Shown: positions 1 through 64,000 of the stretch, in pieces | How the letters are laid out: each line of letters starts with the position of its first letter | Numbering within the stretch: the stretch's first letter is position 1 | Assembly (NCBI RefSeq): GCF_964355755.1 | Contig: NC_092672.1 | Location: 3,224,001 to 3,288,000, forward strand | Source of the DNA: Antedon mediterranea | Lineage: Eukaryota > Animalia > Echinodermata | Length of the DNA stretch: 64,000 nt | Direction: 5' to 3' | The notes under the pieces: model-generated | The model's input: only the letters and a program-made list of their open reading frames with translations | Databases searched by the model: none | Told to the model about the DNA's origin: nothing | Program-made: the position numbers and the translations under genes

Positions 1-187
1 CTAAATGTCATTTTATTTCTTTTACAGAATGAAAACTGGTTGAAACTAAATTTACTATTTCATGCACATTTAAAAGACTTATAAATTTCACTGCTAATCA
101 GCAATAGTTATCAAGGAATTTTAAACATTGTATTATGGACTTTTGATGTATAAATATTTCGGCATCAAATAGAGACAATCAACCAAA

Positions 188-3100
188 ATGGTTTTATCAC
201 AAAGACAAAGAGAAGAATTGTAAGTATTGCATTACCGTATTACTCTCGTAAATTTGCATAATGTATGCAAATTAGGTAAGTAAAGCAAACTGTGAAGTTA
301 TGACCTACAGCCAACATTTGTTTGCCAACTGTACTTTGAACATCCAAAACATTATAAACTTAAAATTTAAAAGGATGCATATTTTATGTTTTTATAGAAA
401 TAAATCAATTGCAGACTATTTACGGTCTAATGGCTATGAACAGGCACTAAATGAATTTATTAAAGAAACTGATATGGTAAGTACAATCATTGTGTTTAAA
501 TATTAATGTAAATCTAATTTCAAAATTTAATTGGAATCATTTTTCAATGTTCACACAGAAACAACAGGAAATTTAAGGACTCTATCAAACTAGTTTGTGT
601 GATGTCCCCAAATTTGCTAGTGATATCCAAATACGGTAATGATATACGCAAATCTGGAAGTGATATAACATCATCATGTCCGTAATGTTGTCACATTAAG
701 TTTGATAGTGTAGACAGAGCTTAACTGAAAAAAATGTCCAGGCCTGTAAAGTCGTAGGAAACTTGAAGTCACGAAATGTATTAGAATAAAGACATTTTGT
801 ACAAAATGACATGTAAAAACGTTCAAAATTCATGGAATTTAAACTAACAGTAGAAAGCTTGTTGAAACTCCAGTATGGAATTAATGAATCTTATTAAATA
901 AAATGGAGTGTAGCTTGGTAGTTAACAAGCGTGCCTTCCAATCCTAAGGTCCAGGTGCCAGGGTTGTACAGTAACTCAAAATACTTTCAACTCCACTCGC
1001 TAAGCCTCAAATGAGACAATAAATTAAAGAATAGTTTATCCATCCTGTAGACTAAAAATTGATCATTTTCGACAATGTTTTCAAAATGTTTGCTTTATTG
1101 CATCTTTATCCCTAGTAGTACTTCCCCATAGTCTCTCTGGAAATAAAGTTTGGGGAAAAAGCTTATTTTATGCTTATAAAATGCATATCAAAGCTGATAA
1201 ATTTAAGTGTGCCGAATCGTCTCAGGGCCGAATCATCCCGGGCCGAATAGTTCCGGGCCGAATCGTCCCAGGGCCGAATCGTCCCGGGCCGAATCGTCCC
1301 GGGCCGAATCGTCTCGGGGCCGAATCGTCCCGTTACCATTGGCGAGATACTTGCTGTTGGATGTGTATGAAATTGAAAAAAAATGTTTAAATGCGGTTCC
1401 CTTACTGTAAAATGACAGACTCTTATTAAATACAGTCATCGAATAATACTCAACATGACAATTGTTTTGTGTTTATAGCCTGGTGAGATAGAGAAGAAAT
1501 ATGTAGGTCTACTAGAAAAGAAGTGGACTTCGGTGATCCGTTTACAGAAAAAAGTCATGGACTTAGAATCTAAATTAAATGAAGCAGAAAGAGAATTCCA
1601 AAGTGGTCCTACACGTGATAAGCGCATTCCATCAGAATGGATACCAAGGCCTCCTGCAAAGTATTGTTTAAGCGGGCACCGAAGCCCCATCACAAAAGTT
1701 ATATTCCATCCAGTCTATAGTTTAATAGTATCCTCATCAGAGGATGCCTCAATTAAGGTGAGTTGTTAAAGATTAAAGAGAGGATGGTTTAATCAATTTT
1801 CATTAAAATCGGTGTTCTCCCAATATAGAAATTAAGTCTGACAAATTAAGCAAATCTACTAAATACAAAGATGCTAAATAATATTGTATTATTGTTGTAC
1901 TTCCCTAGTATTCAATTGACAAAATATAGCCTTTTATTGCTCTTGGTCAGTGTTTTTAATGGCTAGGCCTAACCTACCACTAATAGATTAGATAAGTGTT
2001 TATGTTATGTATAATTTTCTTTTACCATTTTAATGCTGGTTGTTTGTAGCCAATTTAAAACGACAATACTTGCTTTCGGGAGAACACTTAAAATAGAGGG
2101 TGGTTTGTTTTATTTTCCATCATAAAGAAGGATTATTTAGTTTAATTTGTTCGTTGGGTGGTTTTAATAATGTTACTTTAACAATCTGATAATTTATTCC
2201 ATTTCGGTTGTTAATGTCTGTATGCATTGCTTGTTTTTGTATGAATTCATTTCCATGGCATCTTCCCACAAAGTCTTTTTCTCATTTTCTATGAGATTTC
2301 TCTATGACATTATTTCTTTCAAATAAAACTATTTGGTAGACTTTTGAACTGAACCCCATGCAAGATACAGACAATATACCAGGTCATGCGTAAACATATT
2401 TCAAATTCTTTGATTATTTGCATTTAAAAAATCTTTGAACTTTTTGGATCTAAAGATAACAGGAAGTCTAGACCTATATTTAGAATTATCAATTGTGGAG
2501 TTTAAAATCACAACAATAAATATGAGGTCAAATATCTTTTTTAGTAGCTTAGGTAGTATTGTGATTAATTTATTAGTAGCTTAAGTAGTATTGTGATTAA
2601 TTAATTAGTGATTCTCCAAATAGATTCAAATCAAAAGTGTGTGTTTACTATTAAAATAAAGAGAGAGAATTTATTTTTATTAAATGTTTATTTATTCAAC
2701 TTCTCACTGAAATGTACATACAAAGAAATAAACATAACACACAATTAATGAAAAAGTTTATATGAAATTATGATAATTAATATTATAATTATAAACCAGG
2801 AAGTGATTTTTCAACTCGTTTTTCCATTTTATATATTTGTTACAGGTATGGGACTATGAAACTGGTGACTATGAAAGGACTCTAAGAGGGCACACGGATG
2901 CGGTACAAGATGTTGCCTTTGACCAGACTGGCAAACTCCTTGGTAATAAGTCTCAAATATCCTAAAGCTCTGTCTAATACTTTATGTATAAATTATTTTA
3001 CTGCAGAAACTTAATTTTTTTACTGCAGTAATTCTTAAGATTTATTTTTTAATAAATTAGAGGTTTATAATTGTAGTCACAGCATGGTGACCCAGAAAAA

Positions 3101-6100
3101 GCTTGCTAAATAATTGCTTGAACATGTTAAATAGTTTTTAAAAAGTGTAGTTTCTGCAGTAACTTCAGTAGAATACATTTTTCTTCCAAATGTTCATAAT
3201 GTAGATACAGTTAACTTTCCCTGTTCATACCAAAATCTCTGTAACCCAGAAACGCTCCAAAAACTAGACAAAACCCACATTCGGGATACCAGACTTTCCT
3301 TCATTTTGTTTTCACCTATGTTTTTTCTTTGTTTTTTTCTAGTGTCTTGTTCCGCCGATATGTCTGTAAGGATATGGGATTTTGGTTCATACGAATGTAC
3401 AAAAACGCTACAAGGCCACGATCATAACGTATCTTCTGTATCGTTTTCTCCTAACGGGGATTTTGTGTTTTCGTGTTCGCGCGACAAGACAATCAAAATG
3501 TGGGAGGTTGCATCTGGGTAAGTTCTGCTTCCAGATTTGTTTTTAATTTATTAGTGGTTACCGACGACTGAGACACGCATACCATTCATATCATATTCTT
3601 TATATTCTTTTTTCCAAAACAAAAGATGAAATGAAATGATAACTCAAATTCATAACAGTAAAAATAAACAATGTTACATAAAGGGTGGAAAACCATATGG
3701 AATGTCTTAAGCTCAGTCTACACTATCAAACTAGTGTGATGTGCCCATATATGGTAGTGATATGACGATATCATGTTCATATATGGACGCATCACAATTC
3801 GTTGTCACATAAAGTTTGATAGTGTAGACAGAGCTTTACATTAACTGTAGACTGGGTGATGAGTGGCCCCATACATTAACTACATCCATGCATGCTTTTG
3901 ATGTTTAAGGGATTAAAATAATATCATTTTGACTTGATGTACTGGTTTTTTTTTTAGATACTGTGTAAAGACATTTACTGGCCATAGAGAATGGGTACGA
4001 ATGATTAAAATCTACCATGATGGATCGCTTATAGCTAGCTGTTCTAATGATCAGGCAAGTCTTAACTCTGTCTACACCATCAAACTTTATGCGACAAAAA
4101 ATGATGTGATGTGCCCATATATGGACATGGTGTCGTATCATTACTATATTTGGGCATATCACTACCATATTTAGGCACATTTAGACCTTATGGTAAAGGT
4201 AGGATAATACAGTAGAGCCCTGTTAACATGACACATGGTGCTAATGCTAGCTAATGGCGTTCTTTGAGAATAGGAATTGACTATAATATTAAAGATGTAT
4301 TGTCCCCCAACAACATGTAAAATGAAGAATAATAATATCAAACTTTGAATAAGTCATTTTGTAGTTTCAATAAAGTTTATCACGTCCATAAAAAAACGCA
4401 GGAAAAATAATGTTTTTACTTTCCATCAACAAAATAAACAGATAAATTAACCGAAAAGTCAATGGCTGGCAGCCAATTTAACTGATTTTGGCTTTAAATT
4501 ACATTTTTTCAGTTACTTTTTTTTCAATCCACTTTTTGGTAAAAGTGAATAACTATTATGTGACATTAAAATGGCATATTCAACATAAAATATTTGTAAA
4601 AATTATATTTTCAGGGGGACAATACAAAAACCAAAAACTATATAATTTTAAATGTTGTTGTAAATTTCAATTGTCTGTAGACTGTAAGAGTATGGGCTGT
4701 TTCCAGCAAAGAATGTAAAGCAGAATTAAGAGAACATGACCATGTTGTTGAATGTATAGCCTGGGCCCCTGAAAATGCTCATCCCATAATCAATGAAGCC
4801 ATTGGATCTGAGGTAAGTGTTTATCATTTATATATTCAATTTAAGCAGAGACCTCTAATAATGATTTATTGTAGATTATGTACTGTATCCATACTTTTAT
4901 ATATTTTATGTATCTATGTAACGCTTTGTCTGTTTTTTTATGTATCTATGTAAAGCGCCTTTGAGCATGTTTTTTTTTCATGAAAAGGGCACTATATAAT
5001 GTGGTATATTTTTATTTTTACTGAATCACTGTGATGATGGCACGAAATTAAAAAGGTTTTTATTGTTTTTATTAGATTAAGAAAGGAGGCAGATCTGGTC
5101 CATATCTAATTTCTGGATCGCGTGATAAAACCATTAAAATGTGGGACGTCAGTGCTGGAATCTGTATCATGACATTGGTAAGATATATTACTTTGCTTAA
5201 TTACTTTCTTTGGACAAGATACAAGGTGTACTGTTATATAGATTTAATATTATTTATATTTGTCATAGGTTGGACATACTAACTGGGTACGAGGTGTACA
5301 GTGGCGTAATCCAAGACCTTCAGTTGGAGGCCTCGGGTTACGCCTTTTTCGTCATATTTGAATACCTGTTTTTCCTCTTGGCACTGCTCAGGGGTCCTCA
5401 TAAGCTCCGGTGCCCCTGGGTTTAGCCACTGAGTGCTCATAGCCGTTACGCCATTGGAGGTTTTAATATTATTTATTTTTGTCATAGGTTGGACATGATA
5501 ACTGGGTACGTGGTGTACTGTTTCATCCAGGTGGAAAGTACATAATGAGCGCAGCCGACGATAAGACACTCAAAGTGTGGGATTATAAGAATAAACGCTG
5601 CTCCAAGACTCTAGATGCCCACGACCATTTCACCACATCCTTAGGTATGTAAATGTAAAAGGAGAAAATTGACAGATTATATCTCCTTGGTTTTGTACAT
5701 CCTCTACCCTAATGCGCTATTTTGTCACTCGAGATTGTCCAGAATTCTTGGGTAGACCAAAATACTGGGGTAGACCGGAATACTGGGGTAGACCGGAATA
5801 CTGGGGTAGACCGGAATACTGGGGTAGACCAGAATACTGTGGTAGACCAGAGTACAGGGATAACACCCTACATCTGTCCGCAACACCAGGGGGGCTGAGA
5901 TAGACCAGAATGCTAGGATAAGCCCTTACTCTTCCAAAAGATGAATTGGGTTATTTGCGATACATGCGTGAAGCCAGATGTGTACCCTGTACCTCCAATT
6001 TTTTGGTCCTTATTGTCAAGCAAGGATATTTAAAAAGCAATATGTTGTGGTACTCCTGCGCTAACCGATTTAAAATATGGTATTACAGTGTCTCGGATTC

Positions 6101-6803
6101 AGATTCAGATAACATTTATTCAGATAATAATTTATTAACATATACAAAATAGAAAAAAGATATTAAAGTGAACATAAATAAAGCAGTAATTTAGATATAT
6201 ATTATATTAGTGAGTGAGTGGCCGTAATTACGTAGCCATAACATCGGCAGGGGTTCGAGGCTCGCTCACTCCATGGTTCTGGTGGTAGAACGAGTCTTCT
6301 CGGATAAGGACTATAAACCGTAGGTCCAGTGTACACATCTAGCTCGTGTGCACTTTAAAGAACCTAGTACATCTTTCGAGACGAGTAGGGGGTTACCCCG
6401 GTGTATTAGTACATCACAGCCACTGATCACCAACTGGGCCCTCTGGGAGACCAGTCTTTGACTGAAGAGGTCACCCAGTATAAAGATCACCAACTGGGCC
6501 CTCTGGGAGACCAGTCTTTGACTGAAGAGGTCACCCAGTATAAATATAAATTTCAATCATATATAATTATTCTTTAATTTGTTTAAGAAAGTAAATAACA
6601 ATATTGTCTGAAAAGTGTTAATGCCTTTCAAAGAATTGAAAGTATCTGACATGTTAACTGAATTAACTAATTGTGTATTTACTGTTTTTAAGTAACAACT
6701 TACATAAGTTTTCCTTATATCTTGTATAGATTTCCATAGAAGTGCACCATTTGTTATCTCTGGTAGCGTGGACTTAACGCTTAAAGTCTGGGAGTGTCGC
6801 TGA
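188..6803 (+). CDS. PAFAH1B1: Lissencephaly-1 homolog (LIS1; LisH + coiled coil + WD40 repeats), 407 aa, 10 coding exons
   Basis: Exons 188-219, 398-476, 1479-1757, 2846-2942, 3343-3517, 3958-4054, 4681-4812, 5076-5177, 5488-5644, 6730-6803 sum to 1224 nt and join in frame: [24 protein letters not shown]...[21 protein letters not shown]...EWIPRPP...[13 protein letters not shown]. All introns GT-AG except one GC-AG (4055). Confidence 0.98.
1208..1338. repeat. 15-bp tandem repeat (GGGCCGAATCGTCCC) ending in CGTTACC; probable terminal fragment of a non-autonomous DNA transposon in LIS1 intron 2
   Basis: About 8 near-identical units visible; explains the spurious ORFs at 1181-1439. Confidence 0.75.
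3710..3835. mobile_element. PIF/Harbinger-like MITE (representative of a high-copy family)
   Basis: TIRs AGCTC(A/T)GTCTACACTATCAAACT ... AGTTTGATAGTGTAGACAGAGCT flanked by TTA/TTA. Related full or partial copies near 577-721, 4064-4180, 15765-15918, 21460-21533, 24420-24529, 25182-25337, 36390-36538, 37104-37202, 47305-47454, 51076-51232, 52388-53321, 56142-56300. Confidence 0.85.
4298..4624. mobile_element. MITE with TATTGTCCCCC...GGGGGACAATA termini
   Basis: Short inverted termini including TA; a related element lies at about 55191-55596. Confidence 0.55.
5299..5456. mobile_element. hAT-like MITE inserted in a duplicated copy of the LIS1 exon 9 5' end
   Basis: Termini CAGTGGCGTAA ... TTACGCCATTG; left flank GAGGTGTA, right flank starts GAGGT (partial TSD). 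Confidence 0.7.
5740..5855. repeat. 18-bp minisatellite (GGGTAGACCGGAATACTG) in LIS1 intron 9
   Basis: About 6 tandem units; source of the spurious RPEYWG ORF. Confidence 0.9.
6208..6547 (+). mobile_element. tRNA-derived SINE (MetaSINE-like core) with tandemly duplicated 60-bp 3' tail
   Basis: B box GGTTCGAGGC, core GGACTATAAACCGTAGGTCC...GTGCACTTTAAAGAACC, near identity to copies at 16133 and 47674; head has a short deletion; 6425-6484 repeated at 6485-6544. Confidence 0.8.
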
Positions 6804-8142
6804 TCGGATCATCCTCAAATATAGTGCTGTCACCAAGGTGATAATTCATCTGCAGTTATTTATCTGTTCAACTCGCTATTGTAAACACGTAAGCGGTACA
6901 TTCAAATAAAAAAAAACTCCTATTAAGCTGTTAACTGTTCAGAACTAAAATATTAAGTCTATTTGCTTATCAGACCATTCTGCAAGCCCTTTCTCATTTT
7001 TGTTTCTACACACAAGCTAGCTGTTAGATTGAATTTTTATTTTTACTGTAAGACATGTAGAAAACTTAAGATAAGTGAGTGAGATAGGGCTTATAGAAGA
7101 ATGGGGGAAAGAAGATAACATAAGAAACACACACATGTAAAATGATGTATCTTTATTATATTACAGTTGTGAATGAATAGGATTGTTTGTATTGTCTGGA
7201 ATATGAAAAGATGCACTATCCTATATCAGATTGACTATTAATACTAATTAATGTATGAATTGGTATAAAATGTAGAGGCCCAGGTGAAACTTATTATCGG
7301 GGTGAAAAAACATTTGATATTTATTTGGTGTATTGTTAGTCGGCCTAATTACTATAAGGATATTTAGAGACATGCGAGTTATTACAACCAGGGTGGCCAT
7401 TTTTAATACGCCAAGTCGTTATGACATTAATTATGTGTTTTAAATGTTGTGAATGTTGTCTGAGCATCTTAATGTGCAGCACATTTACCAGAAGTAAATT
7501 GAACGCCTCATGTGTCATCGTAAGCCTGATGTCAAACGTCTGCTTGTAGTTTTAAAACGCTAGTTGACCGATTAGCAGAGTGTATGATAAAAACCTGGTG
7601 TTATCTGCAGTACTTCCAAATTGATATATATATATAGTAAAGTATCTATTGGTACTGTACAGACTTCTCTATTGGTCCAGTGTGTAGTCTATTGGTCCAG
7701 TGCAGAGTCTATTGGTCCAGTACTTTAATTGCCAGTAAAGTGGTTAAAACTATTAGAGCAATGTTTCCCAATCTGGGGTTTGTGCCTGCCAAATGAAAGG
7801 AATACACGATTGCAGTCCGCACTTTGCGGTCCATAATACTGCATTTTCACAAGAAACATGTGGTTCCATAACCAGTGAGATCTTCCTTTAAAGAATGCCT
7901 CAATTTCACAATTGTCTTGGAGTGCCATTGGGAGTGGTTTAGTGGTGGTTTCTCTTTAAGTCTCATTCCTAAGCCTGACAAACATGTTTGAGTGTTTTTG
8001 TCTAATGTTGTATACAACAATAAGAAAACTACATTTATAATAAATTCACAATATTCCTACATAGCAATTATCTGCATATATTTACAAACCAAAAGGTGTT
8101 AAATTGGAAGTGATTAGTTTATGCAATTGGAGAGTATACAGT

Positions 8143-8432
8143 ACAGTATCTATTTGTACTGTACAGACTTCTCTATTGGTCCAATGTGCAGTCTATTGGT
8201 CCAGTGCAGAGTCTATCGGTACTGTGCAGAGTCTATTGGTACTGTACAGTCTTCTCTATTGGTCCAGTGCAGAGTCTATTGGTACTGTACAGTTTCTCTA
8301 TTGGTCCAGTTCAGAGTCTATTGGTCCAGTGCAGAGTCTATCGGTACTGTGCAGAGTCTATCGGTACTGTGCAGAGTCTATTGGTACTGTACAGTTTCTC
8401 TATTGGTCCAGTTCAGAGTTTATTGGTACTGT
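8143..8432. repeat. 20-22-bp minisatellite (GTGCAGAGTCTATTGGTACT/CCA)
   Basis: About 14 units; a shorter array of the same unit at 7641-7722; explains ORFs 8104-8552. Confidence 0.9.
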
Positions 8433-11400
8433 CCAGATCTGTCGATAACTGTTAAAATGGTTAACTGCTTCCTCATGCAACATGAACAATTGTGGCAATT
8501 ATGTAAATCAGGCTTTAGTTTGTGTCTCCCTGTCGAGGAAAACAAATGGTAAAGTAGTTTTAAAAGATTCTGCACATCCGTCATTTAACAATATGTAATT
8601 AGAAAGTTAAACCCAAGCTAAACTTCTTTGCATCCATTATTGACAAATTAAAAAACTTGTAACTATTTTTGTGAACTAAATATTAAAATTTCAAAATAAT
8701 TGAATGAAAAAAATCTGCTCCAAAATTGTGAAATGTAATGTATTATATAACATATTAACTGTAAGTAAAGTGTGTTCTATTGTTTTCTGAAATTGAAAAA
8801 TATCTGGTTTGTTCCAAAAATGCATAACAAACATTTTTTTTTTTGATAATATGGGTTAGTAAATAATATTTATGCTAATTTACACACGCAACAAAGTACT
8901 ATAAAGGTGTGTCCACACCAAGTTCAAATTTTGTGGGTCAAGCACTGATCTGAAGTCCAAAAAAAGGGGGTGGGGGTGGGGAAGGTGGTCACAACAGAAT
9001 TGGGGTTTCATCCAGATTAACGTAAAGCATTTTTGTGTAATTTGTGTTTTTGATTTTTGACTGTCAATGTCAAACATGTGTTTAGACATAAACTCATTGA
9101 CGTCTGTGTAATGTTAAAGGATTTTTAAAGTGCCTGGGAAGTATAACATATTGTGTCCATGCGCCAGACTGAATGGGCTTGGTGTGACACGTACCTTAAA
9201 TATTTCAAATTTAAAACTTCTTCAAGCACGTAAACATAAAGAATAAATCATATACTGGTTATAGGTTGGTTTAAAAGATTGTTTTTATAAATACAGTAAA
9301 ACACTTAATATAATATATATTACCGTTTTTTAATAAGCAAATTTGTTACTCATTTCAAAGGTCATTTATTTGTTTATGATTTAAATATTCATTAAGTGAT
9401 TTAAATATTCATTAAGAAAAATATATAATTTATTGATCAATATGGCTATTATAGTTTTGGTAATGTTTATATTTAATGACGTATAACATTTTTGCAGTTT
9501 AAACACTAAAAAGTAATAGCCTAACATACACTTGTACGTGTGTTTCTTCCATTAACAAGGACATATCTGATATAATGTTGAAGGAAATTATAAACCACAA
9601 ATGTCTAACCTGTGAGGGAGCATGTTAATATTATTATACTGCAGTTACTGCAGTAACTACATTTGGTTTATGTACCTATTTAGCAAGCTTGTTCTTATTG
9701 CATTGATTTGTTGAAACAAACTATAAATCATATGTTATTGCAGTAAAAAAAATTTAGTGCTGCAGTAACTGCAGTAGAATGATTTTGACGTTATTTCGAA
9801 GTGTAAAACATCTATGGGAGTAAAGATACACTATTATCAAGCAAAGAATTTATGTTTGGCAATCTTTCGTCATTCATAAACTTCTCATCACAGATGACAC
9901 TGTTTCTTATACTATTTACAATGATTTACTGCTATTGTCAAATCCTTTAAGTATATGATAACTTTACTAACAGTATTGGGAAATAAGTTTTGTTTAACAA
10001 TTTAATTTTTGTTATTTACTGCAATCTATGAATTAAACTTGCTAGATTAAGACACGCTCTGTATATATAGGAATAGGCTGTCTGTCATATCTGTCTTCTA
10101 AAAATCCTGTACTGTAACTGCAAATGTAATGGTTTTTTTTAACAGGGGTTTTCTGTATTAATGTTTAATTCGGCAAACTCCCCTTAAACTCGCCAAAATG
10201 TAGATTTTTTGTAAGGTCCCAAAATTCCAACCCTTCTAAACTACAGTTCTGAATACCAGACATTTTTAGGCCAGCATAAAATTTAAACTTGATTTAAAGG
10301 TGATCACTTAACTTGAAGGGGAGGTCAAGGATGGGCCTCAGATTTTCTTGGAAAAATATTAACAATATAGTGAAAATGCCTTTAGAATATTTCTAATTAT
10401 GTCTAATATTTAATTATCAACATTAATACTTATTTTTATCTATGGCCAGGTCACCTAACAAAATATGTATTTCCTTTTTTTTAATAGATGACAAGCAACA
10501 ACATTGTATTGACTTCCTTTAATCAATAGATAACAATGGTCTATTGTAAAAGCTATAAATGACACACATAAACAACGCTTAGTTTTATAGCATTACAAGG
10601 AAATATTTATCCTCTATTGAAAAGGGAAATAAAAATGTCTAAAGTGGCCTTTTTTTTGTACTATGTACTATTATAATTAAGTTAGAATTTTTTGTTTGAG
10701 ATCATGTCAATATTATTCTGCTGCAGTTACTGCAGTAATTGCATTTTGTTTACTCTTTATTAACCTGTTTATGCAATTATATATCAAGCTCTTTTCTGGG
10801 CATAATACACATTGTTTATTATTGCAGTGACTGTCTCATAAATACATTAGAACCAAAATCATATATTATTTTTTTTAAATGTGGTAACTGCAGTATTATA
10901 ATTTAGACATGGTCCCTTAATTTAATTAACTTTTGTATAAAAATGAATTTAAAATATTGATGTGCAGTAGAGTGTAATAGAGAATATGAGATACTGTATA
11001 AACAGTCTGGCACAGATTTAGCAGTTCACAATTTGCACATTCATTTTTAGCAACAGTGCGTAACAAATAATAAACCTATTCTTATAAATGTATGTTTACG
11101 TAACCTATCTTAATGTGATCATAACCACACATTATTATAACAATACAGTACAATTATTCTGGTATAAGGCTTATTTATCAGAAATATATAAGTCGGTGTT
11201 CTTCGTCAATAAAGCCAGTTTTTTTGCTGAAATAACTGTACGAACAGAACTTCAGTTGTTTGTGTGTATGCAAATAGTAGTTTTATATTTATTGTATTTT
11301 TATGTACAGTAATTGATCTGTATTGGCCAACTATCACAACTGAACAATTGTATGCCACGGAATTTTTAAACATGTTGCATTAGGGCCTATAACATAAAAA

Positions 11401-14078
11401 ATGAACGCGTGTGAAGCTTTAGAAACACACAAAATGTGTTGCGCTACTGGCGCTCCATAGTTCCAACAGGAAGAGGTTGGATGTGTTTATTGTTGGGTAG
11501 CGCCCCTGTACGTTCAAAAACTTTTAAAGTTTTGCGCTAAAAAAGGCAAGTGTTCAGATGACCTCGGGCTTTCTAATTGAAGCAAAGACGTTTCCAAATA
11601 AGTAAATTTACATGACAAATATTTTAAATAATGAAATGAGCTAGAGGGTGAGCTCGCTTCGCTCGCTCCCCCTCTAGGAAGTGTAGACGATGGTTCTCGG
11701 AATGATAAAAATTTTCTCCTTGTACGTTTTCTGTCGGTTACCATTATTGAAAATGCTTGACATTCGTAAAACTAAACTACTCTGTTTCACAGTGTTTTAG
11801 ATGATTAATAACATTTTAAAGTATAGTGTTTATTGTTTGGTAGGGCCCTTTGGGGAGGCAGAGTTATTTGAGGGAGGTGCTTATTCGAGGGATATAATAT
11901 GTAAATTATTTTAGTTTTAATAATATGGTAACATTTATAATCAAATGAAATCCTCTAATATGAAAAGTGGTAAAAAAGAATAACAAATGCTTGGTAAATT
12001 GTAGATAACAGTGCGATGAATTCTACTACAAATAGTATAATGATTATTATTCAGTGATGTTTTATTGGGGAGGCGTTTATTCAAATAAATACCATCCTAA
12101 TAATTATTAATACACTATTTAATTTAAACATCTTTTGAAACTAACTGCCGTGACAGAGTGGGCCCAAGAAAGAAGACATTACGGCTTGCAACATGGGCAG
12201 ACATCTCGGTCCTAACGGGACACAGATTGAGTAAGCTGGCAGGAATAACTATAGATTATTCCTGCCAGCTTACTCAATCAACTATCGGGATTTCACTCGA
12301 TTTTAAACAACATGTCTTATCATCAAATCATCAAATGTAATTTTATAATACTATTTCCCACAATATATTCCGATTCTTTATGGAGTATATTTAATTTGAT
12401 CTTTATTAATTTGCAGTATAATTTTTATTTTTTATTACTGTACCACCTTCACACACGCGCGGCGTGGTTTTTTCTTCCTTCTTCCAAAGGGACACTGTAT
12501 TGATTGATGGAAAGTGCCTGTTTCCAGTCACCTTTAGGGTCAAATATATTATTTTAACTGCTCCCTTGTGTATAAAAGAGAGAAAATAGTTGAAACCAGG
12601 TTGTTGCAAGGTGAACCCGGAAATTACTTTGACCAGCGAAGAATTGAAATTGAGTAGAAAATCTACTGTTGAAATCATAAATTGTGTTAAAAAACTCTTT
12701 ATAATATCTTCCTCTAAGATAGAAATATGAAACAATAGCGTCGATGTGAAAACTAATGTTATCAAATCTACGTTTCGCGGTACATCTGAGATAGATAAGG
12801 TAGGTATCCAAGGCGGAGATTTACCGAAGTTTTTGCATTGTGCTCGCCTATGTCAGAATTAACCATAATTTATATATAGATGAATCAATTGAACCTTTAA
12901 AAAAAAACTTCAGCGCATATGCACGCAATTATTCTCTTTCTGTAGCTTATATTTGTGTTTTAATTTTCAGCTGCTAGGGTTGATACGCATACTAAATCTT
13001 AATCTTAATTTCTATTATTGAGTGCTACTATCGACGATAGTGGTGGTTAATCGTACCGGTAGCTATATAGTCACCCAAACTCATCATTAGTATTTCTAAT
13101 TTAGAAAGTGAACTGCTCATAATATTCAAAATTATTCATAGGCTGAATGTATAATCATAGCTAATTTGTGTCTTAAGAGGATGTCCACAATAAAGTAATA
13201 AGTTTTTTATTTGATTGTTATCCTTGGATTGTAATAACTGATTGCATCATGAATTTAGAGAATCAATCTATATGGTTATTTTAATCATTAAGATCACTTC
13301 TATATGATTTTTTTTATTCAACGCAATTAAGGACGTGAGCACGCGATTTAGTTGACCAATCACGGCGGCGCGATGGATCTGTTGTTTGTGCGGTCAATTT
13401 CAATTGCGTCGTGAATGCCTACGTTCCATCGTAGCTTGAAACCAATCCTTAAACCTATACATTTAGTTTATGGTCCATGCTCGGACCCTACTTAGAACAA
13501 CTTGTCTCAGTTGAAACTTTAAACACATTTAGCATCAATGCTCCAGCTTTCTTTAATTGTTCTTTTTCATTAGATATCCGAACATTACTTACTCTCTTCA
13601 AATATTTACTCAAAAACCACCCAGGTAGCTTTAAATTAATTAATTTTAAGCACATTCTGACGATTTCTATTAAATTTGTATTATTCTGGTGGTCAACTTC
13701 GGTTGGATGGACCATCCTCATAAAATAAATAAACAATAATTAAATAGGTCTAGTAGAAAGATGGAGGACGTACAACAAAGACAACGCATGAACAAATGTG
13801 TTAGAATTAAAAAAAAAAAAAAAAATTCCTGTTTCAACCAGTCGTGACATAACAAAACGTTACATGCATCCGTCGGGAGTTCGAACTTGATCTACCCCAA
13901 TACCGGGGTTTCACGAAGCTGCAACTCAACCACAGCCTTACACTGTGCGCTAACTGACCAGTCGTATATGTCAATAAAATGTGAACTTGTAGATAGTTTT
14001 AGGTAATCTCTTCTTCCTCGGTCACATTTGCCTAGACTGAAGAAGAGATTACGTTCCTAAATGTACTTAACCTAACCT

Positions 14079-15285
14079 GACTAAAGCTTTTGATCGTGTT
14101 GATCATAATGTTATTATAAAAAAGTTGATTGAACTGGGTGTGAGGTCGTCCATAATTCCTATTGTCTGCAGCTTTCTCACTTGCCGTTCTCTCAACACCA
14201 AGTTTGCTGGGATTTTGTCATCTTCCAAGTCACTGACTTGTGGTGTCCCACAGGGGACATTGCTTGGCCCTGTACTTTTCCTAGTACTTACTTATTAACG
14301 ATGCTTGTGTTGATTGCTGCAGACTATGGAAATATATGGATGACCTCACCCTTGGGCAAGTCGTTTGCAAAGGTGATTTGCCTTCCATGCAATCCCTGTT
14401 AGATGGTCTGAGTGTTTGGTGTTCATCGAATAATATGATACCCAAACCTTCCAAATGCCATATCTTGGTTGTCAATTTTCTTAAGGACAAGTCGGATGAT
14501 ATTATATCGCCTTCTTTTAGTCCGAGTGGTTCCATTTTACAAGTAGTTGATCACATAACGCTTCGTGGTGTAATCATTCAAAATGACCTAATATGGAAAC
14601 TTAACACTAATAATATTGTGTCTAGAGCTTCTAGACGTTTATTTTTCTTGTGCATTTTGAAGAAAGCTGGAATCTTAATTAATGATCTGTTGACTGTTTA
14701 TATGGCTTATATAAGACCTATATTATGCTGCCCCTGTTTGGCATGGCGCTATCACTGAAGATATTGAAAAGGTACTAAGAAGGCATTGCGAATCATGCTA
14801 GGTAACAACAACTATTTGTGCTATTATCATGCATTGTCTGTTACTGGATTACCTACTCTTGTAGAGAGAAGAAACTAACTAGTGTTGTCTTTCGGGTAAG
14901 GCTTATTAAAATCCGAGCTGTTTAGAGAAATACTTCCCCCTCTTCATAAGCCAGCTTGGTCTCTCAGAGTCAACCGCTTTCTCGAAGTACATCATTGTAA
15001 AACCAGCAGACTTAGGTCGTCTCCAGTTCCTACCATGGTGGATAAAATTAATAGGCGCCACCAGCTTTTTATTTCTTTTTTTTACCCCAGTATTTTTAAG
15101 ATATCTAATAAGTGAATGTTTTTATTCATGTATGTTTTCTTAATTCATGGTACGATATTTAATTTTAATAGGATGTTTCTATTTTTATAGCAATTTTAAC
15201 TAATTTTTAAATATTTGTAATGCAATTCATTTCAGTCCTGACTGTCATTTTGTTATATATTTTTAATATACCGAAAAAAAAAAAA
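14079..15285 (+). mobile_element. 5'-truncated, frameshifted LINE (L2/CR1 group) RT fragment with 3' UTR and A tail
   Basis: TKAFDRVDHN...CGVPQGTLLGPVLFLV...KYMDDL...AYIRPIL; ends in an A run at about 15274-15285. Confidence 0.85.
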
Positions 15286-15437
15286 TATATCTAATACTGC
15301 ATTCTTTTTTAAAATTTTAGTGGATTGATTTTCTCAAAAATTGTTTTTCATCCAACAATTTGTTTTGTGAACATTTTACTCCGTAAATTCTTTGGCAATA
15401 CTATGTCTCTTGTCTTCAGAAAACAATTCATTGATTC

Positions 15438-16589
15438 TCATCTGTAAGACTCGCCTCTGAAAGAAAAGTAACAAATTATTAAATTATTTTGTTTGATGAT
15501 CTTGTATATATATATATATATATATAAATATATTCTAATGCTTGGCAAAGGACCATCAAACAAAATAATTAATTAATTTATACCGTATATATATATACAA
15601 ATCTTTATATAATTTTCCACAATAATATTTACAGCAGAACAGAGGGTACATTATGCTATGCAACAACTGCAACAATATTAAGTATTTATATTAATAAACT
15701 TATACATATAAAATACAGTAGTAAAAAGCTATTCACATTTTTGAAACACTCTTGATAAAGATTAAAGTTCTGTCTACACTATCAAACTAGTTTGACAAAA
15801 AACTGTGATGTACACAAATATGGTAGTGATATGCCCAAATATGGTAGTGATATCATTGTGTCTATATTTGGGCACATCACATTTTTTGTCACATAAAGTT
15901 TGATAGTGTAGACAGAGCTTTATACATACTGTCAAAAATGCTATTCAAATTTTTGAACATTTATAAAGAAGTTTCCAAATACTTGATTTTAACTTACCTT
16001 GCAAATATAATCATGGCGATGAGGCTAAAAATGAATTCAAATGCAAGGAAAATAATTGGAATTATATTTAAAATGACCTCAACACGTAGCACGTATGGTT
16101 GCCATTTAAGGTAATACACATAAACAAAGATAAGTGAGTGAGTGGCCGAGCGGTTAAGACAGTGGAACCGTAATTACGTAGCCATAACATCGGCAGGGGT
16201 TCGAGGCTCACTCACTCCATGGTTCTGGTGGTAGAACGAGTCTTCTCGGATAAGGACTATAAACCGTAGGTCCAGTGTACACATCTAGCTCGTGTGCACT
16301 TTAAAGAACCTAGTACATCTTTCGAGACGAGTAGGGGGTTACCCCGGTGTATTAGTACATCACAGCCACTGATCACCAACTTACCTTCCAAATGTAATCA
16401 TGGCGATGAGGCTAAAAATGAATTCAAAATGCAAGGAAAATAATTGGAATTACATTTAAAAAGACCTCAACAAGTAGCACGTATGTTTGCCACTTAAGGT
16501 AATACACAAATAAACAAAGAAGACTGGTATGCATAACATCACTGATACACCAAGATAGGGTATCTTCTCTGTTAAATTTCCCTTTTTCC
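15438..16589 (-). pseudogene. TMEM216-like orphan exons: terminal exon (15456-15438, RGESYR*) and two copies of the 202-nt exon (15998-16130 truncated by SINE; 16385-16589 frameshifted)
   Basis: YYLKWQ(P/T)YVL(R/L)VE motif, conserved AG/GTAAGT donor; no upstream exons follow. Confidence 0.85.
16133..16380 (+). mobile_element. tRNA-derived SINE, 3'-truncated, interrupting a TMEM216-like exon
   Basis: Head GAGTGAGTGGCCGAGCGGTTAAG...GGTTCGAGGCTCACTCACTCCA (A box, B box, paired acceptor stem). Confidence 0.85.
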
Positions 16590-16770
16590 TTAAAATAAAA
16601 TAATTGAAATTCAATGCTTAGTATGGACAAATATTGTAGACTTTTTTATGAGGTATAATTTTCTTTTTTTTTCAGTTACCGATTGAGAGAAAACAAATGT
16701 TGTAATTAAACAACCGATTCTGCTACTGTCCCTAGGTGATGTCTGTATAACTATAGAAAGTTATCCACGT

Positions 16771-17103
16771 TGCTGTCTGCATAAATGCTGTACTTTTAAC
16801 ACCGTACACTGTCATGTAGCACAGTGTCTGTTGACAAGTTACAATGAGTTTATTACCTTAATTATTTTCTATTATAAAAAATTACTTCCTAAATATACTA
16901 AACCTAACCCTCTAAATAATCTCCCTCAACTATTAAAAAATTTAAGAATTAAAAAAAAAGCATGTTCTTTATAGACCTTGAACCGAGGGCTTCAGTGTGC
17001 AACATTAAAGACTTTGCCACTAGACCAAACATTTCGGTTGGCAAACGGTGTTTGTATTTACTCTATATAGCACGTTAAAAGTACAGCATTTATGCAGACA
17101 GCA
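16771..17103. mobile_element. MITE with 30-bp perfect TIRs and internal tRNA-like A/B boxes
   Basis: TGCTGTCTGCATAAATGCTGTACTTTTAAC at 16771-16800 and its reverse complement at 17074-17103; minus-strand TGGTCTAGTGG...GGTTCAAGG at about 17027-16975. Confidence 0.75.
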
Positions 17104-17398
17104 TACAATCAGTTTGTTTGTAGTATCAATAAATAAAACTCAAAACCAAACTGATTGATCTTTTCTTTTTTTTCCCTCTGTCTGTGCGTGTTTTTTTTTG
17201 TATATTGCTTGTTTCTCTTAATTCCCATTCTTATACACATATCCATTATTTTGCATAGACATACCCAGAACAAGATACCCACATCTTCTCGAGATTATGC
17301 CTTCCTCCATAGCCTATTTTTTTTTAATTCTCTTTTCTTTTTTCCATCATAATCTTTTTACCATATCATTTCTGTATATAGTACAGTAACATATATAA

Positions 17399-17556
17399 AG
17401 CTGGTTTCCACTAGGCGAATTTATTCGCACGAATCAATAGCGTCAGCTTATACGCATGCGTATTCATGTTTGCATCTTCCAAATACCTCTCTACGCATGC
17501 GTATAAACTGACGCTTTCGATTCGCGCAAACAAATTTGCCTAGTGGAAAATCGGCT
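17399..17556. mobile_element. Harbinger-like hairpin MITE
   Basis: About 65-bp imperfect TIRs starting AGCTGGTTTCCACTAGGC; TAA/TAA flanks. Confidence 0.75.
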
Positions 17557-17995
17557 TAAAGAAAACTAGCTCCAGCTCGATATTTGTGCCAAAATAGATT
17601 TTATTGGCTAATTTTGAGTTGCTGAATTAAAAAAAGTTAGGTGCCATTTTTTCGACCACTCCTTCAGCCGCCATTTGGTATTTCAAAATGGCCGACATTC
17701 CAAACTGAACTTTGTCATCCATGGTATAATCAGAAAGGGAATGAAATACTGATCATTTTATCCCATTAACATCCATATCAAAAAATGCATAGTTACATAG
17801 TTATTTAACAATAAACAAGTCACGTGACCAATAAAGGTCAAAGGTCAACATTTTAATTTTTTCATATACTTTACTGTTTGGTATGGTAGGATGGTTTTTT
17901 TTATTCTGAATACAGTTTTACTAATATCCATTCGTTTTTACTTTGTTTATTGTCATAATTTTCCAGTTATGTAAATAAATTGTTTTTAAATGTAG

Positions 17996-18357
17996 GCCCA
18001 ACTACAAAGTCGATCCTGCCAACATGAAAACCGTATGGCGTTGAAACGCGGAGTCGAGAGCAACAAACTAGTCCAGCCTAAACGGGTACTGGAGCTGATG
18101 CGGCTGCAAAGGCAAAGAAGGAAAAAGCTAAGAAGGCAGATAAGGAGAAGAAAGCAACAAAGACCAAAAAACCAACTGCAAAGAAACCAGCTGCAAAGAA
18201 GGCTACCAAGTCACATAAAAAGGCAAAGAAGTCGGAGAAAAAGAAGCCATCTTCTAAGCCTAAGAAGGCTAAATCTCCTGCAAAGAAACCAAAGACCAAG
18301 AAGCCGAAAACTAAAAAGGCTTCAAAACCACCAAAGAAGGCAGCTGCAAAGAAGTAA
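17996..18357 (+). pseudogene. Histone H1 pseudogene (partial globular domain + full Lys/Ala/Pro-rich C-tail), 5'-truncated, frameshifted
   Basis: NYKVDPANMK/RMALKRGVESNKLVQPK/GTGA then AAAKAKKEKAKK...KPPKKAAAKK* (TAA 18355-18357). Confidence 0.9.
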
Positions 18358-18381
18358 AACATTTACAACCAAAAACCAAAC

Positions 18382-18397
18382 GGCTCTTTCCAGAGCC
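18382..18397 (+). terminator. Replication-dependent histone mRNA 3' stem-loop
   Basis: AAC-GGCTCT TTCC AGAGCC-ACCA 24 nt after the H1 stop, followed by a purine-rich AGAGA element. Confidence 0.85.
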
Positions 18398-19640
18398 ACC
18401 AAAATATCCTAGAGATTTGATTGCTTTCACGTATAACCTAAATATTATGATATACACCACATTCTTTTAAATTAATTCATTTACGAAACAATACAAATAG
18501 TGCAATATTTTTTAATAATTTGCATTTAGAATTGCAAAGAAAAAGCTATTATACACGTGAACAGTTAATATGTATATAAAATATTATTCCTGATAATATG
18601 TAATTCAGTGCTGATGTAATTAAAACATTGCTTATCAAAGAAAATATACTTCGATGGTTGAAGGAGTTGGAAAATAATCAATTCATCTTTTATGATGTTT
18701 AATATCTTGATGCTTTGATTGAGTGCATGCCACTAATTAAATGCAACTGGTGTTGATTATCAATTAATCGATTTGCCCTCCTACGTTGATTTTAGGTTCG
18801 ATTGGATAGCTATTCAGTTCACCTTATATGCAGACGGGTATACAGTAATTTGATTGTAAATTACTGTATACATAAACGGTAGTCCTATATTTATTATAAT
18901 GTATAAATAATGCCCAGTTACAAATGTTTGAACCTTTGATTTCGACAAACGAAAAGTTAAATCTACTGAACTGAGCTGGAGGCTCAACCAATAATTTTAT
19001 CTATGACAATATAAAACAAACGACGATAAAGTGAGGCAACGTTGCACTTTCAAACTTTATTTGTTCATCTTCAGGAATGCATGACATGAAAAACCAACTT
19101 TTATTTCTCACAATAATACAAAAACAATTACTTTTATTGTTTACCATATAACATTATTAATAGGCACCACCAGCTTTTTTTTTACCCCAGTATTTTTAAG
19201 ATATTTAATAAGTGAATGTTTTGAGGTTTTTATTCATGTTTTTATAATTCATGGTACGATATTTAATTGTAATAGGATGTTTCTATTTTTATAGCAATTT
19301 TAACTAATTTTTACATATTTGTAATGCAATTCATTTCAGTCCATGACTGTCATTTTGTAATGTATTTTTAATATACCGAAAAAAAAATTAATAAATAAAT
19401 ATATCTAATACTGCATTCCTTTTTAAAATTTTAGGGGATTGATTTTCTCAAAAATTGTTTTTCATTCAACAATTTGTTTTATGAACATTTTACTCATTAA
19501 AGTTGGCAATACCATGTATCTTGTCTTCAGAAAACAATTCATTGATTCTCATCAGTAAGACTCGGCTCTGAAAGAAAAGTAACAAATTATTAAATTATTT
19601 TGTTTGATGGTCTTGCATATATATATAAATATATTCTAAT

Positions 19641-20927
19641 TCAATTAAATATCCCGCATCGACAATACTACGTCTCGCTGAACTTGTACTTAATACTACA
19701 GCCTTCAACTTCAATGGAAAGTTTTTTCGGCAAGTTTCTGGGATAAGCATGGGTACAAAAATGGGACCTAACTTTGCTTGCCTCTTTATGGGGTATTTTG
19801 AGCAGAATGTGTTACGAGATTATAAGGGAAAGAAACCAGATTTATTCAAACGGTATATTGATGATTGTGTTGGTGTTATGTCGGGAACTTTAGATGAACT
19901 TAATGAGTTCATTAACTTTGTGAACAATTTTCATCCTGCTATAAAGTTTACTCATGAAATTTCTGACAAGTGTGTGCCTTTCCTTGATATTAGTTTATCT
20001 ATTGATAAACCTGGTCTTTCTACATCCGTCCACTACAAAGATACTGACGCGCACACTTATCTAAATTACAACTCTTCGCATCCTCTAGCTTGTAAGAATG
20101 CTATACCGTATTCGCAACTTGTTAGACTTCGACGTTTATGTAGCGATGATGATGACTTTAACATCAAAGCATCTGAGATGATCGATTTTTTCAATGCACG
20201 CGAATATCCATCTGACATTACTGTGAAATCTCTAAGAAAAGTTTGCCAGTTAACGCACGAGGACACATTGCAACCTACACATAATACAAATGCTTGTGAC
20301 CGCATACCTCTAGTCCTCACGTATCATCCTATGAATAAGAAGGTTATTAACATTGTTCGCGATAACTTTTCAATTTTGACTGAAGATAAATCCGCTACAA
20401 AAGATATTTTTCAAGAACCACCCATGATAGCTTACAGACGTGATCAAAGCATTAAAGACACTTTAGTTAAATCTAAATTACAAAACAAAGGTAATGAATC
20501 AATTGGAACATTCAAATGTAATAGAAATAGATGTTCGACATGTAATTACGTTTCATGTTCAAACCAAATAGTAGGACCTTCTGGTAATTATGTGATCACA
20601 GATCGTATTACGTGCACCACTAGAAATCTAGTTTATTGTATTTCGTGTACTAAATGTAATATGCTTTATATTGGTGAAACTAAACGCAGGTTAGGTGATA
20701 GGTTTGTAGAACATTTAAGGTCTATTAAACTAAAGACTCCCGGATTACCTGTAGCCACCCATTTTTGTAATAATGAGCATTCCCTTTCGGATATTACTAT
20801 TTCTGGTGTTAAAGTATGTAATGGTTCTGAGACATCTCGTAGAATTATAGAAGAAAGAATAATTGTAAAGCTTGGCACTCTTGCCCCTACCGGCATAAAT
20901 GTACAATTTAGATCCTTTAAACATTAA
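19641..20927 (+). CDS. Penelope-like RT (C-terminal part) + Cys-rich linker + GIY-YIG endonuclease, open but lacking N-terminus
   Basis: Frame open from the insertion edge: FNGKFFRQVSGISMGTKMGP, RYIDD, FLDI, CNRNRCSTC, NLVYCISCTKCNMLYIGETKRRLGDRFVEH, LGTLAPTGIN. Confidence 0.92.
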   Translation, partial: SIKYPASTILRLAELVLNTTAFNFNGKFFRQVSGISMGTKMGPNFACLFMGYFEQNVLRDYKGKKPDLFKRYIDDCVGVMSGTLDELNEFINFVNNFHPAIKFTHEISDKCVPFLDISLSIDKPGLSTSVHYKDTDAHTYLNYNSSHPLACKNAIPYSQLVRLRRLCSDDDDFNIKASEMIDFFNAREYPSDITVKSLRKVCQLTHEDTLQPTHNTNACDRIPLVLTYHPMNKKVINIVRDNFSILTEDKSATKDIFQEPPMIAYRRDQSIKDTLVKSKLQNKGNESIGTFKCNRNRCSTCNYVSCSNQIVGPSGNYVITDRITCTTRNLVYCISCTKCNMLYIGETKRRLGDRFVEHLRSIKLKTPGLPVATHFCNNEHSLSDITISGVKVCNGSETSRRIIEERIIVKLGTLAPTGINVQFRSFKH

Positions 20928-21145
20928 TTTTGCCAGAGACATTCACATATTAACAATTATTTACACTTGAAGCTTTTGTCTTTGTTTTAAATTTCCTGCT
21001 TTATAAGCAACCATTCCTGCTTTGTACACCATAGCTTTTGGAGGCGTGCCTTTATAACTATGCCTTTTGTTTGTTAACATCTTTGATTGGTTGATTTGTT
21101 TTATTATGTAATTTTGTGACTTATATATGTTATCCTTTGTTACAA

Positions 21146-21194
21146 TTCTTTTCACCTGATGATGGGCTATGCCCGAAACATGTCGTTAAAATAA
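21146..21194 (+). ncRNA. Minimal type I hammerhead ribozyme in the Penelope-like 3' region
   Basis: CTGATGA (21156-21162), helix II GGGC-TAT-GCCC, GAAA, palindromic ACATGT helix III, GTC cleavage triplet (21182-21184), imperfect helix I TTCTTTTCAC/GTTAAAATAA. Confidence 0.85.
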
Positions 21195-21606
21195 ATCTAT
21201 ATTGAGGCAGTTTTAACTTATTTGATCTTAAATATATTCTAATGCTTTGCAAAGGACCATCAAACAAAATAATTTAATAATTTATATTATATATATATAT
21301 ATATATATAAATACAAATCTTTATATAATTTTCCACAATAATATTTACAGCAGAACAGAGGGTACATTATGCTATGTAACAACTGCAACAATATTAAGTA
21401 TTTATATTAATAAACTTATACATATAAGCAGTAGTAAAATGCTATTCACATTTTTGGTAGCGATATCATTGTGTCCATATTTGGGTACATCACATTTTTT
21501 TGTCACATAAAGTTTAATAGTGTAGACAGAGCTTTATACATACAGTCAAATGCTATTCAAATTTTTGAACATTTATAAAGAAGTTTCCGAACACTAGATA
21601 ACTTAC

Positions 21607-21773
21607 CTTGCAAATGTAATCATGGCGATGAGGCTAAAAATTAATTCAAATGCAAGGAAAATAATTGGAATTACATTTAAAATCAGCTCAACACGTAGCA
21701 CGTATGGTTGCCATTTATATAAACAAAGAAGACTGGTACGCATAACGCCAATGATACACCAAGATGTGGTAGC
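21607..21773 (-). pseudogene. TMEM216-like orphan exon (internal deletion, 5'-truncated); its terminal exon is at 19567-19552
   Basis: Same sequence class as exon 25613-25412; the intervening intron hosts the Penelope-like insertion. Confidence 0.8.
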
Positions 21774-22520
21774 CTCTATAGCATGTCTGTCTAGGCTCTC
21801 AAGCCTGTCTGTCTAGCCTTTCTGTGTAGCCTCTATAGACTGTCTGTCTAGTCTGTCTGTCTAGCCTGTCTAGCATGTGTAGCCCCTCCCTCTAGCCTGT
21901 CTGTCTAGCCTGTCTGTCTAGCTTGTCTGTCTAGCCTGTCTGTCTAGCCTCTATAGCATGTCTGTCTAGGCTCTCTAGCCTGTCTGAACTGTCTAGACTG
22001 TCTGTCTGTCTGAACAGTCTAGACTGTCTGTCTGAACTGTCTAGCCTGTCTGTCTAGCCTGTCTGTCTAGCTTGTCTGTCTAGCCTGTCTGTCTAGCCTC
22101 TAAGCATGTCTGTCTAGGCTCTCTAGCCTGTCTGAACTGTCTGTCTGGCTATACTGTCTGTCTGTCTGAACTGTCTATCTGTCTAGACTGTCTGTCTGAA
22201 CTGTCTAGACTGTCTGTCTAGACTGTCAGTCTGAACTGTCTACTGTCTAGACTGTCTAGACTGTCTGTCTGTCTAGACTGTCTGTCTAGACTGTCTGTCT
22301 GTCTAGACTGTCTGTCTGTCTAGACTGTCTGTCTGTCTAGACTGGACTGTCTGTCTGTCTAGACTGTCTGTCTGTCTAGACTGTCTGTCTGAAATGTCTA
22401 GACTGTCTGTCTGTCTGTCAAGACAGACAGGCTAGACAGACAGGCTATACAGATAAACAGGCCAGACAGGCTAGAGAGACAGGCTAGAGAGACAAGATGG
22501 TACGCGAGCGAATCTAGTTT
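21770..22520. repeat. Complex GTCT/CTAG microsatellite with inverted (GACA) end, possibly a non-autonomous Helitron remnant
   Basis: (CTGTCTGTCTAGC/A)n for about 650 bp, strand switch near 22420, ends ...GCGAGCGAATCTAGT. Confidence 0.7.
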
Positions 22521-23952
22521 ATATATTATTAGCTTACTAAATAATTTATCAATAACACATAAATCAGTTTTACTGGGTAAAATGTTATTTGTTATTTAAA
22601 TATTTTTATATAGTTTATTTTATATCATTTTTGTTATTTTGGGAGTACGGAACCTGAACTCTCGTTATACTGATTAGGTTCACTTTTAGGTTCCTGCCTA
22701 CTCCCTTAGTTTCTGTGTTTTTGTTTGTTTGTAACTGGTTTTTGGCAATAAATAATAATAATAATAATAATAATAAAATACTGTTCAATTTTCTATAATC
22801 TAGGCCTATGCTCAATCTAACTTCGCGCGGGACTGAAAATTGGCCATCAAATAATGGAATGTCCCAGATATGCAATAAACCAATCAGATCACATGCAATT
22901 AGTGACGAATTGCATATTCGCCGTTTTTGAGGCGCGTAAACAGTGTGTGCGTTTTACTCACACGAAGTGACGAATCGATATTCGACGCTTCGTGTGACGA
23001 ATGATTATAATATCATAATATATTCGCCAAATTATAATTAAAATAATTAATTAATGAAATAAGATACGCAGTTGATATTTGCATCAATTGTTTTTTAGAA
23101 TAAATACTGACGCTTTTCCCTGGTTTTAATGATGTCTACAAGCAGTGCTATAAATCAAACATTTGTATTGAAAGGTGCATTGTACCTCAATTTTGCTGTA
23201 CTACCAGAGGAAATATTTTTATTTAAAATATCTGTATAAACCATAAGTTTCATACTGTGTAATACTGTATAAAAATAATGCAATATATTTGACAACAGAG
23301 AACAGTGTCGTCAGCATATTGTGGCATGTGGGATGAGATCATGGTAGAAAAATCAGCAACATACATATTAAAACTACTACTGCTGATGCTTTCTTAACAT
23401 TTACATCCTTTGTTTTCGCTGATATCCAGACTCTCAGAAAGGACTACTGAACTACTTACTTTGTCTCCATTCGCTTTCAGTTCTCACAAAATAAGTCCTA
23501 TTTGTAGTATCGTCAACGACACGTTGAGTATCATCAGTAATTTGCGGCGATTTACAATTATCCATTGTGATAATTCCAGCAGCGTCTCTGGCAACGGCAT
23601 TACATTCTCAGAAATAATCGTTTAAGCAGAGTAACTCAAGTTCTTTACCACATATTCCTTGATATCAATTGAACTATCAAAGGGTACCATTTCTATTACA
23701 AATTTTAAAAATATTGTTGCAGCTTATTCTTTGTGTATAGCAAATTTTCTGCAATAACATTTTAGATAGGCTACTGTACATACATCACTCTTTACTTGTT
23801 TAATTATTTTGATGTGATGGCCTTATGTACTTTTTTTCAGCAGTTTATATCAAAGCAGCCTGACGGATTTTACGAGTTATATTTTCATCGTTGTAACCAA
23901 TTCTCGTTTTGCTATATCATTCCAATTGTAACAAAGATATTAAAATAATAAC

Positions 23953-24249
23953 ACAAAATTAGGTTCAATCTCATCCTATTTATTTGTTATGAAGAGAGCA
24001 CCCGTCACTGAAAACAATATAATGAAATCAAATAAATTCATGTTCTACACAATTAAAAATTCACAGGTTTTAAACATTTAAATGTTTGTGCTATATACAA
24101 ACAAAATTAGGTTCAATCTCATCCTATTTATTTGTTATGAAGAGAGCACCCGTCACTGAAAACAATATAATGAAATCAAATAAATTCATGTTCTACACAA
24201 TTAAAAATTCACAGGTTTTAAACATTTAAATGTTTGTGCTATATACAAA
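23953..24249. repeat. 148-bp tandem duplication
   Basis: ACAAAATTAGGTTCAATC...CTATATACAA occurs twice; single in the other arm. Confidence 0.9.
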
Positions 24250-24690
24250 TCTATCACTCAACCCTATTATGAACAAAATACATTTTAAGCCATCAACATA
24301 CCAAACATAATTATACCCGGAAAATATTTAATATTAATAGATAATATTTAAATAAAGACATTTTTTGTACAACTAGCTCAAAACAGTAAAGTATTCCAAA
24401 CCTTTGTATACAACTGGGTACACTATCAAACGTGCCCAAATATGATAGGGGTATGCCCAAATATGGTCAATAAATGGGCACACATCACATTGTTTTTGTC
24501 ACATAAAGTTTGATAGTGTAGATAGAGCTTAAGGTAGACTAAAATAATACTGTGGAGTATTCTAATGATGAACTATTAATAATTATTAAGATAATGTAAC
24601 ATGAATGGTTGACAACTAATATTTGCTAAAAATAGGTGAGTTCCAGAAAGCTGAACTTGTTCTCTTCAAGTATCGTGCTCTTTTTTTCCT

Positions 24691-26679
24691 TCACGCTCTG
24701 AAAGAAAAGTAACAAATTATTTTGTTTGATGGTCTTGTGTATATATATATATACAGTATATATAAATATATTCTAATGCTTTGCAAAGGACCATCAAACA
24801 AAATAATTTAATAATTTATATATATACATATCAAGCAGACGGTCCGAGTTCGAGTCTCAGTTGGGGCGACTTTTTCCCATTCTCACAGATTTCCTCATCT
24901 TTATCGTTGCAAATTAATTAATTAAATTTCGGTATATCACCGGGCGGTTTAGAATTAATGTTCTTTGCCTATTGTGTTTATATATATATATATATACACA
25001 CAAATCTTTATATAATTTTCCACAATAATATTTCCAGCAGAACAGAGGGTACATTATGCAATGCAACAACTGCAACAATATTAAGTATTTATATTAATAA
25101 ACTTATACATATAAAAAACAGTAGTAAAATGCTATTCACATTTTTGGTCATTCATAAAGAAGTTTCCAAAGACTTGATTACAGCTCTGTCTACACTATCA
25201 AATTAGTTTGACAAAAAACTGTGATGTACACAAATATGGTAGTGATATGCTTAAATATGGTAGCAATATCATTGTGTCCATATTTGGGTACATCACAATT
25301 TTTTGTCACATAAAGTTTGACAGTGTAGACACAGAGCTTTATACATACAGTAAAATGCTATTCAAATTTTTGAACATTTATAAAGAAGTTTCCAAACACT
25401 TGATAACTTACATTGCAAATCTAATCATGGTGATGATGCTAAAAATGGATTCCAATGCAAGGAAAATAATTGGAATTACATTTAAAATGAGCTCAACACG
25501 TAGCACGTATGGTTGCCATTTAAGGTAATACATATAAACAAAGAAGACTGGTACGCATAACGCCAATGATACACCAAGATGCGGTAGCTTCTCTGTTAAA
25601 TTACCCTTTTTCCCTAAAATAAATGAAATATGTAAAGTGAATAAATTTGTTACTGGCATTCAATGCTTAATATGAACAAACATTGTAGACTTTTTTTATG
25701 AGGTATAATTTTCATTTTTTTTTCAGTTCTTAAACCATTTGGGAGAAAACAAATGTTAAAAATTTGATTAAAACTGTTAATTAATAGATTCGATTTGCTT
25801 ACCAATAAAAATTCTGACTGTTTCAACAGGTATTAATGCAAATAATAAAACAATGTCGCCTGCTAAATAGAAACCAGGGTAAGGAAATAGTGTGCCTACA
25901 GAACAAGTAATAAAAACAAACTGTTAAAATATACACTACTGTATAACATTAATTTGATACAAAAAATGGCACAGGCCTATGTTTGCAAGTTTGAGAGAAG
26001 AGATCATGATTTGAAAGATAAATTTGTGTAACAAACTCAAACAATATTATAATTATTGAATGTATCTACAATAGGCCTAGTTAGTTATAAAATGTTTCTC
26101 TTTTATACAGTGTATTCTAAATCAAAATTACTACACTACTCAATCATTTTTATTTATCAATTTAGTAAAAACGAGATATTTTACGTACCTTTAAATACAA
26201 ATATAAGAATTTCGCAAATCCAAAAGAATGCAAAATACCAACCATTGAAATACAAGAGTATTTGCAAAGGTAATGAAGAATTCTGTAATATGATTTGAGT
26301 TAAGTCTTCTTAAATGTCATTTATTATTTACGACACGTACTGTATATTTATTTATTGAACCTGTCAATTTAGCCTAAAGTTATTCATATTGGCCTTATTT
26401 TATTAATATTAATAGTTGGCATAGCAGGGAGATGTAAATAAATAAAATAAAGAATAAAACATAAAAAGCTCAAAACATTAATGGTTATTAATTTAAAAAT
26501 TAAATTTATTAAAAAAGGATACAGTCTGTGTTTTCTTCCCTAAATAAAAAAAAAACAATGTTTGTTAGTACATAAAACTAGGTTAGACATACAGTAGGCC
26601 TACTGTAGCTAGACTGGCTTAGCTATAGCTATAGGTCTCTTTGACCTCTACTAATACAAGGTACTGTTTTACAGTACAT
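24691..26679 (-). CDS. TMEM216: TMEM216/TMEM80-family ciliary transition-zone membrane protein, copy L (148 aa)
   Basis: Exons 26679-26646 (candidate first exon, weak donor GTCAAA), 26539-26523, 26282-26189, 25895-25803, 25613-25412, 24697-24691; in frame, no stops: ...GKKTQTNSSLPLQILLYFNGWYFAFFWICEILIFVFKGTLFPYPG...VETVRIFIGKKGNLTEK...YYLKWQPYVLRVE...RFAIA*. SSxPLxILxxxNGWY, KGNL and YYLxxQxYVLRxE are family motifs. Confidence 0.88.
24826..24980 (+). mobile_element. 5'-truncated tRNA-derived SINE inserted in a (TA)n tract
   Basis: CCGAGTTCGAGTCTC B-box hairpin, TA-repeat tail; absent from paralogous introns at 15.5, 21.3 and 47.1 kb; mirror copy at about 36730-36886. Confidence 0.65.
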
Positions 26680-28290
26680 CTACAGTTCCAATTCTGCGCT
26701 TTACACTTAAAAAGAAACAAATGCAATTTTGAGATATGATTTTGAATTCATTCCAAGACAAGGCATGAGTATCATGAAATATTTTTTTTAGGTAACATAG
26801 TAATGTACAAGTAAAATAATGAGAGGCAGTACGTATGATTCAATCTTGCAACAATATTGTACCAGTACACAAAACTAAAAAGACTAAATACATTGAAAGA
26901 AGAACAAGTCACTATTAAAAAGAAGTTATTTAAATACTGCTTGATTACATAACACAATATCTATTGAAATAAAAGAACAATTGAGCTAGTCTAAATAAGA
27001 ATGGGAAATTACTTGCTGGAATGCAAAAGGTTGGTAACACTCCTTTCTCTAAGGTTTAATCATTTCAATTACTGGGCAAATTTTACAAAATCTATTAAGC
27101 ATGTGATTGCCAGTCTATTTTTATATACAGTATTAAGTAGGCTAAGCAAATAATTAATTATTTTGTTTCAATGATATTGCTTTAAAATAAGACCAACCAG
27201 GGTTCCATTTTGGAACTACAGTACTGTACTGTAGATGTTTTCTCTGAAGTGATTTTGTGATGGTGGTCTCTGTCTGGGAAAGGAGAACTACAAACCCATA
27301 AACAAGCAAAACCTACCCTTTTGTGCCATCTCAAAGCCTTCAAAACCAATCGGAGGTTTTTGTCTACCTTTTATCTTATTTCTAAACAGTATCCTATGAT
27401 GCTAGCCAGTGAGTAAACGTAGTGTGACGACGATTAACACAGCGCGCAGCAGCTCATTAATTGACGTACGTACTTATACAGCCAATGCGGACGTAAATTG
27501 CGACTGCTGCATGCTGTAATTCAACAGCTGTTGCTGACCTGTGTTTAATTTTGGTGACAAATACAAAAATTGCGCTTTTTTGCTTGCTTTCTTTCTTTCT
27601 GTCAAATGTTATATAAACAATAAAAGCAATTGTTTTTGTATTATTGTGAGAAATAAAAGTTTGTTTTTCATGTCATGCATTCCTGAAGATGAACAAATAA
27701 AGTTCGAAAGTGAATTTAGGCCTATAACATGTGCAACATTGCCTTGCCTCACTTTATCGTCGTTTGTTTTTCATTCAGTTCAGTAGATTTCGTTTGTCGA
27801 AATCAAAGGTTCAAACATTTGTAACTGGGCATTATTTATAAATTGTAATAAATATACAATCAAATTATAAGGTGAAGTGAATAGCTATCAAATCGAACCT
27901 AAAAACAACGTAGGAGGACAAATCGATTAATTGATAATCAACACCAGTTGCATTTAATTAGTGGCATGCACTCAATCAAAGCATCAAGATATTAAACATA
28001 ATAAAAGATGAATTGATTATTTTCCAACTCCTTCAACCATCGAAGTATATTTTCTTTGATGTTTTAATTACATCAGCACTGAATTACATATTATCATGAA
28101 TCATCTTTGACTGTTGACATATTAACTGTTCACGTGTATTTTTCTTTGCAATTTTAAATGCAAATTATTAAAAAATATTGCACTATTTGTAGTGTTTCGT
28201 AAATGAATTAATTTAAACGAATGTGGTGGTGTATATCATAATATTTAGGTTATACGTGAAAGCAATCAAATCTCTTTAGGATATTTTGGT

Positions 28291-28472
28291 GGCTCTGGAA
28301 AGAGCTGTTTGGTTTTTCGTAAATGTTTTACTTCTTTGCAGCTGCCTTCTTTGGTGGTTTTGAAACCTTTTTAGCTTTCGGCTTTTTGGGCTTCTTGCTG
28401 TCGAAATCATGTCGATGTAAGTGAGCAGCAGGCTTTTGCTGCAGCCTTCTTAGTTTTAGTTTTGTCAGCCAT
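28291..28472 (-). pseudogene. Histone H1 derivative lacking the globular domain, frameshifted (early TGA), with 3' stem-loop
   Basis: ATG 28472 MADKTKTKKAAAK/PAAH.., tail KPPKKAAAKK* (28330-28328), stem-loop 28306-28291; promoter-proximal about 115 bp tandemly duplicated at 28523-28738. Confidence 0.88.
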
Positions 28473-29216
28473 CTTAGATAAGTAACACCCTTGAGCACGG
28501 ATCAAATAGCAGGTTAAAATAAGATAAAAGTCTAAAATTGAAAGCTAGCTATATTGATGTTGCGGACCTATACTAAAGCAACTATGTTGTTTCCCAGACC
28601 GCCTTTTTGTGTTGGAATGTTTAATTATGATAAATATGATAAAGTCCAAAATTGAAAGCTAGCATATTGATGTTGCGGACCTATATTAAAGCAACCGTGT
28701 TGTTTCCCAGACCGCCTTTTTGTGTTGGAATGTTTAAAATTATTTTTACAAAAATTGTGTTTGTTATTGGCTAAGAATTGTTGCTAAAACAATCTTATTC
28801 AGTTGACAACCAACAGTGATGAAACCGCCACTAACAGGTTGAATCTAAACATAATAAACTGTAAAGATACATTCAAATAAGCAACAATAACATAACAAAA
28901 ATCGCAACATTATAGAGATTTAACAATTTTACCCTTAAATGCATTATACATGTAAACTATCATAAAATAAATCAATATCCAAACAAGTAACCTATTACAT
29001 GTGTTAGGTAATCCCTGAAAATACCTAGTTTTGTGCATTCAACACGACCACAAGGAACGTGAAGCAAACACTTGCTGCGAGCAAGAGGACAATCATAAAC
29101 AGAATTGAATGAGTTGTATAAAAAATCAAAATAATCATATAAATACGCTGAGATTGTGTACAAGAAATTGAATTAAAAATGACTGAACAGTATTCCAGGT
29201 GGGGCGCACGACTGAA

Positions 29217-30296
29217 GGGTGTCACGAAAGCTCAGACCACGAAAGCTCAGACCCCCTAAGAATTAAGATCACGAAAGCTAAGACCCAACACCTAAGATTA
29301 CAAATACTAAGATATACTACAGCTTAAAAACAATACTTGTTTATCCATACATAATTTTAAACACAGTAGGTTTCATTTATTACCATAAATATAATTTAAT
29401 ACTACCGCAAAACATAGATAAACTCACATTATTTTCGCCCGTTGAGTAAATGTATATTTTTTCTTTACAACAAACAAACTTGACGGGTTGTTTGTTGGTA
29501 TATATTTACTCCATTGTGTTGCTTCAGAGGATGTTTTTCTTACGCACCTGCCTTTCTTGTATTTTGACTCCAAATTTGTTGACTAACTTTATCCTGAACA
29601 CCACACTTTAAAATTAGGACTTATAAGTACTTTCAGAAGGAGAAACACATAATAACAAATAAATAAATCCTTTAAATTGATGATTTTACAGATGTGTTTC
29701 TTTGTATACTGTGATGACAATGTAACTCCTCGAGCTCCCCATGCTCAATGTTTTTGTTTCTATGGAGCGCCAAAAGAGCAACAATAATAGTACAAGTATA
29801 AAAACAGAAAGAAAACGAAACAAAAAAACTTATCATGATTTTTAAATTAAAATTTAATTGCCAGTATTTATTTCTTCGTACTTGCATGATTATACTATTA
29901 TCATTACAATTTTACATTGTTCCATCCACACTGTAGATGGACTCCACAGAGTTTTCAGCCCTCTATATAATTTTTGCTCTTTTGACGTTCCATAGAAACA
30001 AAAACATTGAACATGGCCCATGGGGTAGGCCTACTGTACTGTAGGCTAGTCATTTTGTGTGCGAGAAAAACGTCTGTAAAATCATCAATTTAAAAATGTA
30101 TTTGTTACTTTTTATGTGATTCTTTTTCATGAAAGTGCCAATTCTAAGGTGTGGTATTCAGAATAAATGTTGGGAGTTAAAATACAAGGCAGGTGCGAAA
30201 GATAAATATTGGTAATCTTAGGTGTTGGGTCTTAGCTTTCGTAATCTTAGGTCTTAGGGGGTCTGAGCTTTCGTGGTCTGAGCTTTCGTGACACCC
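29217..30296. mobile_element. Non-autonomous TIR element (MULE-like), copy 1
   Basis: About 90-bp TIRs GGGTGTCACGAAAGCTCAGACC...; 10-bp TSD CACGACTGAA (29207-29216; repeated at 30302-30311 after 5 extra nt); empty site in the other arm at about 32665-32685. Confidence 0.88.
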
Positions 30297-30523
30297 CACG
30301 ACACGACTGAACGGTACAATGATGTTAATGCTCCACCATTGCCCATGAATCTACAGTTCCTGTAAATTTCTAAGAGTTGCAAATGAATTGCCGATTTTAA
30401 CCTGAAAAATAAATGTTTGGTCCCTGCATTCAACATGATATTGACGCGTCTCACAGCGAGCTGGGGGACGAACGATTCGTACAAAGGAAAGGACACCGCC
30501 AGACAACTGCGTACCAATTGTTT

Positions 30524-31608
30524 GGGTGTCACGAAAACTCAGACCACGAAAGCTCAGACCCCCTAAGACCTAAGATCACGAAAGCTAAGACCCAACACCT
30601 AAGATTACAAATATTTATCTTTCGCACCTGCCTTGTATTTTAACTCCTAACATTTATTCTGAATACCACACCTTAGAATTGGCACTTTCATGAAAAAGAA
30701 TCACCGTATAAAAAGTAACAAATACATTTTTAAATTGATGATTTTACAGACGTTTTTCTCGCACACAAAATGACTAGCCTACAGTACAGTAGGCCTACCC
30801 CATGGGCCATGTTCAATGTTTTTGTTTCTATGGAACGTCAAAAGAGCAAAAATTATATAGAGGGCTGAAAACTCTGTGGAGTCCATCTACAGTGTGGATG
30901 GAACAATGTAAAATTAAAATTGTAATGATAATAGTATAATCATGCAAGTACGAAGAAATAAATACTGGCAAATAAATTTTAATTTAAAAATCATGATAAG
31001 TTTTTTTGTTTCGTTTTCTTTCTGTTTTTATACTTGTACTATTATTGTTGCTCTTTTGGCGCTCCATAGAAACAAAAACATTGAGCATGGGGAGCTCGAG
31101 GAGTTACATTACAGTATACAAAGAAACACATCTGTAAAATCATCAATTTAAAGGATTTATTTATTTGTTATTATGTGTTTCTCCTTCTGAAAGTACTTAT
31201 AAGTCCTAATTTTAATGTGTGGTGTTCAGGATAAAGTTAGTCAACAAATTTGGAGTCAAAATACAAGAAAGGCAGGTGCGTAAGAAAAACATCCTCTGAA
31301 CCAACACAATGGAGTAAATATATACCAACAAACAACCCGTCAAGTTTGTTTGTTGTAAAGAAAAAATATACATTTACTCAACGGGCGAAAATAATGTGAG
31401 TTTATCTATGTTTTGCGGTAGTATTAAATTATATTTATGGTAATAAATGAAACCTACACTGTGTTTAAAATTATGTATGGAAAAACAAGTATTGTTTTTA
31501 AGCTGTAGTATATCTTAGTATTTGTAATCTTAGGTGTTGGGTCTTAGCTTTCGTGATCTTAGGTCTTAGGGGGTCTGAGCTTTCGTGGTCTGAGCTTTCG
31601 TGACACCC
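30524..31608. mobile_element. Non-autonomous TIR element (MULE-like), copy 2, inverted relative to copy 1
   Basis: Same TIRs; 10-bp TSD CCAATTGTTT (30514-30523, 31609-31618); near-identical internal sequence in opposite orientation. Confidence 0.9.
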
Positions 31609-32121
31609 CCAATTGTTTAGATCACTGGCAGTCAGGCAGCATGCATAAAGTATATAGCCTTCCGACATACATCAGTATTTATGTGTGGCTATGAAGTATA
31701 ATGTATCATAGAGGATTATAGTGAATATTAATATTTTACACTATAATATCTATGGTATCATGTACTGTAGTTCACATTATGGCATCCGATTATTTTTCTC
31801 CTAGACGTACGTTCGCATTGAACTTGAACGCAAAACAAAATATCGAGTAAAATGATCTAACAATCGGCGGTTCCGCACAGAGCACGCGCATCTAACATAC
31901 GGCAACAAAAATGTTATCGTTTAAATAGTCCACGAGTCCAAGTACGATCGTTTTGCTCATTGGTAGCATGCTGCATGAGAGTGTCTTTTCCGGCCATATC
32001 TAAGGGTGTCATTTAACAAAATTTGCTTCGCCTCAGGCCCCACCCCAGGGGGGGGTAGGTATGGGGGTGGGGTGACCCAAATACTTAGTGTGCGAACCCC
32101 CCCTTGACAGATCCTGGCTCC

Positions 32122-32710
32122 ATAACAAACCCAGCATTCTATTTTCCTTAGATACAACATAATTAATATGCAAACAAAAATTTAACTTACTATCAATTAA
32201 AACTCCTAAACCTCGCATTGCTTCATTCTACAGCGTACAATGCTTTGAATAGTAAGAAGCAATGCGATGTGGTCTACACTGACTCGGTTCCTCGTGATTT
32301 ACTTGTTTTTAAGATTGGTTTGAAAGGGAATCTTCTTAAATGGTTTTCAGATTATTTGTGGCTCCCTGTACTTTCTGGGGTTCTGCAGGGGTCAATTATT
32401 GGTCCCTTGCTTTTTAATTTGTATCTTAATGACCTTCCTTCTGTTTTTAAGTTTTCACAATCACTTCTGTTTGCTGATTAGGCCTACCTTAAGTTGTTTA
32501 AAGTAATCTCTTCACCTGACGACGCTCTTCTGCTGCAAGAAGATATGAATTCTCTTGTGGGATGGACTGAAAACAAAGCCTATTTTAACCAAATATTTGA
32601 ATGATCAGGAATTAGATTGTGTTAATTTTCAAAGGGATTTAGGAGTTTTAATTGATAATAAGTTGTACCGTTCAGTCGTGCGACCCACCTGGAATACTGT
32701 TAGTCATTTA
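32122..32710. mobile_element. Decayed CR1/L2-group LINE RT remnant forming the axis of the inverted duplication
   Basis: Plus strand: SGVLQGSIIGPLLFNLYLNDL...LFAD, RDLGVLIDNK, YRSVVRPTWN; minus strand 32218-32122: RGLGVLIDSKLNFCLHINYVVSKENRMLGL, continuing at 30367-30302 (IYRNC..ALTSLYRSVV) and 29210-29140 (PHLEYCSVIF). Confidence 0.8.
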
Positions 32711-32944
32711 TAAGACATGTAATAGGTTACTTGTTACCTGTTTGGATATTGATTTATTTTATGATAGTTTAAATGTATTTAAGGGTAAAATTGTTAAATC
32801 TTTATAATGTTGCGATTTTTGTTTGTTATTGTTGCTTATTTGAACGTATCTTTATAGTTTATTATGTTTAGATTCAACCTGTTAGTGGCGGTTTCATCAA
32901 TGTTGGTTTTCAACTGAATAATATTGTTTTAGCCACAATATTAA

Positions 32945-33060
32945 GCCAATCAAACACAATTTTCATTGTTAAGAATCATTTTAAACAATCCAACACAAAA
33001 AAGGCGGTATGGGAAACAACACGGTTGCTTTAGTATAGGTCCGCAACATCAATAGAGCTA
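32945..33060 (+). promoter_or_regulatory. Histone H1-type promoter elements
   Basis: CCAAT (32946), H1 box AAACACA (32952-32958), GC-box-like AGGCGG (33002), upstream of the H1 ATG at 33132. Confidence 0.5.
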
Positions 33061-33131
33061 GCTTTCAATTTTGGACTTATCATATTTTAACCTGCTATTT
33101 GATTCGTGCTCAAGGGTGTTACTTATCTAAG

Positions 33132-33278
33132 ATGGCTGACAAAACTAAAACTAAGAAGGCTGCAGCAAAAGCCTGCTGCTCACCCAACTTACATCGACAG
33201 CAAGAAGCCCAAAAGCCCAAAAAGCCGAAAGCTAAAAAGGCTTCAAAACCACCAAAGAAGGCAGCTGCAAAGAAGTAA
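33132..33278 (+). pseudogene. Histone H1 derivative lacking the globular domain; open 48-aa frame from native ATG to native stop
   Basis: MADKTKTKKAAAKACCSPNLHRQQEAQKPKKPKAKKASKPPKKAAAKK*; stem-loop at 33303-33320 has a 6-nt loop. Confidence 0.8.
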
Positions 33279-35023
33279 AACATTTACGACCAAAAACCAA
33301 ACGGCTCTCTTTCCAGAGCCACCAAAATATCCTAAAGAGATTTGATTGCTTTCACTTATAACCTAAATATTATGATATACACCACATTCTTTTAAATTAA
33401 TTCATTTACGAAACAATACAAATAGTGCAATATTTTTTAATAATTTGCTTTTGTTTCAAAATTGCAAAGAAAAAGGTATTATACACGTGAACAGTTAATA
33501 TGTATATCAAAGATTATTCCTGATAATATGTAATTCAGTGCTGATGTAATTAAAACATTGCTTATCAAAGAAAATATACTTCGATGGTTGAAGGAGTTGG
33601 AAAATAATCAATTCATCTTTTATGATGTTTAATATCTTGATGCTTTGATTGAGTGCATGCCACTAATTAAATGCAACTGGTGTTGATTATCAATTAATCG
33701 ATTTGCCCTCCTACGTTGTTTTTAGGTTCGATTCACTTCACCTTATAATTTGATTGTATATGTATTACAACTTATAAATGTGCCCAGTTACAAATGTTTG
33801 AACCTTTGAATTCGACATACGAAATCTACTGAACTTAATGAAAAACAAACGACGATAAAGTGATCAGGCAACTTTGCACATGTTATAATTCACTTTCGAA
33901 CTTTATTTGTTCATCTTCAGGAATGCATGACATGAAAAACTAACTTTTATTTCTCACAATAATACAAAAACAATTGCTTTTATTGTTTACCATATAACAT
34001 TTGACTGAAAGAAAGAAAGCAAGAAAAAAAGCGCAATTTTTGTATTTGTCACCAAAATTAAACACAGGTCAGCAACAGCTGTTGCATTACAGCATGCAGC
34101 AGTCGGAATTTACGTCCGCATTGGCTGTATAAGTACGTACGTCAATTTTAGAAACTTAACAATGAGCTGATCGTCGTCATTCCGTTTACTCACTGGCTAA
34201 CATCATAGGATACTGTTTGTGTCTAGAAATAAGATAAAAGGTAGACAAAAAAGGCAGAAGCTCCTCCGATTGGTTTTGAAGGCTTTGAGATGGGACAAAA
34301 GGGTAGGTTTTGCTTGTTTATGGGTTTGTAGTTCTCCATTCCCAGACAGAGACCACCATCACAAGATCACTTCAGAGAAACATCTACAGTACAGGGGTAG
34401 CCCAGTACAGTACTGTAGTTCCAAAATGGAACCCTGGTTGGTCTTATTTTTAAAGCAATGTTTAGATATTATAGAAACAAAATAATTATTTATTTGCTTA
34501 CGTCTTACTGTATATAAAAATGTCTTAATTTTCTACAGGTATGTTAATATTATTTGTTAATAATTGCATGAATAGCAGAGACTGGCAATCACATGCTTAA
34601 TAGATTTTGTAAAATTTGCCCAGTAATTGAAATGATTAAACCTTAGAGAAAGGAGTGTTAACAACCTTTTGCATTCCAGCAAGTAATTTCCCATTCTTAT
34701 TTAAGACTAGCTCAATTGTTCTTTTATTTCAATGGATATTGTGTTATGTAATCAAGCACTATTTAAATACCTTCTTTTTAAAAGTGACTTGTTGTTCTTT
34801 CAATGTATTTAGTTTTGTGTACTGGTACAATATTGTTGCAAGATTGAATCATGCGTACTGCCTCTCATTATTTTACTTGTACATTACTTATGTTACCTAA
34901 AAATATATGTCATGATACTCATGCCTTGTCTTGGACTGAATTCAAAATCATATTTCAAAATTGCATTTGTTTCATTTTAAGTGTAAAGCGCAGAATTGGC
35001 TGTTTTAGAGGAACTGTACGTAG

Positions 35024-36943
35024 ATGTACTGTAAAACAGTACCTTGTATTAGTAGAGGTCAAAGAGACCTATAATATTCCCATCTATAGCTAAGCCAGTC
35101 TAGCTACAGTAGGTCTATGCCTAACCTAGTTTTATGTACTAACAAACATTGTTTTTTTTTTTTTAGGGACACAGATTGTATCCTTTTTTAATAAATTTAA
35201 TTGTTAAATTAATACCCATTAATGTTTTGAGCTTTTTATGTTTGTTTTATTCTTTATTTTATTTATTTACATCTCCCTGCTAGGCCAAATATTAATAGTA
35301 ATAACATAAGGCCAATAATAATAACTTTAGGCTAAATAGACAGGTTCAATAAATAAATATACAGTACCTTTTGTAAATATTAATGACATTTGAAGACTTA
35401 ACTCAAATCATATTACAGAATTCTTCATTACCTTTGCAAATACTCTTGTATTTTAATGGTTGGTATTTTGCATTCTTTTGGATTTGCGAAATTCTTATAT
35501 TTGTATTTAAAGGTACGTAAAACATCTCATTTTTACTAAATTGATAAATAAAAATGATTGAGTAGTGTAGTAATTTTGATTTAGAGTACACCGTATAAAA
35601 GAGAAACATTTTATATATAACTAGGCCTATTGTAGATACATTCAATATAATTATAATATTGTTTGAGTTTGTAACTCAAATTTATCTTTCAAATCATGAT
35701 CTCTTCTCTCAATTCATCCAAACTTGCAAACATAGGCTTGTGCCATTTTTTGTATCAAATTAATTTCATACAGTAGTCTATATTTTAACAGTTTATTTTT
35801 ATTACTTGTTCTGTAGGCAATGTACTTCCTTTCCCTGGTTCCAGCTTAGCAAACGAAATTGTTTTATTATTTATATTATTAGCTGTTGAAACAGTCAGAA
35901 TTTGTATTGGTAAGCAAATCAAATCTATTAATTAATTAATACAGTTTTAATTATACTTTAAACATTTGTTTTCTCCAAATCGATTTAAGAACTGGAAAAA
36001 AAAATGAAAATTATACCTCATAAAAAGTCTGCAATATTTGTTCATACAGTATTAAGCATTGAATGCCAGTAACTTATTCACTTTACATATTTCAATTATT
36101 TTATTTTAGGGACAGAGGGTAATTTAACAGAGAAGATACCCTATCTTGGTGTATCAGTGATGTTATACATACCAGTCTTCTTTGTTTATTTGTATTACCT
36201 TAAGTGGCAAACATACGTGCTACTTGTTGAGGTCTTTTTAAATGTAATTCCAATTATTTTCCTTGCATTGGAATTCATTTTTAGCGTCATCGCCATGATT
36301 ACATTTGCAAGGTAAGTTATCAAGTATTCGGAAACTTCTTTATAAATGTTCAAAAATTTGAATAGCATTTGACTGTATGTACAGTATAAAGCTCTGTCTA
36401 CACTATTATTATGTGACAAAAAAATGTGATGTACCCAAATATGGACACAATGATATCGCTACCATATTTGGGCATATCACTACCATATTTGTGTACATCA
36501 CAGTTTTTTGTCAAACTAATTTGATAGTGTAGACAGCTGTAATCAAGTATTTGGAAACTTCTTTAAAAATGACCAAAAATGTGAATAACATTTTACTACT
36601 GCTTACATGTATAAACTTATTAATATAAATATTTAATATTGTTGCAGTTGTTACATAGCATAATGTACCCTCTGTTCTGCTGTAAATATTATTGTGGACA
36701 ATTATATAAAGATTTGTATATATATATATATATAAACACAACAGGCAAAGAACATTAATTCTAAACCGCCCGGTGATATACTGAAATTTAATTAATTAAT
36801 TTGCAACGATAAAGATGAGGAAATCTGTGAGAATGGGCAAAAGTCGCCCCAACCGAGACTCGAACTCGGACCGTCTGCTTGATATGTATATATATAAATT
36901 ATTAACAAACAAAATAATTTGTTACTTTTCTTTCAGAGCGTGA
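35024..36943 (+). CDS. TMEM216: TMEM216/TMEM80-family ciliary transition-zone membrane protein, copy R (146 aa)
   Basis: Exons 35024-35057 (candidate first exon), 35167-35177, 35419-35512, 35817-35909, 36110-36311, 36937-36943; 441 nt in frame: ...GTQINSSLPLQILLYFNGWYFAFFWICEILIFVFKGNVLPFPGSSLANEIV...GTEGNLTEKIPYL...YYLKWQTYVLLVE...ITFARA*. Confidence 0.88.
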
Positions 36944-38659
36944 AGGAAAAAAGAGCACGATACTTGAAGAGAACAAGTTCAGCTGTCTGGAACTCACCTA
37001 TTTTTAGCAAATATTAGTTGTCAACCATTCATGTTACATTATCTTAATAATTATTAATAGTTCATCATTAGAATACTCCACAGTATTATTTTAGTCTACC
37101 TTAAGCTCTATCTACACTATCAAACTTTATGTGACAAAAACAATGTGATGTGTGCCCATTTATGGACCATATTTGGGCACGTTTGATAGTGTAGACAGAG
37201 CTTAAGGTAGACTAAAATAATACTGTGGAGTATTCTAATGATGGGATGAACAGTTCTTGATTGTAAAGTTACTGTTTTGTGTGTACTGAATGAATTGTAG
37301 ATTATTTGTGCTAATTCATATACCGATAACGACGACAATATGAATCAATGGTATAAAAAGAAAAGGCGAGTGATACTACAGAAAATATTTTGGTTGTTTT
37401 GGCCCAGTTGTATACAAAAGTTTGGAATACTTTACTATTTTGAGCTAGTTGTAAAAAAAAATGTCTTTTTTTAAATATTACCTTTATTTTCCGGGTATAA
37501 TTGTGATTATTAATTTGACAGAGCAGTTCAGTTTGCTTAATGTATTTTCACACCGCACACAATTGTGAATATTTTGTGTTTCATAATGTTAATGCTAATA
37601 CTGTACATTAGTGTAAATTGATAGCATTGGTAGGATACTGCTTAGTGGGTGTGCATGTCAATAATATATATGTGATTTTTTAAATGTAAATTATAACCTA
37701 TTTCTTTAGTCTTGTGTGATAACTTAATTCCCATTCTTTAAACATATTTAAATACAATTTAAGTTTGATTGTCTTATTGGGAAATACCATTATTAATTTA
37801 TGTATGTTTGGTATGTTGATGGCTTAAAATGTATTTTGTTCATAATATGGTTGAGCGATAGATTTGTATATAGCACAAACATTTAAATGTTTAAAACCTG
37901 TGAATTTGTAAGAATTATTGTAAAACGTAAGAAGTGTGTAGAACATGAATTTATTTGATTTCATTATATTGTTTTCAGTGACGGGTGCTCTCTTCATAAC
38001 AAATAAATAGGATGAGATTGAACCTAATTTTGTGTTATTATTTTAATATCTTTGTTACAATTGGAATGATATAGCCAAACGAGAATTGTTACAACGATGA
38101 AAATATAACTCGTAAAATCCGTCAGGCTGCTTTGATATAAACTGCTGAAAAAAAGTACATAAGGCCCATCAAAATAATTAAAGAGTGATGTATGTACAGT
38201 AGCCTAAGAGTGATGTATGTACAGTAGCCTATCAAGAGTGATGTATGTACAGTAGCCTATCTAAAATGTTATCGCAGAACATTTGCTATACACAATAATA
38301 CAAAGAATAAACTGCAACAATATTTGTAATAGAAATGGTACCCTTTGATAGTTCAATCGATATCAAGGAATATGTGGTAAAGAACTTGAGTTACTCTGCT
38401 TAAACGATTATTTCTGAGAATGTAATGCCGTTGTTGCCAGAGACGCTGCTGGAATTATCACAATGGATAATTGTAAATCGCCGCAAATTACTGATGATAC
38501 TCAACGTGTCGTTGACGATACTACAAATACGACTTATTTTGTGAGAACTGAAAGCGAATGGAGACCAAGTAAGTAGTTCAGTAGTCCTTTCTGAGAGTCT
38601 GGATATCGGCGAAAACAAAGGATGTAAATGTTAAGAAAGCATCAGCAGTAGTAGTTTTA

Positions 38660-38962
38660 ATATGTATATTGCTGATCTTTCTACCATGATCTCATCCCAC
38701 ATGCCAAAATATGCTGACGACACTGTTCTCTATAGAGTAATAAAATCCCCAGTTGATTGTGACTTTTTACAGGCTGACCTCAACTCTATCATTAAATGGG
38801 GTGAAACAAATCATATGTCCCTCAATCCTGATAAATGTAAAGTCATGGAAATAACCCGCTCGAAAAACAACTCTTTCCAATATTTCATCCTAAATAATCA
38901 AATCAAAACGGTGTCCCACTATAAATACCTTGGAGTTACTTTAACGTCGGATTTATTATGGC
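38660..38962 (+). mobile_element. LINE RT fragment (YADD) at the junction between the inverted and direct duplications
   Basis: KYADDTVLYRVIKSPVDCDFLQADLNSIIKW...LNPDKCKVM...YKYLGVTLTSDLLW. Confidence 0.85.
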
Positions 38963-40047
38963 CAGGTCACCTAACAAAATATGTATTTCCTTTTTGACAA
39001 ACAACAACATTGTATTGACTTCATGAAAAGGGAAATAAAAATGTTTAAAGTGGCCTTTTTTTTGTACTATGTACTATTATAATTAAGTTGGAATTTTTTG
39101 TTTGAGATCATGTCAATACTGTATTATTCTGCTGCAGTTACTGCAGTAATTGCATTTTGTTTACTCTTTATTAACCTGTTTATGCAATTATATATCAAGC
39201 TCTTTTCTGGGTACAATACACATTGTTTATTATTGCAGTGACTGTCTCATAAATACATTAGAACAAAAATCATATATTATTTTTTAATAGAGAATATGAG
39301 ATACTGTATAAACAGTCTGGCACAGATTTAGCAGTTCACAATTTGCACATTCATTTTAGCAACAGTGCGTAACAAATAATAAACCTATTCTTATAAATGT
39401 ATGTTTACGTAACCTATCTTAATGTGATCATAACCACACATTATTATAACAATACAGTACAATTATTCTGGTATAAGGCTTATTTATCAGAAATATATAA
39501 GTCGGTGTTCTTCGTCAATAAAGCCAGTTTTTTTGCTGAAATAACTGTACGAACAGAACTTCAGTTGTTTGTGTGTATGCAAATAGTAGTTTTATATTTA
39601 TTGTATTTTTATGTACAGTAATTGATCTGTATTGGCCAACTATCACAACTGAACAATTGTATGCCACGGAATTTTTAAACATGTTGCATTATAACATAAA
39701 AAAATGAACGCGTGTGAAGCTTTAGAAACACACAAAATGTGTTGCGCTACTGGCGCTCCATAGTTCAGGGTAGCGCCCCTGTACGTTCAAAAACTTTTAA
39801 AAGTTTTTCGCTAAAAAAGGCGGGTGTTCAGATGACCTCGGGCTTTCTAATTGAGGCAAAGACGTTTCCAAATAAGTAAATTTACATGACAAATATTTTA
39901 AATAATTAAATGAACTAGAGGGTGAGCTCGCTTCGCTCGCTCCCCCTCTAGGAAGTGTAGACGATGGTTCTCGGAATGATAAAAATGTTCTCCTTGTATG
40001 TTTTCTGTCGGTTACCATTATTGAAAATGCTTGACATTCGTAAAACT

Positions 40048-41976
40048 CAGGCCCGTAGCCAGGGGGATTTTTTGGAGTTCGGGCGAACCCCCCACCTTTT
40101 TTTGCGCGAATCCCCCTTTTACCAGCGAACCCCCCTTGAAAAACAAAGGCCCCACTTCCAAAATCGTGCAATTACTTATCAATTATAGCAGATTTTTTGG
40201 TCATTTTACTTCTATTGACTATGTTTAAATCGATCGAATATACAGATTGTCCGATGTCAAAGTCACTGCTGAGCGTGAGATCGAGAGATTGTTGAGAGAT
40301 GATGGTTATAAATATGACAGAAAAATGGACTGACCAATCGCGTGCTTCGGCCGGGCTTTTCGGAACGCACAAGATCACGTTCAGTTCAGTTCAATCTTTT
40401 TGGGGATTTTTATTTTTTTCCTGGAAATATTTTTCATTAAACCGTACCAAAGAATTTCACTGTGTAAACTTGAATAAAAATGGTGCTGAGTTAAATTGGT
40501 ACGTGTACGTAGGCCTACCGAATATTTCGGTGTATAAGACGCACTTTTGACACGCAAATTTGACCTCTAAATGTTACCCTAATTAATTTAATTACCTACT
40601 AATACTTAAATTAATTAAAATTAGTGTACTACTCTGCAATGTAGGCCTAGCTAGTTACTCACTTCTGTCTAACCACAGTGTGGTAACAAGTTTATTGAAT
40701 TTTTAGTTAAGGTAAATTGTCATCCTCGACTGTATTAATATTACAGTACGCATTAGATATTCTACCCAGGCCTAGTAATACTCTCTGAACTCGCGGGTGT
40801 GTATTATTATTATATATTCTAGCAGCATGCAGCATCACAGCGCAACACATTTATGGAAGAGTCCATTAATTACGGTGGTGTCACATTTTAATTACACAAT
40901 AACTATTTCCCTTGATCACGGTGGTTTATTTTTATTACATCTCTATGTCAACAATCACATAATTTTATAATCATGTAGGCAATAGTTCGTATGTCAAGCG
41001 ATATCTAAAAGAGTGTGTTGTTATTGTGTTAAGTAGCTTCCCCTAATCTCATAGTGTATATGGCCAACAGTGCTGGACACCAGGCAAGGAGCACATGGTT
41101 AGTGCTCTCCTCTCCTCATATTGCTGTAATGCATGCATGGAAATAGGAAAGATTTTCATATAGGCCTACCCAACATGATATTCCTGGTTCATTATCAGCC
41201 CAAAAAACTGAACATCATTTGGGTTGATTTTATAATGGTCATACACACAATAAGAAGGTATATATTTAAATAATATGAAATTAAAGTTACTTAAATAGAC
41301 ATAGGCTAGCCCTACCCACACAGTGCATCGTAACTGAAACAATATGGGGATTTCCCTTTTCATTGAACGTTCAGTTGAAGTAGAGACTGATTACGATGTA
41401 ATAAAGGCAATCAAACAAAATTATATCATTTGATTCTAATAAATGTCTCAAATATCGTTGTTTTATTATTAAAATACCATTGTTTTGATTGTAAAATGTT
41501 TAAATTTCGGCCTAGAAATAAGTGCGTCTTATGCATCGACTACATAAAAAATACTAATATTTCAGTCTCCGTTATGGGTGCGTCTTATACACAGGTGCGA
41601 CTTGTACACCGAAATATACGGTACTATTTGTTTTTTATGTTTATAGGATAAGAAATTATTTAAGGGCCTAATATAATATACTTTTTTGCAACAATAAAGC
41701 TGTATTTCATGATCAGTACTACTAACTTCCATAATACTGTACTATATAATTTCTCTGCATAATTCAGATTTTAGTAGGTAAAAAATGTCTCTGTAAGCTT
41801 ATTAAAACAACCGAAATTGCTCTGAGAGCCAAAGCTTCCAGGGGCCTTCGCCCCCTGGACCCCGACCGGGGGCCCTTGGCAGCCCCCTGGCCCCCAGCCT
41901 ACAGTTGCTCGCTGCGCTCGCAAAATACTTGGTGTCAAGAAAACCCCCCCTCTGATGCATTCTGGCTACGGGCCTG
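40048..41976. mobile_element. Non-autonomous hAT-like element with 5-bp TSD
   Basis: 15-bp TIR CAGGCCCGTAGCCAG; TSD AAACT; empty site at 11761-11782. Confidence 0.85.
40516..41623. mobile_element. Tc1/mariner-superfamily (pogo/Tc2-like) MITE nested in the hAT element
   Basis: TA-CCGAATATTTCGGTGTATAAGACGCAC ... GTGCGACTTGTACACCGAAATATACGG-TA. Confidence 0.75.
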
Positions 41977-42422
41977 AAACTAAACTACTCTGTTTCACAG
42001 TGTTTTAGATGATTAATAACATTTTAAAGTATAGTGTTTATTGTTTGGTAGGGCCCTTTGGGGAGGCGGAGTTCATTTGAGGGAGGTGCTTATTCGAGGG
42101 ATATAATAATGTAAAAATTTTTAGTTTTAATAATATGGTAACATTTATAATCAAATGAAATCCTCTAATATGAAAAGTGGTAAAAAAGAATAACAAATGC
42201 TTGGTAAATTGTAGATAACAGTGCGATGAATTCTACTACAAATAGTATAATGATTATTATTCAGTGATGTTTTATTGGAGAGGCGTTTATTCAAATAAAT
42301 ACCATCCTAATAATTTGAAACTAACTGCCGTGACATACAGAGTGGGCCCAAGAAAGAAGACATTACGGCTTGCAACATGGGCAGACATCTCGGTCCTAAC
42401 GGGACACAGATTGAGTAAGCTG

Positions 42423-43758
42423 CAGGGGCGCAGCCAGCAAAGAATTAATGGGGGGGTCAACCAATATGCGAGTATTTTGCGAGCGAAGCGAGCAACCATG
42501 GGCTGGGGGCCAGGGGGCCGCCAAGGGCCCCCGGTTGGGCTCCAGGGGGCGAAGCCCCCTGGAAGCTTTGGCGGTCTAGCGCAATCTAGATCATTTGAAT
42601 CGGTTTACGCACACACAAATATGACAATGTTAACACTAATAAACTGAAACAAAGAAAACAAAAACAACTCTCATTTTCATTACAGAACATTTTTATATTC
42701 CAGGCTGCCACAGACAAACACTTTTTTTCTTGCTTGTTTGTTGATTTGTGTAGAGAGGCTAGCTGTAAACTCAGAGGAGGAATTATTTGAATTCCTCCTT
42801 TTTCACCAATACAAAAGTTGCATGAAATGAACGCAGAGTTGCAAAAGTTTGAAAAAAGAAATTAGAATGATAGCATGGAGTGATATTATTAAATGAGAAC
42901 CGTAAGGTTAGAGTTCATACACTGTGCAAGTCCAAGAAGCTATCTTGGCTCCGTGTGTATGTGAGACGCTTATCATACCCAGTACATACAATATTTTGTT
43001 TAAAAATATACCTATTTTGTTCGAATGTATAGTATAGGTGATAGCTTATACATAATTGTAATAACTAACTTCTAAATTATTATCATACATTTTACGTTAG
43101 TTACTATAACGGCGCTCTAGACATCGCGTGATGCATCTTTAAACATAAGTTTGGAACATTCTTCTCGGCTTGGAGACAGAATTCGCGAATGACATTCTCT
43201 GTATTAATGTTCATGTTAAAGTGTATGTTCATGAGGCACAATCCCGAAAGCTGCTCATAAGACATGTGATTTCGCAAACAGGTTTTCGTTCTCCACAAAG
43301 TCGAAAAACTCCGCTCAGCAGACGTTACGGGAATTGGCCTACGCGATTAGAAGAAGTGAACGCACAATCGGAAACACATCTGGATCCGCTAATTTTACAC
43401 AGTCGCTTCTTCCATCACTGAAGCTCGGAATGAAGATGTTCGTGTCTTGGCAGATCATCGCACCAAATTCAAGTTCCTTGAAGACTTCTTCAACATTACA
43501 CTTCACGATAGACTCGGGTGCTACGCCAAATATTTTAAAGCATGACCTGTTATCGGAAGAAAAACGGGTTTTTAACTCGGTTTGTAAATGATCAAGAAGT
43601 TGATTTGGTAATAGTGCTCGGTAGTAATCTTCCACAGTATCTCCAGGATGATTTGATCTGTATTGTTGTCTCATGTTTTTATTTATTTTTTCTAAAAAAA
43701 AAGGGGAGTCAGGACCCCCGTGACCCCCCCTCTCCCCCCTCTACTGGCTGCGCCCCTG
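42423..43758 (-). mobile_element. Internally deleted hAT transposon with transposase remnant and 5-bp TSD
   Basis: 15-bp TIR CAGGGGCGCAGCCAG; TSD AGCTG; minus-strand 43674-43140 encodes RQQYRSNHP..EDYYR..LDHLQTELKTRF, FPIVRSLLLI, LPVTSAERSFSTLWRTKTCLRNHMS..LSGLCLMNIH (hAT dimerisation domain, P52rIPK-like). Confidence 0.9.
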
Positions 43759-45616
43759 AGCTGGCAGGAATAACTATAGATTATTCCTGCCAGCTTACTC
43801 AATCAACTATCGGGATTTCACTCGATTTTAAACAAAATGTCTTATCATCAAATCTTCCTATGTAATTTTATAATACTATTTCCCACAATATATTCCGATT
43901 CTTTATGGAGTATATTTAATTTGATCTTTATTAATTTGCAGTATAATTTTTATTTTTTACTACTGTACCTTCACACACGCGCGGCGCGGTTTTTTTCTTC
44001 CTTCTTCCAAAGGGACACTGTATTGATTGATGGAAAGTGCCTGTTTCCAGTCACCTTTAGGGTCAAATATATTATTTTAACTGCTCCCTTGTGTATAAAA
44101 GAGAGAAAATAGTTGAAACCAGGTTGTTGCAAGGTGAACCCGGAAATTACTTTGACCAGCGAAGAATTGAAATTGAGTAGAAAATCTACTGTTGAAATCA
44201 TAAATTGTGTTAAAAAACTCTTTATAAATATCTTCCTCTACTAAGATATAAATATGAAACAATAGCGTCGATGTGAAAACTAATGTTATCAAATCTACGT
44301 TTCGCGGTACATCTGAGGTAGATAAGGTAGGTATCCAAGGCGGAGATTTACCAAAGTTTTTGCATTGTGCTCGCCTATGTCAGAATTAACCATAATTTAT
44401 ATATAGATGAATCAATTGAACCTTTAAAAAAAAAACTTCAGCGCATATGCACGCAATTATTCTCTTTCTGTAGCTTATATTTGTGTGTTATTTTTCAGCT
44501 GCTAGAGTTGATACGCATACTAAATCTTAATCATTTTCAATTTTCTATCATTGAGTGCTACTATCGACGATAGTGGTGGTTATGATCGTACCGGTAGCTA
44601 TATAGTCACCCAAACTCATCATTAGTATTTCTAATTTAGAAAGTGAACTGCTCATAATATTCAAAATTATTCATAGGCTGAATGTATAATCATAGCTAAT
44701 TTGTGTCTTAAGAGGATGTCCACAATAAAGTAATAAGTTTTAATTTAATTGTTATCCTTGGATTGTAATAACTGATTGCATCATGAGTTCAGAGAATCAA
44801 TCTATATGGTTATTTTAATCATTAAGATCACTTCTATATGATTTTTTTGATGCAACGCAATTAAGGACGTGAGCACGCGATTTAGTTGACCAATCACGGC
44901 GGCGCGATGGATCTGTTGTTTGTGTGGTCAATTTCAATTGCGTCGTGAATGCCTACGTTCCATCGTAGCTTGAAACCAATCCTTAAACCTATACATTTAG
45001 TTTATGGTCCATGCTCGGACCCTACTTAGAACAACTTGTCTGAGTTGAAACTTTAAACACATTTAGCCTCAATGCTCCAGCTTTCTTTAATTGTTCTTTT
45101 TCATTAGATATCCGAACATTACTTACTCTCTTCAAATATTTACTCAAAAACCACCCAGGTAGCTTTAAATTAATTCATTTTAAGCACATTCTGACGATTT
45201 CTATTAAATTTGTATTATTCTGGTGGTCAACTTCGGTTGGATGGACCATCCTCATAAAATACATAAACAATAATTAAATAGGTCTAGTAGAAAGATGGAG
45301 GACGTACAACAAAGACAACGCATGAACAAATGTGTTAGATTATTTAAAAAAAAAAAATTCCTGTTTCCACCAGTCGTGACATAACAAAACGTTACATGCA
45401 TCCGTCGGGAGTACGAGTTCGAACTTGCTCTACTCCAATACCGGGGTTTCACGAAGCTGCAACTCAACCACAGCCTTACACTGTGCGCTAACTGACCAGT
45501 CGTATATGTCAATAAAATGTGAACTTGTAGATAGTTTTAGGTAATCTCTTCTTCCTCGGTCACATTTGCCTAGACTGAAGAAGAGATTACGTTCCTAAAT
45601 GTACTTAACCTAACCT

Positions 45617-46822
45617 GACTAAAGCTTTTGATCGTGTTGATCATAATGTTATTATAAAAAAGTTGATTGAACTGGGTGTGAGGTCGTCCATAATTCCTAT
45701 TGTCTGCAGCTTTCTCACTTACCGTTCTCTCAACACCAAGTTTGCTGGGATTTTGTCATCTTCCAAGTTAATGACTTGTGGTGTCCTACAGGGGACATTG
45801 CTTGGCCCTGTACTTTTCCTAGTACTTGTTAACGATGCTTGTGTTGATTGCTGCAGACGATGGAAATATGTGGATGACCTCAGCCTTGGGCAAGTCGTTT
45901 GCAAAGGTGATTTGCCTTCCATGCAATCCCTGTTAGATGGTCTGAGTGTTTGGTGTTCATCGAATAATATGATACCCAAACCTTCCAAATGCCATATCTT
46001 GGTTGTCAATTTTCTTAAGGACAAGTTGGATGATATTATATCGCCTTCCTTCTTTTAGTCCGAGTGGTTCCATTTTACAAGTAGTTGATCACATGACGCT
46101 TCTTGGTGTAATCATTCAAAATGACCTAAAATGGGAACTTAACACTAATAATATTGTGTCTAGAGCTTCTAGACGTTTATTTTTCTTGTGCATTTTGAAG
46201 AAAGCTGGAATCTTAATTAATGATCTGTTGACTGTTTATATGGCTTATATAAGACCTATATTATGCTGCCCCTGTTTGGCATGGCGCTATCACTGAAGAT
46301 ATTGAAAAGGTACAAAGAGGGCATTGCGAATCATGCTAGGTAACAACAACTATTTGTGCTATTATCATGCATTGTCTGTTACTGGATTACCTACTCTTGT
46401 AGAGAGAAGAAACTAACTAGTGTTGTCTTTCGGGGAAGGCTTATTAAAATCCGAGCTGTTTAGAGAAATACTTCCCCCTCTTCATAAGCCAGCTTGGTCT
46501 CTCAGAGTCAACCGCTTTCTCGAAGTACCTCATTGTAAAACCAGCAGACTTAGGTCGTCTCCAGTTCCTACCATGGTGGATAAAATTAATAGGCGCCACC
46601 AGCTTTTTATTTCTTTTTTTTTACCCCAGTATTTTTAAGATATCTAATAAGTGAATGTTTTTATTCATGTATGTTTTTATAATTCATGGTACGATATTTA
46701 ATTTTAATAGGATGTTTCTATTTTTATAGCAATTTAAACTAATTTTTATATATTTGTAATGCAATTCATTTCAGTCCTGACTGTCATTTTGTTATATATT
46801 TTTAATATACAGGAAAAAAAAA
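45617..46822 (+). mobile_element. LINE (L2/CR1 group) RT fragment, duplicate of 14079-15285
   Basis: GVLQGTLLGPVLFLVLVND...KYVDDL; frameshifts. Confidence 0.85.
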
Positions 46823-46975
46823 ATATATCTAATACTGCATTCCTTTTTAAAATTTTAGTGGATTGATTTTCTCAAAAATTGTTTTTCATCCAACAATTTG
46901 TTTTGTGAACATTTTACTCAGTAAAGTCTTTGGCAATACTATGTCTCTTGTCTTCAGAAAACAATTCATTGATTC

Positions 46976-48058
46976 TCATCGGTAAGACTCTGCTCTGAAA
47001 GAAAAGTAACAAATTATTAAATTATTTTGTTTGATGATCTTGTTTATATATATATATAAATATATTCTAATGCTTTGCAAAGGACCATCAAACAAAATAA
47101 TTAAATAATTTATATTATATATATATATATATATACAAATCTTTATATAATTTTCCACAATAATATTTACAGCAGAACAGAGGGTACATTATGCAATGCA
47201 ACAACTGCAACAATATTAAGTATTTATATTAATAAACTTATACATATAAAAAACAGTAGTAAAATGCTATTCACATTTTTGATCAAACACTTGATTAAAG
47301 ATTAAAGTTCTGTCTAGACTATCAAACTAGTTTGACAAAAAACTGTGATGTACACAATATGGTTGTGATATGCCCAAATATATTATATCATTGTGTCCAT
47401 ATTTGGGCACATCACATTTTTTGTCACATAAAGTTTGATAGTGTAGACAGAGCTTTATACATACTGTCAAAAATGCTATTCAAATTTTTGAACATTTATA
47501 CTGTAAAGAAGTTTCCAAATACTTGATTTTAACTTACCTTGCAAATATAATCATGGCGATGAGGCTAAAAATGAATTCAAATGCAAGGAAAATAATTGGA
47601 ATTATATTTAAAATGAGCTCAACACGTAGCACGTATGGTTGCCATTTAAGGTAATACACATAAACAAAGATAAGAGTGAGTGAGTGGCCGAGCGGTTAAG
47701 ACAGTGGAACCGTAATTACGTAGCCATAACATCGGCAGGGGTTCGAGGCTCACTCACTCCATGGTTCTGGTGGTAGAACGAGTCTTCTCGGATAAGGACT
47801 ATAAACCGTAGGCCCAGTGTACACATCTAGCTCGTGTGCACTTTAAAGAACCTAGTACATCTTTCGAGACGAGTAGGGGGTTACCCCGGTGTATTAGTAC
47901 ATGACAGCCACTGATCACCAACTTACCTTGCAAATGTAATCATGGCGATGAGGCTAAAAATGAATTCACGTAATACATATAAACAAAGAAGACTGGTACG
48001 CATAACGCCAATGATACACCAAGATGCGGTAGCTTCTCTGTTAAATTACCCTTTTTCA
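46976..48058 (-). pseudogene. TMEM216-like orphan exons: terminal exon (46994-46976, RAESYR*), 47538-47670 (SINE-truncated) and 47927-48058 (internally deleted)
   Basis: KKGNLTEKLPHLGVSLALCVPVFFVYMYY in ORF 47940-48242; splice sites retained; upstream exons absent. Confidence 0.85.
47674..47922 (+). mobile_element. tRNA-derived SINE, duplicate of 16133-16380
   Basis: Near-identical sequence and same junctions. Confidence 0.85.
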
Positions 48059-48359
48059 CTAAAATAAAATAATTGAAATGTGTGAAATCGTACGAAACTG
48101 AGAATTTAACTTCAGTTGTATGTGTATGCGTATGCAAATACTGTAGTAGTTTTATATATATTGTATTTTTATGAACAGTAATTGATCTGTATTGGCCAAC
48201 TATCACGCCTGAACAACTATATGCCACAGATTTGTTGAACATGTAGCCTGTGTGTCATTTCTGCTTAGGTTTGTTCAACATCTTTGATATTCATTCATAA
48301 TAGATCAAAATGAAGGCGCCGTGGAAGAAACACACAAAATGTTTTTCGCTACTGGCGCT

Positions 48360-48960
48360 CCATAGTTCAACAGGAAGAGGTTGCTATAACAAACTTTACC
48401 TCCCGCGCCGCGATGCAGCCTAGAATTTAGGCCAAGCAAGGCTAGGCCTTAATTCTTTGCTTTAAGAAACTGATTTAAGAAATGTAATTAGACCAGTCTT
48501 TAAATAAAATGCAACTAGTAAACCAGGCCAATATACTTTTTAATGCTGATCTGTGTACGGTATAGTATTATTACACGTATTTACTGCTAACTTGCCAGCG
48601 CGGCCTACTCTAATAGACACTGTCAGTGTCAGTCAGTAGGCTCGACGTTATGCCTCATCAATTGATCAGTTATTTTCAGACCCCTGCTGAGTGGTCGGCA
48701 TAGGCCTAGGCCTAGAACTATATTGCTTCTCATAGCAAAAGATGGGACTACTAGGAAATAGCAAGAGATAACATTTTGTATCTTTATTAAACCCCACTGA
48801 AATGGTACCGGTCGTAGATTAATAAAAGAAGTTGGAAAATAAAGAGATTTATGCCCTACTACTAGGAGTACTACTAGCCTTAGGAGCTAGGCCTAGTAGT
48901 ACTAGGCTAGTAGGCTCTCTCTAGCTAGGTAGGTAGGCCTAGGCTAGGCTAGGCTAGAGG
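48360..48960 (+). promoter_or_regulatory. Probable promoter/5' region of the coiled-coil gene
   Basis: CpG-containing patch, X-box-like GTTGCTATAACAAAC (48380-48394), dense TAGGCCTA motifs; lies upstream of acceptor at 50561. Confidence 0.4.
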
Positions 48961-49025
48961 GCTATACATTATTCCGTGCTCTATTTTCCATTTGGTTTGA
49001 TTTCACTTGCAAAATAATATTGGTG

Positions 49026-50404
49026 GTGGTTAGGATTCCAGCATGCACCGGAACTCAACTGCCCATTGTTAAGTTAGGGAATCCGACACGCTATTGAGCA
49101 TGCCCAGAGCTATGGGAAATGAATTATAGCTTGCACTAATAGTGCCACACCACCACACCACGGAGAGTCGGAGTGTTACTGTAGCCTAGATAGTCGTTGC
49201 GCAAGCGAGAGAGCGATGGATGAAACTTTGCCTATGCCATACAAGAATTAATAATTAAAATACAACTACGCCCACGCGTTAAACGCGTTAAAATAATTAT
49301 AATTATATATATTAATAAGTATCAGTATCTATCTAAAGTAATGTTCAGACTCACGGAGTTACGGTGGAGTTATGTAAGCAGCGTACATATTTTTGTGTCT
49401 GAACCATGCCGCGGATTAGCGTTAGGAAGCTATTACTCCGCGCCAGTGGCGTTAATAAGCGGGAGAGGGTAGATTTCATAACGCTAATCCAGTGATGCAT
49501 CAGTCACAGTGATTTTAACCTTAACCAATGAAAATACACGACCACGATTAGCAGACAGCAACTACATACCCGTACCCTATGATACGACAGCGAAATAGCT
49601 ATGTCAAATGTATTTTCAGGTTCAGATTTTAAAGAACAGTAAAGTTGGCGTCAGTAATATGATATTTTTATAAATTAATCAATTAATCAGATAATTGTCC
49701 ATGTAACAATTACGTTTTAAATTATTTTGAATTAAAATGCAATTCTACAAGTAGTAAGAACAAATCAGTATATTTGAAGGTAAACATTATATAAATAAAA
49801 ATAAAAAAACAATGTAAACGATGTAAACTTTCATGCATTGTCATTGGAATGTTGATCGTTGTGTCTGAACACCTTGGCTTTTAACGCCACGGATTCCCGT
49901 ACGCCTTGCGTAGATAACTCCACCGTAACTCTGTGAGTCTGAACATACCCTAAGAATCGTAATGCTGTTTTTAGCGTTGTGACCCTGACTTCCCGAACAG
50001 TTTTTTAACATCTACGCGCGGTGGCTGCCGTCAACAAATCAACTTGTGATTGATTGCATGTTGTTATGTATAGTATAATGCGTTATGAAAAATCATAAAA
50101 CTAGTCATGTAATTATATAATTCATAATGATATGAAGTTTATATATGAATGAAGCAACCACTTTTTAATTACAAAATAAATAGGCCCACTGGTCACGTCT
50201 AACTGGTAGCCCTAGCCTACTGTAGATTAGTGGATCCCGTATTAGTAGGCATCAAGGCTAGTTCGCCGTGTGGTGCAGCTATGAAATGATCCATCGCTGT
50301 TGATAAGTATAGAGTTGCCGATTACCTCGCTCTGGGCATGCACAATAGCATGTCGGATTCCTTAACGGTGGGCAGTTGAGTTCCGGTGCCGGAATCCTAA
50401 CCAC
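49026..50404. mobile_element. TIR element (about 90-bp imperfect TIRs) containing a nested Harbinger-like MITE at 49336-49951
   Basis: GTGGTTAGGATTCC..GCACCGGAACTCAACTGCCCA mirrored at 50326-50404; inner TIR ATGTTCAGACTCAC(G/A)GAGTTACGGTGGAGTTAT. Confidence 0.75.
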
Positions 50405-50601
50405 GGCAAATAATACAGTATATTGCCTTGTCTTAAGCTGGTGAACACTCAAAATATATTCCCCCCCCCCCCCTCCTCCCTTTTACGGTATTATTATATT
50501 AATAATTTATAGTTTATACTATTTAATAATTTTTTATTTATTTATTATATATTTATTTCAGGTGATTGAAGGTACAAGAAATCAAGCTCATGTAAATCAA
50601 A

Positions 50602-53600
50602 ATGAATAGTTCGAGGTCAAATTCACGACCTCTTGGATCTGTGAAAATGAATCGTGGGATCATTTTTCCACCTCTGACACGTTTAGGAAATGAATCCGGA
50701 AGGAATTCATTAACACAAAATAGGCTTTCCATACAAGGGGATGGAATGGTTACACATCAAAGAGTTCCAGAAAAAGATGAAACACCGAGAACACCTAGCA
50801 GTAGTAGTAGACCACATACATCAAGGTCAGAACCAAACCAGAAGTTACAAGATGACCTCAGAGAATATCAGGTATCTCAGGTCTCACTACAACAGTTATC
50901 ATTAGCAGAACCAAGATTGGGCATCTTCCTTCCTCCCTCACCTCCCTGTATCCCTCCTTCATCTCCCTTACCTTCCTCCTTTCCTCCCTTACCTTCCTCC
51001 CTCACCTCCCTTCCTCAATATTGAATACTAAAATGATAGAACATTGTTTTGTTTTTTTCCCCCAATTGTTTAAAAGCTCTGTCTATACTATCAATTTTAA
51101 TGTGACAAAAATGTGATGTGCTCATATATGGATATGATGATGTTATATCACTACCATATTTGGGCATGTCACTACCGTATTTGGGCACATCACACTTTTT
51201 TTTGTCAAACTAGTTTGATAGCGTAGATAGACTATTTCAAAGTCCTGGACCTGACAACGGGCATCTTTCTGAATCCAATATCCCCCCCCCCCCCTTTTTT
51301 TAAACTTTTGCTCTGATACATTAACATTTTTTTAGAATCGTGAAAGGCAACACAAAAATCGTATACAATCTCTGCAGAAATTAAATGAACAGTTTAAAAG
51401 TGAAATTGCAGAAAAACAAGAAGAATTGGACGCTTTACGTATCAAGCTTAATGAAAGCGTAAGTTGGCTTAAACTATGCATGTCTGTACAGTGAGATTGT
51501 ACATTATGTAATCTTTCTTGTTTCTTTTAATGAGATGATTATTTAATAATAATAATAATAATAAATGACAACTTGTATAGCGCCGGTGTCCCCCACTCAT
51601 GTGGAGCTCATGGCGCTTTGTGCATTAGCAACGTGCGATTACATCAGCGAATAGTCAAATATACATGGTCAAATATAAGCAGGATATATGACCTTAAATT
51701 GACTATAAAAGACCACAGATGAAAATCTAATCTATGTGGCTTGACACAAAAAAAGACCATGTAAAATAAAAACTACCAAAACTGTGTCAAAGAATCAAGT
51801 GAAGAGTCACATCCCAAAGTCTCTGTATGCGCATAATCATCAATCAAAATTAACATTTATTTCCAAAAATGGTAGTGTCACCAATAAAAGCAAATGCTTG
51901 TGTCAGGGAAGCCAAAACTAAACAGACAAAGCAAACAAAACATATATATATATATATATATAAATCAGAAATGAAAATAACAATGAAAACATCAAGCGGT
52001 ACATTTCAATTGCAGTATAAATCAGGAGAAGTAAATATATTAACAAAAATGAATGTGATGTTATCACAATCAATAGCTCCCTCTAATATCTTTATTTATT
52101 GTGTAAAACCTCCATTGACACATTTGTATGTAATACAACATCAATGTTAAATGTGTTATTTGCTTTATTACAGGTTAGTCAGGAAGAACATTACAGAGTA
52201 TTATATGAGAAGGAAAAGAAAACTCATCAAACAACAAAATTAGAATTAGAAAAAGCAAAGCTGTCTGTAACGGAGAAGGCTAAATCAATTGTAGAATTAA
52301 AATCATTACACGAGTTGAACCTGAATGAAATGAATGCAAAGGTATGTACAGCTCTACATGTAATGAATGGAGTGGACACAATGATAAAGCTCTTGTCTAC
52401 ATTATCAAACTTTATGTTACAAAAGCATGTGATGTGCCCATCTCATAACATAATTAAATGATATACAGTATTAACAAGAACATAAATAATAATATAATAA
52501 TAAACAATATAATATTTAAATTAAATGACATTTTTAATAATAGGTCTAATAATATTTTCTTTAAAAATAACATATTAATAACATTGATAATAATACTAAT
52601 AATAAATAATAACACTCCATCAAAGTTAAGTATTGTACTTTTTGCTCTTTAGTTTCTTTTTGTACAATTCGTTTCCTTTTATTTAAATGTTTTTTCTTTT
52701 ATTTTCTCTTTATACTTTTATTTAGCCTTCAGGCTAACATAATGTATGTAATAATATGTAAGAACGCACCGTCCAGAAGAACGTGTGCCGCCGATTTAAA
52801 GGCGTATGTTCAATAAAGTTATTATTTTTTTTTTTATGGACATGATGATGTCATATAACTACCATATTTAAGCATATCACTACCATATTTGGGCATATCA
52901 CTACCATATTTGAGCATATCACTACCATATTTGAGCATATCACTACCATATTTGGGCACATCACACTTTTTTTTGTCAAACTAATTTTATTTCTTTATTT
53001 AGTACATAACGCTTTACACATGCAAAATGGTACAAACAACAACAACAATCATATGCACCATAAATTTTTGGTGTCAAGACATACACATCTTTCCATAGTC
53101 CGTAATTATGAGTATTATATTATACGTATGAAACGCCGTATGTGCCAAAATATTTTATCATAACTAAATTATGAGCTATACTTAGTCCAGTCCTCCACAG
53201 ACAGGAAATTAAACTCAGAGATGTAATTTTAATTTTTTTTTAAAGAATAGAGTGTTGAAAAATATTAATTGGTAGGTCATTCCAGAGTTGTGGTCCATAG
53301 TTTGATAGTGTAGACAGAGCTTGAGAAGTCAAGCTTGTACATGAAAAAGTGACTGTTGATATACACAGCATCATTTTCTTTCTTTAACCTTTATTATTTA
53401 TTATATGATTCCTTTCCATCTTTTTCTAATGTCATTCGTTTATACCAGATGTATTTTTTTTTCTGTTTTAAATAGCTTTTATTAGCAAACAAAATTAGCA
53501 AGTTTACGGTTTCTTTTCTTTCAGTACAAAACAGAATTGAACGAATTAGAAACAAGCAAAAATAAAGAAATATCTGATAGAGAAGACAAAATAAAAAAAC

Positions 53601-55687
53601 TCAAACTGCAAATGGGTAGCATTTTGAAAGATAATTCATGGTATGTATTTGGTTCCCTTTTGTTGGTTTTACTGTAATTTACAGATTTGACTTTTTGTTT
53701 TGTTCTTTTATTGTCAAAAATAACCAACAAATTTATTCACTAATCGTCTTTTAAGATAATTTAGCCACGCTGTCCAAAAGTCTAAGTACTCGTTAGAACC
53801 GGAGAAGCCAGCTAGGATAGCTTCTTCGTCAAGTGGAACAAGGGATGTATACAAAATTGTGTTCTTAATTGAATGTTTTGTTTCTATATATTTAGGCAAA
53901 TTGCCAACAATAACCATAAGCGAATTCATTCACTATCCTTCTTAAAGGTGGCAATGCCGTTCAAGAGAAAAACATATACGTAAGGTGCCCTACATAAACA
54001 AAGTCTTTGGGAGTGGACTCAGGACCCTTGGATTGGTAGCCAAGCATCATAACCACAAAGCCACCACTCTACTCCCAAAGACTTTTTGTGTATTAACTGT
54101 CAAAATCAATTCCCCAAGATCACTTCGGATATACTGTAGTTTTTGACATTTTCTTTCCTTTAATGACCGATGCATGGTATCACTCTCTACAGAATACAGA
54201 AATTTATTGGTCCAAAAGGAAATTCGTTTCGTTAACAAGCTCTCAAACAATTAATTAAAAATATAGAAAAAGTCATGAATACAAAAATACAAAATCTTAT
54301 AAAAATACGAATAAACATCATAAAGACAAAAATATAAAAAATATATCGTAACATATAAAATATTTAAAAAATATATATATATATTTATAGCAGTATTATA
54401 TACAGATATACACCAGTGTTTTCAAACAAACAAAATTGAGTAAAGATTTTTTTGTTTTTTACCCATGATTTTGGGTGTATTAACCCAACATTTTGTTTTT
54501 TCATTTCATTTATTTTGTCAAAATAAAAAACAAAAGAGTTCAAAATCCCAAAAAGACTAATTCACCAAAAAGTGAAATGAATCACTGTCAAGTGGCTCAC
54601 CAAAATGGAAATTGAAAAGAGTAATAAAATATGTTAACTTTCTATTGATTTTGAGGCAATAATAATCAAATTATTTGTTAATTATTTTGTGTGTATCAGG
54701 GAAAGGCAACAGCAGTTAGAAGAACTGACTAAAGAACTAAACAAAATTTCAGAAGAAGCGAACATTTTGAGAACTAAGTTAAAAAATCATATATGTAAAG
54801 CAAAAGGCAGCTGCGAAAATTGTTTCACTTATAAAAAATCACTTGAACTCAAGAATAAGAAACTTGAAGAACAAGAAAAAACAGTGTTACACTTGATGTC
54901 TTTAGTGAAAAAATTTGAAACTCAACTTATGCAACAGGTTGGTGACAATTGTCTTTAATATAAATGCTCACATTCCCTTAAGCTTGGTTTCCGCTTGCGA
55001 CGAAACGTAACGCAATCTACGCAACGTAAGCAAATGCCCTTCTAATATTGTGTTTGCCCCCGTCTGTGTGAAATCAAACCTGCGTTGTTTGCAGCACTGA
55101 TGCGCATCGCTGTGTTGTGTTCTATTGGGAACCAAGCTTTAATAAAAAACTTACCAACTGATAATACTGAAATAGTGTTTAAAAATAAAAATTGTCAATC
55201 CCCTAAAAAAAATTTTTTTTTCAAATTTGTTTGTTGAATATGCCATTTTGATGTTCCATATTTATAGTTATTCACTTCGACCAAAAATGTGTTAACAAAA
55301 ATTATTTACCTGAAAAAAAACTGTAATTTAAAGCTAAAAATACTTAATTGGTTTTTGGTTAAAATTAAATGTTTCTTTTGAATTAAAACATTAAATTACA
55401 TTTTTTCAGGTAAATAAATATATTTCGATTCAGTTTTTAGTATTAACTATTATGCGACATTAAAAAAACTCATTTATTTACTACTTCCATTCAATTTTAC
55501 TTTTTATCGTATTAAATGACAGTTTTTCAGGTCAAAATGAATAACTATTATGTGGCATCAACATGGCATAAAATGGATTTTTTCAGGGGGACAATATATC
55601 TTTAATGGTTGGGTTTTTTTACAGGATATGATGTTAAAAGAGTTTGCAATGAAGAAAGGGTTTAAATCCAATTACCTGCCAAAATGA
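50602..55687 (+). CDS. Uncharacterised coiled-coil protein, 325 aa, 6 coding exons
   Basis: Exons 50602-50871, 51336-51458, 52174-52341, 53525-53640, 54700-54937, 55625-55687 (978 nt) join in frame with GT-AG sites; S/P/R-rich N-terminus then E/K/Q/L heptads, NSWERQQQLEELTKEL, CxxC. Confidence 0.85.
54981..55138. mobile_element. Harbinger-like MITE
   Basis: AGCTTGGTT(T/C)CC termini, TTA/TTA flanks. Confidence 0.7.
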
Positions 55688-57727
55688 AGATATTCAAATA
55701 TACTAGGTGCTGTAAAAACAGACGACTTCCATTTGCAGTTTTTCAAGGGTGTTTTAGGTGCTATTTTATTCATCTTTGGCGTTACATACATTTATTGAAA
55801 CTTGGTCTGACGCAATACAAAGATGTAAGTGCACTACAAGTAACTTGACCAATCGTGATGCTATGGACCACTGACCTGTCACTTTTGATTGGTCAACTCA
55901 CTCACGCTGTGCCTACGTTGTTGTTTCATCAAAGCTTAGAGTCCATTACCTTCAACATTCTAGATTGTTGACTTACTGCTGGGGCGATGTGCAACTGTGC
56001 TTCTGTACCAGTTTCTGCACAGTAAAGGAAGATAATGATGACTTTTGTTGGAGAAAGTTATTATTTCCTGTGTCAGCTCATTCTCCTCTACTTTATATGC
56101 TTTTGTGTGCTCTTTTATAATACGATATGATTCAGATTTAAAGCTCTGTCTACACTATCAAACTTTATGTAACAACAAAATGTGATGTGCCCATATTTGG
56201 ACGTGACATGATGATATCATATCACTACCATATTTTAGCATATCACTACCATATTTGGGTGCATCACACTTTATTTTTAAACTAGTTTGATAGCGTAGAC
56301 AAGACTATTTCAAAGTCTTGGGCCAGCCAGTGTTGATTTACTGCTCTCCTTTTAATTATAGACCACTTTTTAGTTGGCGGTCTTCTTTCCAAATAGAGCT
56401 ATATATTTTAAATCTCAAATAAGTCATTCTGTTAATTTGAAGAAGATGTATATAATATCATATAATTGCAATTAAATTGTTTTGTACATAAATGTGTAAT
56501 CATTTTTATTAAATTTTGATGGCTTGTGTTTACTCTTTTTTTTGCTGTTGTAAATCGTTTTTAATTTTTCATTTTATCCATTTTCGAAATTCTATAAAAC
56601 AAAAAGATGAAAACAATTTTACACATTTTATTTATTTTACAATCAAAATTGAAAAATACTTTACAATTACAGTACTGTGTATATAAATATATACTGTATA
56701 AACAACTCTATTCTAAATACAGTTTTACGGTAATAATGGTGTCGGACTTCGTATACAGTAGTAATAATAATATAAAAACTATTCAAAAAAAAATTATGTC
56801 ATATATAGGCCTATAGATAGCTACGTATAATGCCAACCCAAAATGACTAATAAATCGCGACGGGTTTCAGTTGTGTATGAGGCTCTCTATCTGGAAACCT
56901 AATGGATATATTTTTTTTATTCAGCAAATTAGCGCAATACATTTTTGAGCTGTGAGCCAAACATGTGCACTCTATATATTGTTCAAATGGCCGCAATGCC
57001 GATACACAAACGTAAATTACTGTTCAGTATTATTAGTTGATTAACTGTGCGCACTTTGATTTACGGATGAATATCCAGCAAAAACTATTTGCATCTGTGG
57101 TAAAATTAATGGTGTTTTTTTTAAATCGATTCCTCTTTGCTGCTCTCCCTCGAATCATTTATTTACGTAAATCTTGTGTTAGTTTTAAAGAATAAATGAA
57201 CAAATAAATGAGTTTGCTGTCGAATGTTTTGTTGACGCAATAATGTGCAATTAATGTTCGATTTCCCTCGAGAATTACTCTTCTCGAGTTTAGCAATAAA
57301 AGTATCTATTTTTGGTTGTATATCCTGCTTCTTGAGTAGCGACTTAACGACTTTGTCCCAGTTATTCTTAAATTGAAATTCTCGGTTTAAAACTGTTATT
57401 GTTAATAATACTCGAAATCATGATCATTAGTAATAACATTGATATTATAACTAATGCCACCTTTTTTCGGACGCCTTGTTTAAATGAACACGAACTAAGC
57501 AGTTGAGTAGAACGGCTATGAGTGCTCATAAACCCACCCTGGGACCCCGGAGCTTACAGGGGCCCCTGGGCAGTGTCAAGAGGAAAAAATCAGGTATTCA
57601 AATATGTCGAAAAGGTTAAAAACGCACGAGGCCTCCAGCGTGGGAGGGCCGGTCACGTAGGGTTCCAAAACCAGGGACCTCGAGCACCTGCGTTACGCCA
57701 TTTACATTTTAAATCCTTAGCGGTCCT

Positions 57728-59098
57728 TTAAACACAAGAGCATTTTGGAAATTTAAAAGACATTGGTCGTCCATCGATCTCTGAATAATGTACGTCACAG
57801 TCTTCTGGTACTTGTGACGCCACAGATCTCATCCAATGTGCTACGTCATCAGATGTCTGTACTTGCTGAAGAGCATGGAAATCTTTCGGATCGCTATACA
57901 TCTCTTGATGAATGACTGTTTCGTTTGGGGACAGTCTTGGTGGTCTACCACACAGACAGCAATAACATACTGGTGTTATTGCCAAAAACAGAAAGAAAAC
58001 AAACGCTCCTGTTAACCCTATAACGGCGACGACTACAGGAACGCCAAGAAAATGTCCTTTATTGTTATCATAAACACCACCTGTTGTTAATTCCTCCTGA
58101 TGACTATCGCTCTCCTCCTCTTGGAGATGTAGGGTAACGGACGATGATGATGTACCCATTGAGTTCGTAGCCACGCATGTTAACATACACCCTTCATCTG
58201 ATAACGAAGGGTTTAATAATCGTAATATCTGATACGTATTATCATCTATGACTACCTTACTCGTCAATTGTGACGATACGTTCCATTTGTACGTTGTCGA
58301 CGTAGGATTTGCAGTACTTTCGCATATATAAACCGACTCCTTACCGACGTAAATCACGTCCGAATATCGACGAATCGTTATTATAGGTTTATGTAAAACC
58401 ACCAGAGGGGTTATATCACATTGTGGAGATTTTGACTTTATCGCGGATGACGTCATGGTACACGTAAACCTGTCTCCGTTATCTTTTGGTTTGGGTACAA
58501 AAGTATAATGCGTTTTAATTAAACTATTTTGTAGATCCTTTTCAATTCTTGAAGGGACAACTTGTCCGTTACGCGTCCATTTAAGCGTGACGGGTGGGGT
58601 GACGATTTCCGACACACACGTCAATGTCACCTCCTGGCCTTCGGGAAACCCACCGTCTTTTTCAGTTAAACATTTTGGATACTGCGATCCTGGGAGTTGA
58701 TTCACAATTAAACTTGCGTGTTTAGAAAACGTTCGTACCTTCATACGCTCCTCGGCTAAACACGTATAAACACCACCGTCTGACACAGTGACGGGGTTTA
58801 TTTTTAGAACGTACATAAAACCGCTGGTTGTACGAACCAAATCAGACTCGATATGATGACCTACTTGTATTGTCGGACCAAGTATGGAATGTTCCTGCGC
58901 GATAGTCGTTTCGTCCTTCTTCCATATGAGTATGTATTCTTCATCGTCCAACGTATTTGCAATTTCACAAACTAACGTAACCGTCTCTCCTTCCATTACG
59001 CTTGTGCGTAGAGGTTCGATACGAAATGTGTACATTTCACAGACAGGAAAAAATGTTGAGCAAAATCCTGCAATCACAATTATCATTAACCGTGACAT
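57728..59098 (-). CDS. Type I membrane protein with three Ig-like domains (CADM/nectin/KIRREL-like architecture), 456 aa, single coding exon
   Basis: Likely start MSRLMIIVIAGFC (signal peptide); GETVTLVC..W..DGGVYTC; VTLTC..LKW..DNGDRFTC; YICES.ANP..YKW..LTCVATNSMG; TM GVPVVVAVIGLTGAFVFFLFLAI; candidate acceptor TTAG/ at 59127. Confidence 0.9.
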   Translation of the reverse strand: MSRLMIIVIAGFCSTFFPVCEMYTFRIEPLRTSVMEGETVTLVCEIANTLDDEEYILIWKKDETTIAQEHSILGPTIQVGHHIESDLVRTTSGFMYVLKINPVTVSDGGVYTCLAEERMKVRTFSKHASLIVNQLPGSQYPKCLTEKDGGFPEGQEVTLTCVSEIVTPPVTLKWTRNGQVVPSRIEKDLQNSLIKTHYTFVPKPKDNGDRFTCTMTSSAIKSKSPQCDITPLVVLHKPIITIRRYSDVIYVGKESVYICESTANPTSTTYKWNVSSQLTSKVVIDDNTYQILRLLNPSLSDEGCMLTCVATNSMGTSSSSVTLHLQEEESDSHQEELTTGGVYDNNKGHFLGVPVVVAVIGLTGAFVFFLFLAITPVCYCCLCGRPPRLSPNETVIHQEMYSDPKDFHALQQVQTSDDVAHWMRSVASQVPEDCDVHYSEIDGRPMSFKFPKCSCV

Positions 59099-60499
59099 TT
59101 TCCTCTTAACATCCAAGAAAGTATTCCTAAGTTTTAGATACGAATTTGAATAAAATATAAACAATATCAAACGATATTTTCTCCGTAGTTTTATATACAC
59201 CGTTTTGACAGTAGACAGAAACTGAATGACAGTAAAAAGAAAAATAAACGCAATCCGATCAACTCCATGAATTATCACCTGCTAGAACTTCTCATTTTCA
59301 TGCAATCAATATTTTACCGCCTTTTTTACAGGTGGTATTCCAGTTTCGACACACACAGTTACGAGTATCATGAATACATATTGCCTGCTGTTTTCTATAT
59401 AAAACATTTTAATCAACAATATAAAGCTTATAGTAAGCTTGTAGAATTATAATGAATGCATATCGGCTACCTTCGAAGAAGCAGCTTGTGTGTCGTGCGT
59501 ATTTAAGACTCAATTTCCGTTTTATAATAGGATGCTAACAAATAATAGCCACAAAGAAGATTTTATTGCCGTAATCGCTTCTTGTAGACAATGGATAAAA
59601 AAAATTGAAAACAAAAGAACGATAGGTCACCGAGTTTGTAAAAATACAATACATTTTTTAAACGCACGGTTTGTAACGGTAACCCCTCTGGCTAATTTCA
59701 TATTATTGTACTCAGTGCGTGTCAGGCAACTCTCTTTCCTATGAGGTTAAATTTAATAGAAAGGTTATAAGAAGGATATGAACTATCGAAAGGTAGATAA
59801 CCAAAATAGGTCAGACTGCTGCACTTCTTAAAACTTCCACGACGTACACGAACTTATACTTTCATGTAGCAAACGAAGTAAATGATTAAAACCAACATTT
59901 CTGATAATTATTTTTTTATACTTTCCCTTTTTGTTTTGGTGGTGGAGCCGCAAATCGTAATCAACACGTGACGTTTTTTTTCAGTTGATTTTACGATTTG
60001 CATTTTTAAGGATATTTCGTAATAAAATTATTTTACGAATTACGTTGATTTGTAGGTTATAAAAAATACGTTACGTTTACGTTTTGAGTTGTCACTACTA
60101 TGCAACTTCAGTGAGAGGATTTGAGGCCTATCAGTTTTGATTTTAAGTCAATCCAATACTGAGCCTATCATAATTTATAATGTAATTTTAGCGTAGCCTA
60201 TACTTAATAAGATCGTGTCAGCCTTTGGCTGCCCTCTGTTTTCTTCTACAATGAAATACCTGATAATATGACGCAAAGGAAGTTGTCTATATGGCAGCGT
60301 CGGTCTATGGTAGGCCTACACAACATGTACTTAAGCCAATTGTTAATTTTTAGTGATTGTATCGGGGATGGGGAGCGTAGGAGGAGTACGTCATGGTACC
60401 CTGATCAGGGAGTTTATTGCCTGCCTTCATAATTTTGTATTTTTAGTTTGATTGATTTTCAATATTGTTGCGGCTTGAATTTTGTTGGTTAAGTCACCA

Positions 60500-61756
60500 T
60501 AATTCACGTTTTTGATTGGTTAATAGTAAAAATATCAGACTAACGTTGATGGCGCATGGCATATTTTTCAGAGAGAGCGCGAACTTCGTCTCTGTCGCAC
60601 ACACGATCGACGACGTAGGCCTAGGCCTAGCTAGTACCTTCCTTCCCTTCTCAACTGCTGTCTGGTGGTTACACACATCATCAGGTAGACAACTAGCCGG
60701 GGCCTAGACCTGATATATATATATTTAAAGTTACCTAATTGTTCAAGTAGTAGTAGGACTTAGTAGTCGGAGTAGCCTAGGCCTCTAGCCTATATATAGT
60801 AGGGCCTAGGCCTAGCCTAAATAAGCCTCTCTAGCTAGGCTTGCTACGGTGCTGGGTGGGCGCGCTCGGCCTAGCCTACTCCTCTCTATATAGGATAGGC
60901 CCTAGGCATACTAGCTGAGTGAGCCTATAAACCTCTCTGCTAGTTAGGGTAGGCCTAGTTTAACACGGTCACATTATCTACACCTGTTAATACAATCAAA
61001 TGGTTAAAGGTTTATATAATATAATGATATCAATTACGGTAAGTAAGCCTACTACCTACTCTCTAGGCTTACTACACAGTAGTAGGCCTAGCCTTAGGCC
61101 TACATGTTTAAATATTAACATGCTCTATATATATAAATGCTCTTTATAAATAGTGGTAAATTTAACTTCATATAGGTATATATTTTTCTTTCCAGAAACA
61201 GGTTAAATTAAAATATTACTAAACATAAACCCATCAATCAGCTTAATTTAATTTATTCATGGAGTTATATTACTCCATGATTTTATCACAGAGGGTGCAG
61301 TCTTCATTCAGTATTTTGAAAAAATGTATATTAAAAGCGTACAATTAAATATCACAAATTAAATATAATGTTAGCATGTACGTGATTTTATTTCATTGGA
61401 CCCTGCTGGGCGTAAATTATAGTATGACACTAATAACACCCTACCTAGGCCTTAATATATTTATCCAACATAATACATTTCTTTATTTATATTGCTGGTA
61501 CAGTAGCCCTACTTTTCTAGTAAGACTTAGTAGTAACTTAGTAGTAAGTAAAAGTACTTGAGCTACTTACTTAGTTAGCTTAAATTTTAAGTTATGATGT
61601 ATTCCACTCGAATTTCTAGCCTAGGCCTAGTTAAGACTGAAAATAAGAGATAAACAATTTTTTTCAAATTAAATAACTTTCTGCATTTGAATTTGTTTTT
61701 TCAGCTTCTCATTTTTTCCCTGCGAACAGAAGATTGACTAGGCCTTGTCAAGAATG
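60500..61756 (+). promoter_or_regulatory. Probable promoter and 5' exons of a further gene (unidentified)
   Basis: Inverted CCAAT (about 60515), CpG patch, donors CAG/GTAGAC (60685) and CG/GTAAGT (61019), internal exon 61705-61756 with good acceptor and ATG/GTAAGC donor. Confidence 0.4.
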
Positions 61757-62621
61757 GTAAGCAATTTGAAATATTAGCTAAATTAAACCACCCCACCATT
61801 CAACCTGCCTCATTTTTCATTAACAATTTTGATTAGCTATGATTGCAAATCAATCAATTTTTACTAGAAAACATAGTTATATTACATGATGAATGCGACA
61901 ATTCATGTAGTTTGCGTTGGAATTTTAAATGCTTACAAAAATAGGTACATTAGACCGCCCAACCATACAACCTGCCTCATCATACTGTAGTTGTGTCATC
62001 ATCATCAGTCAGCTACTACAATCTTTCTCCAGCCACAATGGTCCTTGGCTAACTCTGACAGCTTATCAGAGGTAATCAGCCTTGTTTACTGTAGGATTGG
62101 ATTATATTGTACATTGCTACCCCATTAATATTCAATTACTCCATCACTGACACTGTAAAGTGTATTGTACGTATAGGGTTATGCATTATGCCGCCTGCCC
62201 CGACTTACCATAAATCGTAATATTTTTATAGTGTACATGACTGTATGCTGTCATCCCCAACATACAGTACTTTACAGTAGTAATGTGTGCATGAAAAAAA
62301 AGCCTGCTCCACAAGATTGTGTGTTGTTATTATGTCACCTGCCCGACATTCTGTACAATACCTTTAATCTATGGCTCTTTACATCAGTAGAAGGAACAAA
62401 AAATAAGAACCTTTTAAACGCAATTATTTCACAGTAAAATCTTATATTCCATCTATTAATGTACACATCACACATTATGCCACCTGCCCAAACTTAATGA
62501 ACTAATGTTCAATCCATATGTCACCTGTCCCAACATATATATACTGTAGTACTGTACATTATGTGGCAGAAACATGCCTCAACATACTTTTGTATTTACA
62601 GTATGTGTGGACACAGGCCAC

Positions 62622-63010
62622 CTGTCCCAACAAGTTGTACATTTAGTGTGAACATGGTACATATTTACCACCCCCTGTCCCAACAAGTTGTACATTTAGT
62701 GTGAACATGGTACATATTTACCATCCCCTATCCCATCAAGTTGTACATTTAGTGTGAACATGGTACATATTTACTACCCCCTGTCACATCAATTGTACAT
62801 TTGGTGTGAACATGATACATATTTACCACCCCCTGTCACATCAAGTTGTACATTTAGTGTGAACATGGTACAGTACATATTTACCACCCCCTGTCCCATC
62901 AAGTTGTACATTTAGTGTGAACATGGTACATATTTACCACCCCCTGTCCCATCAAGTTGTACATTTAGTGTGAACATGGTACATATTTACCACCCTGCCC
63001 CAACAAGTTA
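62622..63010. repeat. About 53-bp minisatellite
   Basis: About 7 copies of CCCCCTGTCCCATCAAGTTGTACATTTAGTGTGAACATGGTACATATTTACCA. Confidence 0.92.
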
Positions 63011-64000
63011 TAAATTCTTCTTACATTTAGTAGCAAACTTCATTGTTGAAGGCTACTGCTCTACTGGTTCTATCTTTAGCAATTTTCATAAATTTAACAT
63101 AAACATGATACAAATGATGCCACCAGGACACCCCCCCCCCCCCCTTCAACATATTTGACCTGCCTCCATTCAACCTTCCCCTTCATGGTCATAAGTGCAG
63201 GGTGGTTTCATACTTCCCTCCCTACCACATTATAAGGATGCATTTGTCAAATAAATCTTGATGTAAACCGTTAAAACTTGTCAGTTGTTGTCAGGAATTT
63301 TCGCAATTACTCACAACTGTCATCTATGTTGATATAAATTGTGCAATTATTTTATTGATACCTGAGGGGACAAAAAAATGACGAGCAAGCATAAAGGAAG
63401 AGCCAGAAGCATCTCTGAAAATAACCATAACGAGTTGTACAAAACGTTAATGTATGAATTCTGGCCATGTAGCGAAAATATAAAAAATTAATATTTGCAT
63501 TTTTGGACCTGCAGTAAAAATGTATCAAACTTGAATTGATTATATTCAAATTTTGAATATCGAGTAAAATCTTGATGTTCTTCTTTTCCTAGATGCAGCA
63601 TATATATGTAGTAAGTTTTATAATGTAAGAGTTAATATATTATGATATTATTTATACTATAGCAGCTAATTATTATGCACATGAACTTAACCATAGTTTC
63701 AAAAGACATACAAAATATGATACTTGTACTGTGATTCAAAGAAACTGTATCAATTTCAATCTTCTTCTTTTCTCAGGAGGATTTATAAAAATAGAAAATT
63801 AATAACTAAACTTATTTTATTTAAATTTACTGTAAGAAGCGCTAATTTTATATTTATATCTTGGGTGTATTTTATGGTAATACATAACTATTATAATCAA
63901 CAATTGTTCTCTTGGCTAGACCATGACAAAAGAATTCTCCCTTTCACCAACCAGGGAGCTTAGACAACCACTCTCTCAGCCAATTGTTAAGATTTAAGAT

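Follow-up and report, generated by a model that had tools for sequence, protein, structure and literature searches.

Which forces have driven apart two neighbouring TMEM216-like copies in Antedon mediterranea? Copy A (minus strand) and copy B (plus strand) occupy the two arms of an inverted duplication, and a first-pass annotation of this DNA had explained their differences by positive selection. The reading we prefer, at about even confidence, is that A and B are recent additional copies of TMEM216, both spliced, which positive selection has likely turned into two diverging variants of a four-helix subunit, probably one of the transition-zone gate, the parent gene having hardly changed. Coordinates are positions within the window, that is the whole stretch of 64,000 nt that was analysed (contig NC_092672.1, positions 3,224,001 to 3,288,000 of the forward strand). 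The arms and coding exons are as follows.

24454..29006, minus strand: left arm of the inverted duplication, with copy A; homology runs on at 23297-24101.
27317..27329, minus strand: first coding exon of copy A, 13 nt counted from the ATG; the N-terminus of RefSeq P0003 agrees.
26523..26539, minus strand: copy A micro-exon 2 (17 nt), in agreement with RefSeq P0003.
26189..26282, minus strand: copy A exon 3 (94 nt), coding for the predicted helix 1; 0 replacements relative to B, joint to exon 4 found in run X5.
25803..25895, minus strand: copy A exon 4 (93 nt), which covers loop 1 and helix 2 and departs from B at 17 nt.
25412..25613, minus strand: copy A exon 5 (202 nt), helices 3-4; X5 contig with 0 differences over 25458-25596.
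24691..24697, minus strand: copy A last coding exon (7 nt including the stop); homology to the parent-type last exon ends after the third base.
32711..37179, plus strand: right arm of the inverted duplication, with copy B; homology runs on at 37863-38731.
34290..34302, plus strand: copy B putative coding exon 1, by homology to A; the RefSeq model uses upstream H1-derived exons instead.
35167..35177, plus strand: copy B micro-exon 2 (11 nt, with a 6-nt in-frame deletion); its residues are present in RefSeq P0001.
35419..35512, plus strand: copy B exon 3 (94 nt), by sequence match and RefSeq P0001.
35817..35909, plus strand: copy B exon 4 (93 nt), linked to its neighbours, exons 3 and 5, in a B-type contig of X5.
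36110..36311, plus strand: copy B exon 5 (202 nt), matched over 157 nt by an X5 contig that shows 1 difference.
36937..36943, plus strand: copy B last coding exon (7 nt including the stop), by sequence match.

Each copy thus has six coding exons with introns that all run from GT to AG, and both frames are unbroken, in agreement with the earlier statement that all splice sites were kept without stop or frameshift. The spliced model of copy A is RefSeq protein P0003, 141 aa. Because nothing after the third base of A's last exon is related to the parent-type last exon, the last four residues of the parent were lost; both A and B end four residues before the parental C-terminus (tail ESYR), and their N-terminus also differs from that of the parent.

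The possibility, raised beforehand, that neither copy is transcribed or spliced was checked in run X5, which comes from a sample other than the assembly's, in another study. Its type was guessed ('RNA?'), and we took it as RNA because its contigs join exons at GT-AG sites. Junctions 3-4 and 4-5 were joined at the predicted sites for both copies, and one contig covered the full exon 4 of A with 0 differences, joined at both sides. None of the A-type X5 contigs listed covered five changes, private to A, at the 3' end of exon 5, and none of the B-type ones lay over the H1-derived exons that RefSeq gives to B; these gaps may be lost bubbles, because contigs drop short variants, or else true polymorphism. 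In this second sample the A and B forms were both present, nearly unchanged. An intact frame together with a spliced transcript, which separates a gene from a pseudogene, was found for A as well as for B, the proteins being predicted.

The first-pass annotation had recommended a search for a conserved parent copy. This parent, TMEM216 (P0002, XP_071943603.1), was found on another chromosome, and A and B are 75-78% identical to it. Parent and Anneissia differ at 13/130 sites, compared to 25/130 for each of A and B versus the parent. The parent was read from protein records and contig differences; as differences are hidden within about 31 nt of piece ends, only 51 parent codons could be read. 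In a tree of 22 rows, A and B formed one clade (support 100/97), sister to P0002 and then to Anneissia (supports 99/97 and 98/96), apart from the TMEM80 clade. The three branches measured 0, 0.19 and 0.15, that of the parent being near zero. Both copies group with invertebrate TMEM216-like proteins; vertebrate TMEM216 is off the tree because none came up in the homologue searches. The TMEM216/TMEM80-like assignment made at first sight was borne out by Transmemb_17 (PF09799), matched over positions 1-107 of 107 with 111.7 bits for A, 102.2 for B and 125.1 for the parent (cut-off 26 bits). The predicted model of A has helices at 14-44, 49-79, 82-104 and 111-140 (pLDDT 94.6, a score driven by the alignment). 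Sequence, profile and fold searches of the PDB found no relative, and a search of representatives gave 135 distant matches, the best 55% identical. Among 21 candidates of the homologue search no further crinoid copy was seen, which is weak evidence. Among the papers listed in a literature search of limited subscription coverage, none was on TMEM216 duplication or selection in echinoderms. Loss of TMEM216 is lethal before adulthood in zebrafish (excerpt of PMC9844136), and its missense changes lead to Joubert and Meckel syndromes (excerpt of PMC12779253).

The two copies described previously are not the only ones: the parent lies elsewhere, and further pieces of the gene are present in the window, five of them fragments of exon 5 and three of them last exons of the parental type. 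These fragments, and the histone remnants next to the copies, are listed here.

33132..33344, plus strand: remnant of histone H1 type upstream of B, with an open frame of 48 codons rich in Lys/Ala and a histone 3' stem-loop.
28267..28472, minus strand: remnant of histone H1 type upstream of A, its frame stopped at codon 22 and its stem-loop weak (24.4 bits).
16385..16589, minus strand: dead exon-5 fragment by sequence match, with B-type alleles and frameshifting insertions (conversion marker).
15998..16130, minus strand: exon-5 fragment by sequence match, 5'-truncated, with a last exon of the parental type after it, near 15.45 kb.
21607..21777, minus strand: exon-5 fragment by sequence match, with a 10-nt deletion.
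47538..47670, minus strand: exon-5 fragment by sequence match, 5'-truncated, followed by a parent-type last exon at 46996-46979.
47927..48052, minus strand: exon-5 fragment by sequence match, with A-type alleles and a large internal deletion.

The stem-loop of the B-side remnant scored 31.4 bits with RF00032, below the cut-off of 34, and this remnant is the first exon in RefSeq's model of B, which is a gene model. Frame-disrupting indels are present in 3/5 of the dead exon-5 fragments and in neither A nor B. The surroundings of A and B are rich in repeats and duplication debris. Matches to miRNA-like Rfam families in the window were rejected, being below cut-off and hairpin repeats. We conclude that a copy of the parent landed on another chromosome, amid remnants of histone H1 and of exon 5, lost its last four residues, changed its N-terminus, and was then duplicated in inverted orientation to give A and B.

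Between A and B, 32 codons carry replacements and 3 are silent. The earlier count of 31 and 3 was correct for the silent codons and one short for the replacements, exon 1, reported as identical, having 1 replacement (Ala/Gly). Counts for the other exons were reproduced: 1 substitution and a 6-nt in-frame indel in the micro-exon, 0 replacements and 1 silent change in the 94-nt exon, 17 nt in 12 codons in the 93-nt exon, and 18 replacements with 2 silent changes in the 202-nt exon. The 93-nt exon had been described as all replacements, but with the parent known, two of its 17 changes are silent third positions within multi-hit codons. Once polarised with the parent, the nucleotide changes amount to 36 replacement (N) and 5 silent (S). 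Introns differ at 111/2091 sites (5.3%), with 13/293 (4.4%) in intron 3 and 11/183 in intron 4, which lies between the two fast exons. The contrast previously drawn between exon (18%, 17/93) and intron (about 5%, intron 3) has the right figures, but is overstated given gene conversion.

In tests whose p values are nominal, the A/B pair having been picked from a genome scan for being extreme, maximum likelihood (ML) gave an omega of 3.3-3.5 between A and B under three codon-frequency models (LRT p 0.009-0.015), and of 4.5-4.7 for exons 4-5 alone (p 0.003-0.005); with codons 134-146 excluded, p was 0.03-0.05. The count-based omega was 2.4 (95% CI 0.94-7.9, only 5 silent changes). Comparison of N with S gave p=0.023 by Fisher's test and p=0.036 by a binomial test with an intron-derived mutation matrix, and comparison of N with the intron rate gave p about 1e-4. 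This matrix expects 16.3 N and 5.5 S, against the observed 36 and 5; silent sites therefore match the introns and only replacements are in excess. The latter occurred at 2.2 times the intron rate, alike on both branches, and changes split about equally between the two copies (18 and 17). At the intron rate, 4.2 frameshifts and 1.4 stops were expected, and none was observed (p=0.004). AT bias or CpG as a cause of the excess was rejected (CpG context in 6/41 exon differences). The proposal that changes are more radical than among orthologues was rejected as well (BLOSUM means of 0.04 and 0.32, compared to 0.10-0.69).

The parent places these values in another light. It differs from A and B by 8 silent differences per about 38 silent sites each (hand tally) and by at least 28-30 replacements in about 298 sites; split evenly, these give an omega of about 1 from the parent split. 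The pairwise dN/dS check proposed in the first-pass annotation therefore came out above 1 between A and B (omega about 3.4, p about 0.01) but near 1 from the parent split, and its claim of positive selection on a duplicated ciliary gate protein is partly supported by the former and tempered by the latter and by evident conversion. Over 41 fully seen codons, omega was 6.4, 2.1 or 1.3 (p 0.024, 0.16 and 0.42) depending on 4 unpolarised silent changes. In a second organism (runs X6 and X7), the listed pieces that cover exons 3-5 were all of one contig type, and this organism polarised only a few sites.

It is possible, though we put it at less than even, that relaxed constraint and gene conversion suffice: redundant, translatable copies would have evolved near an omega of 1, and conversion would have reset the introns, exon 3 and part of exon 5. 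An older exon 4-5 tract, by chance short of silent changes, would then mimic a selected peak, and this is a real alternative. Judged by its alleles, the locus is evidently a gene-conversion mosaic, and such mosaic ancestry among copies is what this explanation calls for: the fragment at 16589 carries B's alleles, and T113P, V120L and V95L are common to A and fragments and absent from B. Residues 47-101 hold none of the 9 replacements common to A and B (p=0.006). Because of these allele sharings and of this gap, the split of exons 4-5 may predate that of the introns, and conversion weakens the intron yardstick. Replacements of about 10% from parent to copy, similar to the silent change of about 10% per lineage, the loss of invariant residues in both copies, the truncated C-terminus and the abundant duplication debris all fit as well, and conversion is common among young duplicates (excerpt of PMC2588116).

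Several points nevertheless count against this alternative. The internal N:S test on exons 4-5, which is independent of depth, gave p=0.018, in line with the 0.003-0.005 obtained by ML. N, S and intron 4 cannot be fitted jointly with any single older depth: at a depth of 13-17%, the 4 silent changes and the 11/183 of intron 4 are both too few. Parent-versus-B introns, which served only to set these test depths, differ by about 9-11% (by subtraction, from two short pieces, biased low). Inside the tract, a silent change at codon 96 is common to A and B against the parent and the second organism (X6, X7), so that A and B share a stem there. Over 310 sites of intron 5, A, B and two of the fragments lie 4-6.5% apart in every comparison, and neither copy has a frameshift or stop. 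Finally, conversion that spares exons and yet acts on the intron between them itself implies selection, according to the excerpt of PMC2588116.

Positions of the changes point to a protein partly under constraint. Changes are rarer in conserved columns (13/64 compared to 25/66 elsewhere, p=0.034), so some sites are constrained and the remaining ones must run faster. Each copy lost three residues that are invariant in 15/15 orthologues (E61D, T113P and R146I in A; K81E, R117L and I121F in B). Both kept E72, R75, G79, G82, N83 and L116, among which E72, R75, G82 and N83 are invariant in all 18 aligned rows. By their spacing, the six kept residues, which include the helix-2 E-x-x-R and G-N residues, match ciliopathy residues given in the excerpt of PMC12779253. 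Clustering in the first extracellular loop, as initially claimed, was not recovered: enrichment on the outer face gave p=0.05-0.11 at three loop widths with an assumed topology, and the densest-window test p=0.10. The significant spatial feature is a stretch of 32 residues without change (p=0.001).

Under the preferred reading, selection, beyond loss of constraint, would have fixed many changes in helices 2-4 and in loops, and exon 3 (helix 1) would have been held identical by arm-to-arm gene conversion and/or constraint. The A and B proteins would still fold and insert like TMEM216, and might take the parent's place in the MKS module, or compete with it there, in some cell type; the prior candidates, on general biological grounds, are sperm flagella and larval ciliary bands. 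A bolder version, which we consider rather unlikely, makes A and B two cell-type-specific variants of a normally single-copy protein, under strong diversifying selection and possibly with a captured H1 promoter, that form a flagellar or ciliary gate of another kind (such as one in the sperm of a broadcast spawner), the gate being an arena of sexual or genetic conflict.

That the truncated copies are decoys or antagonists of the parent rather than gate subunits, in a conflict over gamete competition, drive and its suppression or a pathogen receptor, seems quite improbable. Fast change is symmetric in A and B, both lost the conserved C-terminal tail, and the outer face is borderline enriched (11/30 compared to 20/101 elsewhere, p=0.051, assumed topology); however, this enrichment is non-significant at all three loop widths, changes are spread across helices 2-4, and the parent, also a possible arms-race target, is unchanged on its branch. 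None of the tests run here favoured gamete or pathogen conflict. Least probable is that A and B are highly divergent haplotypes of one locus misassembled into a false inverted duplication: the region is repeat-rich and an intron divergence of about 5% is not far above the heterozygosity of some marine invertebrates, but the 64-kb window has no letter N, both forms recur nearly unchanged in the second sample from another study, and B-specific contigs of DNA run X1 have depths of 10.6-15.2, not below the 8.6 of a parent-type one (a weak hint, as the depth of a contig is no measure of copy number).

That young duplicates evolve fast is well known, and the unusual part here is the gene, a core ciliary gate protein. 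Two expressed natural variants, each 25 substitutions away from the parent and with a shortened tail, indicate where the surface of the protein tolerates change around a preserved core. Were selection the true cause, the ciliary gate could be re-tuned per cell type by duplication, and the three genes offer a tractable comparison.

Like TMEM216/MKS2 (MKS-2) of the MKS module, A and B match the full PF09799 profile (102-112 bits), have four predicted helices and keep key helix-2 residues; unlike it, three copies are present instead of one, and A and B lack the C-terminal four residues, have another N-terminus and evolve fast. Vertebrate TMEM80 and TMEM216 are likewise duplicates within this family, and TMEM80-type proteins are 28-44% identical to B, but the A/B duplication is independent and far younger, as the tree places A and B together with the crinoid parent and Anneissia. 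Young chimeric or partial duplicates of the jingwei and Sdic type resemble this locus in being dispersed partial duplicates with changed first and last exons, remnants of other genes adjacent and fast protein change; in the present case, use of an H1-derived exon or promoter appears in the RefSeq model for B only. A further related pattern is neofunctionalisation under interlocus gene conversion, the Teshima-Innan peak described for Drosophila CG18281/CG17637 (excerpt of PMC2588116), with its local, replacement-rich divergence peak, homogenised flanks and neighbouring duplicates. Here, in contrast to that excerpt, divergence is raised neither at silent sites nor in the intron between the exons, and the peak is known from one species only, and a third, conserved copy keeps the old function.

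The block from ~10.6 to 48.4 kb is rich in duplications when the window is compared with itself, and it contains an inverted duplication whose arms, 24454-29006 and 32711-37179, carry respectively A (minus strand) and B (plus strand), the two TMEM216-like copies; arm homology extends further, at 23.3 and 38.7 kb. Each copy has six exons, all with GT..AG ends, and an open frame (141 residues in A, 139 in B). The A protein is identical to RefSeq XP_071945218.1 (P0003) from Antedon mediterranea, and B to XP_071944182.1 (P0001) from the micro-exon onward, the Lys/Ala-rich RefSeq start of B differing from the homology-based one. RefSeq labels these genes TMEM216-like. A third gene, on a different chromosome-scale contig, is the conserved parent: XP_071943603.1 (P0002, 151 aa), which differs from the Anneissia japonica protein at 13 of 130 residues, and from A and B at 25 of 130 each.

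Both arms start with a remnant carrying a 3′ stem-loop, putatively histone H1-like from its composition, the stem-loop and motifs that we presume to be those of H1:
33132-33344, plus strand: H1-like remnant before B, frame open
28472-28267, minus strand: H1-like remnant before A, stop at codon 22
17995-18422, plus strand: longer, tail-only H1-like fragment near 18 kb, with 3′ stem-loop
In the remnants before A and B, the start is joined to the tail by an internal deletion. A Pfam search of the related tail 18082-18354 gave no match. RefSeq splices the open remnant into B as a Lys-rich N-terminus, possibly a chimeric gene or a prediction artefact.

Other features of the window are:
12234-16426 and 43759-47968: segmental duplication in direct orientation (4.2 kb at 96.6% identity), within which are the exon-5 fragments as well as remnants of LINE-type RT
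10.6-12.2 kb and 39.0-42.4 kb: further duplicated pair
29217-31608: spacer separating the two arms; it contains a 227-nt core flanked by a 1.09-kb inverted repeat (97.5% identity), resembling a non-autonomous DNA element
1479-4953, plus strand: exons of a coiled-coil and WD40 protein (WD40 by Pfam), presumably LIS1/PAFAH1B1-like
19629-20927, plus strand: 432-codon frame, a Penelope-like retroelement on weak RVT_1 and GIY-YIG matches
52087-54958, plus strand: coiled-coil protein exons, weak HAUS1 match only (E 0.0055)
57728-59281, minus strand: 517-codon single frame, which we take to be nectin/CADM-like; it encodes three Ig domains, one predicted membrane segment and a tail that contains tyrosine
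21765-22497: degenerate short-unit tandem array with palindromic end
62604-63048: 53-bp tandem repeat
36368-36536, 37093-37211, 25186-25326 and others: very high copy, MITE-like hairpin repeat family
Contigs of the hairpin family are of enormous depth in each of the four runs, and miRNA matches on it were rejected as spurious products of the repeats.

The first-pass annotation had described the two paralogs as intact. This stands: both frames are open, and the exon 3-4 and 4-5 joints of each copy are present in contigs of X5, a run from another sample and another study, taken as RNA by guess. X5 contigs represent all three genes, their depth being unable to rank them. In the A-type contig, exon 4 is free of differences and connects with exon 3 on one side and exon 5 on the other, both at CT..AC ends; the B-type contig is joined in the same way, and its 157 nt of exon 5 contain 1 difference. 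Depth was 0-8 in intron bins and up to 326 in exon bins.

A and B differ in 35 codons, 32 by replacement and 3 silently, and by one 6-nt in-frame indel. Once parent codons are used, the 41 nucleotide changes divide into 36 replacement and 5 silent, that is, a divergence of 11.3% at replacement sites (36/319.5), compared to 5.1% at silent sites (5/97.5) and 5.3% in introns (111/2091 aligned sites). A base-specific matrix built on 2003 intron columns predicts 16.3 replacement and 5.5 silent changes, so base composition does not account for the excess (p=8e-5 against introns, p=0.036 internally). At the intron indel rate (27 events/2003 sites) 4.2 frameshifts are expected in the coding frames, and from the matrix 1.4 stops; none was seen (p=0.004). 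Three of the five neighbouring orphan exon-5 fragments carry frame-disrupting indels. With the parent used to set polarity, 14 changes are assigned to A alone, 13 to B alone and 9 are shared, and a further 4 sites changed in both copies. The parent is frozen, and the replacement excess falls on both branches alike. The statistics for selection are modest. The dN/dS check gave a pairwise omega of 3.3-3.5 (GY94-type model, p 0.009-0.015), but the count-based value, 2.4 on 5 silent changes, has a CI of 0.94-7.9, for a pair picked from a scan because it was extreme.

Four helices are present in the predicted structure of A. The proposed clustering of changes in the first predicted extracellular loop was not borne out: enrichment on the predicted outer face, with the helices oriented according to the topology that we assume, had p=0.05-0.11, and for the window with most changes p was 0.10. 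Only one spatial feature reached significance, the lack of any A/B difference in residues 17-48, helix 1 (p=0.001). Helix-2 residues kept in A and B match, by spacing, ciliopathy positions given in PMC12779253. Among residues invariant in 15/15 orthologues, three others are lost in A, and three others in B. At the end of A exon 5 (25412-25449, minus strand), ~38 nt contain five replacements private to A, F134S, 138I, A140T, T143R and R146I, but not one silent change; T143R adds charge in predicted helix 4. Both copies end four residues before the parent, because their last exon turns to unrelated sequence after three bases. Orphan parent-type last exons lie elsewhere in the window:
46996-46979, minus strand: surviving debris
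about 15450 (near 15.45 kb), minus strand: surviving debris
about 19530 (near 19.5 kb), minus strand: stop replaces the last residue

Comparison with the orphan exon-5 fragments indicates mosaic ancestry through conversion at this locus. B-type alleles are present in fragment 16589 (16385-16589) and A-type alleles in fragment 48052 (47927-48052), yet these two fragments have the same downstream flank. Three A replacements also occur in fragments and are absent from B; the intron-5 insertion and new 3′ end are common to A and B, and the fragments lack both. Given this ancestry, and since none of the 9 replacements shared by A and B lies in residues 47-101 (p=0.006), the introns may understate the age of the split in exons 4-5. 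Over the 51 readable parent codons, silent differences, tallied by hand, affect 8 of ~38 sites for each copy, or ~10% per lineage once halved; this equals the minimum replacement divergence from the parent (9.4-10%; 28/298, 30/299), so that omega from the parent split is ~1. Relaxed constraint with gene conversion, favoured by the mosaic and by this ratio, is a possible, if somewhat doubtful, explanation of the A/B pattern. Three results speak against a purely neutral reading: the internal test on exons 4-5 (34:4) gives p=0.018 at any depth; at the 13-17% depth that fits the replacements, the 4 silent changes and the differences in intron 4 (11/183) are both too few; and in intron 5, every distance between A, B and two of the fragments falls within 4-6.5%. 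That A and B are conflict-driven decoys seems improbable to us, and that the pair is a haplotype artefact very improbable.

We give an even chance to positive selection having fixed many A/B replacements, with conversion and constraint holding helix 1. Dispersed duplication, altered ends, inverted re-duplication and intact, spliced copies are all observed: the parent was duplicated to a dispersed site, the ends of the copy were altered, and the product was re-duplicated in inverse orientation into A and B. Selection would have fixed many replacements, and conversion together with constraint would have held helix 1 unchanged.

A literature search, at the level of listings, returned no report of this TMEM216 duplication or of selection on it. 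Fast-evolving young duplicates are already a known kind; what is new is that a core transition-zone gene shows accelerated duplicates. The proposed process resembles the divergence-peak model, as presented in PMC2588116, where selection acts with conversion, as would be the case here.
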